DNA of 64,000 nt. It comes from Deltaproteobacteria bacterium. Its GTDB lineage: Bacteria > Myxococcota > UBA727 > VGSZ01. A model generated the notes under the pieces. The model worked only from the letters and a program-made list of their open reading frames with translations, was not told where the DNA came from and made no database searches. Location: positions 48,057-112,056 of the forward strand of contig JACOUT010000009.1 in assembly GCA_016177705.1 (NCBI GenBank). The letters run 5' to 3'. The translations under genes were made by a program, and so were the position numbers. Shown here piece by piece: positions 1-64,000 of the stretch; within the stretch, counting starts at the first letter, position 1, and every line of letters begins with the position of its first letter.

Positions 1-363
1 GCGCAGCGACGCCGACGACGCGGTGCCTTGCGCACGCGCCGACGTCGCCACCACCAGCGGGCGCGCGCCGAGCGCTTGCTCCTCGGCGGCGATCGCGTCG
101 CTCACGGAGGCGACGACATGCACGATGCGCATCGCCGTCGTGCGGTCGGGGTTGCGCCGCTGGCCCGGGCCCTCCTCCCAGAAACCGACGATGCGCCGTG
201 CCATCTCTTGCTGCGCCGACACCGGGGTGACGACGTAGAACGCGTCGCAGGCGTAGCTGGTGGCCGCGCGCGCGATGTCGTGCACGTCGAGGTTGGTGAT
301 GGAGGTCGTGAACACCTGCCCGTCCTTGTCGAGGCACGGGTGATGCACGAGCGCGAGCGCTAT
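1..363 (-). CDS. SPOUT-like putative RNA methyltransferase (N-terminal part; gene runs past the window start)
   Basis: Manual translation of the minus strand from ATG at 363..361 gives MTRIALALVHHPCLDKDGQVFTTSITNLDVHDIARAATSYACDAFYVVTPV..., resembling the predicted SAM-dependent RNA methyltransferase family often found next to trmD. It is not in the ORF track because no stop codon lies inside the window. Confidence 0.4.
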   Translation of the reverse strand, partial: MALALVHHPCLDKDGQVFTTSITNLDVHDIARAATSYACDAFYVVTPVSAQQEMARRIVGFWEEGPGQRRNPDRTTAMRIVHVVASVSDAIAAEEQALGARPLVVATSARAQGTASSASLR

Positions 364-368
364 CCTGG

Positions 369-1165
<797 letters not shown>

Positions 1166-1169
<4 letters not shown>

Positions 1170-1696
1170 TCGAGCGCGTCGGCGTCGACGAACAAGCCGG
1201 GCGGCGGCGCCAACACCACGCGGTCCTTGTCGGCGGAGCGCACCAGCGCGGCGACGAACGGCACCAACACGCTCGGCCCCGACGGCCGCGCCACCGACAA
1301 GAGCGGCTGGGCGCCGTTGTCGGTGAAGCCCTCGACGGTGCCGAGCGGGCGCCCCGCCTCGTCGACCACGGCGGCGCCGATCAGATCGATCAGGTAGACG
1401 CTCGCCTCATCGGCGGGAAAATCGGCGCGGCGTACGAACAGCTCGGTGCCCGACAGGGCCTCGGCAGCGTCGCGGTCGGTGACGTCGTCGAGCTGGAGCA
1501 CGCCGGGTGCGTAAGCGGCGACGCAGCGCACGCGCCCGCCCAGCTTGACGTCGAGGCCGGGGCGCAGCGCGCCGCCCTCGTCGCTCCAGGTGTGCAGCTT
1601 GAGCGCGCCTTTGATGCCGTGCGGCCGCACCACTACGCCGAGCGAGACCCAGCCGTCCGCGCTGACGCCGACGGTGGGCTCGATGCGCGTGGCCAT
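1166..1696 (-). CDS. rimM: ribosome maturation factor RimM
   Basis: 176 aa with the N-terminal VVRPHGIKGALKL RimM signature. Lies between the KH protein and trmD. Confidence 0.85.
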
Positions 1697-1702
1697 GGGC
1701 CG

Positions 1703-2017
1703 CTAGCTGTCGTCGCCGGGCGTCGTCGCGCCGCCGGCGTTCGCGCTGTCGTCGGCCGGGGCGCCCGGTCCGCGTCGCGAGCCCTCGGGCTCGACGATCT
1801 CGAGCGTGACGCGCAGGTTTTGCTTGGCCGCCGCCGCCGACAGCAGCGTGCGGAACGCCTTGGCGGTACGGCCCTTCTTGCCGATCACCTTGCCGAGATC
1901 GTCCTTGCCGACCTTCAAGCGGTAGATGGCGTCGCCGTCGGTGCGTTGCTCGGCGACCTCGACCGGCGCCGGATCGTCCACCAGCGAACGCGCGAGGACC
2001 TCGACGAGCCCTTTCAC
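1703..2017 (-). CDS. KH-domain RNA-binding protein (UPF0109 family)
   Basis: 104 aa with a GKVIGKKGRTAKAFRTLL KH-type motif. Conserved position between rpsP and rimM. Confidence 0.8.
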   Translation of the reverse strand: MKGLVEVLARSLVDDPAPVEVAEQRTDGDAIYRLKVGKDDLGKVIGKKGRTAKAFRTLLSAAAAKQNLRVTLEIVEPEGSRRGPGAPADDSANAGGATTPGDDS

Positions 2018-2021
2018 GAGC

Positions 2022-2279
2022 TCAGCCGTCGGCCTTCGGCGCCGCGCTCTTCGCGATCGCCAGGATGTCGCGCACCGTGTCGGACGGGCGCGCGCCCTTG
2101 GCGACCCACTGCTCGACGCGATCGATCTTGAGGTTGATGCCGTGCGCGCTCTTCTTCGGGTCGTAGGTGCCGACCTGCTCGATGAAGCGGCCGTCGCGAG
2201 GGAAGCGGTGGTCGGCGACCATCACCCGGTAGAAGGGCTTTTTGTTGGTGCCGGCGCGGGAGAGACGGATGGTGACCAT
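2022..2279 (-). CDS. rpsP: 30S ribosomal protein S16
   Basis: 85 aa, [23 protein letters not shown]..., a classic S16 N-terminus. Confidence 0.92.
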
Positions 2280-2575
2280 GCGGCGGAGTTCCTCGGGGCG
2301 GGCGCAGTCGCTGCGCGCGCGAGGGGCGAACTGGACCGCGCTCGTCGCAGGGTGTCAACCGGCTGGGCGCGCGGGTCGTGGAGGCGCCTGGAGCGCTGCG
2401 TCGTGGCCTACGCACCAAAGGGCCGTGTGGGAACCGTGGGTTCTCGACCGTTCGGCAGATAAGATCGCGATCCCGCCTTCGATCCCATAGCCCAACCCTC
2501 TGAAAGTGCCGGGTGATCGTTGGTGTGTGCGCGATCACGCAGGGCAGCGGCCTGGCTCTTGCCTACGTTGGCGAC

Positions 2576-3676
2576 ATGAGTTTCCCCGTCAGTCTGTCGG
2601 AACGCCCCTTCGCTCGCCGGGCGGCCTTCATCCTCAACGCCAACGCGCGCGGCGTCAGCGATCGCCTGATCGAGCGCCTCGCCGAGGTGGTGCCCGCCGG
2701 CGACCTGTTCCTGTCGCGCACCCTCGAGGACGCCGAGATCTTCGTGCGCACGGTGGCGCGGCGCGGCTACGGCCGTGTGTTCCTGGGCGGCGGCGACGGC
2801 ACGCTGGTGTCGACCATGAAGCTGCTGCGCGAGGTGTGCGCCAAGGAGAAGCTGGCCGTCCCCGAGGTGGGCGTGCTGCGGCTCGGCACCGGCAACGCCA
2901 TGGCGCTGGCGCTCGGCGCCGCCGAAGCCATCGTCGACGCCAGCCACGTGGTCCACCAAGGCCCGATGGCGGCGCGCCCAGTGCACTTCGTCGAGACCGA
3001 CGACGGCACGCTGACGCCCTTCGCCGGCATCGGCTACGACGGCGCCGTGCTGAACGACTACTTCGCGTTGCGTGAGAAGGCCAAGACGCCCTTTGGCAAG
3101 AAGGCGGTCGCGACCGTGTGGGGCTACCTGGCCGCCATGCTGTTCAAGACCGTGCCCGACGAGGTGAAGAAGAAGCAGGCGCGCGTGCGCATCACCACCC
3201 GGAGCGACGCGGTCGCCATCGTCCGCAGCCCGCACGGGGACGAAGAGCAGCCCATGCCTGCGGGCACCGTGCTCTACGAGGGACCGGCGCCGGTGCTCTC
3301 GGTCGGCGCCATCCCGTTCTTCGGCTACGGCTTCACCATGTTCCCGTTCGCCGATCGCAAGCCGGGGTACGTGCAGTTGCGCGTGTGCGCGGTGCCGATC
3401 CCGATCCTGCTGGCGAACCTGTTCACGTCGGTGTGGCAGGGCCGCTTCCGCCACGCCAAGCTGAAGGACTTCCTGGTCAAGGACGTCGTCGTCGAGTCGG
3501 ATCAGGAGCTGCCCTATCAGGTGGGCGGCGACGCGCACGGCTATCGGTCGCGCCTCGCCTTCAAGGTGGCCGAACAGCCACTCACCATGCTCTCACTCGG
3601 CGAGCGGCTGGTGCCGCAGGGCCACACGGTCTTGCAGCTCGGCCCCGCGCGCGTGCTGGTGCGCCTACCTCGCTGA
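2576..3676 (+). CDS. diacylglycerol-kinase-catalytic-domain (DAGK_cat / YegS-like) lipid kinase
   Basis: ORF 2513..3676. The FILNANARG region and the GGDGTL motif match the DAGKc / sphingosine-kinase fold. Start chosen at the internal ATG (MSFPVSL). Confidence 0.65.
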   Translation: MSFPVSLSERPFARRAAFILNANARGVSDRLIERLAEVVPAGDLFLSRTLEDAEIFVRTVARRGYGRVFLGGGDGTLVSTMKLLREVCAKEKLAVPEVGVLRLGTGNAMALALGAAEAIVDASHVVHQGPMAARPVHFVETDDGTLTPFAGIGYDGAVLNDYFALREKAKTPFGKKAVATVWGYLAAMLFKTVPDEVKKKQARVRITTRSDAVAIVRSPHGDEEQPMPAGTVLYEGPAPVLSVGAIPFFGYGFTMFPFADRKPGYVQLRVCAVPIPILLANLFTSVWQGRFRHAKLKDFLVKDVVVESDQELPYQVGGDAHGYRSRLAFKVAEQPLTMLSLGERLVPQGHTVLQLGPARVLVRLPR

Positions 3677-3683
3677 TCGACCG

Positions 3684-3991
3684 CTACTCGGCGCAGCGCC
3701 CGTCCTCGCACACGCCCGACGGGCACGGGGTGTAGGCGACCGCGCCGTCGACGCACGAGTAGTAGCCCTCGCCCGCACACTCGGCGCCAAAGCGCGCGGC
3801 GTCGCACTCGGCCTCGGGCACGCAGATACGTTGCCGATCAGCGGGCTCGGCCGCGTCGGCGCCGCAGAAGAAGCCTCGCTCACAGTCGTCGTCGTGCTCG
3901 CAGGGCGCGCCGAGCGCGGCGCGCTGTTCGACGCCGCACGCGACCGCGAGCGTGCACAGCGAGACGCACAGCGAAGCGACCACAGCAGCCC

Positions 3992-3995
<4 letters not shown>
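3684..3995 (-). CDS. small cysteine-rich lipoprotein (about 10 Cys in ~80 mature residues)
   Basis: A GTG at 3995..3993 overlaps the TGA of the upstream gene (GTGA). The product begins MRAAVVASLCVSLCTLAVAC, a lipobox-like signal. The mature part is Cys/Asp/Glu-rich (CEHDDDCERGFFCG...CVPEAEC...C). Confidence 0.55.
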
Positions 3996-5059
<1,064 letters not shown>

Positions 5060-5185
5060 GGCCCGATCCTCGCACGAGCACCTACATGGGGAACAGCGCG
5101 AGTGAGGTAGGGCGAACGCATTTCCATCGCCGCTGAGGACCCATGAGCCGCTGAATCCTACGCGGCCGAGGGCTTGCCCGTGCCG

Positions 5186-5467
5186 TCATGGAGGTGGCAT
5201 CGCCGCTCTCAGTCGAGCCTCTACGGCGTCCGCAACTTTTAGGGCCTCGGCGAAGACATCGGCTTCCTCGACGGTGAACTGAATCGCCTCCAATTGAGCC
5301 TCGGCGTGCCGAAGTGCTTCCCGGAGGACCCGTTCCTCGTGCGAGGCGACAACCCCTGAAGCCTCCCACAAGGCCGACTGCAGTTCACCGAGGGACAGGT
5401 CCCGGCGGCGAAACGCGTGAATCTGGTCCACCAGTTGCGTGAGCTCTCGCGCGTACACCGTGCTCAT
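5186..5467 (-). CDS. hypothetical small protein, possibly an accessory to the adjacent TA module
   Basis: ORF 5186..5512. Start chosen at the internal ATG (MSTVYARELTQLVDQIHAF...), which overlaps by ATGA the stop of a short upstream ORF in the 5464..5985 frame. No recognisable domain. Confidence 0.35.
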   Translation of the reverse strand: MSTVYARELTQLVDQIHAFRRRDLSLGELQSALWEASGVVASHEERVLREALRHAEAQLEAIQFTVEEADVFAEALKVADAVEARLRAAMPPP

Positions 5468-5705
5468 CGAGGTGCCCCGCTGAATGCAATGACCGCGACG
5501 ATGATACGGCAACCGTGTTCGGTGACTACCAGCACGGTGCTTGGCGTGACGACCGCGCGGGTGACGCCGCCCACCACCTGCGTCGCTTGAAGTCCGGTCG
5601 CAATGCGCTCCTCGACGAGGTCCGGCGCGGTCGGTGGGCGAAAGCCCGCGCGTGCCCCCGCATCAGTGGGTGACGTGGAGGCTGCACTGTCCTGCACGCT
5701 CACGG

Positions 5706-5996
5706 TCAGTCGTCGCGCCCCGGCGTACGGTCCATGCGTCCGTGAACGACGCCGAGGATGTTCACATGGTCGCGCTGCACCTCGTAGATCACGATGTAGG
5801 GCGTCGTGGCGACGACCAGCTCGCGCGTGCCGGGCACGAAGCCGTCGCGCCCCATCTGTGGGTTTCGTTCGAGGTGCTCGACGACGTCCAAGATCCGCGC
5901 GGCCAGTCTCGATGCCGCGCGCGGACTGTTCTCGGCCACGAACCGGCGGGCCTCGATGAGGTCGGCGCGCGCCTCCTTCGACCATCTCACTCGCAC
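5706..5996 (-). CDS. parE: type II toxin, ParE/RelE family
   Basis: 96 aa, MRVRWSKEARADLIEARRFVAENSPRAASRLA...ILGVVHGRMD, a typical ParE. It overlaps the 3' end of the upstream antitoxin gene by 10 nt. Confidence 0.8.
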   Translation of the reverse strand: MRVRWSKEARADLIEARRFVAENSPRAASRLAARILDVVEHLERNPQMGRDGFVPGTRELVVATTPYIVIYEVQRDHVNILGVVHGRMDRTPGRDD

Positions 5997-6238
5997 GGTG
6001 GCGGCTCGGTCTCGTCCTTCGTGCCCCAGCTCCTCAGCCAGGCAACCATCTTGTCGTTGTCGACGACGCGCCCAGCGGCGACGTCCGCCCGCGCGCGCGC
6101 GATCTTCGCCTCGGTCTTCTTGTCACTGAGCGTGCCCTTGAGCAGCTCGCCTGCGAGCTTGTCCACGCTCTTGCCGAGATCCTTCGCTAGGGCCTCGAGC
6201 TCCTTGGCGAGCTTGTCGTCGATCGAGATCGTCACCAT
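5987..6238 (-). CDS. type II antitoxin, ribbon-helix-helix (ParD/CopG-like)
   Basis: 83 aa from the internal ATG, MVTISIDDKLAKELEALAKDLGKSVDKLAGELL. RHH pattern. Lies immediately upstream of and overlapping parE. Confidence 0.7.
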   Translation of the reverse strand: MVTISIDDKLAKELEALAKDLGKSVDKLAGELLKGTLSDKKTEAKIARARADVAAGRVVDNDKMVAWLRSWGTKDETEPPPCE

Positions 6239-6620
6239 GATGAGCGAAGGATAGCGCCCCCGTGCAGCGCTGTCGTCGACGACGGTGCCCGCGCCCCTCC
6301 TCCGCAGGAGCACCATCGCCCGGGCTTGGTCACCTGGCGCGACAGAGCCCGCACCGCCGCAAGGTACGCCGTGCGGCGCGCTGCGGAGCGCCGCACACGC
6401 CGTCGGCCCTGCACAGCAATCGCCCACCGGCGCACTGTTCACCGCCGGAGATCCGCGCCTGGCCCGGGGGCGGCGGCCGCAGTGAACGCCGCACGAGCCG
6501 ACCAGCCGGCGAGCGCAACCGCCTGTATTCCCACGGGGGCGGCACCGCTGCTCGCAGCTCAGGTGGCGCTCCCCGCGATCCGATTTGCGCTCGCCCGCCT
6601 TCGGGGGTCTCCTCTCGGTG

Positions 6621-7238
6621 ATGAGCGCGACCGCCCCCCAGGTGCTCACCGCCGCGGCGCCGCACGACGCGCTGCGGGCGCTGTTCGACGCCGCGCGCGC
6701 AGGCGACGCCGCCGCGCTCGAGTCGCTGTGTGTGCAGATGCGCCCGCGCCTGTACCGCAGCGCCTGGGCGGTGCTGCACGACGCCGATGAGGCCGACGAC
6801 GTGGCGCAGGACGCGCTCGTGCGCGCCGTCACGCGTCGCTTCCTCTTCCTCGGCAGAGGCAGCGTCGCTGGTTGGATGACCCGCATCGCGCTCAACCTGG
6901 CGAAGAACCGGCTGCGCGACGGCCGCCGCCGCCGCCAGATCCTGGACGACGCCTCGCCGGAGGAGCGCGCCTCTCGCGGCGCCGCGCCGACGGCGCCAGT
7001 CCGAGCCGACGACGTTGCCGCCACCCTGCAGGCGCGCCGTCGGCTCTCCGCCGCCGTGGCCGCGCTGCCCGAGCGGCAGCGCGAGGTGGTGGAGCTGCAC
7101 GTCTCGGCCGGCCTCGACTGGGGCGACGTCGCCGAGGCGCTCGGCATCAGCGAGGCCAACGCCCGCATGACCTACTCGAACGCCAGGAAGAAGCTCTTGT
7201 CCGCGCTCGGCGCCACCGGCGCATCGGAGGAACCATGA
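6621..7238 (+). CDS. ECF (sigma-24-type) RNA polymerase sigma factor
   Basis: Region 2 (RLYRSAWAVLHDADEADDVAQDALVRA) and region 4 (LPERQREVVELHVSAGLDWGDVAEALGISEANARMTY). The stop overlaps the next ATG (ATGA). Confidence 0.8.
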   Translation: MSATAPQVLTAAAPHDALRALFDAARAGDAAALESLCVQMRPRLYRSAWAVLHDADEADDVAQDALVRAVTRRFLFLGRGSVAGWMTRIALNLAKNRLRDGRRRRQILDDASPEERASRGAAPTAPVRADDVAATLQARRRLSAAVAALPERQREVVELHVSAGLDWGDVAEALGISEANARMTYSNARKKLLSALGATGASEEP

Positions 7239-7606
7239 GCCGCCATGACGACGTGCCCGCCGCGCTGGCGCCGCTGGCCGAACCGCCGCCGCCGCCGCGT
7301 CGCACCGACGCTGCCTTTGCGCGCGCCGTCGCCGACGGCGTCAAGCAGCGTCGCGCGCCCTTCGCGCTCTGGCTCGGCGCGCCTGCGCTGGCGCTCGCTG
7401 CCGCCGGCGTCGCCATCGTGGTCGCGGGCCCAGACGGTGGGCGGGTCGCCGTCGACGCGGGCGTGACCATCGCGCGCGCCGCCGCGGTCGAGGTCGACTG
7501 GGCCGAAGAGAGCGACTTTGCGATCCCGTCGCTGGACGGGTCGACCGATGAGGAGCTGGCGCGGCTCGATCGCGCCCTCGACGAGGCCATCAAGCTGCGC
7601 CGGTGA
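7234..7606 (+). CDS. anti-sigma factor (single-pass membrane protein)
   Basis: 123 aa, translationally coupled to the sigma factor gene. One TM helix (FALWLGAPALALAAAGVAIVVAG). Confidence 0.6.
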
Positions 7607-7642
7607 ACGAGGCAGCGACCAACGAACGACCGAGGACCGACC

Positions 7643-8191
7643 ATGCGACACGCCCACGCCTTCCTGTTGACCACCACCCTGCTCGTCGGCGCGACCGCGG
7701 CGCTGGCCGAGCCGCCGCCCGGTCCGGGCCCGGCCGGTCCCTTCGCCGGCAAGCGCGAGGAGATGCGCGCGCGCGTCGAGCAGAAGATCAAGACCTATCT
7801 CACCGTCGAGCTGGCCTCGCGCCTCGCCCTCGATCAGAAGCGCGCCCTGCAGCTCGGCGACGCCGTGCAGCGCCACATGGAGCGCAAGCACCAGCGCGGC
7901 GAGAAGATGCGCACCGAGGCCGACAAACTGCGCGAGCTGGTCGAGAAGAAGGCGCCGGATGCGGCTGTGAAGTCGCAGCTCGACATGGTGGTCGGCCTGG
8001 CCGGCAAGGACGACGACCTGCACGCCTTCCTCGGCGACACCGGCAAGTTCCTGAACGTCACCGAGCAGGCCAAGCTGGCGCTGTCGATGCCCGAGATCAT
8101 GCGCGACGTGCATCGCCTGGTGCGCGAAGCGAAGCGCGAGTTTCGCGGGCGCGGCCCGGGGCCGGGCCCAGGTCACGACGACGACGAGTGA
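7643..8191 (+). CDS. periplasmic Spy/CpxP-like (LTxxQ-motif family) protein
   Basis: Signal peptide MRHAHAFLLTTTLLVGATAALA, then a helical Lys/Glu-rich body. Third gene of the ECF operon. Confidence 0.5.
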   Translation: MRHAHAFLLTTTLLVGATAALAEPPPGPGPAGPFAGKREEMRARVEQKIKTYLTVELASRLALDQKRALQLGDAVQRHMERKHQRGEKMRTEADKLRELVEKKAPDAAVKSQLDMVVGLAGKDDDLHAFLGDTGKFLNVTEQAKLALSMPEIMRDVHRLVREAKREFRGRGPGPGPGHDDDE

Positions 8192-8244
8192 CGCGGGCCC
8201 TTCGCCGTGCCGGAGGCCTGGGATGGCAGCGACGCAGCGCCGTC

Positions 8245-8598
8245 TCAGGCCTTCTTCACGAACTCGGACTTGAGCGCCATGGCGCCGAAGCCCTCGATGC
8301 GACAGTCGATGTTGTGGTCGCCCTCGACCAGGCGGATGTTCTTCACCTTGGTGCCGGACTTGAGCGTGGCGGCGCCCTTGACCTTCAGGTCCTTCACCAC
8401 CACCACGCTGTCTCCGTCCTGCAAGAGGTTGCCGTGGGCGTCTTTGACGACGAGGCCGCCGCCCTCGTCCTCGCCGTCGGGGGCTGGCGCCGCCGCGCTC
8501 GGCGACCACTCGTGCGCGCACTCCGGGCACATGAGCAGCGCGCCGTCTTGGTAGGTGAGCACCGAGTGACACTTGGGGCAGGGCGGCAGCTCTTCCAT
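8245..8598 (-). CDS. phnA: PhnA-family protein (Zn-ribbon plus PhnA C-domain)
   Basis: 117 aa from the internal ATG: [31 protein letters not shown]...[51 protein letters not shown] classic PhnA. Confidence 0.85.
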
Positions 8599-8608
8599 GA
8601 CGGCGCTG

Positions 8609-9007
8609 CTAGCTCGGAAACGGCGCCTCGTCGACCGCCAGCGCGAACAGCACCGCCGCGACGGCCTCCTTGTGGTCGAGCAGCACCGCGCGCGCCGTCG
8701 CCTCAGGACCAAAGGCGAGCGCGCCGAGCGCGTCGGCGTCGAGCGCGACGCGCAGCGCCAGCACGCTCCCGCCGTGGCGCCGCAACAGCGTCTCCGCGTT
8801 CCGGTAGAAGCGCTCCGCGCCGTCGTTCGACAGCAGCAGGATGCGCGATACCCGTTCGCCGCGCGCCTCGCCGCGCGCCTCGTCCGCCAGGCGCTGGCCA
8901 CGCGCCGCGTTGGCCAGGCTGCGCTCGGCGCCCTCGAGGCCGCGCACGAGCTGCCCGGCGTCCGCGGCGGCCCGCAGCGCCCGCGCGATGGCGTCGCTCA
9001 TCGCCAT
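8609..9007 (-). CDS. hypothetical protein, possibly an L7Ae/L30e-like fold
   Basis: C-terminal 132 aa of ORF 8609..9421 ([31 protein letters not shown]...[21 protein letters not shown]). The upstream part of the ORF is Arg/Pro-rich and probably non-coding. The start could alternatively be 9139. Confidence 0.3.
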
Positions 9008-9206
9008 CTCGGCGACGCGTAGCTCGCTCCTTGCCCACAACGGCGCTGACGCGCCAGCCAACGCGGCGTGCACCCGTGTTGCGCGCGGGTCACCTTCGAC
9101 GAGCTTCGGCAGGCGCAGTGCGGTCACGTCGCCGAGCATGGCACACGCGCACTGCCGACCAGGGGTGCAGGGGAGCAGGCGCCCGCCGACGGCGGCGCCG
9201 AGCGGG

Positions 9207-10919
9207 TCACGGCACCGGCGCCGCGCTCGGGCCGCGCCGCGCCACTGCGCTCGCGTCGAGGCTGACGGCGGCGGCCAACTGTCCCGGCGTGAAGGGCTTG
9301 GCCAGGAAGGTCGCCCCCTTCTCGAGCAAGCGCGCGATGGCGCGCGGATCGGGGGAGTAGCCGGAGACCAGCACGACCCGCGGCGCTCGTGGCCTGGCGA
9401 GCAGCTGATCCGCCAGCTCAATGCCGCTCATGCCGTGCAGGTTGACGTCGGTGATGACAATGTCGATGGCATCCAGCGCGGTGGCGAGCAGCGCCTCGGC
9501 GGAGTCGAAGGTGTGGGGCGTCATGTCGGCAGCGCCGACGATCCGCGCCATCAGCGACCGAACGCGCGCATCGTCGTCGACGATGGCCACCGATCGTGGC
9601 CTGTGGTCCTCGTGGGATGTCGGCGGGATGTCGGCCGCGGCTCTCGCCCCTTCGGCTGCGAGCGGTAGCAGGACGGTGAAGGTGCTGCCGCGCCCAGGGG
9701 TGCTGTCGACGTCGATGCGGCCGCCGAGGCTGGCGGTGACGCCGAAGACCGTGGACAGCCCGAGCCCCGTCCCCTTGCCGGGCGCCTTGGTGGTGAAGAA
9801 GGGCTCGAACATGCGCTGCCTCACCTCGTCGGTCATGCCGGCGCCGGTGTCCGCGACGACGAGGCGGCACACCCGGCCAAGTTGCGCGTCGTCGCCGCGC
9901 TCCACGCGCACGCGCAGCTCGCCCTTGCCCGCCATGGCGTCACGCGCGTTGACGGCCAGGTTCATCACGATCTGCTCGAGCTGGGACGCCGACGCGATCA
10001 CGACCAACGGGCCGCCGCTCGTCTCCATCGTCACGCGCACCTGCTTGCCGACCAGCCGCTGCACGATGTCGCCCATGGCCTCGACCACGGCGCACGGGTC
10101 GAGCTCCATGGTGCGGACCACGTCGCGACGGCTGAAGGTCAGCAGCCGGCTCGTGAGCGCGCTGCCCCGCTCGGCGGCCCCGATGATGTCTCGCACGTCC
10201 TTGGCCGCTTCGCCTTGCAGGCCCGCCTCCTCCTCGAGCAGGGAAGCGCAGCCCCGAATCACCGTCAGCAGGTTGTTGAAGTCGTGCGCGACGCTGCCAG
10301 CCAAGAGGCCGCGCGCCTCCATGCGCTGGCTGTGCTCGAGCTTGAGCGCCAGTGCGTCGGCGCGCTCGCGGGCGGCGCGCGCGTCGACGCTGCGCTGCTC
10401 GAGCTCTCCCAGCAGCCGCCGCACGCTCACCGACGTCGCGATCGCCATCGCGCCCCCCAGGGCGCAGAGGAACGCGCCCTCGGCGTACACGTTGATGAGC
10501 GGCTGCACCGGCTCGGACGAGCTGGGTCCGAAGGCGAGCACCGCTTCACCCGCCAGCGCGACCGCGACCACGACGACCACGTGCTTCGGCGGCAGGATCA
10601 TGGGCGACAGCATGACGCCGAGCACGACGTAGAACGGCGCGTTGCCGGGGTTGCCTCGCAGCAGGCCGGCGGCGACGACGCCGGCGGTGCCGAGCAGGGT
10701 GAAGCCATAGCCGGCGGTCAGCACGTGGCCGCGGCGCGCGGCGACGATCAGCGCGCCGACCAGGACCAGGCCGACGACGTTGCCGACCACATCGGTCCAC
10801 TGGCCTGTCACGAGCGCCCAGCCGCCGAAGCCGGCCGCCTGGGCGAGGATGACCCAGCCGGCGCCCTGCGCGGCGCGCTGACGACGAAGCTGCTCGGTCC
10901 GGGCGTAGTCGGTGGGCAC
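9207..10919 (-). CDS. hybrid sensor histidine kinase (TM sensor, HisKA, HATPase_c and a C-terminal receiver domain)
   Basis: 570 aa. H-box HDFNNLLTVIRG. G-box GTGLGLSTVFG. Receiver VAIVDDDARVRSL…ITDVNLHGMSGIEL…AKPF. Confidence 0.9.
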   Translation of the reverse strand: MPTDYARTEQLRRQRAAQGAGWVILAQAAGFGGWALVTGQWTDVVGNVVGLVLVGALIVAARRGHVLTAGYGFTLLGTAGVVAAGLLRGNPGNAPFYVVLGVMLSPMILPPKHVVVVVAVALAGEAVLAFGPSSSEPVQPLINVYAEGAFLCALGGAMAIATSVSVRRLLGELEQRSVDARAARERADALALKLEHSQRMEARGLLAGSVAHDFNNLLTVIRGCASLLEEEAGLQGEAAKDVRDIIGAAERGSALTSRLLTFSRRDVVRTMELDPCAVVEAMGDIVQRLVGKQVRVTMETSGGPLVVIASASQLEQIVMNLAVNARDAMAGKGELRVRVERGDDAQLGRVCRLVVADTGAGMTDEVRQRMFEPFFTTKAPGKGTGLGLSTVFGVTASLGGRIDVDSTPGRGSTFTVLLPLAAEGARAAADIPPTSHEDHRPRSVAIVDDDARVRSLMARIVGAADMTPHTFDSAEALLATALDAIDIVITDVNLHGMSGIELADQLLARPRAPRVVLVSGYSPDPRAIARLLEKGATFLAKPFTPGQLAAAVSLDASAVARRGPSAAPVP

Positions 10920-11106
10920 CTACAGCTCCGTCGTCAAGCTGGCGGCGTGGGCCCGCTGGCGCCACGAGCCTAGCAGCCCGATGCGGCACGGACCGCTGCC
11001 CGGGGGATCCAAGTGTGCCCGCCTCATCGCCGTGGTTGGCCAGCGTCGCTGGTGGCGGCTCACCTCGAGACACGCCCACCGGCCAGGGTGGGCTATGCGA
11101 CAGTGC

Positions 11107-11438
11107 TCAGCATGAGCCGCGGCGCAGCGACCGTCGGAAGTGCCCTCGCCGTCGCCATGATCGCAGGTGGATGCCGCCTGCTCGGCGTCGCGGCGCTCGA
11201 GTGCTCGGCGGACTGGGATTGCCCGACCGATCGGTGGTGTGTCGATGGGCGCTGCGCAGTCCCAACTGCCGAAGGCGAAGGCGAGGGCGATGGCGAGGGC
11301 GATGGTTGCCGGCCTCACTTGCGCGGCACCAGTCGATCGAACGCCGCGCGTCCGTGCTCGACCATCTGCGTGTCGCCGAACGACAGCAGCACGCGGACGC
11401 CGAGCTCGTCGAGCGGCGCCGCCAGATCGAGGCGATAG
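11107..11438 (+). pseudogene. small lipoprotein-like ORF with a cysteine-rich segment and a GE/GD repeat, probably a gene fragment
   Basis: MSRGAATVGSALAVAMIAGGC lipobox, then CSADWDCPTDRWCVDGRCAVPTAEGEGEGDGEGDG. The frame then runs antisense into the 3' end of the convergent Omp85 gene, so its end is not credible. It shares the (GE)n tether seen at 55.9 and 58.5 kb. Confidence 0.3.
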
Positions 11439-13051
11439 ACGCCGCGGTTGAACTGCGGGAACAGAAAGCGCACGCCGACGCCGATCGAGTGGTGCGGCTT
11501 CGCTTCGGCCGGCTCGAAGAAGATGGCGCCGGCGTCGTAGAAGGCAGCCAAACCGAGCTGGATGGTGGCGAGGTCGATGGGCAGGCTGCGCCACTCGAGC
11601 GTGCTCTGCGCCAGGCTGGCGCCGACGTCGTAGAAGGCGCTGCTCGGGTAGCCGCGCAGGCCGTTGTCACCGCCGAGCGTGACCAGCGTGTTGGTCTCGT
11701 CCTCGCGCCGCAGCGTGGTGTCGAGGCGCACGAGCAAGCGCCCCGCGAGCACGGGCGCGCTCGCCAGGCGCAGGCGCAGCGTGAGCGTGCGGTTCTTGAC
11801 CATGCCGTCCTCGAGCCGGGCGCCGCCCTCGGCGGCGGCCTCGACCAGGCCGCCCCAGGGGTCGTCGGCGATGGCGAAGGCGCCGGCGCCGAACACCGTG
11901 TCCGACGACGACAGCGCGGCCTTGCTGCCGGCGCCGATCAGCACCGACAGCGAGGGGCCGAGGCGCACCGGCTCCGAGATGCCGAAGGTGTCGAGGTCCT
12001 CGTAGATACGGTGCTTGGCGGCGAAGCCCTGGTAGGCGAGGAAGGGGAAGAGCGTGCGGCGCGTCGGCGGCAGCACCTCGCGCGCGAAGGCGTCGGCGAG
12101 CGCGGGCGGCAGCTTGGTCTCCTCGATCGGCTCGGCCGCGTCGTCGATGAAACCGACGCCGAGCGCGAGGCGGTGGACCAAGAGCTGGGTGAATTGGCGG
12201 CGCAACCTCGCGTCGATGGTGACGTTGCGCTCGCCCCAGATGCTCGGCACTTGTTCGACGGCCGGGGTGCCGGCGGCGTCCCACGGCAGCGGCTCGCCGT
12301 CGAGCATCTGACGCCGCGTGCGCGCCTCGACGCTGCCCTCGACGGAGAAGCCCCATTGCTGCGCCAGGTCGTAGAGCGGTGCGCCGGCGGTGATCAGGCC
12401 GGCGACGCCGTCGAAGCGGCCGTCGAGCCGCGAGAAGAACGCCTCGACGTGCTCGCCCGCCTCGAGCCCGCCGCCAAAGACGCGCGGGTCGTAGAGGATC
12501 TCGCCGACCGACCACGACGAGGGGTCCATGGTGAAGCGCAGCGTCGCCACCTTGGCGCGCCCGAGCAGGTTGCGCTCGGTCAGCTGCAACAACAGCCGAT
12601 CGATCGAGGGGCCGGTCACCTGGAAGCCCTGCTCGAGGCGCAGGCTCCAGAGATCGCGCACGAACACCAAGACGCCGACGGCGCCGTCGGCGGCGCGGCG
12701 CACCGGCGTCACGCGCACGAACGAGAAGATGAACATGGCGCGCAAGATGCGCGCGCTCTCGTCGAGACGCTCGAAGGGCCCGCCGACCGCGAACAGCAGC
12801 TCGCGCTCGACGACGTCCTTGGCGGTCTGCACGTGCGCCAGGTTGAACCAGTCGGGCCAGAAGTCGTCGGGCGTGAACACGTCGTGGCCGACCACGCGCA
12901 CGAAGGCGACGCGATCGCCGGCGGTCGGTGCGAACGGCGCGAGCCCCTCGCCCGCCAACACCTCGGCAAGGCGCTCGTCCTCGTAGGTGCGGGCGTCGGC
13001 GGCGCCGTCCACCTGGACGGTGAGCAAAAGGCACAGCGCGAGAGGTGTCAC
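11315..13051 (-). CDS. Omp85-superfamily outer-membrane beta-barrel protein (BamA/TamA/surface antigen D15-like)
   Basis: 578 aa. Signal peptide. A C-terminal Bac_surface_Ag-type region (GLRGYPSSAFYDVGAS…FYDAGAIF…IGVGVRFLFP…YRLDLAAPL). A short non-canonical tail follows the barrel. Confidence 0.7.
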   Translation of the reverse strand: MTPLALCLLLTVQVDGAADARTYEDERLAEVLAGEGLAPFAPTAGDRVAFVRVVGHDVFTPDDFWPDWFNLAHVQTAKDVVERELLFAVGGPFERLDESARILRAMFIFSFVRVTPVRRAADGAVGVLVFVRDLWSLRLEQGFQVTGPSIDRLLLQLTERNLLGRAKVATLRFTMDPSSWSVGEILYDPRVFGGGLEAGEHVEAFFSRLDGRFDGVAGLITAGAPLYDLAQQWGFSVEGSVEARTRRQMLDGEPLPWDAAGTPAVEQVPSIWGERNVTIDARLRRQFTQLLVHRLALGVGFIDDAAEPIEETKLPPALADAFAREVLPPTRRTLFPFLAYQGFAAKHRIYEDLDTFGISEPVRLGPSLSVLIGAGSKAALSSSDTVFGAGAFAIADDPWGGLVEAAAEGGARLEDGMVKNRTLTLRLRLASAPVLAGRLLVRLDTTLRREDETNTLVTLGGDNGLRGYPSSAFYDVGASLAQSTLEWRSLPIDLATIQLGLAAFYDAGAIFFEPAEAKPHHSIGVGVRFLFPQFNRGVYRLDLAAPLDELGVRVLLSFGDTQMVEHGRAAFDRLVPRK

Positions 13052-13139
13052 CGGCGCGAGAGTCTAGCGCCGTCGCGATTCCCGCTGGTCAGCGTCGCCG
13101 AAGTGGCTAGGATGCCCCGCCCACACCCCGGGGGGAACC

Positions 13140-15065
13140 ATGACGTCAACCAGCACCGACACCACGAGCAAGACCAACGCGCCGCCCGTCCTTGGCGGCA
13201 ACGGGAGCCCCATGACGAGCGGGAGCACCAGCAAGAGCGGCATCGCCAAGGCGCCGGGAGGCACCGTCAGCGTCGCGAGCCTGTTCCTCGATCGCGTCGC
13301 TGCCACCCCCGACCGCAAGGCCTTCACCGTGCCGAGCGCCGGCGGTTGGAAGACGCTCACCTGGAAGGAGACGCGCGAGCGCGTCATGGCCATCGCGTGC
13401 GGCCTGCGCGCGCTCGGCCTCGAGAGCGAGCAGCGCTGCGCCATCCTGTCGGGCACGCGGCTCGATTGGATCCTCGCCGACATCGGCATCTTGTGCGCGG
13501 GCGGCGCCACTACCACCATCTACCCCCAGAACACGCCGGATGAGTGCGCCTACATCCTGAACGACTCGAACACCGTGCTCGCCCTCGCCGAGGACGACAA
13601 CCAGGTGGCCAAGCTGGTCGCCAAGCGCGCCGAGCTGCCCAAGCTCAAGCACGTCATCACCTTCGACGGCAAGCCGAGCGCCGATGGCTTCGTGCTCACG
13701 CTCGCCTCGCTCGAGGAGAAGGGCCGCGAGGCGCATGCCAAGGCGCCCGACGATTTCGAGAAGATCGCGCGCGCGGTCAAGAACGACGCGCTCGCCACGC
13801 TCATCTACACCTCGGGCACCACCGGCAAGCCCAAGGGCGTCGAGCTGACCCACGACTGCTGGGTGTACACGGCCGAGGCGCTCGAGGCCGCCGGCATCCT
13901 CGGCCTCGATGACGTGCAGCTCTTGTGGCTGCCGATGGCGCACTCCTTCGGCAAGGTGCTCGAGGTCATCCAGATCAAGCTGGGCTTCGAGACCGCGGTC
14001 GATGGGCGGCAGGACAAGCTCGTCGACAACCTGGCGGCCATCAAGCCGACCTTCGTCGGCGCCGTGCCGCGCGTGTTCGAGAAGGTCTACAACAAGGTGA
14101 TCGCCGGAGCGAAGGAAGGCGGCGGCCTCAAGTACGCCATCTTCAAGTGGGCGGTGGAGAACGGCAAGCAGGCTTCGGCGCTGCGCCAGCAAGGCAAGCA
14201 GCCCGACGGCTTCCTCGCGTGGAAGCTCGGCATCGCCGACAAGCTGGTGTTCTCCAAGCTGCGCGACAAGTTCGGCGGCCGCCTCCGATTCTTCGTCTCG
14301 GGCAGCGCGCCGCTGTCGCGTGAGGTGCACCAGTTCTTCGACGCCGCCAACATCCTGATCCTCGAGGGCTACGGCCTGACCGAGACCAGCGCGGCGTCGT
14401 TCGTCAACCTGCCGAACAAGTTCCGCATCGGCACCGTGGGCCCGCCGCTGCCCGGCACCGAGATCAAGATCGTGCCCGAGGACGGCGAGATCCTGATCAA
14501 GGGTCGCGGCGTCATGCGCGGCTACCACGGCCTGAAAGAGCAGACCGCCGAGACGCTGCGTCCCGACGGCTGGCTCGCCACCGGCGACATCGGCGAGTTC
14601 GTCGACGGCTTCCTGCGCATCACCGATCGCAAGAAGGATCTGATCAAGACCTCGGGCGGCAAGTACGTCGCGCCGCAGGCGGGCGAGGGCAAGCTGAAGG
14701 CGATGTGTCCGCTGCTCAGCCAGGTGGTGGTGCACGGCAACAACCGCCAGTTCTGTTCCATGCTGGTCAGCCTCGAGCCCGAGGCGGCCAAGAAGTGGGC
14801 GGCCGAAAACGGCCTCGGCGCGCTCTCGTACGAGGAGCTGACCAAGAACGACGCGATGAAGGCAGCCATCCAGGGCTACATCGATCAGCTCAACGCCGGC
14901 CTGGCGCGTTACGAGTCCATCAAGAAGTTCGCCATCCTGCCGAAGGACCTCACCGTCGAGGACGGCGATCTCACGCCCACCTTGAAGCTCAAGCGCAAGG
15001 CGGTCGAGACCAAGTACAAGGAGCTGCTCGACAGCTTCTACGTCGGCGCTGTCGCCGACGTGTAG
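13140..15065 (+). CDS. long-chain fatty-acid–CoA ligase (AMP-dependent synthetase)
   Basis: 641 aa with the IYTSGTTGKPKGVELTH AMP-binding motif and LEGYGLTETS. Confidence 0.88.
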   Translation: MTSTSTDTTSKTNAPPVLGGNGSPMTSGSTSKSGIAKAPGGTVSVASLFLDRVAATPDRKAFTVPSAGGWKTLTWKETRERVMAIACGLRALGLESEQRCAILSGTRLDWILADIGILCAGGATTTIYPQNTPDECAYILNDSNTVLALAEDDNQVAKLVAKRAELPKLKHVITFDGKPSADGFVLTLASLEEKGREAHAKAPDDFEKIARAVKNDALATLIYTSGTTGKPKGVELTHDCWVYTAEALEAAGILGLDDVQLLWLPMAHSFGKVLEVIQIKLGFETAVDGRQDKLVDNLAAIKPTFVGAVPRVFEKVYNKVIAGAKEGGGLKYAIFKWAVENGKQASALRQQGKQPDGFLAWKLGIADKLVFSKLRDKFGGRLRFFVSGSAPLSREVHQFFDAANILILEGYGLTETSAASFVNLPNKFRIGTVGPPLPGTEIKIVPEDGEILIKGRGVMRGYHGLKEQTAETLRPDGWLATGDIGEFVDGFLRITDRKKDLIKTSGGKYVAPQAGEGKLKAMCPLLSQVVVHGNNRQFCSMLVSLEPEAAKKWAAENGLGALSYEELTKNDAMKAAIQGYIDQLNAGLARYESIKKFAILPKDLTVEDGDLTPTLKLKRKAVETKYKELLDSFYVGAVADV

Positions 15066-15085
15066 CTCAGGCGCGGGCACCGACC

Positions 15086-16444
15086 ATGTCGCGCTGCCCG
15101 TTGCCGCTGTGCCTCTGCTGCGGCGTCCTCGCCGGTTTGGGCTGCGCGCCCACGCTGGTCGAGGACGCGCAGCTTCTGGGGCCGTTCACAACGCAAGGAT
15201 CCTTCATCGTCGACGCGCACGGCGGGCGCCTCCTGTTGCGCGGCGCCAACCTGTCGCAGACCGCCAAGAGCGAGCCCTACCACCCGGCCGAGCTCGAGGG
15301 TGAAGGGCGCGCGCTCGTGGCGGCCCATGGCCCGATGGCGATCCGCTACCTGACGTCGTGGGCGGCCATCGAGCCAGATGAGGGCGCGTACGACCAAGCG
15401 TACCTCGATGGGATGGCCGAGCGCCTCGGCGCGCTCGGTGACGACGGCCACCTGGTGGTGCTCGATCTGCACCAGGATCTGTTCGGCGTCGGTTTCGCCG
15501 GCGCCAACGGCGCGCCCCGTTTCGCATGCGACGAGAGCGCGTATGCGGCCTACACGCCGGAGTCGCCGTGGTTTCGCAACTACTACGATGAGGCGGTGCA
15601 GGGCTGCTTCGACGCGCTGTTCGCCGATGAGGCACGGCTGCGCCAGATGGCGCGCGCGCTGCGCTCCGCGGTCGACGCGGTGCAGGCAGTGGCGCCGAAC
15701 GCGCTCGTCGGCGTCGACCTGCTGAACGAGCCGCACCCGGGCAGCCGCGCGCCCGCCGACTTCGACGTGCTGTTGGCGCGCTACTACCAGATCGCGGCCG
15801 AGGAGCTCGACGGCACCGGCCTGGTCTTGCTGTTCGAGCCGAACGTGCTGCACAACCTGGGCGAGGCGACCGCGCTGTCGGCCGCGCCCTCGAGCGCGTC
15901 GCTGTACGCGCCGCACCTGTACCCGGCCGACGTCGAGCTCGGTCGCTACACGGACGTTAGCGCGCTGGCCGGGCTGCTCGCTGACGACGCCGCCGAGGCC
16001 GCGGCGCTCGGCACACCGCTCGTCATCGGGGAGTACGGGCCGAAGCTGGACGACCCCGCGGCGGTGCCCTTCGTCGAGGACGCGCTCGCCATCCTCGACG
16101 AGAGCTTCGCCGGCGCCTTCTCCTGGGACTGGTCGGCGGCGAGCGACCGCGGCCTGCTGCACGAGGGCGCCGAGGAGGTGCGTCGCGCGGAGCTGCGACC
16201 GCACGCCCGCCGCGTCGCCGGTGCGTTGGTGCGCCACCGCTTCGATCCGGCGAGCGCCACGCTCGAGGTCGAGTGGGCGGACGACGGCGCCATCGGCGCC
16301 ACCGAGATCGTGGCGGCGGGGTGGGGGACGCCCACGGTCGTCGAGCTGAGCGACGGCGGGGCCGCGCTCGAAGGGGCGCTGTTGCGGGTACGCGCGAGCA
16401 CTCAGGTCGAGACCCACCGCGTGGTGGTGTCGTTCGGCGAGTAA
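15086..16444 (+). CDS. glycoside hydrolase family 5 lipoprotein
   Basis: Start at the internal ATG with lipobox MSRCPLPLCLCCGVLAGLGC. GH5 catalytic motifs LLNEPH (acid/base Glu) and VIGEYGP (nucleophile Glu). Confidence 0.7.
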   Translation: MSRCPLPLCLCCGVLAGLGCAPTLVEDAQLLGPFTTQGSFIVDAHGGRLLLRGANLSQTAKSEPYHPAELEGEGRALVAAHGPMAIRYLTSWAAIEPDEGAYDQAYLDGMAERLGALGDDGHLVVLDLHQDLFGVGFAGANGAPRFACDESAYAAYTPESPWFRNYYDEAVQGCFDALFADEARLRQMARALRSAVDAVQAVAPNALVGVDLLNEPHPGSRAPADFDVLLARYYQIAAEELDGTGLVLLFEPNVLHNLGEATALSAAPSSASLYAPHLYPADVELGRYTDVSALAGLLADDAAEAAALGTPLVIGEYGPKLDDPAAVPFVEDALAILDESFAGAFSWDWSAASDRGLLHEGAEEVRRAELRPHARRVAGALVRHRFDPASATLEVEWADDGAIGATEIVAAGWGTPTVVELSDGGAALEGALLRVRASTQVETHRVVVSFGE

Positions 16445-16533
16445 GCTTCGTCCGCGAAGTCGATTGTGGGAAAGAGCGGTTGCCAGCGCTCGCCGGCTCC
16501 TTCTAAGGTCCGCGCGCACCTTCCGGGGATACC

Positions 16534-17436
16534 ATGGCAGATCAGCCCTCTTTCATTGGCGAGCGCGCCGCACGCCAACTCTCCAACACCACCAAGACGC
16601 CGCCGCAGTGGCGCGGCGCGAGCCCCCGCTGGCTGACGCAGATGCTGCCGTGGGTGCCGGTGGAGGCGGGCGTCTACCGCGTCAACCAGGCGCTCGACGA
16701 CAAGTTCGAGCTGCGCTGTACGCCCGACCCCGCGGCGTCGTTGCCGGTCGGCCTCTCCGACTATGAGGCGCAGCCGCGCGAGTACGTGCTCTCCTCGGTG
16801 ACGACGACCATCGCCGTGCACACGCGCGTCTCCGACCTGTTCCGCAGCCCGATGGATCAGACGAAAGAGCAGCTCACCCTCGCCATCGACAAGTTGAAGG
16901 AGAAGCAAGAGGACGAGCTGATCAACAACGCGAGCTACGGCCTGATCAACAACGCCGACCCCGAGATGCGCGTCAAGACGCGCAAGGGCCCGCCCACGCC
17001 CGACGACATGGACGAGCTGATCGCGACGGTGTGGAAGGAGCCCTCCTTCTTCCTCGCGCACCCGAAGGCCATCGCTGCCTTCGGCCGCGAGTGCACCCGT
17101 CGCGGCGTGCCGCCGCCCACGGCGACCATGTTCGGCGCGCCCTTCCTCACCTGGCGCGGGCTGCCGCTCGTGCCCTGCGACAAGCTCCGCATCAAGGACA
17201 ACAAGACAAACGTGCTGTTGCTGCGCACCGGCGAGCGCAAGCGCGGCGTGGTCGGCCTGTTCCAGCCGGGCTTGCCCGGCGAAGTGAGCCCGAGCTTGAG
17301 CGTGCGCATGATGGGCATCAACGCGCAGGGCGCGACGCAGTACCTGCTGTCGCTCTACTGCTCGACGGCGGTGTTGGTGCACGACGCGCTCGGTGTGCTC
17401 GAGGGCGTGACGGTGAACCACTATTACGACTACTGA
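16534..17436 (+). CDS. Family 2A encapsulin shell protein (HK97-fold nanocompartment)
   Basis: 300 aa, the Family 2 size class, with no cNMP-binding insertion. It lies 23 nt upstream of a SufS-like cysteine desulfurase that carries a long disordered N-terminal extension and is followed by a rhodanese gene. This is the canonical Family 2A operon arrangement. Confidence 0.55.
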   Translation: MADQPSFIGERAARQLSNTTKTPPQWRGASPRWLTQMLPWVPVEAGVYRVNQALDDKFELRCTPDPAASLPVGLSDYEAQPREYVLSSVTTTIAVHTRVSDLFRSPMDQTKEQLTLAIDKLKEKQEDELINNASYGLINNADPEMRVKTRKGPPTPDDMDELIATVWKEPSFFLAHPKAIAAFGRECTRRGVPPPTATMFGAPFLTWRGLPLVPCDKLRIKDNKTNVLLLRTGERKRGVVGLFQPGLPGEVSPSLSVRMMGINAQGATQYLLSLYCSTAVLVHDALGVLEGVTVNHYYDY

Positions 17437-17459
17437 GGGGCACGAGTACGCCTGAGCCC

Positions 17460-19103
17460 ATGAACCCGACGGATCCGCTCTCACCGGGCGAGCTGGCGCT
17501 CGTCTCCCATGCGCCGACCGACGTCGAGCGCGGCGCCACGCCGCCGCTCGCGTCGCCCGGCGTGGGCATGGCGGCGACGCGCGTGCCGAGCGGGCCGAGC
17601 CTGCCCGACGCGCATCCTGCGAGCATGCACCTGGCGGCGGCCAACAGCGGGCTCGCAAACCCCTTCTTGGCGCCGCTCGACTTCTCCTCGGTGATGGCGT
17701 CGCCGAACGCGCCTGCCTCAAGCATGCCGGCGAGCTTCTCGGTGCCGCTGTTGCGCGACGACGTCCCCGCGGCGCCGGCGTCGCCGCCCGCACCTGCCGC
17801 CGCGCCGACCCCCGCTCCGCCGGTGCTCGACCTCGGGACGCTCGGGTTTGCCCCCGTGCCGGCGCTCGACGCGCCGGCATCGAGCGGATCGTTCGACGCG
17901 CACGCGCTCAAGCGCGAGTTTCCCATCCTGCAGGAGCGCGTGCACGGCAAGCCGCTCGTCTGGCTCGACAACGCGGCCACCACGCAGAAGCCGCGCATGG
18001 TCATCGAGCGGGTGAAGACCTTCTACGAGCGCGAGAACTCCAACATCCATCGCGCGGCGCACGCGCTGGCTGCTCGCGCCACCGACGCCTACGAGAGTGC
18101 GCGCGAGACGGTACGGCGCTTCCTGAACGCCTCGTCGGTGCGCGACGTGGTGTTCGTGCGCGGCGCCACCGAGGGCATCAACCTGGTGGCGCAGGCGTGG
18201 GGCAGGCGCAACGTCAAGGAGGGCGACGAGATCGTCGTCACCCACCTCGAGCACCACGCCAACATCGTGCCGTGGCAGATGCTGTGCAAAGAGACCGGCG
18301 CCATCCTGCGCGTCGCGCCCGTCGACGACACCGGGCAGGTGCTGCTCGACGACTACCAGCGGCTCTTGAGCGAGCGCACCAAGCTGGTGGCGCTGCCGCA
18401 GGTGTCGAACGCGCTCGGCACGGTGACGCCGGCCGCGCGCATGATCGAGATGGCGCATCGCCACGGTGCGCGCGTGCTGCTCGACGGCGCGCAGTCGGTG
18501 TCGCACCTGCGCGTCGACGTGCAGCAGCTCGGCTGTGACTTCTTCGTCTTCTCGGGGCACAAGGTGTTCGCGCCTACCGGCATCGGTGCGGTGGTGGCGC
18601 CGGCCGCGCTGCTCGACGAGACGCCGCCCTGGCAGGGCGGCGGCAACATGATCCAGGACGTCACCTTCGAGCGCACCGTGTACCAGCCGGCACCGGCGCG
18701 CTTCGAGGCCGGCACCGGCAACATCGCCGATGCGGTCGGGCTCGGCGCCGCGCTCGACTGGCTGTCGCGCGTGGGGCTCGAGAACGTCGAGCGGCACGAG
18801 CACGAGCTGCTGCGCTACGGCACCGAGAAGCTGCTCTCGGTGCCGGGCCTGCGCATCATCGGCACGGCGCCGGAGAAGGCGGGCGTGCTCTCCTTCGTCA
18901 TCGACGGGCACGACACGCAGACCATCGCCAAGGCGCTCGACCAGGAGGGCATCGCGGTGCGCGGCGGGCATCACTGCGCGCAGCCCATCCTGCGGCGCTT
19001 CGGACTCGAGAGCACGGTGCGTGCCTCGCTGGCGCCGTACAACACGCTCGAGGATCTCGACGCGCTGACGGCCGCTTTGTGTAGGATGGTGGGCGTCCGC
19101 TGA
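17460..19103 (+). CDS. SufS/CsdA-like cysteine desulfurase with a ~150-aa disordered N-terminal extension (putative encapsulin cargo)
   Basis: The class-V aminotransferase core starts near ALKREFPILQERVHGKPLVWLDNAATTQKP and includes HHANIVPWQ and FSGHKVFAPTGIGA. The N-terminus is Pro/Ala/Ser-rich low complexity. Confidence 0.85.
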   Translation: MNPTDPLSPGELALVSHAPTDVERGATPPLASPGVGMAATRVPSGPSLPDAHPASMHLAAANSGLANPFLAPLDFSSVMASPNAPASSMPASFSVPLLRDDVPAAPASPPAPAAAPTPAPPVLDLGTLGFAPVPALDAPASSGSFDAHALKREFPILQERVHGKPLVWLDNAATTQKPRMVIERVKTFYERENSNIHRAAHALAARATDAYESARETVRRFLNASSVRDVVFVRGATEGINLVAQAWGRRNVKEGDEIVVTHLEHHANIVPWQMLCKETGAILRVAPVDDTGQVLLDDYQRLLSERTKLVALPQVSNALGTVTPAARMIEMAHRHGARVLLDGAQSVSHLRVDVQQLGCDFFVFSGHKVFAPTGIGAVVAPAALLDETPPWQGGGNMIQDVTFERTVYQPAPARFEAGTGNIADAVGLGAALDWLSRVGLENVERHEHELLRYGTEKLLSVPGLRIIGTAPEKAGVLSFVIDGHDTQTIAKALDQEGIAVRGGHHCAQPILRRFGLESTVRASLAPYNTLEDLDALTAALCRMVGVR

Positions 19104-19114
19104 CGGCCCCACCC

Positions 19115-20038
19115 ATGAAGCTCCTCTCGCCCGTCGATCTGCAAGCGCTGCTCACCACCGACGTCGACATCGTCGACGTGCGTGAGCCCGCCGAGTGGCT
19201 GACCGGGCACGTGCCGGGCGCGCGCCTGGTGCCGCTCGCGCAGCTGCGCGCCGATCCCAGAGGTGCTTTGCCGCGCGACAACGTGGTGTTCATCTGCGCC
19301 AAGGGCAAGCGCAGCGAGACGGCCGCCGAGGTGGCGATGCAGATCGGGCGCGCGCAGGTCTACAGCTTGTCGGGCGGCACTGACGCCTGGCGCGCCGCCG
19401 GCCTGCCCATCGTCATGCCCGAGGCGCAGCGCCTCGCCCGAGGGGAGGGCGAGCCCGTGGCGCCGGTCGCCGAGCCCGAGCTGGACGCGCTGGTCGGCGC
19501 CAACCTGCACGCGGAGCGCAGCGCGCGCGGCCTGTCGCTCGACGACCTGGCGCGCGACTCGGGCGTCAGCCGCACGCTGCTCGGCCAGATCGAGCTCGGC
19601 CGCACCGTGCCGTCCATCGGCGTCATCTGGAAGATCGCGCAGGCGCTCGGCGTGCCCTTCTCGACGCTGTTGGCGAGCGCGGCGCCGCGCGTCGGCACCA
19701 CCATCACCGAGCGCGAGCAGGCAAAGAAGCTGACCTCGGCCGACGGCCGCTTCTCGTCGCGTGCGCTCTACCCGCTCGGCGACGCGCACGCCGCCGAGTT
19801 CTACGAGCTGTGGATGGCGCCGCACAGCCGCGAGGACGCCGAGCCGCACCGCCCGGGCACGCGCGAGAACCTGATCGTGGTCTCGGGCAGGCTCGAGTTG
19901 AAGGTGGGCAACGACAGCTTCCAGCTCGGCAAGGGCGCGGCGGTCAACTTCTCCGCGGATCAACCGCACAGCTACATCAACCGCTCCGGCGAGGAGTGCT
20001 GGATGTACCTGGTGATGAACTACGCCGGCCGCAAGTAG
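19115..20038 (+). CDS. rhodanese-domain, HTH_XRE and cupin fusion protein (putative sulfur-responsive regulator)
   Basis: N-terminal rhodanese (VDVREPAEWLTGHVPGARLVP…ICAKGKRS, active-site Cys). Middle XRE HTH (LSLDDLARDSGVSRTLLGQIELGRTVPSIGVIWKIAQALGV). C-terminal cupin. Confidence 0.7.
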   Translation: MKLLSPVDLQALLTTDVDIVDVREPAEWLTGHVPGARLVPLAQLRADPRGALPRDNVVFICAKGKRSETAAEVAMQIGRAQVYSLSGGTDAWRAAGLPIVMPEAQRLARGEGEPVAPVAEPELDALVGANLHAERSARGLSLDDLARDSGVSRTLLGQIELGRTVPSIGVIWKIAQALGVPFSTLLASAAPRVGTTITEREQAKKLTSADGRFSSRALYPLGDAHAAEFYELWMAPHSREDAEPHRPGTRENLIVVSGRLELKVGNDSFQLGKGAAVNFSADQPHSYINRSGEECWMYLVMNYAGRK

Positions 20039-20051
20039 CTCGCTGCACCTT

Positions 20052-20765
20052 TCAGCGCGCGCGCACGAAGAACGAGGCGAAGTACTGCTCGGCGTCCTTC
20101 GGCACGATGCGCAGCACGTCCGGTGTGCGCGACAGCGGCTCGCCGGCGTCGGTGGCGGCGCGCCACAGGCGAAACCAGACGCTCCGGCTCGACAGCAGCA
20201 CGCCCGCGAAGAAGCCGAACCAGCCGCCGGGCAGCGGGAGCAGCGAGCCGATGCCGACGTACGGGCGCGCGCAGCTCGGGCACCACGGGCGCGTGTTGAT
20301 CAGCCAGTTGGTCTTGGTGAGGTCGAGCGTCGCGTCGCAATTGACGCACAGGACCTGGAAGCGCACCGGCTCGCGCTCGACGTGCTTCGACAGGTCGAGC
20401 TCGAGGCCCGAACCATCGGGCGCCGCCTCGCCGACGCGGATCTCCTCGACGACGTCTTTGGCAAGGCGCGCCAGCTCGCCGCCATCGAGCCACGAGCAGC
20501 CGCACGAAGGACACAGGTCGACGAGCACGCCGCGCGCGCGCACCTCCGCGATGCGCGCGTCGCAGCTCGGGCAGGGGCCACGGGGGACACCGGCGCGCGC
20601 CAATTCCAGCAAGACCTCGGCGCGGATGCCGAGGATATCGACGAACAGCCGCTGCGAGGTCGCGGTGTCGAGCAAGCGCCCGTGACAGCGCGGGCACACG
20701 TCCTCGGCGAGCGCGCCCGAGCCCCTTCGTAGGTCGGTGCCGTCTCGGGGGCAGGTGTGCGCCAT
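20052..20765 (-). CDS. zinc-ribbon (zf-TFIIB-like) domain protein with a C-terminal membrane segment
   Basis: CPRCHG…, CPSCDARI…, CPSCGCSWLDGGEL… and CVNC…CPSC motifs. C-terminal hydrophobic stretch WFGFFAGVLLSS. Confidence 0.6.
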   Translation of the reverse strand: MAHTCPRDGTDLRRGSGALAEDVCPRCHGRLLDTATSQRLFVDILGIRAEVLLELARAGVPRGPCPSCDARIAEVRARGVLVDLCPSCGCSWLDGGELARLAKDVVEEIRVGEAAPDGSGLELDLSKHVEREPVRFQVLCVNCDATLDLTKTNWLINTRPWCPSCARPYVGIGSLLPLPGGWFGFFAGVLLSSRSVWFRLWRAATDAGEPLSRTPDVLRIVPKDAEQYFASFFVRAR

Positions 20766-21587
20766 GGCGCGATGCTAGCGTGCCGCCGCGTGACGCGAGC
20801 GTGGCTGCGCGCCCTCCTGGTACTGCTGCCGACCACGGCGTGGGCTTCGCTCAGCTTCATTGGCATGGCCAAGCACTGGCCCGTGGTCGGCGAGGTGTGG
20901 AGCTTCTCTCGCTTCGCCTTCGACGAGCTGGGTGTCGCGCCGGCGATGGGCTGGGCGTGCAAGGGCGCGCTGTTCACCGCGCTCGGTATCGCCGTGCTGC
21001 GCCTGTTCGTGCGGCGGCGCTACCTGCTGCACGAGGTCACGCTCGCCCCGGACCTACGACGCTTGCTCTTGCTGGCGCTCGCGGTCGCGCTGCCCGTGCA
21101 GGTGGCGCTCGGCCTGTCCCCCGGCATGCAGCACTTCTACCGCCGGTTCTTCGAGGACGGCGGCGGCACGCGCATCCTCGCCAACGCCATCACCATCTTC
21201 ACCGAGCACCTGTGGATCGAGGGAGTGGTGCTCGGCCTCGCGCTGCTGCCCGGGCTCGTCGAGCGCGTGCGCGCAGAGCAAGGGTGCGCACGTGTGGGTC
21301 GCTTCGCGCGCTTCGGGCTCGGCTATCCCGAGAGTGGGCCGCGCACCGTCAGCGCCTGGCTCGGCGTGCCGCCCGAGGCGTGGCCCGCCATCGCCGCGCA
21401 GGGTGCGCTGTTCTTCCTCGGGCACTTCACCAAGGACCCGTTCGAGGTTGCGACCTCGCTGCCGGGGGGCCTCGCCGTCGGCTGGCTCAGCCTGCGCACG
21501 CGGTCGTTCCTGCCCGCGATGGTGCTGCACCTGGTGACGGGTGCGGTGGTGATCTGCACCATGTGGTTGGCGCGCGCCGTGCGATGA
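20757..21587 (+). CDS. CPBP/Abi-family intramembrane metalloprotease (CAAX protease-like)
   Basis: Multi-TM protein with TEHLWIEGVVLG (EExxxR-like), FLGHFTKDPFE and LHLVTGAVV motifs. The start may be the downstream Met at 20772. Confidence 0.65.
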   Translation: MRHGAMLACRRVTRAWLRALLVLLPTTAWASLSFIGMAKHWPVVGEVWSFSRFAFDELGVAPAMGWACKGALFTALGIAVLRLFVRRRYLLHEVTLAPDLRRLLLLALAVALPVQVALGLSPGMQHFYRRFFEDGGGTRILANAITIFTEHLWIEGVVLGLALLPGLVERVRAEQGCARVGRFARFGLGYPESGPRTVSAWLGVPPEAWPAIAAQGALFFLGHFTKDPFEVATSLPGGLAVGWLSLRTRSFLPAMVLHLVTGAVVICTMWLARAVR

Positions 21588-21627
21588 GGGCACTTCCCGG
21601 CCGCTGCCGTTCGGCTACCATCCTCTC

Positions 21628-22326
21628 ATGCGCACCGAACCGAAGCTGATCGCCGCCGGCAAGGTCCTCGACGCGCTGGGCAAAGACGCCAAGGTCACGA
21701 GCGTCAGCGTGGACGGCGCCACGGTCGACGTCGACCTGGCGCGCGCCGCCTTCGCCGCGGCCTCGGCGCCGCAGCCCGCCGCCGAGGCGAGCGGTGTGGC
21801 GGGCCAACTGCTCGACAAGCTCGACGCCAACCTCGACAAGCTCGAGGAGAAGCTGCGCAGCACCGGGCTCGGCAACAAGATCGCGGACTTCGTGCGCGCC
21901 GATCCCGAGAAGGTCGCCGGCACGGTCACGGTCGACGTCGCGCTGGCCAACGGCGAGCACCTGCGCATCCCGGTGGTGGTGGTCGATACGCGCGCGACCG
22001 CGTTCCTGCAGCGCCTCTCGATGTACACCGAGGCCGCGGCGCTCGTGCCGGTGGTCGGGCAGCTCGCCTCCGGCGCCACCTCGCTTGCCTCGGCCATCGC
22101 CTCGGTGGTCGCCTTTGCGCTCGGCGAGCGTGAGATCGGTCGGTCGCTGCTGCGCACCGCGGGCAAGCAGGTGGTGATGGTGGGCGTGGGTTTCATCCCG
22201 GTCATCAGCAGCGCCACCTCGGCGCTGGCGGTCGTCATCGACCGCGCTGACGCACGGCGCGCGCGTACCGCCTCGGTCGCCGACGTCGTCAACTTGGGCG
22301 CGCCCATCGCCGCCGGCGGGGTCTGA
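21628..22326 (+). CDS. hypothetical protein
   Basis: 232 aa with coding-like composition. No recognisable motif. Lies 4 nt upstream of the next ORF. Confidence 0.45.
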   Translation: MRTEPKLIAAGKVLDALGKDAKVTSVSVDGATVDVDLARAAFAAASAPQPAAEASGVAGQLLDKLDANLDKLEEKLRSTGLGNKIADFVRADPEKVAGTVTVDVALANGEHLRIPVVVVDTRATAFLQRLSMYTEAAALVPVVGQLASGATSLASAIASVVAFALGEREIGRSLLRTAGKQVVMVGVGFIPVISSATSALAVVIDRADARRARTASVADVVNLGAPIAAGGV

Positions 22327-22330
22327 GACT

Positions 22331-22777
22331 GTGGAAATGCGCCACGGCGGCCTGCTTCTCGATGTGCCTGAGGGCTGGGCCGATCAGTCGACGCTGTTGT
22401 TCGTGGCGCCGCCCGAGGTCGGCGCCGCGCCCACCGCGAACCGCAGCGTGCAGGCGACCGAGGCCATCGCGGTGCGCTTCGCCGTCGGTGAGACCGACGC
22501 GCGCCAGGTAGTGCAAGCGGAGTCGGCAGCCCTGACCGCCGCGGATCCGCAAGCGACCTTGCTGTCCGAGGGCGCGTTCAGTTGCGGCCTCGGCAGCGGC
22601 TGGCAGGTGGTGCAGCGCCTCACGGTTGGTGGCGTCGTGCTTCGACAGCTCTCGTGCGCGGTCACGGTGGGCGCGGTGACCGTGGTCGCCACCGCGACGG
22701 CGGCGGATGCGCGCTTCGACAAGCAGCGCGCGCAGCTCGAGCGCGTGCTGGCGTCGATGCGCAGCGAACACCGTTAG
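22331..22777 (+). CDS. hypothetical protein
   Basis: 148 aa (MEMRHGGLLLDVPEGWADQSTLLFVAPPE...). Operonic with the preceding ORF. Confidence 0.45.
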   Translation: MEMRHGGLLLDVPEGWADQSTLLFVAPPEVGAAPTANRSVQATEAIAVRFAVGETDARQVVQAESAALTAADPQATLLSEGAFSCGLGSGWQVVQRLTVGGVVLRQLSCAVTVGAVTVVATATAADARFDKQRAQLERVLASMRSEHR

Positions 22778-22936
22778 AGCACCGAACAGGTTGGCTCCCG
22801 TCGCCAGGCGCATCCTCGGCGACGATGGCGGCGCCGCGTCCTCGCCACTGGCCTACAGGCCCGCGGCTGCGGGGCTCCTTGCCCTCCTCGCCGAGGATGC
22901 GCCGGGCTCGGTCCGCCAACCTGATCGGTGCTCTGA

Positions 22937-23863
22937 TCAGCCTCGCGCGGCGCGCAGGCGCTCGATCAGCAGATCGACGACCGGCGCGACCGTTCCCATC
23001 ACCTTGGCCTCGTCGCCGTAGACCGACACGTGGGCGCCCTGCCACATGCCGGCGAGCGACTGCGCGATGGTCGCGTCTTGCTCGAGGCGCAAGATCTCCT
23101 TGCGCCGCTCGTGCTCGAGCTTGGTCGGTTGGGTGTCGACGAGCGCACGCAGCTCCGCCAGTTGCACCTCGAGGCGACGAGCCGCGAGCTCCTCCGCGAT
23201 CAGCTCGGCGTCGAGCGTGAGGCGCAGCTTCTTCACCGGCGCCTCGGCGTCGAGGCGCGCGCGCTCGCTGTCGAGCTGCGCGAGGCGCACGCGTTCATCG
23301 GTCTCGATGCGCGACAGCTCGCTCGAGGCGCGCACCTTGTCGCGCACGCGCGCCTCGAGCTTCTTGCGCAGGTCCTCGTCGATGATGAACACCTGCGCGA
23401 CCTGCATGACGTCGAGGTCGATGCCCCAACTGCTGCCGGCCTCCGCGTCCTCGATCACGGCGAGCAGGCCGCGCCGGACCGCCTCAGTGAGCGTGGTCTT
23501 GCGACCCTCGATGCACGCTTGCATCGTCATGCTCGCCGCCAGCGCGCGCAGCTCGCCCAGGCACACGTGGGCGAGCCGTTGGCGGATCTGCTCGAGCCCG
23601 CCGCCGCCGACGAAGTCGAAGCGCCGCGCCGCATGCGCGGGCCGCGCGATGCGGTAGATGACGATGCCCTTGAAGCGCAGCGGAATGCCGTCGCTGGTCT
23701 CCTGGGTCATCTCGAAGCAGATCTCCTGCTGGGTGGCCGGCACGCGCACCGCGCTCTCGCCGGGCCAGAGCCAGGCGCGGCCGCCGAGCCCGCGATCCGA
23801 CAGCTCGCCACGCCGCACCACCACCAGAAACTCGTTCGGCATCGCCCGCGCCATCATCGTCAC
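22937..23863 (-). CDS. SPFH/Band-7 (flotillin-like) domain protein with a C-terminal coiled coil
   Basis: PLRFKGIVIYRIARPAHAARRFDF… and a long Glu/Arg/Leu-rich helical tail. Confidence 0.55.
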   Translation of the reverse strand: MTMMARAMPNEFLVVVRRGELSDRGLGGRAWLWPGESAVRVPATQQEICFEMTQETSDGIPLRFKGIVIYRIARPAHAARRFDFVGGGGLEQIRQRLAHVCLGELRALAASMTMQACIEGRKTTLTEAVRRGLLAVIEDAEAGSSWGIDLDVMQVAQVFIIDEDLRKKLEARVRDKVRASSELSRIETDERVRLAQLDSERARLDAEAPVKKLRLTLDAELIAEELAARRLEVQLAELRALVDTQPTKLEHERRKEILRLEQDATIAQSLAGMWQGAHVSVYGDEAKVMGTVAPVVDLLIERLRAARG

Positions 23864-23928
23864 CTCCTGCTGCCATGGTGGCGTTCGTGGGCCCGCCCTT
23901 CCGTATCGCGCGACACCGAGCGCGTCGA

Positions 23929-24606
23929 ATGTCTACGCTCTCGCCTATGGCCAACCCCTCCGCCGCTGACACGACGCGTTGGCTGGCGCGCCTCCCGTGG
24001 ATCGCGCAGCTCGGGCCCGAGGTCGCCGCGGCGCTCGCTGCGACCGCCGAGGTGCGCGCGTTGGCGCGCGGCGAGGTCCTTTGGTCTCGATCGTCGCGGC
24101 CCGATGCCTTGGTCGCCGTGCGTCGCGGGCGCCTCGACGTCGTGCGCGCGAGCGCGCGCGGCGACCGCATGCTCCTGCGCTGCTACGGCCCCACCGAGCT
24201 GCTCGGTCTGTCGACCATCGGCGGCGCGGAGGCGACCGCTGACGTCGTCGCGGCCGAGGCGAGCGCCGTGGTGGTGCTGCGGGGCGCGGAGGTGCGCTCG
24301 ACCCTGGTCGCACGGCCACAGGCGGCGCTCTCTGCCCTGGCGCAGCTCGGCGAGCTGGTGGGCCGGTTGACCGACGAGATCGAGGAGCTGCGCTTCGCCG
24401 ATCTCGACACCCGCCTGCTGCGCGCGCTCGCGCGTCGCGGGCGCGGGCTCGTCGAGCTACGCGTGACCCACGACGAGCTCGCGCAACAGGTGGGAGCCAC
24501 GCGGGAGAACGTGTCGCGCGCGCTCAAGCGGCTCGAGAGTCGCGGATTGCTGCGCCGCCGGCGAGGGCGCATCGAGCTGTTCCACCAAAAGCACGGCGCG
24601 GGGTGA
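23929..24606 (+). CDS. Crp/Fnr-family transcriptional regulator (cNMP-binding domain plus HTH)
   Basis: ELLGLSTIGG…ATADVVAAE cNMP-binding fold. C-terminal HTH THDELAQQVGATRENVSRALKRLESRGLL. Confidence 0.7.
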   Translation: MSTLSPMANPSAADTTRWLARLPWIAQLGPEVAAALAATAEVRALARGEVLWSRSSRPDALVAVRRGRLDVVRASARGDRMLLRCYGPTELLGLSTIGGAEATADVVAAEASAVVVLRGAEVRSTLVARPQAALSALAQLGELVGRLTDEIEELRFADLDTRLLRALARRGRGLVELRVTHDELAQQVGATRENVSRALKRLESRGLLRRRRGRIELFHQKHGAG

Positions 24607-24636
24607 CGCCGCGCTCAGGAGCGCCACCGAGGGCGC

Positions 24637-27600
24637 TCAGGCCGGCTTGTCGCGCAGCTCGAGCAGCAACTGGCGGCCGCGCGCCCACAGGTCTGCCCGG
24701 GTCAGCGTGCCGGCCGCCACCTGCTGCAAGAGCGCCCGCTGCGCGCGGTAGTCGCGGTTGACCACGCCGGCGCGGCTCTGCAACTGCCGCCACGCCTTGC
24801 GACGCTCGACGCAGAACAGCACCATCTGGCGCGAGAGCGCGTAGTAGGCGAGCTCGCCCTCCTCCTCGGTGACCAGGTAGGCGCCGAAGTCGGGCACGTA
24901 GGCGCGGTGCTTTTCGTCGAGGAAGCGGCGCCACACCAGGTCGTCCATGGTGAGCGCGCACAGCAGGTCGTCGAGGTGCGTGAGCTTCTTGGCCTGCTCC
25001 TCCTTGAGCGGCTTCACGTGGCGGCGGAAGCGCGCCTCGGTGGTGGCCCAGTGCGCCACCGTGTACCAGTGCTTGCCGCCGTCCTTGGCGCGACGGATCT
25101 CGCGCCAGTCGCGGTCGACCTCGAGGTTGCCGCCGAGGTCGAGCACCTCGGCGCTGGTCTCGCCCTTCTGCGGGTCGTAGACGAACTGCGGTACCCCGCG
25201 CGAGTCGCGCGCGCGCCGCGCCTGCGTGGAGGCCATGTCGTCGCCCACGCCGTGCTCGGGCTGGCAGGTGGTGAAGGACTGGAAGAACGCAGTGCCGCGA
25301 TACTCGAGCGCGCGCAGCAGCGACTCGTAGAGCCGCTGCTCATCGGCCATCGAGAGCTGCGCGACAAAGGGCGAGCCGTGCCCAACGGTGAACGCCTCGG
25401 CCACCGATTTCTTCTCGGTCAGCTTGCCCTGGGTCGCCGCGCCCATCTGGTTCATGTCGAAGCCACCGGTCAGCACCGACGAGTCCGAGTTCTGGCCGCC
25501 GGTATTCGAATAGACCTGCGTGTCGAGCATCAGCAGCTTCACGTTGGGCCGGTTTTGCAGGACGACCTTCGAGACGTTCTGGAAGCCGATGTCGCCCATG
25601 GCGCCGTCGCCGCCGATGCACCACACGCGCGGTAGCTCGTGCACCTCGCGGTCGGTCATGCGCGTGTCGTCGAGGTGGGTCAGCTCGAAGTAGTCGTCCT
25701 TGCTGAGGGGCAGCTCGGGCTTGTCCAGCAGGGCGTCGGCCAGGCGCTCCGGGATCACCGAGCGGCGCGCGTGGTCGAGGATGAAGCTCTCGCCCAGCAA
25801 CCAGGAGATGGTTGCGCCGTCCTGGAACAGCGAGTTCATCCAAGGGTAGGGGTGCGGCGTGGCGGGTGAGGTCGAGCCGTACACCGTGTTGCAGCCGGTG
25901 TGCGCGCCCATCGCCATCACTGCCATGCCGTTGGCGAGGCGCCCGTCGACGGCCTGCAGGTAGCGATGATTGAAGGCGTCCTGGCGGAGCACGGTGACGA
26001 GCGCGTCGACCAGCTCCCGGTCGCTCTTCTTGCTCGTGGCGGCCACCCGCTTGCCGGTGTCGGCGTCGCTCTCGCCGCCGAGGCCGAGGATCAGGTGCGC
26101 GACGGCACGCGCATAGAGCGCGTACGCCTCCGGGTCCTTTGTCGCGAGCGCGCCGAGCAACTCGGCGCCGCGCTCCTTCAGCACGGCGGCGCGCTGCTCG
26201 AGGCGTGCGGCGCGCGCGTGATAGATGGGGCGCATGTAGGCCTCGGTGATCGACGCCACCGTGTGCAGCACGCTCTTTTCACCGCAGCCCGCGCAGGCGC
26301 CGTCGCCCGACACGAGCGCGCCGTAGTTCTTCTGCACCATCAGGTGGTTGCGCAGCGTGGCCGGGCGCGACTTCTCGGGCGCGTTGTCGTCGTACTTGCC
26401 CAAGAACTTCGTGGGTGTCTGCGGCAGCAGCTCGAAGAAGGCCTGCGCGGACAAGCCGCGCGCGTTCAGCTCTTCTGAGTCGCTGCTCATCTTGAGCGCC
26501 TGTTTGTCGCCGCACTCGACCACGCACTCGCCGCAGCCCTTGCACAGGTCGTTGACGACGATGGAGAAGACCCCGCCCGTTCCCGGCTTGGCCTTCTCGA
26601 GCAGGCTGAACACCGGCTTCACGGCCTGGAAGGCCACCGGCACCGCCTCGAGCGCGGCCTGCAGCTCCGTGCGCGAGGCATGCGACACCTCTGCCAGACC
26701 CTCGACGAGCGGGCGCACCAGGTCGGCGAACTTGTCCTTCTTGCCGGCGCTTGCGATCTCGCCCATGCGCGCGCGCGCCGCCTGCTCGAGGCCGGGTAGC
26801 GCGCCGACGAGCTTCTTGCGATCGCCGGCGTCCGACACGTAGTGACGCACCGCGGTGGCCAGCACCGTCGACAGCTCCTGCGAGGTGTTCAGCAGCGCCG
26901 TGTCGGGGCACGCGGCGATGCATGCCATGCACTGCGTGCAGTTCTCAGCGATGAACACCGGCGTGGCGCGGCGGGCGACGTACTTGGAGGTGGTGGCCCC
27001 GGTGGCGGACGCGATCACACCCACCGAGGCGAGCGCCGAGGCCGGCTGGTCGTAGCCGAGCCCCGCGCGGAACTCGCCGTCGAAGTAGGAGCGCGCGGTG
27101 AGGTTGGGGCGCGCGGGCTGCTCCTGCGGGGGCGGCACGCGGCCGAGCGTGGCCACGTCGTCGAGGGTCTCGACCACGGGCAGCAGCGTCTTGCCACGCA
27201 TGGCCGAGCGATCCTCGGCATGCAACTCGCCGTAGGGCACCGGGCGCACCATGGTGAAGCCGTCGTCCATCACCGCCATGTTGGACGCGACCACCGCGTC
27301 TCCTAGTCGGCCGAATTTCTTCACGTACTGCTCGCGCACCAGCTCGCGGAACTTCTCCTTGGAGATATTGTAGTCGCCGAGGAACGACGACACCGCGAAG
27401 AAGGCACCGAGGAAGGCGTTGCCCTGCATCCGCAACTGCAAGTCGGGACGGTCGGTGGCGCGGCGCGCGATCTCGAAGCCGGGCAGGATGAACAGGCGGA
27501 TGTCCTTCTCGACCACCTCGCGGCGCAGCGCGCGCGGGATGCGCATCCAGGCCTTCTCCGGCGTGTCGTCGCTCTCCCAGACGAAGGCGCCGCCATGCTG

Positions 27601-29325
27601 CACGCCCTGCAGCGGATTACTGTGCGTGAAGGCCTTCGGGTCACAGCACAACACCACGTCGACGTGCCGCAGGTCGCAGTTGACCCGGATGCGCTCGGGG
27701 GCCACCACCAGGAAGTAAGCGGTGGGCGCGCCCTTTTTCTCGGAGCCGTATTTCGGGTTGGCGCTGACGTGCAGCACCTCTGCCGGCAGTCCGTTGGCGT
27801 CGACCAGCCCTCGCTCACGGGCGACGGACTCGCCGAGGTTGCCGACGATCATGCCGAGGTTCTTGCCGGTGGTGATCATCCCCCAGCCGCCGATCGAGTG
27901 CAGACGCACCGCGATGGCCTTCTCGGGCAAGAGCGACGGCGCCGACGCCGACACCACAGCGTAGGGGTGCGGCACGCCGAGCACGAAGTAGCGCTCGCCG
28001 TCCTTGGCGCTCTTGCCGTCGGTGCGCGCGATCTTGCCGGTGGCATACTGCCAGGCGCCCAGCACGTGCTCGGGCCGGAAGTCGCGCGAGCCCAAGCCGT
28101 AGCTGCCGCGGAACAGCGTGGGCTGATCGTCGGGCGCGATGGGCGGCACGGCACCGGGCGCCGCGGCCGCGCCCTCGCGCTGTGCGCGCCACGACTCGAG
28201 CGCCTTGCCGAGCGTGGTGCGAACGTCGCGCGCGAGCGCGTTGTCGCCCGACATCGCGTCGTCGACGCGCTCGAGCACGATGACGTTCTTCTTGCCGGCG
28301 AGCGCGCGGGCCAGCGCCGCCTCGGGGAAGGGCCGCAGCACGTTCAGGTGGATGGAGCCGACGCGCTCGCCGTGGGTCTTCTCGATCCAGTCGACCGCGG
28401 CTTCGATGTTCTCGGCGGCGGAGCCGAGCGTGAGGAACACGGTGTCTGCGCCCTCGCACTTGTGCTCGGTGACGAGGCCGTACTTCCTGCCGGTCAGCTC
28501 GGCGAAGCGCTCGAAGGACTCCTCGAGAAAGCCCAGGATCGGCTCCGAGAAGTTGTTCCGGCGCGCGATGACGCCTTGCATGTAGTGCTCTTGGTTCTGC
28601 ACCGGCCCGATCACCGCAGGGTTCTTGAGGTCGATGACCTCGGGGACGCGGCGGCGCGTTGGGCCAAAGAGCTCGCGTTGCGCGGGGGTGGGGCAGGGGA
28701 TGACGTCGTCGGCTGCACCGAGGAACTCACGGATCAGCTCGGCCTCGTGCATGAAGAAGGTGCGCTCGAGGTGGCTCGTCAGGAAGCCGTCCTGCACGTT
28801 GATGCCCGGGTTGAGCGCCAGCTCGGTTACGCGGCGCAGGATGAGCGCCTGGTCGGCCGCCTGCTGCGCGTCCTTGCCGACGAGGATGATCCAGCCGGTG
28901 TCGAGCGCGGCGTAGAAGTCGTCGTGGCCGCAGTGCACGTTGAGCGCGTGCTTGGTGAGCGCGCGCGCAGCGCACTGCACCACCATGGTCGAGAGCTTGC
29001 CGGGCGCGTGGTAGTACTGCTCGAGGCCGTAGACGAGGCCTTGCCCCGAGGTGAAGTTGACGACGCGCCTGCCCGTGATCGACGCCGCGATGGCGCCGCC
29101 CTGCGCCGCGTGCTCGCCCTCGGCCTCGATGGCGAGCGTGCGGTTGCCGAAGACGTTGAGCTTGCCTTCGGCGAAGGCCTGTTGAAACAGCTCGCCCATC
29201 TCGGTGGACGGCGTGATCGGGTAGAACACGCCCGCGTCGGCCACGCGCGCTTCGGTCATGGAGGCGATCAGCTGGTTGCCGTTGGCGACGACGCGGATGC
29301 CGGGATAGCGCGGGGACGTGGACAT
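24637..29325 (-). CDS. pyruvate:ferredoxin (flavodoxin) oxidoreductase-like fused 2-oxoacid:acceptor oxidoreductase, 1562 aa
   Basis: PFOR N-terminus (GNQLIASMTEARVADAGVFYPITPSTEMGE). Two 4Fe-4S ferredoxin motifs (CTQCMACIAACP, CKGCGECVVECG). TPP-binding GGDGAMGDIGFQN. About 350 aa longer than canonical NifJ. Confidence 0.85.
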   Translation of the reverse strand: MSTSPRYPGIRVVANGNQLIASMTEARVADAGVFYPITPSTEMGELFQQAFAEGKLNVFGNRTLAIEAEGEHAAQGGAIAASITGRRVVNFTSGQGLVYGLEQYYHAPGKLSTMVVQCAARALTKHALNVHCGHDDFYAALDTGWIILVGKDAQQAADQALILRRVTELALNPGINVQDGFLTSHLERTFFMHEAELIREFLGAADDVIPCPTPAQRELFGPTRRRVPEVIDLKNPAVIGPVQNQEHYMQGVIARRNNFSEPILGFLEESFERFAELTGRKYGLVTEHKCEGADTVFLTLGSAAENIEAAVDWIEKTHGERVGSIHLNVLRPFPEAALARALAGKKNVIVLERVDDAMSGDNALARDVRTTLGKALESWRAQREGAAAAPGAVPPIAPDDQPTLFRGSYGLGSRDFRPEHVLGAWQYATGKIARTDGKSAKDGERYFVLGVPHPYAVVSASAPSLLPEKAIAVRLHSIGGWGMITTGKNLGMIVGNLGESVARERGLVDANGLPAEVLHVSANPKYGSEKKGAPTAYFLVVAPERIRVNCDLRHVDVVLCCDPKAFTHSNPLQGVQHGGAFVWESDDTPEKAWMRIPRALRREVVEKDIRLFILPGFEIARRATDRPDLQLRMQGNAFLGAFFAVSSFLGDYNISKEKFRELVREQYVKKFGRLGDAVVASNMAVMDDGFTMVRPVPYGELHAEDRSAMRGKTLLPVVETLDDVATLGRVPPPQEQPARPNLTARSYFDGEFRAGLGYDQPASALASVGVIASATGATTSKYVARRATPVFIAENCTQCMACIAACPDTALLNTSQELSTVLATAVRHYVSDAGDRKKLVGALPGLEQAARARMGEIASAGKKDKFADLVRPLVEGLAEVSHASRTELQAALEAVPVAFQAVKPVFSLLEKAKPGTGGVFSIVVNDLCKGCGECVVECGDKQALKMSSDSEELNARGLSAQAFFELLPQTPTKFLGKYDDNAPEKSRPATLRNHLMVQKNYGALVSGDGACAGCGEKSVLHTVASITEAYMRPIYHARAARLEQRAAVLKERGAELLGALATKDPEAYALYARAVAHLILGLGGESDADTGKRVAATSKKSDRELVDALVTVLRQDAFNHRYLQAVDGRLANGMAVMAMGAHTGCNTVYGSTSPATPHPYPWMNSLFQDGATISWLLGESFILDHARRSVIPERLADALLDKPELPLSKDDYFELTHLDDTRMTDREVHELPRVWCIGGDGAMGDIGFQNVSKVVLQNRPNVKLLMLDTQVYSNTGGQNSDSSVLTGGFDMNQMGAATQGKLTEKKSVAEAFTVGHGSPFVAQLSMADEQRLYESLLRALEYRGTAFFQSFTTCQPEHGVGDDMASTQARRARDSRGVPQFVYDPQKGETSAEVLDLGGNLEVDRDWREIRRAKDGGKHWYTVAHWATTEARFRRHVKPLKEEQAKKLTHLDDLLCALTMDDLVWRRFLDEKHRAYVPDFGAYLVTEEEGELAYYALSRQMVLFCVERRKAWRQLQSRAGVVNRDYRAQRALLQQVAAGTLTRADLWARGRQLLLELRDKPA

Positions 29326-29386
29326 GGGGGCCTCCCGAGGGAGGGCTTAGCAAAAAGGCCGCGCGAGCGAAGGGGCTGTTGCGTGG

Positions 29387-31768
29387 CTATTCCACGTGGA
29401 TGTCGACGGGCGCGCTGCGCTTGCCGCCGGCGCGCGCCTCGATACGGTGCGCGCCGCGCTCGAGCGGCCAATGCGCTTCATAGGGGAACGCGACCGCGGC
29501 GAGCGCCACTCCGTCGACGTACCAAGTGAGCAACTCGCTCGGCGGATCCACCGCCGCGCTCAGTCTTAACGACTGGGTGGCGCGCTGGTAGCCCGGCTCG
29601 ACCAGGAAGCCCTCGCCGGTGCGCGGGTAGGTCACCGTCACCTGGTCGGCCACCGCGCCGTCGGCCGGGCACAAGGGCGAGTAACCCGAGGGCGGCGCCG
29701 CGCCGGCCTCGGCCTGCCACTTGGCATAGGTCGGCGGCAGCACCGCGAAGGTGCGCTCCACCACGTGGCGCGGCGGGCAGCCCGGGCCGGCGCGCAGCCC
29801 GTTGCGCGCGTCGACGGCGATGCGGCGATGCCAGGGGCACGCCTCGGTGGGCACGTCGCCGCTGCGCACGCGCACCGTGCGCCGGTGGGGGCAGTGCGGC
29901 TCGGGCAGGCGGCCGCTGACGGCGCACACCTCGACGTCGACCACACCGGCAGGTGGCTCGCGCCAGCGCGGTGGCCGCGAGGGGGGATGCAGCACGCGCA
30001 GCACCGAGGCGAGCAGCGGGCCGGCGCCGGCGGCGCCCGCGAGCCGATCCATGGGCCGGCCAGCCACGTCGCCGAACCACACCACCACGGTATGTTCGGG
30101 CGTGTAGCCGACCGCCCAACTGTCGCGGAAGCTCGTCGAGGTGCCGGTCTTGATGGCCACGGGGAAGCCGACCAACAACGCCGTGCGCTGCCCGAACGCC
30201 CGCATGCGCAGGTGCTCGTCCTTGAGCACGTGGGTCACCAGGTGCGCCACGTCCTCGTCGATGACGCGCGGGCCGTCGTCGCCGTGGTCGTCGGCGAGCG
30301 CCTGGGGACGACAAGCGCGGCCGCCGCGCGCCAACGCGGCGTAGGCGCCGGCCAGCTCGAGCGGCGTCACCTCGCCGTTGCCGAGCGTGAGGCCGAGGCC
30401 GTAGTGCCCCGCGTCCTTGTCGAGCGAGTCGATGCCGAGCGTGCGCAGCAGGGCCAGCAGGTCGTCGACGCCCACCTGCTGCGCCGCACGGATGGCCGGC
30501 ACGTTGAGCGAGCGGCCGAGCGCCTCGCCCATCAGCACCGGCCCGTCGAAGCGCTTGTCGTAGTTCTTGGGGGAAAACAGCGTGCCGTCTGCCTCTCCGT
30601 ACCGGGTCTCGACGTCGGCGACCACCGACGCGGGCGACAAGCCCTTTGCGAAGGCGAGCGCGTAGGTGAAGGGCTTGAGCGTGCTGCCCGGCTGCCGCCG
30701 CGCCAGCGCGCCATTGACCGAGCCGCCGTCGTCGTCCCAGTAGTCGAGCGAGCCGAGCAGCGCGCGCACCGTGCAGCGCTCGTTGTCGAGCACCACCACG
30801 GCCGCGTTCCTGGCACCTTGCGCGGCGATGCGCCGCGCGTGCTCGCGCGCCAGCGCCTCGACCTTGTCTTGCAGCACCGGATCGAGCGTCGTCGTCACCT
30901 CGGCCGGTGCGCTGCCGTCCTTCGCCACCTGCGCCAGCACCAGGTCGGTGAAGTGCAGCGCGCGCGGCGCCTCGCGGTCGGCGTCGAAGCGCAGCGGCTC
31001 GGCGAGCGCCGCCTCGCGCGTCGCGGCGTCGATGGCGCCGGTCTCGACCATGCGATCGAGCACCCGTCGCTGCCGGGCGCGCGCGGCGTCGGGCGCCTTG
31101 AGCGGGTTCTTCTGGGACGGCGCCTGAGGCAGCGCGGCCAAGAGCGCCGCCTGCGCCAGGCTCAGATTGACTGCAGGAGTGCCGAAGTATCGAAGCGACG
31201 CAGCCTCGACGCCGAGCGCGCCCGCGCCGTACGGGGCGCGGTTGAGGTAGTGCGTGAGAATGGCGTGCTTGTCGTGCGCGCGCTCGATGCGTCGCGCCGT
31301 CACCATCTCGGCGAGCTTGCCGGCGAGGGAGCGCGGCCGTGGCTCCACCAGCCCGGCGAGCTGCATGGTCAGGGTCGAGGCGCCCGACACCACGCGCCCC
31401 GCGCGCAGGTTCGACAGCGCCGCGCGCACCATCGCGATCCAGTCGACGCCGCCGTGCGAGAAGAAGCGCTCGTCCTCGATGGCGACGGTCGCGTCCACGA
31501 CGGCGGGCGCCACCTGGTCGAGCGACACGGCGCGCGCGCGCGCGCCGTCGGCGCCCACGGCCTCGCGCAGCAGCGAGCCGTCGGCGGCGAGCACCCGCGT
31601 CGACGAGGGCGGCCGCGACAGGTCGGGCGCGTCGCCCAGGCGCGCCGCCAGCTCCACGCCGCCCACCAGCACCAGCGCGGCGAGCGGCGGCGCGACGGCG
31701 CACAGCAGGGCCGCGACGCCCAGCCGACGTCGCCACGCGGCCCGGCGGGTGGGCGGCGAGCGCCTCAC
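29387..31768 (-). CDS. pbpC: penicillin-binding protein 1C (glycosyltransferase plus transpeptidase), PbpC-like
   Basis: GTG start overlapping the upstream stop (GTGA). TM helix. GT51 motif IEDERFFSHGGVD. Transpeptidase STLKPF and KTGTS. The Arg-rich 5' extension of the 1226-aa track ORF is not coding. Confidence 0.85.
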   Translation of the reverse strand: MRRSPPTRRAAWRRRLGVAALLCAVAPPLAALVLVGGVELAARLGDAPDLSRPPSSTRVLAADGSLLREAVGADGARARAVSLDQVAPAVVDATVAIEDERFFSHGGVDWIAMVRAALSNLRAGRVVSGASTLTMQLAGLVEPRPRSLAGKLAEMVTARRIERAHDKHAILTHYLNRAPYGAGALGVEAASLRYFGTPAVNLSLAQAALLAALPQAPSQKNPLKAPDAARARQRRVLDRMVETGAIDAATREAALAEPLRFDADREAPRALHFTDLVLAQVAKDGSAPAEVTTTLDPVLQDKVEALAREHARRIAAQGARNAAVVVLDNERCTVRALLGSLDYWDDDGGSVNGALARRQPGSTLKPFTYALAFAKGLSPASVVADVETRYGEADGTLFSPKNYDKRFDGPVLMGEALGRSLNVPAIRAAQQVGVDDLLALLRTLGIDSLDKDAGHYGLGLTLGNGEVTPLELAGAYAALARGGRACRPQALADDHGDDGPRVIDEDVAHLVTHVLKDEHLRMRAFGQRTALLVGFPVAIKTGTSTSFRDSWAVGYTPEHTVVVWFGDVAGRPMDRLAGAAGAGPLLASVLRVLHPPSRPPRWREPPAGVVDVEVCAVSGRLPEPHCPHRRTVRVRSGDVPTEACPWHRRIAVDARNGLRAGPGCPPRHVVERTFAVLPPTYAKWQAEAGAAPPSGYSPLCPADGAVADQVTVTYPRTGEGFLVEPGYQRATQSLRLSAAVDPPSELLTWYVDGVALAAVAFPYEAHWPLERGAHRIEARAGGKRSAPVDIHVE

Positions 31769-34700
31769 TTGACGTCGACCTCGTCGATGGCGGTCGAGGC
31801 GCTGCGCTCGGGCTGGTACATCGCCTCCACGCTCGCCGCCGGCCGCAGGAAGTGACCGGCCATGGTGGCGCGCGCCAGGTACACGAGCTCGTAGCGGCCG
31901 GGCGGCATGTCGTCGATGAAGAAGGCGACGCGGTGGTCGCGCATCTCGGTGTAGCTGAGCCGCTCGGTGGCGCGCTGCCGCTCGGGCGTGATGGCGCCGA
32001 GCGACAGCTTCTCGGTGGTGTCGAGCGCAAGGTTCATCGGCTCGAGCCCGGCGGGCAGCTTGTCGTCGATGGCGACGTAGTTGTTCTGATCCTTGGCCTC
32101 GACCGACAGCCGCACGCGCACCACCTGGCCGAGCGGCAGCAGCGTCGACAACGCCTTGCCTTCGAGCGTCTCGACGGTGCGCGCGATGGTGAAGCCGTTG
32201 CTGCGCGCCTTCTTGTTCTCGGGCGTCAACGCCGCTTCGTACTCGACGCGCACCCGCAGGTTGACCGGGCTCGGCTTCTTGCTGTCGATCACCACGTTGA
32301 TCTTGCCCGGCTTGTCGGCGCCGATCCCCAGCGCGGCCTCGTCGAGGCGGAGCCGGCGCGTGCGCGCGCTCGGCGCCTCGAGCTTGTTGGCGTCGATGGC
32401 GAAGCCGTTGACCATCAACGTCAAGGCCGGGCCGTCGCCGGGCGCCTCGGTGGCGCGCGCCATGGCGGCGATGCCCATCATGCCGAACACGTTCTCTTGC
32501 GTGTTGCCCCACATGCCGCCCTGCTGCCGGTGCAAGAAGCCCGTGACCAAGCGCCCGGCGATGTCCTGCCGCGGTGCGCCCGAGGCGAAGGCGAGCACCG
32601 CGCCCGCGTGGGTGCGCAGCGGCGAGTCCATCGAGTAGCCGCCGCGCGGCGCGCCCTCGTACCAGGCCTCGGCGTCGTTCTTGGCGGCGCGCTCGGCGAT
32701 GGCGGCGAGGATCGGCTCCTTGAGCGCGCGGTTGCCGCTGCCCTCCTCCACCGCAGTGGCGAGGAACGACAGGCCAAACGGCGTGAGCTTGTCGCGCTCG
32801 CGCCACAAGGTCTCCACCCAGGCGTGCTGCGGCCGGTTGAGACGGCCGAGCGTCATGACGAATAGCGCGCGCGTGTCGCCGTCGGCGATGCTGCCGTGGG
32901 GGATCTCCTCGGTGACGGTGCCCTTCTGCAGCGCACGCTCCAGGTAGTCGCCCATCTTCCGGAGCGCCTCGTCGGGCACGTCGTACTGGCCCTTGCGCTT
33001 GGCCTCGATCAACGCGGTCAGGCCGAAGGCGGTGGCGAAGGCATGCGGCTCGTCGCTGCCTGGCCAATAGGCGAGGCCGCCTTGCGTGGTCTGGAACGAC
33101 AGGATGCGCTTGATGCCGGCGTCACGGTACTTGCGCAGGTCCTCCTTGTTCACCTCGACGCCGATCTCGGGCAGCAGATCCTCGAGCAGCACCAGCGGGT
33201 AGGCGGTGGAGGTGGTCTGCTCGATGCAGCCGTTCGGGTAGCCCATCAGGTACTGAACTGCGCCACCAAGCTCGGTCAACATGGTCTGCGACGCCAGCAC
33301 CTCCACCTTGGTCGTGCCAAGGACGCGATCGCCCGGCACCTCGAGCATGGCACCGCCCCGGCCGGTGACGGACGCCGTCGCCACCAGCGTGCGGCGCGTG
33401 CCGGGGTTTCGGATCGGCACCTTCACGAGGACCGCGTCCTCGAGCTTGCCGAGCCGCGCCACCAGGCGCACCTCCGCCTCCGGGCCGTGGCCCGTCACCT
33501 CCACGTCCCATGCGGCCGCGCCCTGCTTGCCGTCCTCGACGCGCACGGTCGTCGCGGGCGGTCCGAGGCTCACGATCTTGAGGCCGTCGACGCGCGCGCC
33601 GAGCTCGACCTCACCGGCTGCGCCGGAGGCGTTGAAGGCAAGCGCCTCGATGCGCAGCTTGTCGCCGCGGTGGACGAAGCGCGGCGTCACGGCCTGCACC
33701 AACAGCGGCTTCTTGGCCACGAGCTTGACGTCGGCGGCGCCGGTGCGCGCGCCGGTGGCGACCACCACCGCCATGACGCGGTACGTCGTGACGTTGTCGG
33801 GCAGCGTGAAGCGGACGTCGGCGGCGCCGTCCTTCATCGACACCGCGGCGACGTAGTGGGCGGTGCTCTTGAACAGCGAGCGCACGTCGTCGGGGAAGTC
33901 GGCGAGCGACAGGCCGTCGCCGCCGTCGCCCGCGGGGAACAGGTTGTCGCGCCGTCCGCGCATGGCGAACAGCGTCTCGAGGCGCGACTCGCCGGTACGC
34001 ACGCCGAGCGGCCGCTCCCTGTGCAACAGCGCTACCGGATCGGGCGTCTGGTAGCCGGTGAGGCCGAGCACCGCCTCGTCGACGACCATCACGGTCGCCT
34101 GGGCGCTTGGCGGTACCGCCCCGGTGTGATCGCGCGCCTCGAGGTGAACGGTGACCTGCCCGCCCGGGTTGGCGACGGCGCGGTCCGTCGACACCGACAC
34201 CGCCAGGCGCCGCTCCTTGGGCTCGACCCGCAGCATGGTGGCGCCGAGGCGCATGGCGGGCGCGCCCGTGTCGAAGCCGCTCGCGTCCTTGGCGCCGTGC
34301 ACGCGGCCGCGCAGCAGCACCACCGAGGCGTACGCGTTCGGCGCGTGCTGCGCGCCGAGCGCGACGCTCAAGGCCGGCGTCGCCCGGTCGAGCTGCACCA
34401 CCCGGTGCTCGAGCACGCCCGCGTGCTCGACGGTGAGGAGCGCGGTGGCCGTCTCGAAGGGGCTCGCCACCACCAGCTTGGCGGTGTCTCCGGGCCCGTA
34501 GGCGGGCTTGTCGGCGATCAGCTCGACGCGCTCCTGGTCGAAGCGCGGCCACGCCGCCACGCCGTTGCCCGACGCCGTGAAGGAGAAGCCGGTCTGTACG
34601 TCGTTGCCGTCTTGGTCGCGCCCCCATGCCCGCACGCGGTAGCGCCCCGGCGCCGGCACGGTGAAGCGGCATGGCACAGCGCCGGCGGTGGTGGTCACGG

Positions 34701-37467
34701 TGCAGACCTCGCCGGCGACCACGACGTCGTGGCCCTCGAGCTGCACGCCGCCGGCAGCGGCGCGCGCGGTGGTGTGCGCGTCGATGCGCTCGAGCCGCGC
34801 GCGCACCCGGATCCCCGGCAGCACGGTTTGGTCCTCGCTTGCCACCGTGATCAGCGGCACCTCGAGCGTCTCGCCGACGCCGATGACCGCGCGCGGCGGC
34901 GCCTTGATGCCGAGCGCGAAGCGCGCCGGATGCACCACGCGGCTGAGGCGGCCGGCGTACGCCTGCCGATCGACGTCAGTGACGACGGCCTCCACCGTGT
35001 AGCGCACCGCGCCCACACCGGCGGCGCGATCGAGCGGCAGCTCGACGCCGTACAGGCCGAGGCCGTCGAGGCGCGCGGCGGCGTCGATGACGTCGGCGGC
35101 CGGCGCGGCGGCGGCGTCGAGCGCGAAGGTGAAGCCGGGGAATTGCGCCGGCGCGAAGGGCTCGGGCGCGCGCGTCACGCGCACCTTCACCGGGCGGCCC
35201 GAGAGCGCGCCGCCGTGCAGGTAGTTGGCGCTCACGCGCGCGCTCGCCTGGCGCCCCATCCCCCATCGCGCGTGCGCGTCGGGCGCGGTCACCTTGACCG
35301 CGAAGGTGGGAACGCGGAACTCCTCGACGCGGAAGGTGGTGCCGACGCCGCGGCCGTCGAGCGTCGCGCGCGCCGACCACTCGCCGACGTCGGCGCCGTC
35401 CTTGAGCGCCAGCTCGGCGTGCGCGCTGCCGAAGGCGTCGAGCGCCAACGCCTTGTCGAGCAGCTGCTGCCCGCGCGGATCGGTGACCACCAGCGCCACC
35501 TTCTTGCCGGCCGGCACCGCCGGCATCGTGTCGTCGATGCCGACGATGACCTTGAGCTGCACGCGCTCGCCCGGCCGATAGGCGCCGCGCTCGGTGAAGA
35601 GCGCCGCCGGCAGCGGCAGCGGACCGCGCGCGCTCGGCAGGCCGAACAGCCAGGGCTCGGCGAGCCGGCCGGGGCCGAGCTCGGCCACCGCGCGGTCGTT
35701 GTCGGTGCGCGCGGCAACGTATGCGCGCTTGTCGGTACCGAGCCCGGCGGCGATGCCGCCGAGCTCGAGCCGCACCGTGCCGTCGGCGGCGCTGGTGCCG
35801 CCGGCGAGACGCTCGCCGCGCTCGTCGAACAGCTCCACCACCGCGCCCGCCACCGGCTGCGCGTTCGACAGCTTGGTCACCCACACGAGCGCACCGCCCT
35901 CGAAGAGCTTGGTGGTGACGCCGAGGTCGGTGATCTGCAGCGGCATGGTCGACGCCACCACGCCGTTCGCCTCGCTGCCGGTTCCTGGCGCCTCGAGGCG
36001 CAAGCAGAACAGCCCGCCCTGCGTGCCCGCGGCCGCGCCGACGTCGACGTCGAGCGAGACCGGCTCGTTTGGCCGGCTCGGCGGCGGCGGCATCGACGAC
36101 ACCGTGGCGCCGGCGCCCGCGTTGCGCGTGGCGCAGCGCTCCTTCTGCGAGGTGATCCAGGCCCGCGCGTCGGTGAGCCGCTCGAGCCGCGCCGACAACG
36201 GGCCGACGTTGCGCGCGCGCACCGGCAGCAGCGCACGGCCGCGCTCGACGACGACGGACGCCTGCGCGAGCGCGAGCATCGGCGGCAGATCCTGGGTGGT
36301 GAAGCGCAGCACCTCGGCCGCCGCGATGGGGTTGCCGAAGATGTCGGTGAGCCCGCGCGTGGTCGTGACCGTGTAGCTGGTGCCGGGCGCCAGCTCGAGG
36401 CGCACCAGGGCCTCGCGCCACGCGCTCACCGCCATGTCCTTCGGCGCCGGCTCGATGGTGAGGTGCTTCTTGACGAGCGCCGCCGACACCGGCGTCTGAA
36501 ACGACAGCGTGAGCACGGTCGAGAGCGGCACGCGCTTGGCGTCGGTGCCGTCGGGCAGACGCGCGCCAGCGAGCGTGGTCTCGCGCTGCACCACCAGCTC
36601 CTGCACGGCGGTACCGCGCTGCTCGCCCTGCCAGCTCGGCAGCGTCAGCTCCAAGGCGTCGCCGGTGGCGGTGGCCGCCAGGTCGACCACGAGCGCCACC
36701 ACGTGCCGAACGTCCACCGGCATCTCGGTCACCTGCAACACGTCGGTCGGCCGCGTGGCCTTCAGCGACAGCGCCTTGCCGTTCACCTGCGCCCGCGCGT
36801 CCTTGCCGATGACGACGGCGTCGACGGGCTGGTCGTAGAGCGCCAGCACGGCGCCGGTGCCGATCTGGTTCGCGAAGTCGTTGAGCAGCGCGACGAAGCG
36901 GGGCTTGCCGGGATCCGTCGGCCACTCGGCCACCTTGCCCGCGGCGCGGAAGGTCGGCGCGGTCACCGGCAAGAGCCCGCGCGCCTGCTCCCTGCCGTCG
37001 AGCGCCACCAGCGGCCCCACGTCGAGCGTCACCTGGTGGCCCCAGGGAAGCGCCCCCGCGGCCGGCGTCCAGGTGAGCGTGCGGTCGCTGGTCCACTTGG
37101 CCGTGCCCGCTCGTGTGGGCGTGGTGCGCACCGCCGGCGGCGGCGCCTTGGCGTGGTCACGCACCATCGCCACCGGGAAGGCGAGCTCGATCACGCAGTC
37201 CGCGCTCTCACACCCCGACAGGATGCGCGGCCACGGCGCCTCGTCGACGCGGGCCTGGTCGTCGCCGTCGGCGCCGTGGGCGACCGCGGGTGCCGCCTGG
37301 TGATCGGCGAACGGCGGCGGCTCCGCGGGCGGCTCGGCGCTCTGCCCGATGGCGACGCCGCCGTCAGCGGCGGTGTCGGGGGTGGGCGAGCAGCGGCACC
37401 CGCCGTTGGCGAAGGCGACGGCGAGCGCGAGCGTGGCGAGAGCTGACGATGCGGGCGATCGAGCCAT
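31765..37467 (-). CDS. bacterial alpha-2-macroglobulin (YfhM-like) lipoprotein with a thioester motif
   Basis: About 1900 aa from the internal ATG (MARSPASSALATLALAVAFANGGC lipobox). CIEQ thioester in GYPNGCIEQTTSTAYPL. Conserved pairing with pbpC downstream. Confidence 0.85.
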   Translation of the reverse strand: MARSPASSALATLALAVAFANGGCRCSPTPDTAADGGVAIGQSAEPPAEPPPFADHQAAPAVAHGADGDDQARVDEAPWPRILSGCESADCVIELAFPVAMVRDHAKAPPPAVRTTPTRAGTAKWTSDRTLTWTPAAGALPWGHQVTLDVGPLVALDGREQARGLLPVTAPTFRAAGKVAEWPTDPGKPRFVALLNDFANQIGTGAVLALYDQPVDAVVIGKDARAQVNGKALSLKATRPTDVLQVTEMPVDVRHVVALVVDLAATATGDALELTLPSWQGEQRGTAVQELVVQRETTLAGARLPDGTDAKRVPLSTVLTLSFQTPVSAALVKKHLTIEPAPKDMAVSAWREALVRLELAPGTSYTVTTTRGLTDIFGNPIAAAEVLRFTTQDLPPMLALAQASVVVERGRALLPVRARNVGPLSARLERLTDARAWITSQKERCATRNAGAGATVSSMPPPPSRPNEPVSLDVDVGAAAGTQGGLFCLRLEAPGTGSEANGVVASTMPLQITDLGVTTKLFEGGALVWVTKLSNAQPVAGAVVELFDERGERLAGGTSAADGTVRLELGGIAAGLGTDKRAYVAARTDNDRAVAELGPGRLAEPWLFGLPSARGPLPLPAALFTERGAYRPGERVQLKVIVGIDDTMPAVPAGKKVALVVTDPRGQQLLDKALALDAFGSAHAELALKDGADVGEWSARATLDGRGVGTTFRVEEFRVPTFAVKVTAPDAHARWGMGRQASARVSANYLHGGALSGRPVKVRVTRAPEPFAPAQFPGFTFALDAAAAPAADVIDAAARLDGLGLYGVELPLDRAAGVGAVRYTVEAVVTDVDRQAYAGRLSRVVHPARFALGIKAPPRAVIGVGETLEVPLITVASEDQTVLPGIRVRARLERIDAHTTARAAAGGVQLEGHDVVVAGEVCTVTTTAGAVPCRFTVPAPGRYRVRAWGRDQDGNDVQTGFSFTASGNGVAAWPRFDQERVELIADKPAYGPGDTAKLVVASPFETATALLTVEHAGVLEHRVVQLDRATPALSVALGAQHAPNAYASVVLLRGRVHGAKDASGFDTGAPAMRLGATMLRVEPKERRLAVSVSTDRAVANPGGQVTVHLEARDHTGAVPPSAQATVMVVDEAVLGLTGYQTPDPVALLHRERPLGVRTGESRLETLFAMRGRRDNLFPAGDGGDGLSLADFPDDVRSLFKSTAHYVAAVSMKDGAADVRFTLPDNVTTYRVMAVVVATGARTGAADVKLVAKKPLLVQAVTPRFVHRGDKLRIEALAFNASGAAGEVELGARVDGLKIVSLGPPATTVRVEDGKQGAAAWDVEVTGHGPEAEVRLVARLGKLEDAVLVKVPIRNPGTRRTLVATASVTGRGGAMLEVPGDRVLGTTKVEVLASQTMLTELGGAVQYLMGYPNGCIEQTTSTAYPLVLLEDLLPEIGVEVNKEDLRKYRDAGIKRILSFQTTQGGLAYWPGSDEPHAFATAFGLTALIEAKRKGQYDVPDEALRKMGDYLERALQKGTVTEEIPHGSIADGDTRALFVMTLGRLNRPQHAWVETLWRERDKLTPFGLSFLATAVEEGSGNRALKEPILAAIAERAAKNDAEAWYEGAPRGGYSMDSPLRTHAGAVLAFASGAPRQDIAGRLVTGFLHRQQGGMWGNTQENVFGMMGIAAMARATEAPGDGPALTLMVNGFAIDANKLEAPSARTRRLRLDEAALGIGADKPGKINVVIDSKKPSPVNLRVRVEYEAALTPENKKARSNGFTIARTVETLEGKALSTLLPLGQVVRVRLSVEAKDQNNYVAIDDKLPAGLEPMNLALDTTEKLSLGAITPERQRATERLSYTEMRDHRVAFFIDDMPPGRYELVYLARATMAGHFLRPAASVEAMYQPERSASTAIDEVDVK

Positions 37468-37715
37468 GAAGACCTCCGACGCGGCACAGCGTCGACGAGA
37501 CCGGTGGGCGCGCGCAAGGCGCATATGCACGGCCGTTGCACGGCCCGTGCACAGCCCGAGCGCAGCCATTGCGCAGCGGGAAGCGCCTCGCGCCGGTGGC
37601 GCACGTCGTCGCTGTGGCCGCCGGGACACGACCGCTGATGCCGCACGGACACCTCGGGCGTTGATGGCACCGACGGTTGCCGCGCCGCGCCAGCGGTGCC
37701 AGCGTCAGCGCCCGC

Positions 37716-38723
37716 ATGAAGGCCCTCGTCACCGGCGCCGCCGGGCACCTCGGCACCGCGCTCACCGAGCTGTTGGTCGCCCGCGGCCATCAGGTGCGCG
37801 CCGCGGTGCGCGGCAGCGGCGACGCCGTGAAGTCCGGGCCGCTGAAGAAGCTCGGCGTCGAGGTGGTCGAGGCCGACATCCTCGACGCCGCGGCCATGGA
37901 GCGGGCCGCCGAGGGCATGGACGCGCTCTTTCACCTCGCGGCGGTCTTTCGCTTCGTCGCCGACGACGCCGAGGCGATCATTCGGCCGGCGGTGCAGGGG
38001 GCGGAGCACGCGCTGCGCGCCGCCAAGAAGGCTGGCATCCGACGCGTCGTCCTCACCTCGAGCGCCGTGGCGATCGGCACGCGCGCCCTGCCCGATCGGC
38101 CGCTCGACGAGCGCGACTGGAACGACGCCGCCACCAACGCCTACGGCCGCGCCAAGACCCTGGCCGAGCGCCGCGCGTGGCAGCTCGCCAAGGAGCTCGG
38201 CGTCGACCTGGTCTGCATCAACCCGACCTGTCTGCTCGGGCCGGGTTTCACGCGACACACACCCATCACCTACCCGATCGGGCAATGGGTGTTCGGCGAG
38301 GCGCCCGTGACGGTGCCGATGGGTGCCGACTACGTCGACACGCGGGACGTCGCGGCCGCGCACCTCGCCGCCTTCGAGACCGCGAGCGCGTCGGGCCGCT
38401 ACCTCGTAAGCGGCGTGCGCAAGCAGGCCATCGAGGTGGCGCGCGAGCTGCGTGCGCTGCGGCCGCAGACCAAACCGGCGCGCTACGAGCTGCCAAAGGC
38501 GCTGCTGCCGGTCGCGCGCGCTGCGGACTGGCTCCTGAGCAAGACCGGCAAGGTGCCGCAGCAGCTCTCGCACGACATGCTGGCGGACTACCTCGACGAC
38601 ACGGTCGAGTACTCGAGCGCGCGCGCCGCCGCCGAGCTCGGCTGGCGCGCGCGGCCCTTCGCCGAGTCGCTTACCGACACAGCCGACTGGATCCTGGCGA
38701 ACCGCCCGGCGCCGTATTCCTGA
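37716..38723 (+). CDS. NAD-dependent epimerase/dehydratase (extended SDR) family protein
   Basis: MKALVTGAAGHLGTALTELLVARGHQV Rossmann N-terminus and a YGRAK catalytic motif. Confidence 0.8.
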   Translation: MKALVTGAAGHLGTALTELLVARGHQVRAAVRGSGDAVKSGPLKKLGVEVVEADILDAAAMERAAEGMDALFHLAAVFRFVADDAEAIIRPAVQGAEHALRAAKKAGIRRVVLTSSAVAIGTRALPDRPLDERDWNDAATNAYGRAKTLAERRAWQLAKELGVDLVCINPTCLLGPGFTRHTPITYPIGQWVFGEAPVTVPMGADYVDTRDVAAAHLAAFETASASGRYLVSGVRKQAIEVARELRALRPQTKPARYELPKALLPVARAADWLLSKTGKVPQQLSHDMLADYLDDTVEYSSARAAAELGWRARPFAESLTDTADWILANRPAPYS

Positions 38724-38739
38724 GGAGCCCGCGCTGCGG

Positions 38740-39480
38740 TCAGCGTCCGAGCGTCGCGAACACGGCGGCGAAGTGCAGGCCGCTGCCCGCCAGCACGAAG
38801 GCGTGCCACACCGAGTGCATCCACTTCTTCTGCTGCACGTAGAAGGCGACGCCGACGGTGTAGGCGAGGCCGCCCGCGAGCACGAGCGCGAAGTCCGGAC
38901 CGGGCAGGCTGTCGACGAGCGGCTTGGCCGCGAGCAGCACGCACCAGCCCATCAGCAGGTAGAGCACCAGCGACAGCCGCTCGTAGCGGCGCATCGAGAG
39001 CGCCGTCTCGGTGCCCTGCAGCGAGCGCACCGTGATGTAGAGCCCGATGGCGGCGAGCGCCCAGATCAAGCCGAACAGCCGCCCGCCCCACGGCTCGGGC
39101 AGCGCGAACAGCGTGAACGGCGTGTAGGTGCCGGCGATCAGGAGGTAGATGGCGCCGTGATCGCAGCGCTGCAGGATGCGCTTGGCCCGCACCAAGGTCG
39201 CCGGCATCGCGTGATAGACGGTCGACGCGAGGTAGAGCAGCAGCAGCGTCGTGCCATAGACCGCGCAGCCGACGAGGTGGACCGGCGAGCCGGTGGTGGC
39301 GGCGGTCAGCACCAGCACCACCAGGCCCGCGACCGACAAGAGCGCGCCGATGCCGTGGGTCACCGCGTGGGCGATCTCCTCGCCGACTGTCACCGCCCAG
39401 GCGCCCTTCGGAGCGGGCGCGGCGGAGGAATCGGCGTGGGCGGCCTTCGACATGAGGACATCGTGCGCGCCGCGCATCAC
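38740..39480 (-). CDS. hemolysin III / PAQR family membrane protein
   Basis: Seven-TM pattern. The conserved Y.H motif (LYLASTVYHAMP) and a C-terminal H…H motif. The start may be the internal Met at 39453. Confidence 0.75.
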   Translation of the reverse strand: MMRGAHDVLMSKAAHADSSAAPAPKGAWAVTVGEEIAHAVTHGIGALLSVAGLVVLVLTAATTGSPVHLVGCAVYGTTLLLLYLASTVYHAMPATLVRAKRILQRCDHGAIYLLIAGTYTPFTLFALPEPWGGRLFGLIWALAAIGLYITVRSLQGTETALSMRRYERLSLVLYLLMGWCVLLAAKPLVDSLPGPDFALVLAGGLAYTVGVAFYVQQKKWMHSVWHAFVLAGSGLHFAAVFATLGR

Positions 39481-39683
39481 GGCCCGGTCACGCCGCCCAA
39501 AGTGTCTCGATCTGGCTTGTTCCAGGGATCACATCTGCGGCGGCGGCGACTCGCGGCCGCGACCGATCGAGGCCCGCCCGCTGTTCGGGGCCGCTTCGGT
39601 GTGGCATGCGGCGGGCGTCACGTCGGTGTCCGTGCGTCGGTGCTGGGGAACGCCGCGCCCAAGCCAGGCGGTCCGGAAGGTCC

Positions 39684-41327
39684 ATGCGCACGGTCGACGT
39701 CATTGTCATAGGTGGTGGCCACAACGGGCTCGCGGTCGCCTCCTACCTGGCGCACGCCGGTGTGGACGTGCTGGTGCTCGAGCGTCGCGCCGAGTTTGGC
39801 GGCGGCCTGTGCACCGAGGAAGTGACGCTGCCGGGCTTCCAGCACAACCTGCACTCGAACTTCCACGGGGCCATGCCCTTCTTCCCGCCCTTTGGCGACT
39901 TCCAGCTCGAGAAGCGCGGCGCCATCTACCTGCACCCGCCGGCCAACACCGGCATGCCGTTGAAGGACGGCCGTGCGCTCGTGCTCTACACCGACGAGCT
40001 GCGCTCCTACGAGGAGCTGGCGCGCTTTTCCAAGAAGGACGCCGAGGCCTGGCTCGAGCTGCGCGGGCAGATGATGAACCACGTCGAGGAGCTGCTCGGC
40101 AGCGGCTACTCGCCGCCCATCGACGACGAGAGCGCCGAGCCCTACCTCGCCAGGGAGCTCGACTCCTGGTTCAAGCAGGGCGTCACCGCCATGTCGGCGG
40201 TAGAGCTGGTGCGCTCGCGCTTCGAAAACCCGCACGTGCAGGCGCTGTTGCTCTTCCACATGGCCGTCGGCGGCTGGGACGTGCGCGAGCCGGGGCTGGC
40301 GCCGCTCGGCATCGCCTTCCTCGCCTACATCACCAACTGGCAGCTTTGTCGCGGCGGCTCGCACCACCTGGCGCACCTGCTCGGCGGCGTGCTGCTCGAG
40401 GCCGGCGGCGACCTGCGCGAGGACTGCCAGGTCGCGCGCATCATGGTCGAGCACGGCCGCGCCACCGGCGTGGTGTTGACGACGGGCGAGAAGATCGCGG
40501 CGAGGAAGGCCGTGGTCTCCACGGTCGACCCCCACCAGACCTTCCGCACCATGCTCGACGAGGGCGAGCTGCCCGAGGGCATGCCCGCGCGCGTCGACGC
40601 CGTTACCTATGGCCATGGCGACGTGCTGTTCGGCGTGCACCTCGCCCTCGACGAGGCTCCTCGCTACACGGCGGCCAAGGGCAACCCCGACATCGATCGC
40701 ACCTTCAACATCAACATCGGCTACGAGCGACCCGAGGATCTGATCGAGCACTACGCCGAGATCGATCGCAAGGAGCTGCCGAAGGTGCCGCGCCTGCAGG
40801 TGGGCGTGAACACGCTGTTCGACCCCTCGCAGGCGCCGCCCGGCAAGCACACCGCCATCCTGTGGCAGTTCGTGCCGTACGAGCCCGACGGCAAGGACCC
40901 GTCGATGTGGGACCGCATCAAGGGCGAGTACGCCGAGCGCTGCATCGCCGCCTGGCGCGAGTACGCGCCCAACATCACCGGCGACAAGATCTTGGGCAGC
41001 TACGCCTACTCGCCGCATGACACGGCGCGCAAGCTCATCAACATGCGTCGCGGCGGTTTTCACTGCGCGGCGGTGCTGCAGAAGCAGGCGATCTACCGGC
41101 GGCCCGTCAAGGACGTCGGCACCATGAGGACGCCCATCGAGGGCCTCTACCTGGGCGGCTCCTCCTGCCACCCGCACGGCGGCATCACCGCGGGGCCCGG
41201 CTACAACTGCTTCCAGTTGCTGGTCGAGGACCTCAAGCTCAAGACGCCGCACGTCGGCAACAAGTTCTGGGAGCCGGTGCGCGATCAGTGGCGCGCGCGC
41301 ATGCGAACCATGGGGTTCCGCGTATGA
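39684..41327 (+). CDS. phytoene-desaturase (CrtI)-family NAD(P)/FAD-dependent oxidoreductase, paralog 1
   Basis: VDVIVIGGGHNGLAVASYLAHAG dinucleotide-binding motif. Length 547 aa. Confidence 0.75.
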   Translation: MRTVDVIVIGGGHNGLAVASYLAHAGVDVLVLERRAEFGGGLCTEEVTLPGFQHNLHSNFHGAMPFFPPFGDFQLEKRGAIYLHPPANTGMPLKDGRALVLYTDELRSYEELARFSKKDAEAWLELRGQMMNHVEELLGSGYSPPIDDESAEPYLARELDSWFKQGVTAMSAVELVRSRFENPHVQALLLFHMAVGGWDVREPGLAPLGIAFLAYITNWQLCRGGSHHLAHLLGGVLLEAGGDLREDCQVARIMVEHGRATGVVLTTGEKIAARKAVVSTVDPHQTFRTMLDEGELPEGMPARVDAVTYGHGDVLFGVHLALDEAPRYTAAKGNPDIDRTFNINIGYERPEDLIEHYAEIDRKELPKVPRLQVGVNTLFDPSQAPPGKHTAILWQFVPYEPDGKDPSMWDRIKGEYAERCIAAWREYAPNITGDKILGSYAYSPHDTARKLINMRRGGFHCAAVLQKQAIYRRPVKDVGTMRTPIEGLYLGGSSCHPHGGITAGPGYNCFQLLVEDLKLKTPHVGNKFWEPVRDQWRARMRTMGFRV

Positions 41328-42913
41328 GCCACGTCGAGTCGAGCTACGACGTCGTGGTCATCGGCGGCGGCCACAACGGGCTCATCTGCGCCAACTATTT
41401 GCAGCGCGCCGGCCTGTCGACGTGCGTCTTCGAGGCGCGCCTGGAGGCGGGCGGCGGCCTGTGCACCGAGGAGACCACCATCCCGGGCCACCTGCACAAC
41501 CTCGCCTCGGTCTTTCACGACGCGGTCGAGGTCATGCCGGCCATGAAGGACCTGGAGCTGTCGCGCTTCGGCATGGAGTACCTGCGCCCCGAGGTGCAGC
41601 TCGGCCTGGCGCTGCGGGAGGGCCGGCCCTTCTTGCAGTACGACACCGTCGACAAGACCTGCCGCGCGATCGAGCGCAGGAGCCACGCCGACGCCGCCGC
41701 CTGGAACGCGATGGCCGAGGGCTACGACGAGTACTTCCGCACGCTCATCATGCCCGCGCTGTACGCGCCGCCGCCCAAGGCCTCCGAACAGGCGCTGGCG
41801 CTCGAGGAGACCGAGCAGGGCAGGGGCTTTTTGCGCATGCTGCGCGCCGCCCCGGTCGACGTCGCGTGTGACACCTTCGCCGACGAGGCGACGCGGGCGG
41901 CGCTGTTGTTTCAGCTCTTGGTGCCGCGCGGCGTGGTCTACGACTCGGCCGGGCTCGGCATGATGATCCCGCTCGTCGTCACCGGCATCGAGCAGTCGCA
42001 CCTCGCCAAAGGCGGCTCGCACCACCTGGCGCATGCGCTGTGGCGCGCGCTCCTGTCGGCCAAGGGCAAGCTGCGCGGTACCCTCAAGGTGAGCGAGATC
42101 GTCGTCGAGGGCGGTCGCGCCGTCGGCGTCGTGCTCGAGACCGGCGAGCGCGTCAAGGCGACCAAGGCGGTGGTCTCGGCCATCGACATCGAGCAGACCT
42201 TCCTGGAGCTGGTGGCCGAGAAGCACCTGCCGGCCACCTTCCGAAAGACCGTCGCGAGCCACAAGCCCGACGAGTTCTCGCTGTTCGGCGTGCACCTCGC
42301 GCTGCGCGAGCCGCCGCGCTACCGCGGCGCGGCGATGGAACCCGACCTCGACCGCGCCTACAAGGTCGGCATCGGCTTCGAGACGGTCGCCGACTTCCAC
42401 GAGCTGTTCGCCGACGTGCGTCTGGGCCGCCTGCCTGAGAAGCCGAGGATGTTCGCCTGCTGCCCGACGCTGTTCGACCACACGCAGGCGCCGCCCGAGC
42501 GGCACACCGCCTTCTGCTGGGCGATCGCGCCGTACCGCCTGCGAGACGGCGGCGCCGACGCGTGGGACCGGCACTCGGCCTCGTTCGCCAAGCGCTGCCT
42601 CGAGGCCTGGCGCGAGGTGGCGCCCAACGTCGGTGGCGACAACATCCTCGCCATGCGCACGCTGTCGCCGCGCGACATCCCACGCAAATTCGCCAACATG
42701 CGCGAGGGCGGGGTCTTTGGTGGGCGCATGTCGCAAGACCAGCTCGACGCCTTCCGGCCCCTCCCCGAGCTGTCCGACTTCCGCACTCCACTGAAGGGCC
42801 TGTACCTGGCGGGCGCGAGCCAGCACCCCGGGGGCGGTATCCTGGGAGCGTGCGGCGCCATCGCCGCCGAGGCCGTGGCGGAAGACCTGCGCATTCACCC
42901 CTGGTGGTCCTGA
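41324..42913 (+). CDS. phytoene-desaturase (CrtI)-family NAD(P)/FAD-dependent oxidoreductase, paralog 2
   Basis: YDVVVIGGGHNGLICANYLQRAG. It shares the same architecture and many conserved blocks with paralog 1. The start overlaps the previous stop (ATGA). Confidence 0.75.
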   Translation: MSHVESSYDVVVIGGGHNGLICANYLQRAGLSTCVFEARLEAGGGLCTEETTIPGHLHNLASVFHDAVEVMPAMKDLELSRFGMEYLRPEVQLGLALREGRPFLQYDTVDKTCRAIERRSHADAAAWNAMAEGYDEYFRTLIMPALYAPPPKASEQALALEETEQGRGFLRMLRAAPVDVACDTFADEATRAALLFQLLVPRGVVYDSAGLGMMIPLVVTGIEQSHLAKGGSHHLAHALWRALLSAKGKLRGTLKVSEIVVEGGRAVGVVLETGERVKATKAVVSAIDIEQTFLELVAEKHLPATFRKTVASHKPDEFSLFGVHLALREPPRYRGAAMEPDLDRAYKVGIGFETVADFHELFADVRLGRLPEKPRMFACCPTLFDHTQAPPERHTAFCWAIAPYRLRDGGADAWDRHSASFAKRCLEAWREVAPNVGGDNILAMRTLSPRDIPRKFANMREGGVFGGRMSQDQLDAFRPLPELSDFRTPLKGLYLAGASQHPGGGILGACGAIAAEAVAEDLRIHPWWS

Positions 42914-43443
42914 TGCTCGCGACGAGCGGCGAAGTGCTGGTGGCGTGCGGGCTCGAGGATGCCTGGGCGCTGTTCAACCGCTTCGACGAGGTGGCCACGC
43001 TCATCCCCACGCTCAAGTCGATCGAGTTCCGCGAGGACGAGATCTGGGCCACCATGGGCGTGCAGCTCGGCGTCATCTCGGTGACGAGCCGCGTGATGCT
43101 GCACGTGGTGCACCTCGCCCCGTGGCGCATCACCGCCGAGGGCTGGTCGTTTCTGGGCGAGACCATCAGCACGCAGATCAACAAGAACGGCGCTGCCGGC
43201 ATCGAGAAGGACGCCAAGGGCAAGCTCACCATCCACCTCGAGCTCGAGCCGGTGAACGGCGTCGGTGTCCTCGTCAAATACGCCGCCGAGGTGGAGGCGT
43301 TCGGGCGGCTCAAGCGCATCTACCAGTCGATCTTGAAGAGCAAGGCGCCGCCCTTGATGGAGGAGTTCGCCGAGCGGCTGCGCATGGCGCTCGACATCGG
43401 CGTCGACATCTCGCTCACCTCGCTCGAGGGGCCGCCGCTGTGA
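42913..43443 (+). CDS. SRPBCC-superfamily (CoxG / polyketide cyclase-like) protein
   Basis: 176 aa. ATG overlaps the stop of the preceding gene. Sequence pattern consistent with the CoxG/SRPBCC family. Confidence 0.5.
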   Translation: MLATSGEVLVACGLEDAWALFNRFDEVATLIPTLKSIEFREDEIWATMGVQLGVISVTSRVMLHVVHLAPWRITAEGWSFLGETISTQINKNGAAGIEKDAKGKLTIHLELEPVNGVGVLVKYAAEVEAFGRLKRIYQSILKSKAPPLMEEFAERLRMALDIGVDISLTSLEGPPL

Positions 43444-43453
43444 GAAAGAAGAC

Positions 43454-43711
43454 GTGAAGATCATCTCGAAGTTCCTCACCGCCGACGTGCGCCTGACCCG
43501 CATCTCGATCAAGGAGGGCAAGATCGAGATGACCGGCGTGGTCAAGGAGTTCATGCCCATCGAGATCGAGGTCAGCTTCGCGGACGTGCGCGCGACCGCG
43601 AAGCTGGTCGGCGAGGAGCTCAAGAAGGTGCCGCGGCGCGCGCTCGCGCGAGTGAAGGCGCGCGTGCCGTTCTTTGGCGGTAGAGCGGGCGAGGGCGAGA
43701 CCGCCGGCTGA
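43454..43711 (+). CDS. small hypothetical protein
   Basis: 85 aa, 10 nt after the SRPBCC gene. Lys/Glu-rich. No motif recognised. Confidence 0.4.
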   Translation: MKIISKFLTADVRLTRISIKEGKIEMTGVVKEFMPIEIEVSFADVRATAKLVGEELKKVPRRALARVKARVPFFGGRAGEGETAG

Positions 43712-43877
43712 CGACGTCGTCGTGCGGCGGCGGTCCTTGAACCGCTTCAGGGTTGCCGTCGTAGCGGGTCCTGTCACCCGACGCCGTTTCTTGCGCGCGC
43801 GCCAAAGCTCGCGCGCTCCAGAAACGCCGCCGGGTGCCACCCGCCGGCGCAGGTTCGTGCAGGTTCGGCGCATTCTT

Positions 43878-43919
43878 ACGGACCGTTAGGCTCTGTCGTC
43901 GTCAGCGCCTAACGGTCCG
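43878..43919. promoter_or_regulatory. 13-bp perfect inverted repeat (cggaccgttaggc–N15–gcctaacggtccg) upstream of the ECF sigma gene
   Basis: Read directly from the sequence. It lies about 50–90 nt upstream of the sigma factor start. No downstream T-tract, so it is more likely an operator than an intrinsic terminator. Confidence 0.45.
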
Positions 43920-43967
43920 CAGGTCGAGGGCGAAGGTCGCGCGCGGTTCGTGCCATGGTTACCCGCC

Positions 43968-44681
43968 ATGGCCCGCTTCGCCTCGACCCGCTGGAGCCTG
44001 ATCGCGCGCGCCCGCGCCGACGATGCGGTCGCGGCGTCCGAGGCGTTTGGCGCGCTGTTCGTCGCCTACCGCGATCCGCTCTACGCCTTCCTGCGGCGCA
44101 GCGGCGCTTCCCCCGAGGACGCCCTCGATCGCATGCAGGATCTGTTCGCCGGCATGCTCGCCCGGCGCGACCTCGAGAGAGTGGCGCCGGAGCGCGGGCG
44201 CTTTCGCGATTGGCTGCTCGCCGCCGCGCGCCACACGCTGTCGAACGCTAGAGACAAGGAGCGCGCCGCCAAGCGCGGCGGCGGCGCCGTGCCGCTCTCG
44301 CTCGACGCGCGCGCGGTCGAGGACGGCTACGCCTTGGATCCGGGGCACGACCTCACGCCCGAAAAGCTCTACCTGCGCCGCTTCGCGCTCGCCACCATCG
44401 CGGCCGCGCTGGCGGCGCTGCGCGTGGAGTGTGAGCAGGTGGGCAAGCTCGCGCGCTTCGAGGCGCTGCGGCCCGCGCTCGTCGGTGACCTGCCGGAGGG
44501 GGGCTATCAGGAGATTGGCGCGTCGCTCGGCTTGGGCGAGAACGCCGCCAAGCAGGAGGGGCACCGGTTGCGTACCCGATTCCGCGAGCTGGTGCGGGCG
44601 CAGGTGGCCGACACCCTCGATGACGACGAGCCCGCCGCGGTGGAGGCGGAGCTGCGCTCGCTGCTCGCCGAGATCTCGTAG
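43968..44681 (+). CDS. ECF-type sigma factor of the TRWSLI N-terminal class (Ser/Thr-kinase-associated type)
   Basis: MARFASTRWSLIARA N-terminus. Region-4-like YQEIGASLGLGENAAKQEGHRLRTRFRELV. A Ser/Thr kinase gene follows. Confidence 0.65.
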   Translation: MARFASTRWSLIARARADDAVAASEAFGALFVAYRDPLYAFLRRSGASPEDALDRMQDLFAGMLARRDLERVAPERGRFRDWLLAAARHTLSNARDKERAAKRGGGAVPLSLDARAVEDGYALDPGHDLTPEKLYLRRFALATIAAALAALRVECEQVGKLARFEALRPALVGDLPEGGYQEIGASLGLGENAAKQEGHRLRTRFRELVRAQVADTLDDDEPAAVEAELRSLLAEIS

Positions 44682-44843
44682 TACGGCCGTAACCGCGGCG
44701 CGTGCCTCCGTCTCAAGGGGATGGAGGTTGCGATGCACCCACGAGAAGCGCCGCCGTGCACGTCCGCAGGGTTCCTTGCCTTCGGAGGCGCAGGTCAGGC
44801 GTCCAGCGGTGGGCTCCGATCGCACGGAACCTCGAGCGGCCGG

Positions 44844-45317
44844 ATGCTGACCGTGCCGCTGAGCTCCAGCCTTGAACCCATTCTCGCTCCGCTCGGTTTG
44901 GTCTCGTCAATCGCATTTCTCATCCCCCATGGCTGCACGTGGGCCGCGCTCCTAAACGTGGTCATCTTCGTCGCGTGCGCACTGGGCTCGGCCGGGACTC
45001 GTAAGGTCGATGCAGATCTTGAAATCCTCCCGTGTGGCAGCCTCACCGTGACGTTTCGTCGGCCGCTCGGAGAGCGAACCGTGACCGTGTCTGCCTCGTC
45101 GGTGCGTGCGCTCGCGCTCGTCGAAGTCGTGGACGAGGGTTCGACCTGGGAAGCGCGGTTGTTGTTTCACGACCGCGCTCCTCTGGATCTCGGCATTGCG
45201 AACGACAGTGCGCCGACCATCGCGCAGTTCCTTCAGATCCCCCTGGAGCGCCACCCGGACGGTGCAGCTCCGTACGTTCCAGCTCCCGCCAGCGCTACGC
45301 TCGCTGCCGACGCATGA
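44844..45317 (+). CDS. small hypothetical membrane protein in a locally low-GC segment
   Basis: Part of ORF 44721..45317. One predicted TM segment (IAFLIPHGCTWAALLNVVIFVACALGS). GC content is clearly lower than in the flanks. The start is uncertain. Confidence 0.35.
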   Translation: MLTVPLSSSLEPILAPLGLVSSIAFLIPHGCTWAALLNVVIFVACALGSAGTRKVDADLEILPCGSLTVTFRRPLGERTVTVSASSVRALALVEVVDEGSTWEARLLFHDRAPLDLGIANDSAPTIAQFLQIPLERHPDGAAPYVPAPASATLAADA

Positions 45318-47245
45318 CCGAGCCGAGCGCAGCATGCCCGACCTGCGGCATCTCGATGCCACCGAGCGCTCCAGGTGGGCTCTGTCCTGCGTGCGTGCTC
45401 GGCGCCGCGCTCGCGCCGCCCGAGCCGTCCACCGAGCGGCGCGTCGGCAACTATGAGCTGCTCGACGTCGTCGCGCGCGGAGGGATGGGCGTGGTCTACC
45501 GCGCGCGCGACCTGCGCCTGCAGCGCATCGTGGCGCTCAAGCGCTTGGTGGGCGGCCCGCTCGCCGACGACGGCGAGATGGAGCGGCTGCGCGCCGAGGC
45601 CGCGCGCGCGGCCGCGCTCGATCACCCGGGCATCGTCCCCGTCTACGAGGTGGGCGAGCACGAGGGTGCGCCCTACGTCGCCATGCGCTTGATCGAGGGC
45701 GGCACCCTCACCGATCGGATCGGGCACACCGACGCTCGGCAAGCGGCGACGTTGGTGGCCGCGGTGGCGCACGCGGTGCACCACGCCCACCAGCGCGGCG
45801 TGCTGCACCGCGACCTCAAGCCCGACAACGTCCTCGTCGACGCGCAAGGGCAGCCCGTGGTCGCGGACTTCGGGCTGGCGCGCCGGCTCGGGCAGCGCGG
45901 CTCGAGCACCACCGGCGCCGCCGGCACCCCGGGCTTCATGGCGCCCGAGGTCTTCGACCAGCGCCCGGACGCGCTCACGGTCGCGGTCGACGTCTATGGC
46001 CTCGGCGCGCTGCTCTATGCGCTGTTGTCAGGTCGCGCGCCCATCGAAGGCGACACGCTGGTGCACCACCTGCGCCTGCTGCGCGAGCAGCGACCGGCGG
46101 CCCTGGTCGACGTCGATCGCGATCTCGCGGCCATCTGCCTCAAGTGCTTGGAGAAGAGTCCGACGCATCGCTACCGCTCCGCCGACGGGCTGGCGCACGA
46201 TCTCGAGCGCTGGCTCCGTGGCGACGAGGTGATCGCGCGGCCGCTCGGGCCCATCGATCGCGTGCTGCGCCTGGCAGGCAGCCACCCGCTCGCCTTTGCC
46301 GGCGCGAGCATCGGCGTGCTCATCGTGGTCGCCGTCGCCATCGTCGCCGTGCACGTCGCTCGCACGCAGGAGGTGGAGCTGCGCGAGCGTGCGTATCAGG
46401 CGAACGCCTTCGCCGCGCAGGCGCTCGCCGGCAGCGTGCTGCACGAGCTCGACAAGCTTGCGCTCGCCGTGCGCGCCGCGGCCGACCGTGTGGAGGCCGG
46501 CGCGACGCTCGAGTCCGTGCGCGCCGACCCCGCGCTCGCCCTGGCGGACAGCGTCGCTCGCCTCGACGGGCTGGACGCGATCAAGGTCGCCCGTGCGCCG
46601 CCGGGGGCGCGCCCGCAGGAGGGGCGCGCCTTCGCGTGGCGAGACTACGTCCACGGGCTGCGCGAGCTGCCGGCGCGCGCGGTGCACTTCTCCCGAGCCT
46701 ATCGCTCGACCGTCGACGACACGATCCGCGTCTCGCTCTCGACGACGCTGGCGTCGTCAGGCGGCGCAGCCGCGGATGTCCTCGAGGTCGCGCTTCACGT
46801 CGACCACCGTCTCGGCGATCTCGACCTGTCAAAGGCGCAGACCTGGGCGCTGCTGGCGCGCTGGGATCGGCAGAGCCCGGAGGGGGCACTGCCGGATGAC
46901 TGGGCCATCGTGGTCCACGAGGCGCTCGACCCGCACGCGGCGCCGCTGCTGCTGCGCCTTTCCCCGCTTGGCGACGCGCCGACGCGCCTCGAGTGCCACC
47001 GCGACCCGGTGCCGGGTTTCGAGGGCTGCTGGCTCGCCGCCGCCGCCCTCGTGCCGGCGACGCCCTACGCGGTCATCGTGCAGACGCGCGACTTGGAGGT
47101 GCTGGCGCCCAAGGAGCGTCTGGTCTCGCGCCTGCTCGCCACCGTAGCCATCGCCGCGCTGGTTGGCGGCGCCGCGACGCTGCTGCTCGCCGCGCTCGCT
47201 CGTGCGCGTCGGCGCCGGCGTGCTCGGCCGCGGGCCGCCGGGTAG
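45313..47245 (+). CDS. Ser/Thr protein kinase with an N-terminal Cys4 zinc ribbon, a TM helix and a C-terminal extracytoplasmic domain
   Basis: CPTCG…CPAC. Kinase subdomains VALKRL, HRDLKPDNVLV, DFGLAR and GTPGFMAPE. TM segment LAFAGASIGVLIVVAVAIVAV. A C-terminal sensor-like domain of about 280 aa. Confidence 0.88.
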
Positions 47246-47323
47246 TCCCCTCGAGGGTGGCACCCGTGCGGTTGCAGACGGCGAGCTGGTCGTCACCTGC
47301 AACGGCGCGATACGCTCGTCACA

Positions 47324-47863
47324 GTGACGACGACGTACTGGGGCTGCTCGGTGATCGCGCTGACCGCGTTGCTCGCTTCCGGGGCGCGCGCGGCGGGCCC
47401 CGTCGCGGACGCGCCGCCCGAGCGCCCGGCGATGACCGAGCAGACACCGGCGGAGTCGAGCGCGTGGCTGATCAGCGTGGGCGCGCTTGGCGGCGCCGTC
47501 GGCTACGGCCTCGGCGTCATCGCGGCGACCGTAGCGACCAACGGCGCCAACCCGGTCAACGCCGCCCTGCAGCACCCCGGCGAGTGGGGCCTGATCCTCA
47601 CCGGGCTCTTGGTGCCGATTCCGATGACCGGGCTGATGGCGGGCGCGGTCACGCTGCTGGCACGCGACTGGGTGACCGGGCTCGCCGTGGCCGCCGCCAC
47701 CGCCGGCGTTGCTTTGGTCGGACACGGCACGCTGCTGGTCATCGGCGCCGCGGGCATCGGCGAGTGGGGGTGGCAGATCGAGGGGGTCGCGCTGGTCGTC
47801 GTCGGGGCGCTGGTGGCGACCGCGGGCGGTGCCACCGCCGGGCTGGTGCAGCTCGTGGAGTAG
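47324..47863 (+). CDS. hypothetical Gly/Ala-rich membrane protein
   Basis: Signal or TM N-terminus and several glycine-zipper TM segments. 179 aa. Confidence 0.45.
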   Translation: MTTTYWGCSVIALTALLASGARAAGPVADAPPERPAMTEQTPAESSAWLISVGALGGAVGYGLGVIAATVATNGANPVNAALQHPGEWGLILTGLLVPIPMTGLMAGAVTLLARDWVTGLAVAAATAGVALVGHGTLLVIGAAGIGEWGWQIEGVALVVVGALVATAGGATAGLVQLVE

Positions 47864-47912
47864 CCGGAACGAGACCGCGCATGCCGCACCGAGCCGTGCT
47901 ATCGCGCCCGCC

Positions 47913-49106
47913 ATGCACGTCGCCATCGTCGGCGCCGGCCCCGCCGGCTCCTCCGCGGCCACCTTCCTCGCACGCGCCGGCGCTCGCGTCACGCTGCTCG
48001 AGCGCGCGCGCTTCCCGCGTGACAAGGTGTGCGGCGACGGTCTGACGCCGCGCTCCGTCTGGATGCTCGAGCAGCTCGGTCTGATCGCGCGTGACGCGGG
48101 GCCGCCGCCGGGCGGGCAGGCGATCACCAGCGTCTACCTGGCGTCGCCGGGCGGCGTGGTCGTGAAGGCGCCCATGCCCGCGCACGTCTTTGGCGGCAAG
48201 TCGGCGGTGGTGCCGCGCGAGCTGCTCGACGAGCAGCTCGTGCACCTCGCGACGGCCGCGGGCGCCACGCTGCGCGAGGACGCGACGGTCGAAGGGCTCG
48301 CGCTGCACGAGCGCGGCGTCACCGTCACATTGCGCGGCGGCGAGCGCATCGACGCCGACGTGGTGCTCGGCTGCGACGGCTCGCCGTCGGTGGTGCGCAA
48401 GCTGCTCGGCGCGCCCGACTTCCCCGACGAGGACGCGGCCTTCGCGGTGCGCGTCTACTACGAGGGCCTCTCGCTCTCGCACCCCGACGCCTACGCGATC
48501 TTCTGGGAGGGAGAGCTGCTGCCGGCGTACGGCTGGATCTTCCCGCTGCCAAACGGGCGGGCCAACGTCGGCGTGGGGCTGCGCACCGATCGCATGAGGA
48601 GAGCCGGCAGCAAGCTGCCCGAGCTGCTCGATCGCTTCTGCGCCATGCCGCGCGCCGCAGCCGAGCTCGCCGGCGGTCGACGCGTCGGGCGCGTGCGCGG
48701 GCACCACCTGCCGTTCGGCACCTTCGCGCGCCACCTGGTGTGGGATCGCTGCCTGCTGCTCGGCGACGCCGCCGGCTTCATCAACCCGCTCACCGGCGAG
48801 GGCATCGAGTTCGCGCTCGAGAGCGGCATGCTCGCGGCCGAGGCGCTCATCGCCGCAGAGCGCGCGGGCTCCTTCGCGCGCGCGCAGCTCAGCTCCTACG
48901 AGCGGCGCTGCGGTGAGCGCTTCACGCATGCGTTCCGCCAGAACGGCAAGCTGCAGCGCGTCTTCGAGCACCCGCGGCTGATCGACAACCTGATGCGCTC
49001 GGCCAACCGCTCCCAACGCGTGCTCGACGAGCTGGCGAGCGTGCTGCTCGGCGAGGCGCCGCGCATCGGCGTGCGGCTGGTCGCCGCGGTCGCGCTCGGC
49101 GTGTGA
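47913..49106 (+). CDS. geranylgeranyl reductase-family FAD-dependent oxidoreductase
   Basis: MHVAIVGAGPAGSSAATFLARAGARVTLLER…KVCGDGLTP…GDAAGFINPLTGEGI. Confidence 0.8.
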   Translation: MHVAIVGAGPAGSSAATFLARAGARVTLLERARFPRDKVCGDGLTPRSVWMLEQLGLIARDAGPPPGGQAITSVYLASPGGVVVKAPMPAHVFGGKSAVVPRELLDEQLVHLATAAGATLREDATVEGLALHERGVTVTLRGGERIDADVVLGCDGSPSVVRKLLGAPDFPDEDAAFAVRVYYEGLSLSHPDAYAIFWEGELLPAYGWIFPLPNGRANVGVGLRTDRMRRAGSKLPELLDRFCAMPRAAAELAGGRRVGRVRGHHLPFGTFARHLVWDRCLLLGDAAGFINPLTGEGIEFALESGMLAAEALIAAERAGSFARAQLSSYERRCGERFTHAFRQNGKLQRVFEHPRLIDNLMRSANRSQRVLDELASVLLGEAPRIGVRLVAAVALGV

Positions 49107-49107
49107 C

Positions 49108-49656
49108 TCAGCCCACGTCCTCGCCGTCGTAGTAGTCGACCGCGTCCTTGCGCCGGCTCAAGTGGCGCAGCCACGGCTGGCCCGCGCGCGCGGCGTCGAC
49201 CGAGGGGGAGGCGCTCGCGCCCACCTTGCCCGAGTCGGGGTAGCCGACCACCTCGGGGGTCTTCAGCGTCGAGAAACACAGGTAGCGCAAGGGCACGTTG
49301 CCGGTGTTGACGATCATGTGTGCACCGTCGGGCCCGACCAGGAAGGTGACGTAGTCGCCGGCGCGCACCGCGACCTTGCGCTCGCCGATGTGCGCCGTGC
49401 CCTCGCCCTCGAGCACGAACACCGCCTCCTCGTTGGCCGCATGCCAATGGCGCGGGAAGGCGGTCTTGCCCGGCGGCTGGTCGTAGAAGGAACAGCCGAC
49501 GCCCTGCGAGCCGGTGGCGGCGCCGAGCCCCTTCGACGTGTAGCCGAAGCGGGCGCCGGTGGAGCTGGGTCGACCTTCCAGCTCATCGAGGTTGACGACG
49601 TTCGGGTGACGACGATCGGCCATGAGGCGCTCCGAGATGGTCGCGCTTGATAGCAC
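49108..49656 (-). CDS. cupin-domain protein
   Basis: AFPRHWHAANEEAVFVLEGEGTAHIGERKVAVRAGDYVTF, a typical cupin beta-barrel motif pair. Confidence 0.65.
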   Translation of the reverse strand: MLSSATISERLMADRRHPNVVNLDELEGRPSSTGARFGYTSKGLGAATGSQGVGCSFYDQPPGKTAFPRHWHAANEEAVFVLEGEGTAHIGERKVAVRAGDYVTFLVGPDGAHMIVNTGNVPLRYLCFSTLKTPEVVGYPDSGKVGASASPSVDAARAGQPWLRHLSRRKDAVDYYDGEDVG

Positions 49657-49711
49657 GGCCGGTCAGCGGTCACCCCGTGCGCGGCGCGAGGCAGGGTGCT
49701 ACCGCGCGCTC

Positions 49712-50179
49712 ATGATCTGCCAGGTCTGCGGCGTCGAGGCGCCAACGCGGAAGGTCACCTTCCACCAGAACATCGGGGCGCTGGTGATGCGCTTCCACCA
49801 GTCGATGGACGGGCAGTTGTGCAAGCGCTGCATCCACAAGACGTTCTGGCGCATGACCGCCATCAACCTCGTGGTGGGGTGGTGGGGCGTCATCTCGTTC
49901 ATCGTCACGCCCTTCTTCACCATCAACAACGTCGTCTACTACGCGCTGTCGGCACGGCTGCCCCCGCCGGCGAAGGACGCCAAGGCGCCGGAGCTCGACG
50001 CGCGCGCGCTCGAGCGGCTCGGCGGCGTGGCCGACCGCCTCGTCGACCGGCTCAACCGCGGCGAGCCCTTCGAGGTGGTGGTGCCGCAGATCGCGCAGCT
50101 CGCGGGGGTCACGCCCGGCCAAGTGGTGCTGTTCGTGCGCGGTCTCCTCGCTGCTTCCAAGGAAGAGCCCGCGAGCTGA
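49712..50179 (+). CDS. hypothetical membrane protein with N-terminal CxxC…CxxC
   Basis: MICQVCGVEAPTRKV…LCKRCIHKTFW, then two TM segments. Start chosen at the internal ATG of ORF 49622..50179. Confidence 0.45.
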   Translation: MICQVCGVEAPTRKVTFHQNIGALVMRFHQSMDGQLCKRCIHKTFWRMTAINLVVGWWGVISFIVTPFFTINNVVYYALSARLPPPAKDAKAPELDARALERLGGVADRLVDRLNRGEPFEVVVPQIAQLAGVTPGQVVLFVRGLLAASKEEPAS

Positions 50180-50222
50180 ATTGACGTCGATGCCGACGCC
50201 CGACGCGCGACCGCGCTGATCG

Positions 50223-51182
50223 CTACGGCATCCTCGCCTTTGCGGCCGAGTAGCCCTCAACCAGCTCCCGCACCACCTCGGCAACGGTGACGACACGCGT
50301 GACCAGGCCCGCAGCCGCACCGCACGGCAAGATGCCCTCGTCCAGGTCGCCGTCGAGGCAGCCGGCGCGCGAGCGGCCGCGGCCACGCAGGCGCTCGAGC
50401 TCCTCGCCGCTGGCGCCGTGCTTCTCCATCGCCACCAGCTTGTCGACGAGGGGCGTGACGAGCGCGCGCCCCGGGTGCGTCGACTTGCAGTAGACCGTGG
50501 TCGGCGTCTCGGGCGCGTCGACGATGCGCTGCTTGAACACCGCGTGCGCGTTGCACTCCGCGGTGGCGATGAAGCGCGTGCCGAGCTGCACGCCCTCGGC
50601 GCCAAACGCCAGCGCCGCCGCCATGCCCGCGCCGTCGGCGATGCCTCCGGCCGCGATCACCGGGATCTTCACGGCGCGCACCGCGCTCGGCCACAGCACC
50701 ACCGAGGTGTGCTCGTCGTGGCCGACGTGGCCGCCCGCCTCGTAGCCCTCCGCGACCACCGCGTCGACCCCGGCGGCCTCGGCCTTCTTGGCGAGCCGCG
50801 CAGAGGGCACCACGTGGATGACGATGGCGCCGCGCTTCTTCAGCTTCTCGGTCATGACCCCGGGCGAGCCGGCCGAGATAGTGAAGATGCGCACGCCCTC
50901 CTCGAGCGCCAGCTCCGTCATGATGGCGGCGGTCTTGGCGTCGGCATCCGGATGAGCGGGCACGAGCGAGACGTTGACCGCGAACGGCTTGTCGGTGGCG
51001 GCGCGCACCTTGCGCAGCTCGTCCTTCAACTCGGTCGGCCGCAGCGTGCCGGTCGCCAGCACGCCCAAGCCGCCGGCCTCGCTGACGGCGGCGACCAGCT
51101 CGGCGCGGCTGATCCACGCCATGCCGCCTTGGAAGATCGGGTAGCGAATACCGAGCAGCTTGGTGACGCGCGTCTCGAGCAT
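50223..51182 (-). CDS. enoyl-[ACP] reductase FabK / nitronate monooxygenase family (FMN-dependent)
   Basis: GIRYPIFQGGMAWIS…, a TIM-barrel NMO/FabK signature. Lies directly downstream of fabH. Confidence 0.8.
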   Translation of the reverse strand: MLETRVTKLLGIRYPIFQGGMAWISRAELVAAVSEAGGLGVLATGTLRPTELKDELRKVRAATDKPFAVNVSLVPAHPDADAKTAAIMTELALEEGVRIFTISAGSPGVMTEKLKKRGAIVIHVVPSARLAKKAEAAGVDAVVAEGYEAGGHVGHDEHTSVVLWPSAVRAVKIPVIAAGGIADGAGMAAALAFGAEGVQLGTRFIATAECNAHAVFKQRIVDAPETPTTVYCKSTHPGRALVTPLVDKLVAMEKHGASGEELERLRGRGRSRAGCLDGDLDEGILPCGAAAGLVTRVVTVAEVVRELVEGYSAAKARMP

Positions 51183-51188
51183 GATCCC

Positions 51189-52181
51189 TCACCAGCGCAG
51201 CACGTGCGCGCCCCACGTCATGCCGGCGCCGATGGCCGCGAGCACCACCACGGAGCCGGGCTTCACCTTGCCGCGCTCGACCGCCTCGTCGAGCGTGATG
51301 GGCAAGGACGCCGACAGCGTGTTGCCGAAGCGCTCGATGGTGGTGTGCACTTTGCCCTCGTGCAGGCCGAGGTCCGCCATGACTGCCTGCAGCAGCCGCA
51401 GGCTCGCTTGGTGTGTGACCAACAGATCGACGTCGGCGACCGTCAGGCCGGCGGCCGCAAGCGCCGCTCGTATCACTGCCGGCAACTCGCGCGTCGCCCA
51501 CTCCCAGACGCCCTTGCCGTCCATCTGCACGAACTGCTCGCCGAGCGCGAGCGTCTCGGCGGTGAAGGGCGAGAGCGAGCCGCCGCCCTTCATCACCACT
51601 ACGTCCTTGCCGCGCCCGTCGGACCCGAGGCGCGCCGAGAGAAAGCCGCGCTCGGGGCTCGGTGACGGACCGACCACGGCGGCGCCGGCGCCGTCGGCGA
51701 AGATGGCGGGCGTGGTGCGGTCGCGCCAGTCGATCTTGGTGCGGCTCGCGATGTCGGCGCCGATGACCAACACCCGCTCCTTCGCGCCCGACGCCACCAT
51801 GTCTTTGGCGAGGTCGAGCGACACCGTGAAGCCTGCGCACGCTGCGCGGATGTCGAAGGCGACCGCGCCGAATGCGCCGAGCTTCTCCTGCACGTAGCAG
51901 GCGGTGGCCGGCGAGGCGACGTCGCCGTTGCCGAGCGCGACGATGATGGCCTGCAGCTCGCGTGCGTCGGTGCGCGACGACACGAGCGCGCGCTCGGCGG
52001 CGGCGGCGGCGAGGTCGGAGGTCTGCTCGTCGTCGGCGGCGAAGCGGCGCTCGACGATGCCGAGGTGCTTCCGAATCCACTCGTCGGTGGTGTCGACCCT
52101 GGCCGCGATGTCGGCGTTGGTGACCACGCGCGCTGGAACGTAGCGGCCGGTGCCGAGGATGTGCGCGCGCCGCTCCGCCAT
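51189..52181 (-). CDS. fabH: 3-oxoacyl-[ACP] synthase III
   Basis: MAERRAHILGTGRYVP…DIRAACAGF…HQAS…GNTLSASLP, the FabH catalytic Cys-His-Asn context. Confidence 0.88.
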   Translation of the reverse strand: MAERRAHILGTGRYVPARVVTNADIAARVDTTDEWIRKHLGIVERRFAADDEQTSDLAAAAAERALVSSRTDARELQAIIVALGNGDVASPATACYVQEKLGAFGAVAFDIRAACAGFTVSLDLAKDMVASGAKERVLVIGADIASRTKIDWRDRTTPAIFADGAGAAVVGPSPSPERGFLSARLGSDGRGKDVVVMKGGGSLSPFTAETLALGEQFVQMDGKGVWEWATRELPAVIRAALAAAGLTVADVDLLVTHQASLRLLQAVMADLGLHEGKVHTTIERFGNTLSASLPITLDEAVERGKVKPGSVVVLAAIGAGMTWGAHVLRW

Positions 52182-52292
52182 CGGGCCCCCTCGTGGGTGA
52201 GCCCAGTGCCTAGCAGCCTGCGCCGGGTTTTTCATCGGCCCATCGACGACGTCGCGGGCGACCCTGACGGTATCGCGCGGCGCGCCCGGCGC

Positions 52293-52862
52293 TCAGACGC
52301 CGCCGGCCGGGGCCGCGTGCGACGCGCGGCGCGGCATCGGCAGCGGGCGCAGCTCGGCGACGAAGTCGCGCATGCGGATCAGCGCCCCGAACGAGCAGGC
52401 CGCCACCACCACCCCCGATAGGATCAGGTGCGCGCAGAACACCGGCCAGGTGTAGGCGTCGCCGAACGGCAGGCCGAGCCACGAGAGCAGCAGCACCACG
52501 GTGTTGCCGAAGGTGCCGATGGCGAACGCGCGGCCCACCGCGCCCGCGCCGAGCGCGTCGAAGGCGGTGCGCAGGCGCATAGGGCGCAACGTGAAGGTGC
52601 GCACGGCGCCCACCTCGCGCAGCAGCAGCACGGGGGCGAGCGCAAAGCCGCCCAGGCCGATGGCCCAGATCAGGTACGAGGCGATGCGAACGATGCCGAA
52701 GTGCTCTTCCAAGAACAGCCGCCCCTCGGGGAACACCAGCACGCCGATCACCGCCACGGTGAAGGTGGCGAGCGCGATCAGCGAGACGTGCAGCGCCGCC
52801 AGCGCGCGGCGGCCGGGGGTACGACGGCGCGAGCGGCGGACGGCGGGATTGGGGCTGCGCAT
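52293..52862 (-). CDS. hypothetical integral membrane protein
   Basis: 189 aa with about 5 TM segments. No motif recognised. Confidence 0.45.
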   Translation of the reverse strand: MRSPNPAVRRSRRRTPGRRALAALHVSLIALATFTVAVIGVLVFPEGRLFLEEHFGIVRIASYLIWAIGLGGFALAPVLLLREVGAVRTFTLRPMRLRTAFDALGAGAVGRAFAIGTFGNTVVLLLSWLGLPFGDAYTWPVFCAHLILSGVVVAACSFGALIRMRDFVAELRPLPMPRRASHAAPAGGV

Positions 52863-52983
52863 GGTCGGCTCCTCCTCGAGGCCGCGTCGCGGCGTCCTCG
52901 ATCAGCTACCAACCATCATGGTAGCGCGCCGCTTCCGCGTGCGAGCAACCGCCGCCCCGATCTGCCTCACTGCGGGCGACGAT

Positions 52984-53664
52984 CTATTGAAGGTCGAACT
53001 GCGCTTCGCAGTTCTTGTCCTCGGTCATGATGAGCTCGACCGGGCCGGTGCCCGCGCAGTCGACCTTCCACTCCACGAACACCGAGCCCGGATCGGGGGT
53101 GGGTGTCAGCGTGTCGATCTCGCCCACGAAGTAGGCGCCAACGCAGTCGGGCGGACAGTCGATGCGCGGCGTGCCGCCGCCGCCGCCCTGGTTGGTCAGC
53201 GTGCCGGTGATGGTGCCGCTGCCGGTGCCCGAGAACAGCACCTGCAGCGTGTGCACCTGGCGAAACTCGGCGCTGCACGTGACGATGGTCTCGGCCGGGT
53301 CGTCGGCCAGCACCGCCTCGATGGTGTCGTCGACCAGCTCGCGCTGCGCGGTGGTGCCGTCGGGGAAGGTGACGCCGCACAGCGCGTCGATCAGGTTGGC
53401 GTCGCGCGACGGCTCGACGCGCACGCTCATGGCGGTGCCGGGCACGACGGTGATGCTCTGGCTGTCACAGGCGCCGTCGCAGTCGATGCCGTCCGGGTCG
53501 GAGCGGTAGCTGCCGGTGCCGTCGCCGGTCTTCTGCACCGTCAGCGTGACGCCCGGCGGGCCCGCGTCGGCGTCCGGGTTGGGGCCACCGGGGCAGACCA
53601 ACGGGCAGGCGGGCAGCGCCGCGAGCGCCGTCATGGTGAGCAGGGTAGTGGCCGAATGCGTCAT
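52984..53664 (-). CDS. secreted lipoprotein with two InlB-B-repeat-like domains
   Basis: Signal/lipobox MTALAALPAC. Two repeats of the GxGxGTx…DGIDC…C…V…G…V pattern. Confidence 0.55.
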   Translation of the reverse strand: MTHSATTLLTMTALAALPACPLVCPGGPNPDADAGPPGVTLTVQKTGDGTGSYRSDPDGIDCDGACDSQSITVVPGTAMSVRVEPSRDANLIDALCGVTFPDGTTAQRELVDDTIEAVLADDPAETIVTCSAEFRQVHTLQVLFSGTGSGTITGTLTNQGGGGGTPRIDCPPDCVGAYFVGEIDTLTPTPDPGSVFVEWKVDCAGTGPVELIMTEDKNCEAQFDLQ

Positions 53665-54224
53665 GGCTCCACCGCGGGGTCGAGCGGGTCGCTGCCGCGA
53701 CAGGTCTCGACCAGGTTGGTGCAGGCGGCCGGGTCGCCGCCGCTGCAGCTATCGTCGAGGTCGCACAGGGGCACGGTGGCGCCGTCGAGGACGACGCCGG
53801 CCGAGCCCGCGAAGGTGTCGAAGCGCATGTCGAGGCAGGAGCCGTCCGAGATGGCCTCGGCGGGCATGATGAAGGTCGCCGTCGGCTGCACCTCGTCGAC
53901 GAGCGCCAGGTCGCCCTGCGCCTGCGCCAGCACCAGCTCGAGGCCATCCTCGCGCCCGAGCGGCCGGTACCAGTCGATGGTCAGCTTGCGCACCAGGCCG
54001 GGGGCGATGTCGGCGGTACCCGACGTCGTGTTGGCGGCGGCGTCGTAGCTGAGCGGGTAGGGCTCGTCGTAGCCGCTCACCCACAGCCGCGCCGTCAGGT
54101 CGGCCGGCGGCGCGGCGCACTCGACGGCGAGCGCTTGAGGGTTCTCGATGGCGATGGTGGCCGGCTCCGACGGCGCGCACGCCGCCAGCGCCACCAGCAG
54201 CAGGCCGAGAACGCGCCCGCTCAC
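53661..54224 (-). CDS. hypothetical lipoprotein
   Basis: GTG start overlapping the upstream stop (GTGA). Lipobox LLLVALAAC. Cysteine-containing secreted domain. Confidence 0.5.
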   Translation of the reverse strand: MSGRVLGLLLVALAACAPSEPATIAIENPQALAVECAAPPADLTARLWVSGYDEPYPLSYDAAANTTSGTADIAPGLVRKLTIDWYRPLGREDGLELVLAQAQGDLALVDEVQPTATFIMPAEAISDGSCLDMRFDTFAGSAGVVLDGATVPLCDLDDSCSGGDPAACTNLVETCRGSDPLDPAVEP

Positions 54225-54916
54225 GGCGCGACCGCCGCGATGGGCGAGCCGCCGGTGATGGTCACCGCGACGGTGGCCGGTGGGCCCGACAGCAGCGCCG
54301 CCACGCCGAGCCCGATGCCGGCCGCGGCGCCGAGCACGATGACGGCGCCGACCGCGATGCCTGTGCCCCACAGCACCGCGTCGTTGCTCTCGTCCGGCGG
54401 CTTCTTGTCCGCCGGTGGGTGGTCGGGCGGCAGCGGCGTCACCGTCGTCGTCGTCGTGGTGCCTGCGAGCACGCGGGGCACGCGCAGTGGCGTCGCTTCG
54501 TCACCGGCGCGCGCCGGCCCGTTGCCGTTCTCGTCGTAGGCCTCGATCAGGTACTCTAGGTCGGCGGCGAGCAGCGCCGCCGGCACCTCGGCCGCGTAGC
54601 TGTCGGGCTTGCCCTCGACCGGCTTGAGCGGCACGCGCTCGAAGCTGCCCCCGGGCGCGCGCACCAACAGCGCCGGGTCGAACACGCCGCCGTCGTCGAC
54701 GATGGCGGCCTCGATGATGAGCGGCCCCGCGCCGTCGTGTTGCGCAGGTGGCGTGTGGGTGATGACCGGCGCTTCGGTGTCGGCCTTCTTGGTCTTGCGC
54801 TTGGCGACAGCCCCTGGGGCGGCCACCAGCGCGGCGCCGAGCACGGCGCAGAGCACGGCGCCGTGCTTGGCACCCGAGGCGCGGCCTAAAGGTTGGCGGC
54901 CCGATCGGAGCGTCAC
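54221..54916 (-). CDS. secreted protein with a Thr-rich linker and a C-terminal TM anchor
   Basis: Signal peptide GAVLCAVLGAALVAAPGAVA. A TTTTTVTPLPP linker. C-terminal TM helix GIAVGAVIVLGAAAGIGLGVAALL. Confidence 0.5.
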   Translation of the reverse strand: MTLRSGRQPLGRASGAKHGAVLCAVLGAALVAAPGAVAKRKTKKADTEAPVITHTPPAQHDGAGPLIIEAAIVDDGGVFDPALLVRAPGGSFERVPLKPVEGKPDSYAAEVPAALLAADLEYLIEAYDENGNGPARAGDEATPLRVPRVLAGTTTTTTVTPLPPDHPPADKKPPDESNDAVLWGTGIAVGAVIVLGAAAGIGLGVAALLSGPPATVAVTITGGSPIAAVAP

Positions 54917-55020
54917 GAGGACAATCTACCCCGCTCTCGCTGCGGTCGCCGGTTTTCGCCCGATGGACCGGCGATGGCCCGCCCGCTATCCAGCGCCCGC
55001 TCCCGAGCACGAGGTGCCCG

Positions 55021-55689
55021 ATGACCAGCGGCAAGAAGCAGATCGGCGTCATCCTGTCCGGCGCCGGCTTTCTCGACGGCTCCGAGATTCACGAAGCGGT
55101 GCTGGCGCTGCTCGCCATCGACGAGGCCGGCGCGGAGGCGCGCGTGTTCGCGCCCGACGGCAAGCTGGCCGAGGTCGATCACAAGACCGGCAAGCCCACC
55201 GGCAAGGAGCGCGGCGTGCTCGAGGAGGCGGCGCGCATCGCGCGCTCCAACATCGCCGACCTCGCGTCGGTCGGTGGCGCCGACGTCGACGGCTGGGTGC
55301 TGCCGGGCGGCTACGGTGCCGCCAAGACCCTGTCGGACTTCGCCAGCAAGGGCGCCGGCGCCACCGTGCACAAGGAGGTGGGCCGCGTGCTGCGCGAGGC
55401 GCTCGCGGCGCAGGTCCCCGTCGGTGCCTGCTGCATCGCGCCCGCCGTCGTGGCTGCGGCCGCCAGGCAGGCCAACGCCAAGCTGCGCCTCACGATCGGC
55501 AACGACCCCGACACCGCCAAGCAGATCGCCGCCATGGGACACGCCCACGTCGTCTGTCCGGTCGACGATGTGGTGGTCGACACCGATCGCAAGGTGGTGA
55601 CCGCGCCCGCCTACATGTACGACGCGCCAATCGCGGCGGTCGCGCGGGGCATCAAGAAGATGGTGCAGCAGGTGGTTGCGTGGGCGTAG
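55021..55689 (+). CDS. elbB: DJ-1/PfpI-family glyoxalase ElbB
   Basis: MTSGKKQIGVILSGAGFLDGSEIHEAVL…, a typical ElbB (isoprenoid biosynthesis protein with amidotransferase-like domain). Confidence 0.8.
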   Translation: MTSGKKQIGVILSGAGFLDGSEIHEAVLALLAIDEAGAEARVFAPDGKLAEVDHKTGKPTGKERGVLEEAARIARSNIADLASVGGADVDGWVLPGGYGAAKTLSDFASKGAGATVHKEVGRVLREALAAQVPVGACCIAPAVVAAAARQANAKLRLTIGNDPDTAKQIAAMGHAHVVCPVDDVVVDTDRKVVTAPAYMYDAPIAAVARGIKKMVQQVVAWA

Positions 55690-55790
55690 CGGCAAGCTGA
55701 ACCCGGCCTGCCAACCGCGCCCGCGCGCATGTCGGCCCGGTGGCGCCGCCGCGGCGCACCGCACTGTCGCCGTCGCGGTACACTGTCCCC

Positions 55791-58268
55791 ATGGGGGAAC
55801 GTCGGACTGCGCTCGCTGCGGCCGTGTGCGGCTGCCTGCTCCTCGGGGCATGCCCTGGACGCACCCCCGATCGTGGAGGCGAGGGCGAAGGAGAGGGAGA
55901 GGGCGAAGGAGAGGGCGAAGGAGAGGGCGAAGGAGAGGGCGAAGGAGAGGGCGAAGGAGAGGGCGAAGGAGAGGGTGAAGGAGAACCTACATGGCACCGC
56001 GACCTGCCCAAGGTCGAGGTGTATGCGGTGTCGAACCAGCCTGACGCCATCCGACTCGCAGGGCGATCCTACGCCGCGGGTGAAGCCTGCCTCGTGCAGG
56101 AGATCGGGCTCGACGGCACCATGGGCGCGAGCGCGTCGCTCCCGGTCAGGTGCATGGCGGGCGCTCTCGATGCAGCCGGCGGTGTGTTCATCGCGCGGGG
56201 GCCCGCCAGCGTCGAGCTCCCTGGCGGCACACTGACGCTCTCGTCGAGCCAGCGCGCGCTCATCCGCCTGCCTTTGCAGGGGCCCGCGGTGGCTGCACTG
56301 CTCCTTTACGAGGATGAGCCCTTCCAGATCGCCGTCACCGCCACGGGCGTCGTGGCCCTCGCCAGTTGGAATGGCGACACGACCGTGACCACCTACGCTC
56401 AGGGCAACACGGGCCGCGGCATCGTGGCGACCGGCGCGCCGGTCACGCGGCTCGGCTCCGGTGACGAGCTCTTGACTGCCGTGACGCGCAACGCCGCCGG
56501 TGAGGCGCGCCTCATTGCCATCGATGCCGCGACGGCCACGACCCGCTGGAGCGCCGCTTTGCCCCCGGGGACCAGCCCCTACGACACGTACCCGTCGTCG
56601 AGCATCGACGGCGTTCGAGTGTGCGGCAATCGCGCCGATGGTGACACGTCCGAGGGCTTCGTCCAGTTGCGAGACCTCGTCACGGGTTCGGTATTGCGCG
56701 AGCAGGCTACGCCGGCCGAGGTGCTCGCGTGCTCGCTCGGCGACGAGGGCAGTACGTGGACGATCGGATCAGATGTCCTTGCGCGCCTCGACCCGGATCC
56801 GGCGCAGTTCGAGCTGCTCACGGCCCAAGAACACACCGAAGCCGCCTTCATCGCGCAGCTCGCCGGCGACCTCCTCGTCGTCGCGACCGTCAACGCCACC
56901 GCGGACCGCCTGCCGCCGCTCGAGCCAGGACGCATCGGCGGCACCCCCGGCACCTGGACCACGCTGGTCGCGCGCGTTCCGCCCCAACAGCTGCGCACCG
57001 ATGACGGGCTCGCCCCCATGCACCAGGCGGACGGCTTCGCGCGCGACGGTGCGAGCTGGATCGCAAGCTCGGAGACGTGGCCGATGTCCATCGAGGTGGA
57101 GCCGGCATCTGGTGACATCATCGTGACGAAGGCCGGGCCTAGGTGGTGCGACATCGATCGGCTGTCGGAGGACGGCAGCAGCCTGCTGCACCGGCGCTTC
57201 GAGGTCGCGCAGTCCATCTATCCCTCGTGCAAAGGGGCCGCCATCGAATCGAGCACGTTCGTGGCTGTCGGCAGCCACAACGCCGTAGCGCTCGACGTGA
57301 CCGTCGACGGTCAGGTGGTCCAGCTCCCGGCGGGTTCGCACCTCCTGCTCGCGCTCGACGACGCTGCGGTGGAAGTGGGGCGCGTGCAGCTGCAAGCCAG
57401 CACGGTGAGCCTGACCGCCGACGGGGACGCTCTGCTCGTCTTCGACGGCGGCTTCCAGTGGGATCCTCCGCAGTTGCGACGCTTCGGTCCCGGGCTCGTG
57501 GACCTTGGCGCTGTCGAGATCGCCATGACTCGTCTCTTGGCCTTCTCCGGATTTGAGCCCGGTGTGCCGCGCGTCATTTCGCTGCAGGGCGGCGACGCGC
57601 TCGTCGTGACCCCCGCCCTCTACTGGACCATCGACGTCACCTTCGATGACGACAGCGTCGCGAGCGTCCCGGGCGAGGGATCGTTGGCGTTCCGCGTTGC
57701 TCCCGACGGCCGCATGCGCTGGGTCGTCGCGTTCCCGGGGCACAATGGATCCATGGACCCGCCGCGGGTGAAGGACGCCGCCGTCGACCAAGCGGCCGCG
57801 ACCGCGGAGCTCTGTGGCGGCACCTTGGGCGGAGAGGTCATCGACGGGCGGTCCGGGGCAGCAGTGGCGACGCTCGTCGGTCCCGCCTATGCCGGCTTCT
57901 GCCTCGAGCTCGACCTCGCCAACGGCAGCGTGCGCGCCCTGCACCAGCCCGCCGGCACGAGTGAAGTCACCGCCGTCGCCTTTCTCGCCGGTGAGCCGAT
58001 CGTCGTCATCAACGACGGCAGCTACCACAACCTCACCCTCCGGAGACTGCACGACGGGATCGATCTGCCCAGGTTGTTGGTCGGCAGCGCGCTCCCGCCG
58101 CGTTCGGTGCTCGTCGCCGGCCCCGCGGACCGGTACCTGCTCCTCGGCGCCTTCGCGGCAGCTCACGCCGACGCCTCGGCGATCGTGCCCGGCTTCGAGT
58201 TGCCCGGGGTGGCGGGGTACTACGACGGCTTCGTCACGCGCATCGACGCCTCGTGGCTGTCCCCGTAG
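55791..58268 (+). CDS. large lipoprotein with an N-terminal (Gly-Glu)~17 tether and an 800-aa domain of unknown function
   Basis: Lipobox CLLLGAC, then the GE repeat, then EPTWHRD…. No catalytic motif recognised. Probably beta-rich. Confidence 0.6.
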   Translation: MGERRTALAAAVCGCLLLGACPGRTPDRGGEGEGEGEGEGEGEGEGEGEGEGEGEGEGEGEGEGEPTWHRDLPKVEVYAVSNQPDAIRLAGRSYAAGEACLVQEIGLDGTMGASASLPVRCMAGALDAAGGVFIARGPASVELPGGTLTLSSSQRALIRLPLQGPAVAALLLYEDEPFQIAVTATGVVALASWNGDTTVTTYAQGNTGRGIVATGAPVTRLGSGDELLTAVTRNAAGEARLIAIDAATATTRWSAALPPGTSPYDTYPSSSIDGVRVCGNRADGDTSEGFVQLRDLVTGSVLREQATPAEVLACSLGDEGSTWTIGSDVLARLDPDPAQFELLTAQEHTEAAFIAQLAGDLLVVATVNATADRLPPLEPGRIGGTPGTWTTLVARVPPQQLRTDDGLAPMHQADGFARDGASWIASSETWPMSIEVEPASGDIIVTKAGPRWCDIDRLSEDGSSLLHRRFEVAQSIYPSCKGAAIESSTFVAVGSHNAVALDVTVDGQVVQLPAGSHLLLALDDAAVEVGRVQLQASTVSLTADGDALLVFDGGFQWDPPQLRRFGPGLVDLGAVEIAMTRLLAFSGFEPGVPRVISLQGGDALVVTPALYWTIDVTFDDDSVASVPGEGSLAFRVAPDGRMRWVVAFPGHNGSMDPPRVKDAAVDQAAATAELCGGTLGGEVIDGRSGAAVATLVGPAYAGFCLELDLANGSVRALHQPAGTSEVTAVAFLAGEPIVVINDGSYHNLTLRRLHDGIDLPRLLVGSALPPRSVLVAGPADRYLLLGAFAAAHADASAIVPGFELPGVAGYYDGFVTRIDASWLSP
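55876..55985 (+). repeat. tandem 12-nt repeat (ggcgaaggagag)n encoding (GEGE)n
   Basis: Near-perfect 12-nt periodicity over about 110 nt inside the lipoprotein gene. Confidence 0.85.
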
Positions 58269-58321
58269 CCCGGCGAGGTGCGCGGGTCTTCGACCGTGCC
58301 CGCACGCAGGCGCGCCGCGCC

Positions 58322-58383
58322 GATCGCCGCGGTAGCGCGCGGCATCAAGAAGATGGTGCAGCAGGTGGTTGCGTGGTCCTAGC
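58322..58383 (+). repeat. relic duplicate of the 3' end of elbB (about 18 codons plus stop)
   Basis: 58322..58383 encodes IAAVARGIKKMVQQVVAWS*, versus PIAAVARGIKKMVQQVVAWA* at 55633..55692. The nucleotide differences are mostly synonymous. Confidence 0.8.
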
Positions 58384-58432
58384 GGACCGTTGAAAAACGA
58401 GCGGCTGGGCAGCCTGTGCCCGAGGAGCCGCC

Positions 58433-60721
<2,289 letters not shown>

Positions 60722-60727
60722 GCGCGC

Positions 60728-62992
60728 CTACTCCTCGAGGTCGGACAGCCCCGCGCGCTTCCACAGCCGGGTGAGCGGCGCCGGCGCCCACCAGTTCCAC
60801 GCGCCCATCAGCCGCATGGTGGCCGGCACCAGCAGCGCGCGGATCACGGTGGCGTCGAGCGCGATGGCCAGCGCCATGCCGACGCCGAGCGTCTTCATGA
60901 ACAGGATCTTGGAGGTGGCGAAGGCGCCGATGACGACGACGAGCAAGAGCGCGGCGCTGGTGATGAGCCGGCCGGTGCGCGCCAGGCCGTGCGCCACCGA
61001 CAGCGCGTTGTCGCCGGTGCGCAGGAATTCCTCGCGCACGCGCGTCAACAGCAGCACCTCGTAGTCCATCGACAGGCCGAACACGACGGCGAACATCAAC
61101 AAGGGCTGCGTGGCATCGGAGATGCCGAGCGGCGAGTAGTCGAGCAGCGTCGCGAAGCGGCCGTCCTGAAACACCCAGACGATGGCGCCGAAGCTGGCGG
61201 TCAACGACAGCGAGTTCATTACCATCGCCTTGAGCGGCAACGTCACCGAGCCGAACACGACGAACAAGACGACGAACATGATGAGCGCGACGAAGCCGAC
61301 CATCCACGGCGTGATGCGCCGGAAGCACTCCTGCATGTCCCACAGGACGGCCGCGATGCCGCCGACTTGAACGCGGCCGCCGGGCGGCGGCTCGAGGGAC
61401 CGCAGCGCTGCCACCTGATCGAGCGCGCGCTGGTCGTTGAACACGTGGTCGGAGACGGCGGCGAAGCGCATGATGCCGCCGCGCGTGAACAGCTCGAGCC
61501 CGGCGAGCACGTTGGCATCCTGCTCGGCTCTCGGCTTGGCGAGCAGCGCGAGCACGCGGTCCTTGCCGACGGTGTCGGCCGGCGCGAACGGCGACTGCAC
61601 GGCGGTGATGCCGGGGATAGCGCGCATGCGCTCGTGGAACGCGTACAGCAGCTCGAGGTTGTCGCGCGCGAGCGCCTCGCCCGGCACGCGCACGATCACC
61701 TCGTGCGCGGTCACCTGATGCGGCAGGAAGTCGGCGTCGAGCACGTCGGTGGCGATGCGTGGCTCCGAGTCGGCCGGCAGGATGCGGTGGTCGGCGATCG
61801 ACGGGTTGACGCGCAGGTAGGGCGCGGCGAGCGCGAGCAGCGGCACGGTGACGGCGACCGCTACCAAGACCGGCCGCCGCATGACGCCGAAGGCGACGCG
61901 GTGCCAGAAGCCGTGCTCCTCGTCCTTGGGCGGGCGCGACAGCGAGAAGGGCAGGCGCAGCGCGTCGATGCGCGTGCCGAACAGCGCGAGCAGCGCGGGC
62001 AACAGCGTCAGCGCCAGCAGCATGGCGCCCGAGACCACCGCGATGCCGCCGTAGGCGATGGAGCGCAGGTGCATCTGCGGGAACAACAGCAGGCCACACA
62101 GGCTCGCCGCCACCGTCAGGCCGGAGAACGCTACCGCGCGGCCGGTGGTGGCGACCGTGTGCTCCACCGCGCGCGCCACGTGGCGCGCCGGCGTCTCACC
62201 TGGCTCGGGCGGCCGCGCCAGCTCCTCGCGGTAGCGCGCCACCAGGAACAGCGAGTAGTCGATGCCGAGGCCGAGCCCGAGCACGGTGACGACGTTGGCC
62301 GCGAAGATCGAGATGTCCGTCACCAGCGTCAGCATGCGCATGGCGAAGAAGGCGAACACCACGGCCAGGCCGCCCAGGATGAGCGGCAGCGAGGCGGACG
62401 CGCCGCTACCGAAGATGAGCAGCAGCAGCACCGCGGTGATGGGGAAGGCGAGCAGCTCGGCGTTGCGCAGATCCTCCTCGACGCTCTGGTAGAGCGCTTG
62501 GTTGACCGGCACGTAGCCGGCCAGGATGAGCGAGGTGCCGTCGACCTTGAACAGCGGCCGCAGCCGCTCGAGCGCCTCGCCCTTGCTCTGATCGTCGCCG
62601 CGCAGGTTGACCACCAGAAAGGTGCGCGTGCGGTCGCGCGACACCAGCTGCGTGGCGCCGTGCTCGTAGTAGCTGGTGACGCGCACCACCGACGGGTCTG
62701 CCTTGAGTTGGTCGATGACGCCGAGGACGCCGGTCAACACCTCGATGTCGTCGACGTTGCCACCGCTCGTCACCGTGTAGATGGGCAGGATATCGGGCGC
62801 GCCCACGCCGAGCTCCTCGACGAGCGCGCGATCGACCTGCCAGGAGTCCGCGCTCCAATCCTCGAAGCCGCCGATGCGCAGCAAGCGTACGGCGGGCGCG
62901 CCGAGCACGGCGGCGAGCGGCACCAGCACGACGTAGGCGATCAGGATCCACCAGCGGCGGCGAGCGCAGAAGCGACCGAGCTGGCGGAACAT
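60728..62992 (-). CDS. MMPL-family (RND superfamily) membrane transporter
   Basis: 754 aa from the internal ATG (MFRQLGRFCARRRWWILIAY). Two 6-TM bundles with large periplasmic loops. The GxxxD and SMDYEVLL motifs are typical of MMPL. Confidence 0.8.
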   Translation of the reverse strand: MFRQLGRFCARRRWWILIAYVVLVPLAAVLGAPAVRLLRIGGFEDWSADSWQVDRALVEELGVGAPDILPIYTVTSGGNVDDIEVLTGVLGVIDQLKADPSVVRVTSYYEHGATQLVSRDRTRTFLVVNLRGDDQSKGEALERLRPLFKVDGTSLILAGYVPVNQALYQSVEEDLRNAELLAFPITAVLLLLIFGSGASASLPLILGGLAVVFAFFAMRMLTLVTDISIFAANVVTVLGLGLGIDYSLFLVARYREELARPPEPGETPARHVARAVEHTVATTGRAVAFSGLTVAASLCGLLLFPQMHLRSIAYGGIAVVSGAMLLALTLLPALLALFGTRIDALRLPFSLSRPPKDEEHGFWHRVAFGVMRRPVLVAVAVTVPLLALAAPYLRVNPSIADHRILPADSEPRIATDVLDADFLPHQVTAHEVIVRVPGEALARDNLELLYAFHERMRAIPGITAVQSPFAPADTVGKDRVLALLAKPRAEQDANVLAGLELFTRGGIMRFAAVSDHVFNDQRALDQVAALRSLEPPPGGRVQVGGIAAVLWDMQECFRRITPWMVGFVALIMFVVLFVVFGSVTLPLKAMVMNSLSLTASFGAIVWVFQDGRFATLLDYSPLGISDATQPLLMFAVVFGLSMDYEVLLLTRVREEFLRTGDNALSVAHGLARTGRLITSAALLLVVVIGAFATSKILFMKTLGVGMALAIALDATVIRALLVPATMRLMGAWNWWAPAPLTRLWKRAGLSDLEE

Positions 62993-63091
62993 TCGAGGGC
63001 GGTCCTTCTCGCCACGCAGTCGCGCGGCGCGAGGGAGCCACGATAGACCAGGGGGCTCGCTCGTTTCACGTCGGGCGTCGAGGGCTGCGGT

Positions 63092-64000
63092 ATGCGCATC
63101 ACCATCCTTGCGACCGGCAGTCGCGGCGACGTGCAGCCCTACGTTGCGCTCGGTGTCGGACTGGCGCGGGCGGGGCACGGTGTGCGCGTCGTCACCACCC
63201 GCGACTTCACCGACTTGGTGACCTCGTACGGCCTGCAGGTGGCCACCGTCGACATCGACGTCCAGGCGCTGCTCGCGGCGCGCCGCTCGAGCACCGCCAT
63301 CGAGCGCGGCGGCGTACTGACCTCCTTTCGCGAGCTCGCGAACCTCGCTCGTCGGGGCACGCGCCTGTTCCTCGAGGTGGGCCTCGAGGCGGTGCGCGAC
63401 GCCGACGCCCTCGTCACCGGCTTCGGGGGCCTGTTGGTCGCCGCCACGCTCGCCGAGCGGCTCGGTCTGCCGCTGTTCCAGGCCTACAATGTGCCAATCA
63501 CGCCCACCGCCGAGATGGACGGCGTGCTGTTTCCCGGCGTGTCGGCGCTGCCCGGATCGTGGTCGCGGCGTTTGGCGCACCGGCTGTCGCGCCAGGTGCT
63601 GTGGCAGACGGCGCGCATGGCCGGCAACGCCGCGCGCAAGGAGGTGCTCGGCCTTGGTCCGCTGCCGGCCGCCTGGCCTTTCGACGACGAGCCCTGGCGG
63701 CGCACGCCGCTGCTCTACGGCATCTCGCCGTCGGTGATCGCGCGCCCCGCCGATTGGCCGGCGCGCGCCCGGGTGACCGGCTACTGGCTCGCCGACGAGC
63801 CCACCGCCTGGACGCCGCCGGCCGAGCTGTCGTCGTTCCTCGAGCGCGGCGAGCCGCCCATCTACGTCGGCTTCGGCAGCATGATCACGGAAGATCCGGC
63901 GGCCACCACACAGCTCGTGCTCGACGCCGTCGCACACAGCGGCCGGCGCGCCATCGTCCACACCGGCTGGGCGGGGCTCGCGGCCGATCGCGTGCCTGCC
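63092..64000 (+). CDS. GT1-family glycosyltransferase (MGT/UGT-like), 3'-truncated by the window end
   Basis: MRITILATGSRGDVQPYVALGVGLARAGHGVRVVTT, a classic GT-B N-domain. There is no stop before position 64000. Confidence 0.7.
   Translation, partial: MRITILATGSRGDVQPYVALGVGLARAGHGVRVVTTRDFTDLVTSYGLQVATVDIDVQALLAARRSSTAIERGGVLTSFRELANLARRGTRLFLEVGLEAVRDADALVTGFGGLLVAATLAERLGLPLFQAYNVPITPTAEMDGVLFPGVSALPGSWSRRLAHRLSRQVLWQTARMAGNAARKEVLGLGPLPAAWPFDDEPWRRTPLLYGISPSVIARPADWPARARVTGYWLADEPTAWTPPAELSSFLERGEPPIYVGFGSMITEDPAATTQLVLDAVAHSGRRAIVHTGWAGLAADRVPA

Follow-up and report, generated by a model that had tools for sequence, protein, structure and literature searches.

Gene organization of the elbB–lipoB region

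The window, which is the whole 64,000-nt stretch of DNA analysed here, originates from a metagenome-assembled genome of a Deltaproteobacteria bacterium (contig JACOUT010000009.1). The genes elbB, lipoA and lipoB follow each other on its forward strand. The gene at positions 55021–55689 is intact and encodes a genuine ElbB of 222 aa, an isoprenoid biosynthesis glyoxalase of the DJ-1 superfamily. The protein matches the NCBIfam equivalog NF008747 with 265.8 bits (cutoff 180) over residues 6–221 of 222, is similar to the PDB entries 1vhq and 1oy1 (E ~5e-58) and has full-length orthologues with 78–91% identity. Its stop codon is located at 55687–55689, so the gene ends at 55689 and not at 55692, as given in a preliminary description of this DNA.

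The second gene, lipoA (55791–58268), is the lipoprotein ORF of the intervening segment, as it had been described before. It encodes 825 aa, with a predicted signal peptide containing the lipobox LLLGAC, followed by a Gly-Glu tether (nucleotides 55875–55985) and an all-beta body. Based on an AF2 model and its Foldseek matches, this body is probably a tandem beta-propeller. The gene lipoB (58433–60721) encodes 762 aa, with a predicted signal peptide, a Gly-Glu tether, a glucose/sorbosone dehydrogenase domain (Pfam GSDH, 9e-44) and an SO2930-type dihaem cytochrome c domain (TIGR03806, 5e-74, under the model cutoff). The predicted lipoboxes of LipoA and LipoB, as read off the translations, are MGERRTALAAAVCGCLLLGA-C and MRIAVVASLLTLALSPS-C. 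Outside the Gly-Glu tether, the two proteins are unrelated (best blastp E 0.8), and a tandem duplication of paralogous lipoprotein genes was rejected on this ground.

Two short intergenic regions separate the genes. IGR1 (55690–55790, forward strand, 101 nt) lies 5′ of lipoA and ends with TACACT-N6-ATG. IGR2 (58383–58432, forward strand, 50 nt) lies 5′ of lipoB and contains GAGGAG at 58422–58427, 5 nt before the ATG.

The elbB 3′ end and its relic

The repeat search over the whole window revealed a direct repeat of 103 nt with 83% identity, pairing positions 55599–55701 with 58292–58394 at an offset of 2693 nt. No other repeat of the elbB-tail kind was found in the window. The first copy is formed by the 3′ end of the live elbB (the last 30 codons and the stop codon) and 12 nt behind the stop, and it agrees with the elbB tails of the outgroups along its whole length, including a conserved YMYD motif. 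The second copy, on the same strand, is a presumably dead remnant of an elbB 3′ end, referred to below as the relic. Such a repeat beyond the lipoprotein gene had been noticed before as ~60 bp, pairing 58322–58383 with 55633–55692. It is real, far above chance and longer than claimed, and it includes the stop codon. The true register pairs 58322–58383 with 55629–55690. Self-comparison, which had been proposed as a check, thus returns a similarity of more than 30 bp that is not low-complexity. Within the repeat, an identical core of 36 nt, GGCATCAAGAAGATGGTGCAGCAGGTGGTTGCGTGG, is present at 55648–55683 and 58341–58376 on the forward strand and absent elsewhere in the window; no matches are expected by chance, and none were obtained in 100 shuffles.

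The left edge of the repeat is sharp. The first 30-nt block, starting at 55599 and 58292, is identical at 22 of 30 positions, against a background of 8.9 ± 2.7 for 30-nt blocks, and none of 20,000 random pairs reached 21. The 30 nt located 5′ of this edge match at 10 of 30 positions, which is the background level. The 23-nt spacer between the lipoA stop and the relic (58269–58291, forward strand), which forms the right-hand junction of the insert, accordingly resembles the in-register elbB sequence at background level only (10/30). At the right edge, the similarity fades ~12 nt past the stop codon.

The relic lies in the lipoA frame, downstream of the TAG stop of that gene, and has no ORF of its own of at least 40 aa in this frame. 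No Rfam family comes near threshold, RNA folding gives z-scores of −0.04 and +0.31 without a fold signal, and neither a sigma-70-like promoter nor an intrinsic terminator consensus is present in it. The relic is presumably a non-coding, non-functional scar.

Four codon differences between the two copies are synonymous (CCA/CCG, GCG/GCC, GTC/GTA and CGG/CGC). Three of them had been listed previously, when the changes were called largely synonymous; the fourth entry of that list, ggg/ggc, is a mis-parse of CGG GGC against CGC GGC, and some further differences had been left off. These are, from the live tail to the relic, GCG→GTG (A→V), GCC/GCA, the block TAC ATG TAC GAC→CGC AGG CGC GCC, which turns YMYD into RRRA, and the last codon, GCG→TCC (A→S). 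The TCC of the relic is one step away from the GCC found at this position in the related locus L011.

The polarity of the differences was set with eight outgroup loci. Of the four synonymous core differences, three arose on the side of the live elbB, and most changes acquired by the relic itself are non-synonymous. In a live gene copy, only synonymous changes can survive. The idea that the relic had evolved for a time under protein-level constraint is not supported by this distribution. More generally, differences between a gene and a fragment that are all synonymous are no proof of a past function of the fragment, since all of them may have arisen in the live gene.

The live tail and the relic agree at 53 of the 57 positions of the extended core; the next nearest tail, that of L011, scores 48 and 51. 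Both tails have derived states in common that are not found in the outgroups, namely AAG, GTT GCG and the post-stop CGGnnnGnTGAA, so the relic was copied from the adjacent elbB and not from a diverged paralogue. The duplication was local, the two elbB tails being each other's closest relatives.

The substitutions are spread unevenly along the relic. Its 5′ part (58293–58319) carries 8 in 27 nt and the core (58320–58376) 1 in 57 nt (Fisher p 0.0004, worst case 0.015). Such a spread is not expected if a single duplicated stretch simply decayed neutrally; it calls for gene conversion templated on the live copy, a core under selection or a relic that is hybrid in origin. It is very unlikely, although conceivable, that the near-intact 57-nt core is kept by selection or exchange and that the repeats are a site for precise excision and re-insertion of a lipoA cassette. 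If true, the locus would hold a reversible single-gene cassette aimed at the 3′ end of a gene, with no recombinase of its own or with one acting in trans.

Related loci and the lipoA family

In the related loci, elbB runs directly into a lipoB orthologue in L011 (ElbB 91% identical), L001 (88%), L002 and L003 (87%) and L009 and L010 (78%). The lipoB orthologues that stand right after elbB in L001, L002, L003, L009 and L010 are 59–79% identical to lipoB of the window. Judged by this gene order, lipoB is the ancestral downstream neighbour of elbB. All 12 related loci have a single elbB tail and none has two elbB genes, which answers the comparison of orthologous loci suggested earlier; no closer relatives than those recovered were found. 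As neither lipoA nor a second elbB tail is present at any recovered related elbB locus, lipoA is a gain specific to the window lineage. The earlier reading of the repeat as a footprint of gene gain is supported, every recovered related locus having an insertion-free junction from elbB to lipoB. The slot 3′ of elbB varies among relatives (L006, L008).

The unique part of the insert (55702–58291, forward strand) measures 2590 nt, in which lipoA is preceded by 89 nt and followed by 23 nt of spacer. IGR1 past its first ~12 nt is therefore part of the lineage-specific segment. A counterpart of the insert was sought by blastn and tblastn in L001 and the other related loci and is absent at the elbB–lipoB position. 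lipoA is the only real ORF of the insert, and the domain search of the insert ORF revealed no tyrosine or serine recombinase and no mobile-element genes. The flanks of the insert are syntenic with relatives that lack it.

A promoter-like block is conserved 5′ of lipoB in L001, L002 and L011. IGR2 does not contain it, and the leader of lipoB is remodelled in the window lineage. Co-transcription of lipoB with lipoA, if it takes place, would account for the lost block and for the Shine-Dalgarno sequence gained in IGR2. Local and semi-global alignments of the window spacers with the outgroup elbB–lipoB spacers, compared with shuffles, gave non-significant p-values of 0.03–0.9 in six comparisons each. 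In IGR1, weak, collinear and non-significant look-alikes of the outgroup promoter-like boxes can be seen; if these were real, the insertion event would have been more complex.

The closest relative of LipoA is P0002 (HYS27_22435), encoded in the same genome on another contig (328 kb), with 44% identity over 99% of the length. Two members from other genomes, P0123 and P0124, are ~27% identical to both LipoA and P0002; they have their own predicted signal peptide and a Gly-Glu tether, and their predicted lipoboxes end in ...LAG-C and ...LAA-C. Among 1.84 billion representatives, the family comprises four clusters. It is thus a tiny family of fast-evolving, tethered lipoproteins that are probably tandem beta-propellers, which may interest researchers on myxobacterial surface proteins. 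No further loci of the family and no 36-nt core were found in the JGI metagenomes, no relative of LipoA and no mimic of the ElbB C-terminus on viral or proviral contigs, and no elbB fragment or likeness to the edges of the insert at the family loci L014 and L015.

The codon usage of lipoA is native-like and the insert shows no shift in GC content along its length, and a foreign origin on compositional grounds was rejected. Since the closest relative is a paralogue from the same genome, lipoA was probably gained by an intragenomic or within-population duplication and relocation, and not by distant transfer. The distance between LipoA and P0002 is 0.63 times that between P0002 and P0123, and the divergence of the two repeat copies is 0.3–0.8 times that between the window and L001. 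This rough clock, which has very low power, is compatible with a copying of lipoA at the time the repeat was formed.

Origin of the inserted segment

The insertion of lipoA between elbB and lipoB is rather likely to have taken place by one recombination event anchored in the elbB tail. A 2.6-kb segment with lipoA would have entered the locus in the window lineage only and separated elbB from lipoB, its ancestral neighbour. The insertion would have duplicated the last ~90 nt of elbB together with ~12 nt of spacer, so that ~103 nt came to flank the segment on both sides; the upstream copy would have stayed as the end of elbB, and the downstream one (58292–58394) would have been left as a scar. 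The cargo would be a copy of a lipoprotein gene that has a paralogue in the same genome. We infer as the most likely route a single RecA-type recombination anchored in the elbB tail. This may have been a Campbell-type single crossover between the chromosome and a circularised fragment carrying the ~100-bp stretch beside lipoA or, equally, a homology-facilitated illegitimate recombination, the fragment being attached by its far end ~90 nt 5′ of the elbB stop. Both are recognised by a duplication of resident sequence that flanks DNA missing from relatives, and this arrangement is found in the window. No donor or intermediate with lipoA beside an elbB tail was seen.

Template switching, through fork stalling or microhomology-mediated break-induced replication, or the fill-in of a staggered break would be an unlikely but plausible alternative to recombination in the elbB tail. 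Template switching and fill-in can be sources of ~100-nt duplications in bacteria. The nascent strand would leave the elbB tail, copy lipoA from the paralogous locus and re-enter ~103 nt upstream, giving in one step an insertion with a long target duplication and without a homologous anchor on the incoming DNA. The local origin of the duplicated tail, the same-genome paralogue with native codon usage as cargo, the lack of mobile-element genes and the tight copied unit, which ends 23 nt past the lipoA stop, are all in agreement with it, but a fresh target duplication should decay evenly, which the relic does not. Genomic islands integrate at the 3′ ends of genes for tRNA, tmRNA or proteins, giving attL and attR, and it is distinctly more doubtful that the insert is the remnant, or a part mobilised in trans, of such an integrative element with its att site in the elbB 3′ end. 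The tail mimic of the element would have restored elbB, and the displaced native tail would have become the relic. As at island ends, the repeats include a gene 3′ end, the element-proximal copy restores the gene, and a perfect core (here of 36 nt) lies between diverged arms beside an intact target gene, which is the classic attL/attR anatomy. A hybrid origin would also explain why the left arm of the relic is far more diverged than the core, as well as the last codon TCC, one step from the GCC of L011, and the variable slot 3′ of elbB would suit a site of integration. In contrast to genomic islands, the insert holds one cargo gene of chromosomal type, without an integrase or other element genes, between syntenic flanks. 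Neither the window nor any relative contains a second relic, and the att sequence and the cargo recur neither at this site in other genomes nor on contigs of viruses or mobile elements, the viral and proviral ones lacking both an ElbB C-terminal mimic and a LipoA relative. No elbB fragment lies near the other lipoA-family loci, and the literature searched contained no paper that names both elbB and “integration site”.

A former second elbB-like gene between lipoA and lipoB, of which the last ~20–30 codons would remain, was proposed in the preliminary description, with its 5′ part replaced. The differences in the 57-nt core are indeed all synonymous, which would have a chance of ~0.004 if all four were random substitutions. 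However, the live gene carries the derived state at three of these four sites, most substitutions of the relic itself are non-synonymous, and the relic is nearest to the adjacent elbB, with which it has the derived states of this lineage in common. In addition, the identity drops abruptly to background at 58291, 23 nt past the lipoA stop, with no further elbB upstream, and no relative has two elbB genes, which makes a lost paralogue extremely unlikely. An ancestral lipoA that was lost in the relatives is just as improbable. Repeats with an identical 36-nt core could allow a precise, scarless excision by recombination, leaving an apparently insertion-free junction, but independent losses would be needed in at least four lineages, and the conserved elbB–lipoB spacer block of the outgroups is unlike either spacer of the window. 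LipoA and P0002 are moreover mutually closest and equidistant from P0123, which is encoded at another locus of the L001 genome, so that the duplication creating lipoA looks specific to the window lineage. Finally, it is hardly credible that strain variants were joined into a chimera in the contig. The source is a metagenome-assembled genome, and the left junction alone is seen in an independent assembly (L013), but the 5′ part of the relic (…GTGCCCGCACGCAGGCGCGCCGCG…), joined to the 3′ flank of lipoA, matches no recovered elbB tail and thus cannot have been produced by mis-joining two intact elbB alleles.

The locus is probably an ordinary recombination scar. It provides a clean, datable case of the gain of a single gene without mobile-element machinery, in which the scar marks the position of the join and the resident-gene origin of the duplicated stretch. 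During conjugation in E. coli, a single crossover between the chromosome and circles with fragments of the lacZ end results in flanking duplications of 109–950 bp (PMC3240628). There, as in the window, the homologous gene-end fragment is present as direct copies on both sides of the insert, the target gene is intact on one side and a dedicated recombinase is not needed; the E. coli range borders the ~103 nt of the window. Unlike in E. coli, the event is deduced from one natural locus and the circle is hypothetical. The homology in the window is about as short as RecA-dependent exchange allows, and its copies have since diverged unevenly, in contrast to the E. coli case.

Homology-facilitated illegitimate recombination is known from Acinetobacter, S. 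pneumoniae and P. stutzeri, and a similar displacement, by which gene 3′ ends are left behind as orphans, was suggested for the effector–immunity arrays of the Vibrio T6SS and for Rhs loci (PMC5361080). Such a “C-terminal displacement” resembles the window in that a conserved gene provides the homologous anchor, the opposite end is joined illegitimately and the old 3′ end persists as an orphan downstream. The displaced 3′ ends in the T6SS and Rhs loci are variable toxin domains with immunity genes in recurring arrays, whereas in the window ~30 codons of the tail of a housekeeping-type gene were duplicated once, and nothing points to a repetition of the event. In the S. aureus lpl cluster of tandem lipoprotein genes, the evolutionary unit is made of the 3′ end of one ORF, the intergenic region together with the 5′ end of the next ORF (PMC2568036). 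The window likewise has tandem lipoprotein genes and breakpoints inside ORFs, not between them. The lpl genes, however, are paralogues recombining at a conserved central region, while the repeat of the window belongs to a third gene, elbB.

Duplication of the elbB tail

The elbB gene (55021-55689, plus strand) encodes a genuine ElbB (NCBIfam equivalog NF008747, 265.8 bits for a cutoff of 180; PDB 1vhq/1oy1, E ~5e-58). Its 3' end is present twice in the window. The repeat search paired 55599-55701 (the live copy) with 58292-58394 (the relic) over 103 nt, at 83% identity and an offset of 2693 nt. An exact 36-nt core, GGCATCAAGAAGATGGTGCAGCAGGTGGTTGCGTGG, is found at 55648-55683 and 58341-58376, at no other site in the window and in none of 100 shuffles. 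The left edge is sharp, with 22/30 matches at 55599/58292 versus 10/30 in the preceding 30 nt in ungapped register (background for 30-nt blocks: 8.9 ± 2.7 matches, with 0/20,000 random pairs reaching 21), while the right edge fades ~12 nt beyond the elbB stop codon. Scanning all 64 kb of the window identified no other repeat of this kind. The preliminary description had correctly recognized this repeat and located it in the elbB tail and 3' of lipoA, with elbB coordinates ~4 nt off (the true end is 55689); it covers the last 30 codons plus stop, not the last 18.

The two copies flank lipoA (55791-58268, plus strand), which encodes a signal peptide and lipobox cysteine, as read from the sequence, and a Gly-Glu tether; family searches gave no match to any curated family. 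The next gene, lipoB (58433-60721, plus strand), carries a glucose/sorbosone dehydrogenase domain and an SO2930-type dihaem cytochrome c domain. A tandem duplication of lipoprotein paralogues is ruled out because, the tether aside, lipoA shows no relationship to lipoB (best BLASTP E 0.8). The coding of the tether differs between them, with a 12-nt unit, GAAGGAGAGGGC, in lipoA (55875-55985) versus 6-nt GGCGAR units in lipoB (58508-58589). In this lineage, unrelated lipoproteins repeatedly carry such a tether immediately behind the lipobox cysteine, as in the related locus L001 (6239-6316).

Lineage-specific gain of lipoA

Alignment to orthologous loci, proposed as a check in the preliminary description, reveals that an insertion-free elbB-lipoB junction does exist. 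In L001, from a Myxococcales MAG (ElbB 88% identical), elbB is followed after 115 nt by a lipoB orthologue (79% identical) and then, on the opposite strand, by the MMPL gene also seen in the window; lipoA is absent throughout its 11 kb. The same order is found in L002/L003 (ElbB 87%, spacer 50 nt) and L009/L010 (ElbB 78%, spacer 25 nt). The closest relative, L011 (ElbB 91% identical), is a contig of only 967 nt; its 127 nt beyond elbB hold a 53-nt spacer and then a lipoB-type signal peptide. None of the 12 related loci contains a second elbB-tail copy. Because these junctions lack lipoA, the gene is a lineage-specific gain, and the suggestion of gene gain made earlier is thereby supported.

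The slot after elbB is variable in the wider group. In L006, four genes (219, 312 and 296 aa, and a HAD hydrolase; 6651-9910) replace lipoB before the conserved MMPL gene, and in L008 a convergent gene (1730-2083) directly follows elbB. The upstream side is stable: three small overlapping minus-strand genes (~226, 185-193 and 194-222 aa) with no assigned function, one with a faint Flg_new_2 match, are kept immediately 5' of elbB in every relative whose sequence extends far enough (window 52984-54916; L002 4006-5905; L006 4067-5948; L009 4049-5891).

Among 5.8 billion clustered proteins, only two word-sharing relatives of lipoA were found, itself and P0002, a 44% identical paralogue from a different contig of the MAG to which the window belongs. 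Scanning 1.84 billion representatives exhaustively with HMMER brought in just two further proteins, P0123 and P0124 (27-30% identical), the former encoded in the MAG of L001 at an unrelated locus (L014), the latter at L015, a short contig. No elbB fragment and no similarity to the insert edges was seen at either locus. LipoA and P0002 are mutually nearest, each being ~27% identical to P0123/P0124. Since a signal peptide, lipobox and Gly-Glu tether are also present in both distant proteins, the tether is native to the lipoA family and not taken from lipoB. The public annotation of lipoA (P0001, 749 aa) begins at GTG 56019 and omits all three elements. As P0002 homology extends upstream of this GTG, and P0123/P0124 carry the signal peptide and tether, lipoA probably begins at ATG 55791.

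The codon usage of lipoA resembles that of neighbouring genes (GC3 0.86, RSCU r 0.93), and GC content is flat over the insert. Its AlphaFold model is all-beta (mean pLDDT 61, ~80 in the C-terminal half), with Foldseek matches to tandem beta-propeller proteins that indicate fold class only. The simplest reading is a duplication inside this lineage, with one copy relocated beside elbB.

Origin and decay of the relic

The live copy and relic agree at 53/57 positions of a 57-nt core, and the next closest tail, that of L011, matches them at 48/57 and 51/57, respectively. Both window copies have ATC AAG, GTT GCG and the post-stop CGGnnnGnTGAA, which the closest relatives lack; at ATC AAG, L011 has AGG, and L001 and L002 have ATT CGC. 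As the copies are mutually closest and share these states, the relic was copied from this elbB's own tail after the split from L011, and not from the lost paralogue that had been proposed.

The synonymous differences had been attributed to protein-level constraint on the relic. Polarisation of the four core differences with eight outgroup loci places CCA, GCG and CGG in the live copy and only GTA in the relic. Synonymous-only change is the expectation for a live gene, so this pattern is silent on past relic function. Most substitutions of the relic itself are non-synonymous (A->V, YMYD->RRRA, last codon A->S), and YM.D is invariant in every relative examined. These changes, the states shared with the adjacent elbB, and the end of homology 23 nt past the lipoA stop argue strongly against the remains of a second elbB, and the proposed lost paralogue under protein-level constraint is not supported.

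Relic decay is uneven: the first 27 nt have eight substitutions (six AT->GC) and the 57 nt that follow have one (Fisher p 0.0004, rising to 0.015 when the relic is assigned all four core differences). Within the core, ATCAAGAAGATG is just as AT-rich but carries no change. This could reflect gene conversion from the live copy, selection acting on the core or a hybrid (att-like) origin; searches of the relic region for RNA families, fold signals, promoters and terminators found nothing. The relic shares the lipoA reading frame (58266-58382), and reading past the TAG would extend the protein by 37 residues, the last of them the ElbB C-terminal ...PIAAVARGIKKMVQQVVAWS. Such a match of frames is expected by chance in one case out of three, and there is no sign of read-through.

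Probable insertion and possible remodelling of the locus

We favour, as reasonably likely, a recombination event that used the elbB tail as its anchor and inserted lipoA between elbB and lipoB, because resident sequence is duplicated on both sides of DNA absent from relatives, the target gene is intact, and the cargo is a single chromosomal-type gene without a recombinase. A precedent comes from E. coli, where a circular molecule bearing a lacZ-end fragment entered the chromosome by a single crossover and left 109-950-bp duplications of the fragment on either side of the insert (PMC3240628). The main rival, in which replicative template switching leaves a long target duplication, is unlikely. 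Integrase-mediated integration appears improbable: the insert and its syntenic flanks encode no recombinase, the att-like sequence does not recur in the window, the related loci or JGI metagenomes, and the viral contigs searched yielded neither a mimic of the ElbB tail nor a relative of lipoA. The locus is a fresh instance of an already known kind of recombination scar, of low general interest.

The window is MAG sequence, with the left side covered by an independent assembly and the right-hand junction by this MAG alone. That assembly, L013 (run SRR12113419), is identical over elbB, the spacer (55690-55790) and the start of lipoA; the short-read contig ends within the tether. A mis-join of two intact elbB alleles cannot yield the relic's unique sequence.

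Upstream of lipoB, L001 (1275-1317), L002 (6683-6722) and L011 (857-896) share a CTTCGCC-N17-TACGGT-N7-ATG block that resembles a leaderless-mRNA promoter. The window lacks it at 58383-58432 and has instead a GAGGAG Shine-Dalgarno sequence, 5 nt ahead of the ATG. The spacer upstream of lipoA contains collinear, statistically non-significant look-alikes of the block and ends TACACT-N6-ATG. Either lipoB expression signals were remodelled once the gene stood second behind lipoA, or the elbB tail was the site of something more complex than a plain insertion.

The remaining repeats in the 64-kb scan are Gly-Glu tethers and one pair of tandem paralogous genes (39695-40880 and 41347-42535, ~1652 nt apart), whose 72-80% identical stretches include a GGGHNGL-type dinucleotide-binding motif region. 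At 4550-4722, two adjacent 77-nt copies (GTTGCCGTCGTCGCAC...; 96 nt apart, 71% identity) are probably a repeated cysteine-rich coding module.

Follow-up and report, generated by a model that had tools for sequence, protein, structure and literature searches.

The two adjacent genes at 55791 to 60721 of the window, by which we mean the whole 64,000-nucleotide stretch analysed here, raise the question of why proteins with unrelated folded domains should each carry a long run of alternating glycine and glutamate behind an N-terminal export signal. The run could be a module that the genes share, a by-product of a slippery DNA repeat, or a part of the protein that is kept for what it does. The reading we favour, to which we would give a probability of about 0.7, is that the translated (GE)n is a disordered, polyanionic tether from anchor to domain, that it is a signature of one lineage, and that it was made by replication slippage and kept by selection on the peptide. 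Both open reading frames have exactly the coordinates that the preliminary description had given them. Those of gene 1 and its parts are:

55791..58268, plus strand: gene 1 open reading frame, adjoining gene 2
55791..55853, plus strand: lipoprotein signal peptide with lipobox L-G-A-C at its end, Cys21 being 55851..55853
55854..55877, plus strand: pre-tract linker PGRTPDRG (from the translation), positions +2 to +9 after the lipidated Cys
55878..55985, plus strand: (GE)18 tether, 12-nt unit GGC GAA GGA GAG
55986..58268, plus strand: folded part of ~750 aa, all-beta, probable tandem beta-propeller of an orphan family (AF2, Foldseek)

The translation of gene 1 reads MGERRTALAAAVCGCLLLGAC followed by PGRTPDRG(GE)18PTW..., that is, a canonical lipoprotein signal, then the tract, then a large domain, all in one frame. 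Under PROSITE rule PS51257, {DERK}(6)-[LIVMFWSTAG](2)-[LIVMFYSTAGCQ]-[AGS]-C which requires the Cys between positions 15 and 35 as well as a K or R within the first 7 residues, gene 1 scores as a lipoprotein, having its Cys at position 21, the lipobox LLGA-C, and R4 and R5 in the n-region. The NCBI annotation (P0001, 749 aa) starts the protein at Val76, 3′ of the tract, and leaves the signal peptide out. This start would favour an explanation of the repeats as artefacts, either mis-assembled or untranslated with the true start downstream of them, an explanation against which the compliant signal peptide, in frame and 5′ of the tract, speaks directly. Two distant relatives with 28-30% identity (P0123 and P0124) were called with the lipobox Cys, the GE tract and the Trp-initiated domain, and the residues that gene 1 shares with its paralogue P0002 (DLP.V) reach 5′ of the NCBI start codon.

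A further point in favour of an artefact is that assemblies tend to stop at these sequences: the Logan contig of run SRR12113419 (L004) ends inside the gene 1 repeat, another contig (L003) ends in a different GE tract, and many metagenome contigs end at such tracts. L004 does, however, match the window without a difference as far as it goes, to its end within the repeat, and the same architecture is found in independent assemblies, samples and gene families. The preliminary description had allowed that the repeats might be assembly artefacts; as an origin for the tracts this is refuted by their presence in orthologues and paralogues from independent assemblies and from other samples and genomes. 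We find the artefact explanation scarcely credible, and the doubt is restricted to the exact copy number of the perfect run in gene 1. The count of 18 is as assembled: just one other assembly covers this sequence (SRR12113419), and it breaks inside the repeat. Since pipelines truncate genes with GE tracts, as the NCBI start of gene 1 illustrates by losing the signal peptide, and since short-k assemblies break at such tracts, the exported proteins of this lineage are systematically mis-called.

For gene 2 the corresponding features are:

58433..60721, plus strand: gene 2 open reading frame, adjoining gene 1
58433..58507, plus strand: signal peptide with the atypical lipobox region LSPSC18-T-C20, then GPAPA (from the sequence)
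58508..58585, plus strand: (EG)13 tether, degenerate 6/18-nt repeat
58757..59761, plus strand: PQQ-dependent glucose/sorbosone dehydrogenase (sGDH, GSDH) beta-propeller, residues 109-443 (PF07995)
59810..60703, plus strand: SO2930-type diheme c-type cytochrome domain, residues 460-757 (TIGR03806)

Its translation reads MRIAVVASLLTLALSPSCTCGPAPA(EG)13EPTC..., and a Shine-Dalgarno sequence, GAGGAG, lies 5 nt 5′ of the ATG, which is a further argument against an untranslated repeat. The actual counts of 18 and 13 dipeptides replace the range of 13-17 given previously. The description of the pair as two adjacent lipoproteins stands for gene 1 and has to be softened for gene 2, whose lipoprotein status is only probable because it fails the strict PS51257 rule (for Cys18 because of the Pro at -2, for Cys20 because of the Thr at -1). 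The two closest relatives of gene 2 likewise fail that rule. Among 15 clade orthologues the Cys at the lipobox position is at least 90% conserved and most have canonical lipoboxes, which points to gene 2 probably being a lipoprotein.

What follows the tracts is different in the two proteins. Gene 1 had no Pfam or NCBIfam family, only a weak sub-threshold match to PQQ_2/BamB, and its family has 4 representatives among 1.84 billion proteins, a number taken from the exhaustive representative search because the full-length query was swamped by GE words and returned only 2 scored matches. Gene 1 thus defines a very rare orphan lipoprotein family, in which both of the non-MAG members (P0123 and P0124) carry the GE tether. 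An AF2 model built on the 4 sequences showed all-beta blades with pLDDT 63 and pTM 0.52, compared with pLDDT 42 when just 2 sequences were used, and the top Foldseek matches of the model in the PDB were all tandem WD/beta-propeller proteins (E 1e-12, with TM of only ~0.2). The modelled folded part is probably a tandem beta-propeller. Gene 2 is a member of PF07995 (E 9.2e-44, 150.5 bits against a cutoff of 25), and its C-terminal part matches TIGR03806 over positions 2-313 of the 314 in the profile (E 5.1e-74), at 249 bits under the curated cutoff of 313. This part contains two CxxCH motifs in translation, CLSCH and CSMCH, and homologues of gene 2 carry the JGI label 'TIGR03806 family'. It was claimed in the preliminary description that the tracts are coding and lie between a secretion or lipoprotein signal and unrelated folded domains, and this is borne out, each protein being in one frame, the one without a family and the other with PF07995 and TIGR03806.

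The suggestion that the tract is a flexible acidic spacer was followed up with the disorder prediction and agrees with it. In the AlphaFold (AF2) model, residues 1-65 of gene 1 have pLDDT of 25-33 and no secondary structure, and the tether segment comprises 46 residues with a net charge of -17; the low pLDDT and the charge both fit a flexible, acidic spacer. The segment in gene 2 is 36 residues long, and across the tethers the net charge is -14 to -17, or -0.37 to -0.39 per residue.

At the level of DNA the two tracts have different histories. Tandem Repeats Finder (TRF) reported for gene 1 a period of 12 with 8.9 copies, 93% matches and a score of 172, and the tract contains an 80-nt run of perfect period 12 (55896..55975). 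Its codons are GAA in 9 of 18 and GGA in 9 of 18 cases, compared with 6% and 3% in the genes of the window. The 80-nt perfect run fits a recent expansion by slippage. In gene 2 TRF found period 6 at 84% matches and period 18 at 87%, with a longest perfect run of 35 nt, and the codons (GAG 8, GAA 5, GGC 10, GGT 3) vary in an entirely synonymous manner. Its syntenic orthologue in a clade locus (L001:2595-4892), whose protein is 73.5% identical, carries (EG)14 and then EPTC as well, with a different synonymous pattern in its 14 units from that in the 13 of gene 2. Because the gene 2 tract is degenerate in DNA and the orthologue has (EG)14 and then EPTC, it reads as an old tract that was not recently expanded. 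The near-perfect 12-nt repeat that had been proposed earlier for both genes holds for gene 1 alone, and a recent expansion, proposed for that repeat, does not extend to gene 2.

Had the tether been shared by the two genes, as was also proposed, the flanking sequences or the repeat units should reflect it. The DNA of the signal peptides and the DNA after the tracts are no more alike between the genes than shuffled sequences are (z 1.6 and -0.6), and the repeat units are GGCGAAGGAGAG in gene 1 and GAGGGC/GAAGGC in gene 2. Of the codons for E-P-T-(W/C), three of four differ solely at the third position, while the fourth is TGG (Trp) in one gene and TGC (Cys) in the other, a non-synonymous third-position change. 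Comparisons of the flanks in both DNA and protein thus rule out a shared or duplicated module. With repeat units, codons and flanks that show no relatedness in their DNA, the two tethers look to have arisen independently, by convergence. A functional pairing of the two genes was likewise rejected, as the two do not stay adjacent: L001 has an unrelated gene upstream, and its two neighbours of no known family are not homologues of gene 1.

In principle, such tracts could be neutral microsatellites, products of slippage at a position where any linker is tolerated, with the Gly-Glu flavour reflecting a mutational or compositional bias towards GARGGN in a 70% GC genome. The fresh 12-nt expansion in gene 1 is what this explanation would lead one to expect. 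Chance alone is excluded, the expectation for (GE)13 in a six-frame translation being ~3e-29. Variation within the tracts of both window genes is synonymous only, a pattern that is inflated because slippage copies mixed units and the events are not independent, and Glu is encoded by GAA in 54% of cases within the tracts and in 19% within the bodies of those genes (Fisher p 3e-10). A peptide that stays strictly G/E despite rare synonymous codons is best read as a sign of selection on composition, not on the DNA repeat, and the purity of the peptide under heavy synonymous decay, together with the 13 and 14 units of the orthologous tracts, argues against neutrality. We also considered a phase-variable on/off switch and rejected it: with units of 6, 12 and 18 nt and tracts of 108 and 78 nt, everything stays in frame, so that slippage cannot switch the genes on or off and would change the length in steps of 2, 4 or 6 residues. 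Rfam, promoter and terminator scans found nothing.

The distribution of the tracts bears on the same question. Among the closest full-length homologues of gene 2, about 15 in number with 51-71% identity, 13 have (GE)3-14 after a lipobox-like Cys, whereas among the more distant ones only 1 of ~95 does. Since the more distant orthologues have other low-complexity linkers (DAG, GGS, TDT) at that position, GE as such may not be required, and this filling of one position by different linkers in other lineages is a point in favour of the neutral explanation. Tract length among homologues ranges from 3 to >18 units, a spread which favours neutrality as well and because of which a tight length requirement is disfavoured. 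GARGGN repeats in metagenomes, moreover, occur also in non-GE frames and in contexts that do not look coding. Against this, the position of the tract is kept across family members down to 28% identity, and the in-frame tracts of the clade loci are confined to proteins with a signal or lipobox, with none in other genes. We consider the neutral explanation unlikely.

The tract is present in four unrelated lipoprotein ORFs neighbouring these genes in the clade loci. Among the incidental cases are a 763-aa lipoprotein of no known family with (EG)10 in L001, a 388-aa lipoprotein in L002 with >15 GE dipeptides in several interrupted runs, and the tandem paralogues L001a and L001b with (GE)4 and (EG)14. 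In a control, (GE) runs of at least 4 units were found in 0 of 79 loci (~1.24 Mb) of other phyla and in every clade locus, a census with a bias built in, since most of the clade loci had been retrieved on account of such proteins. A metagenome scan added ~13 high-GC contigs in which (EG) of at least 10 units comes after a lipobox. The trait is not universal among the lipoproteins of the lineage, as the canonical lipoprotein ORF starting at 54224 (minus strand) has no GE tract. As judged from these sequences, (GE)n tethers are not peculiar to the two genes but mark out a whole small, uncultured lineage of ~70% GC that resembles 'Deltaproteobacteria'/Myxococcota.

A third copy of the module had been proposed at 11107. 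What we find there is the following feature:

11112..11438, plus strand: unannotated stub ORF with lipobox IAGGC, 'RLLG', a Cys-rich motif and then EGEGEGDGEGDG (11271..11306)

The stub passes PS51257, and EGEGEGDGEGDG is all there is of the tract. Its status as a gene is doubtful: the coding signal is weak (GC3 only 0.75), the tail runs into the convergent gene 11315..13051, and a search of 5.8 billion proteins gave no homologue at E <= 10. The N-terminus has 44% identity over 43 aa to a metagenomic lipoprotein (L109; pairwise E 0.002), and the stub is possibly the remnant of a GE-tethered lipoprotein gene.

If the favoured reading of a selected tether is correct, (Gly-Glu)n would form a disordered and strongly polyanionic link from the lipid anchor, or from the signal-peptide cleavage site, to the folded domain, and it would have originated repeatedly and independently in unrelated lipoproteins of the lineage. 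Replication slippage would lengthen and shorten the tracts in frame by GARGGN units of 6, 12 or 18 nt, gene 1 representing a fresh 12-nt expansion and gene 2 an old, synonymously decayed tract, and selection would be blind to the DNA repeat, acting instead on the composition and approximate length of the peptide. Such a spacer, expanded and repelled by the membrane, might keep a catalytic or binding domain off the membrane at a contour length of ~130-165 A. Efficient Lol-type sorting to the outer membrane may also depend on it, as it does on other disordered lipoprotein linkers. The sequences show that the tracts are coding, lie after the signal, are predicted to be disordered, are specific to the lineage, arose independently and vary in length among homologues, whereas a role in spacing or sorting, and where in the cell the tethered proteins reside, are what we infer. 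A bolder version, which we regard as improbable, would make (GE)n an addressing element or molecular ruler of the lineage, with its negative charge and length read by the envelope machinery so that cargo goes to the outer membrane or cell surface, or with repulsion from the membrane setting the height of the domain, tunable by slippage in steps of 2-6 residues. If true, this would amount to a heritable adjustment of tether length.

An alternate explanation is that the trafficking machinery recognises the acidic (GE)n as a specific signal for sorting or surface export, by analogy with the lipoprotein export signal (LES) of Bacteroidota. This possibility draws on the position of the tract, always 4-25 residues from the lipidated Cys, on its presence in proteins expected beyond the inner membrane, such as the PQQ dehydrogenase-cytochrome fusion, and on the fact that the tract-bearing lipoprotein of L002 heads a TonB-receptor uptake operon. 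In Bacteroidota, surface export is indeed driven by short acidic motifs; the LES there consists of K-(D/E)2 or Q-A-(D/E)2 at +3 to +5, is 3-5 residues long and is position-critical (Lauber et al. 2016, PMC5080379). The likeness lies in the acidic residues soon after the +1 Cys. Whereas the Bacteroidota motif C-X-K-(D/E)2-X is short and fixed in place, residues +2 to +6 are PGRTP in gene 1 and TCGPA in gene 2 and the acidic run begins at a varying point, from +6 to +9 or later. The GE tracts, at 6-36 residues, are much longer than a recognition motif needs, lack the Lys or polar lead residue, and belong to another phylum; they also occur internally, L002 having a second tract of that kind, and link one domain to the next in metagenomic sequences. 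We therefore think a dedicated export signal of this kind highly improbable.

Disordered lipoprotein linkers are already known, and the pure polyanionic (GE)n form of the tether we favour is a modest new version of them. Our literature search found no bacterial report of a GEGEGE tract and nothing relevant on low-complexity linkers in Myxococcus. The surface lipoproteins of Borrelia have a disordered N-terminal tether that runs from the lipid anchor to the fold and is involved in surface localisation; unlike the GE tethers, it is non-repetitive, not polyanionic and spirochaetal. The Ser-Asp (SD) 'R region' of staphylococcal ClfA/Sdr proteins is an acidic dipeptide stalk of variable length, encoded by an 18-nt degenerate repeat, which projects the ligand-binding domain. 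This stalk is Gram-positive, glycosylated and C-terminal, beside the LPXTG wall anchor. Both it and the GE tethers are acidic dipeptide repeats, but the residues differ and there is no homology. Vertebrate RPGR ORF15 resembles the GE tracts in its long, purine-rich run of Glu and Gly, which is likewise difficult to sequence and assemble, and differs in that it belongs to a eukaryotic ciliary protein and that the repeat there is a glutamylation substrate, with no functional or evolutionary link. The nearest parallel is in E. coli, where about half of the outer-membrane lipoproteins have disordered N-terminal linkers of >22 residues, on which optimal Lol trafficking depends (El Rayes et al., bioRxiv 10.1101/2021.01.05.425367). 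The linkers of RcsF, NlpD and Pal in that study and the GE tethers alike lie directly after the lipidated Cys, exceed 22 residues (counted after Cys+1, 46 in gene 1 and 36 in gene 2), are predicted to be disordered (by AF2 for gene 1) and are followed by unrelated domains, and in both the sequence is free to vary while disordered. The GE tethers stand apart in being a pure dipeptide repeat with a net charge of -14 to -17, in their slippage-prone DNA and in being a lineage-wide style. Disordered linkers matter for lipoprotein sorting, and a single lineage with many convergences on so extreme a dipeptide-repeat tether would provide a comparative series for the effects of charge and length.

Two adjacent plus-strand genes of this MAG (NCBI source, locus tags HYS27_; 71.5% GC in the window) carry in-frame glycine-glutamate runs close behind their N-terminal signals.

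55791..58268, plus strand, gene 1 (ORF translation)
55878..55985, plus strand, (GE)18 tract of gene 1 (translation)
58433..60721, plus strand, gene 2 (ORF translation)
58508..58585, plus strand, (EG)13 tract of gene 2 (translation)

About 3e-29 runs of (GE)13 would be expected by chance in a six-frame translation. The feature singled out in the preliminary description is real. In translation, gene 1 begins with MGERRTALAAAVCGCLLLGAC followed by PGRTPDRG, (GE)18 and PTWHRDLPKVEVYAV, and gene 2 with MRIAVVASLLTLALSPSCTCGPAPA, (EG)13 and EPTCEPQPGVPGL. The NCBI record of gene 1 (MBI1946879.1, HYS27_14380; 749 aa) begins at an internal GTG, Val76, downstream of the tract; this start removes the signal peptide, the lipobox and (GE)18 (55791..56015), so that an exported lipoprotein is listed as lacking a signal. 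We regard the tract as translated, since the frame ahead of that start contains a signal peptide satisfying the PROSITE lipoprotein rule (Cys21), similarity to the paralogue P0002 reaches 5′ of the NCBI start (DLP.V), and two distant family members, each from another assembly, were called with the same layout: MLAAC-PPPAVQPTDGGQ-(GE)3-PLHGW in P0123 and VLAGC-TGACDGRSPQ-(EG)5-A-(EG)3-EAFGGWW in P0124.

The body of gene 1 matched no curated family in Pfam or NCBIfam, and a profile built from gene 1 plus its paralogue, run exhaustively with HMMER against 1.84 billion representatives, returned a family of only four proteins (gene 1 itself, P0002, P0123 and P0124). The AlphaFold2 model built from these four sequences is of moderate quality and all-beta (pLDDT 63, pTM 0.52), and tandem WD/beta-propeller proteins make up all of its top PDB matches, with E values near 1e-12 but TM scores of about 0.2; on the strength of this model and these matches the domain is probably a tandem beta-propeller of an orphan family. 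Codon bias in the body of gene 1 (55986..58268) is weaker than in its neighbours (GC3 0.86 vs 0.95 in gene 2; GAA 21% vs 3%), and the gene may be low in expression or recently acquired.

Gene 2, preceded by a ribosome-binding site (GAGGAG, 5 nt 5′ of the ATG), encodes a PQQ-dependent glucose/sorbosone dehydrogenase domain (GSDH; PF07995, E 9e-44) and an SO2930-type diheme cytochrome c domain with CLSCH and CSMCH motifs, the latter matched nearly full length by TIGR03806 (E 5e-74) under the curated cutoff. Its signal does not pass the strict lipobox rule owing to a Pro at -2; most clade orthologues have a canonical lipobox and the Cys is conserved. The protein is certainly exported and, judging from these sequences, probably lipidated. 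Clade GSDH-cytochrome orthologues often have a second Cys 1-3 residues past the presumed lipidated one, in the forms SC-TC, C-ASC, C-DSC, C-EC, DC-AC and C-GRC; besides the window (58484..58492), it is found in P0003, P0005, P0007, P0008, P0009, P0015 and L001, a related syntenic contig, at 2595-4892.

The genes around the pair (an ElbB glyoxalase upstream, an MMPL transporter downstream on the opposite strand, a Ser/Thr kinase, FabH and a nitronate monooxygenase) gave no pointer to a dedicated system. Directly upstream of the locus, a canonical lipoprotein ORF on the minus strand (53661..54224), MSGRVLGLLLVALAAC followed by APSEPATIAIENPQ, is without a GE tract, and hence the tether is not universal among the organism's lipoproteins.

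It had been proposed that the two genes share one module encoded by 12-nt repeats, and this did not survive comparison of the DNA. Near-perfect 12-nt periodicity holds for gene 1 (Tandem Repeats Finder: period 12, 8.9 copies, 93% matches, unit GGCGAAGGAGAG; perfect over 80 nt, 55896..55975) but not for gene 2, whose degenerate repeat has 84% matches with a period of 6 and 87% with a period of 18 (longest perfect run 35 nt). Tract 1 combines GGC/GGA with GAA/GAG and tract 2 GGC/GGT with GAG/GAA. Neither the signal-peptide DNA nor the 60 nt past the tract is more alike between the genes than shuffled controls (z 1.6 and -0.6), and at the E-P-T-(W/C) junction the first three codons differ at the third position only (GAA CCT ACA vs GAG CCG ACC), the fourth changing Trp to Cys (TGG vs TGC). 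Because units and codons differ, flanks resemble each other no more than shuffles and the junction codons diverge, the resemblance of the tracts is, at the sequence level, best read as convergent. Even with EPTC present in the syntenic gene-2 orthologue as well, EPT is too short for interpretation.

In window genes GAA makes up 6% of Glu codons and GGA and GGT 3% and 7% of Gly codons; GAA and GGA each reach 50% in tract 1, and in tract 2 GAA reaches 36-38%, depending on tract bounds, and GGT 23%. Over nine clade genes GAA accounts for 54% of Glu codons in tracts vs 19% in the bodies of the same genes (Fisher p 3e-10, a value inflated by the copying of repeat units, which makes them non-independent). 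All internal variation in both window tracts is synonymous, and the orthologous gene-2 tracts of the window and L001 have 13 vs 14 units with differing synonymous patterns. The rare-codon enrichment, synonymous-only variation and near-equal orthologue lengths point to slippage as the source of the tracts and to selection on peptide composition and, roughly, length, and not on the DNA repeat. The most recent slippage is indicated for gene 1, with its 80-nt perfect run; recent expansion thus fits that gene but not the tracts in general. Each unit being a multiple of three nucleotides, slippage would lengthen or shorten the tether in steps of 2, 4 or 6 residues and could not turn the genes off. 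Rare synonymous codons (GAA, GGA, GGT) are likewise strongly enriched across long tracts (55878..55985 and 58508..58585; L001 2673..2756 and 7486..7545), and a short (GE)4 tract has a single non-preferred Gly codon, GGG; the enrichment could come from selection disfavouring perfect, unstable repeats or from relaxed selection on codons.

An independent Logan assembly, made from run SRR12113419, agrees with the window at every base as far as its end inside the gene-1 repeat, and the count of (GE)18 is provisional. Short-read assemblies (Logan, JGI) also stop in GE repeats elsewhere: L004, the contig of that run, at 1612..1659 (window 55878..55925), the clade locus L003 at 9819..9842, and many of the JGI metagenome loci (L085-L164). 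GE tracts systematically break contigs, and MAG copy numbers should be treated as provisional. In practical terms the feature matters for both annotation and assembly of such genomes.

Searching with gene 2 minus its tract gave thousands of homologues. (GE)3-14 stands shortly past a lipobox-like Cys in 13 of the roughly 15 full-length closest (51-71% identity), whereas GE runs occur in only one of some 95 homologues at greater distance (from Myxococcaceae, Polyangiales, Gammaproteobacteria and others), the remainder having different low-complexity linkers, for example DAG, GGS or TDT. Contig L001 (70% GC; MMPL gene 82% identical) encodes three tethered proteins: a GSDH paralogue with (GE)4, the gene-2 orthologue (73.5% identity) with (EG)14 and EPTC, and an unrelated 763-aa lipoprotein with (EG)10. 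Its GSDH-cytochrome paralogues are in tandem (232..4892; 71% identical, tethers (GE)4 vs (EG)14), with a single copy at the syntenic position of the window. Among 84 loci retrieved (1.30 Mb), (GE)≥4 was present in all five clade loci (L001-L005) and absent from all 79 loci of other phyla (about 1.24 Mb), a census skewed by the choice of loci for having such proteins. A JGI metagenome pattern scan for (GARGGN)10 gave at least 120 stretches; about 13 of the 80 loci inspected held high-GC ORFs with a lipobox and then the tract, others being inter-domain linkers, other-frame repeats or tracts at contig ends. The literature searched held no description of bacterial GEGEGE tethers. By its distribution in these sequences, the tether is a lineage signature.

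One such clade protein, a 388-aa lipoprotein of L002 whose GE dipeptides, more than 15 in number, fall into several interrupted runs (an N-terminal tether and a second internal tract), is first in an operon (13378..20003) with a TonB-dependent receptor, a periplasmic binding protein, a FecCD permease and an ABC ATPase, a layout that recalls surface-lipoprotein-assisted uptake systems. In L205 (GCA_964580865.1, CAZONM010000115.1; 8773..14135), P0124 adjoins, on the opposite strand, a LolCDE-like cluster of two MacB_PCD/FtsX permeases, an ABC ATPase and a TP_0789/LolA-like protein, an adjacency that could be coincidental.

A third copy had been placed at 11107.

11271..11306, third short tract EGEGEGDGEGDG, in the ORF starting at 11112

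The tract and a valid lipobox are there, but the ORF starts at 11112, has a weak coding signal (GC3 0.75) and a tail that enters a convergent gene, and found no homologue at E ≤ 10. Its Cys-rich motif resembles the N-terminal ends of GE-tethered lipoproteins from metagenomes (L109, with 44% identity across 43 aa and a pairwise E of 0.002; similar layouts in L104, L131 and L147), and it is possibly a gene remnant. The Cys-rich module between lipobox and GE tract in these four loci and the stub (11112..11306), approximately C-x5-C-P-x4-C-x-DG-x-C and sometimes preceded by C-RLLG, matched no Pfam or NCBIfam model at E ≤ 0.01.

The suggestion of a flexible, acidic tether was borne out by prediction: AlphaFold gives residues 1-65 of gene 1 a pLDDT of 25-33 and no secondary structure, and the segment from Cys to fold has 46 residues, a net charge of -17 and a contour length of about 166 Å in gene 1 (36 residues, -14 and about 130 Å in gene 2). 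By the polymer physics of highly charged disordered chains, a segment of this kind is expanded and would be repelled by anionic membrane surfaces. We favour the GE tract as a spacer and sorting-permissive tether. That it is instead a specific addressing element has a low probability, as the residues in genes 1 and 2 do not match the Bacteroidota lipoprotein export signal, which is acidic, short and position-critical, C-X-K-(D/E)2-X (PMC5080379). The closest documented parallel is a disordered N-terminal linker, present in about half of the outer-membrane lipoproteins of E. coli; it is needed for optimal Lol trafficking and can be exchanged for an artificial disordered peptide of about the same length (bioRxiv 10.1101/2021.01.05.425367). 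In the GE tether this known disordered lipoprotein linker has a lineage-specific variant that evolved convergently.
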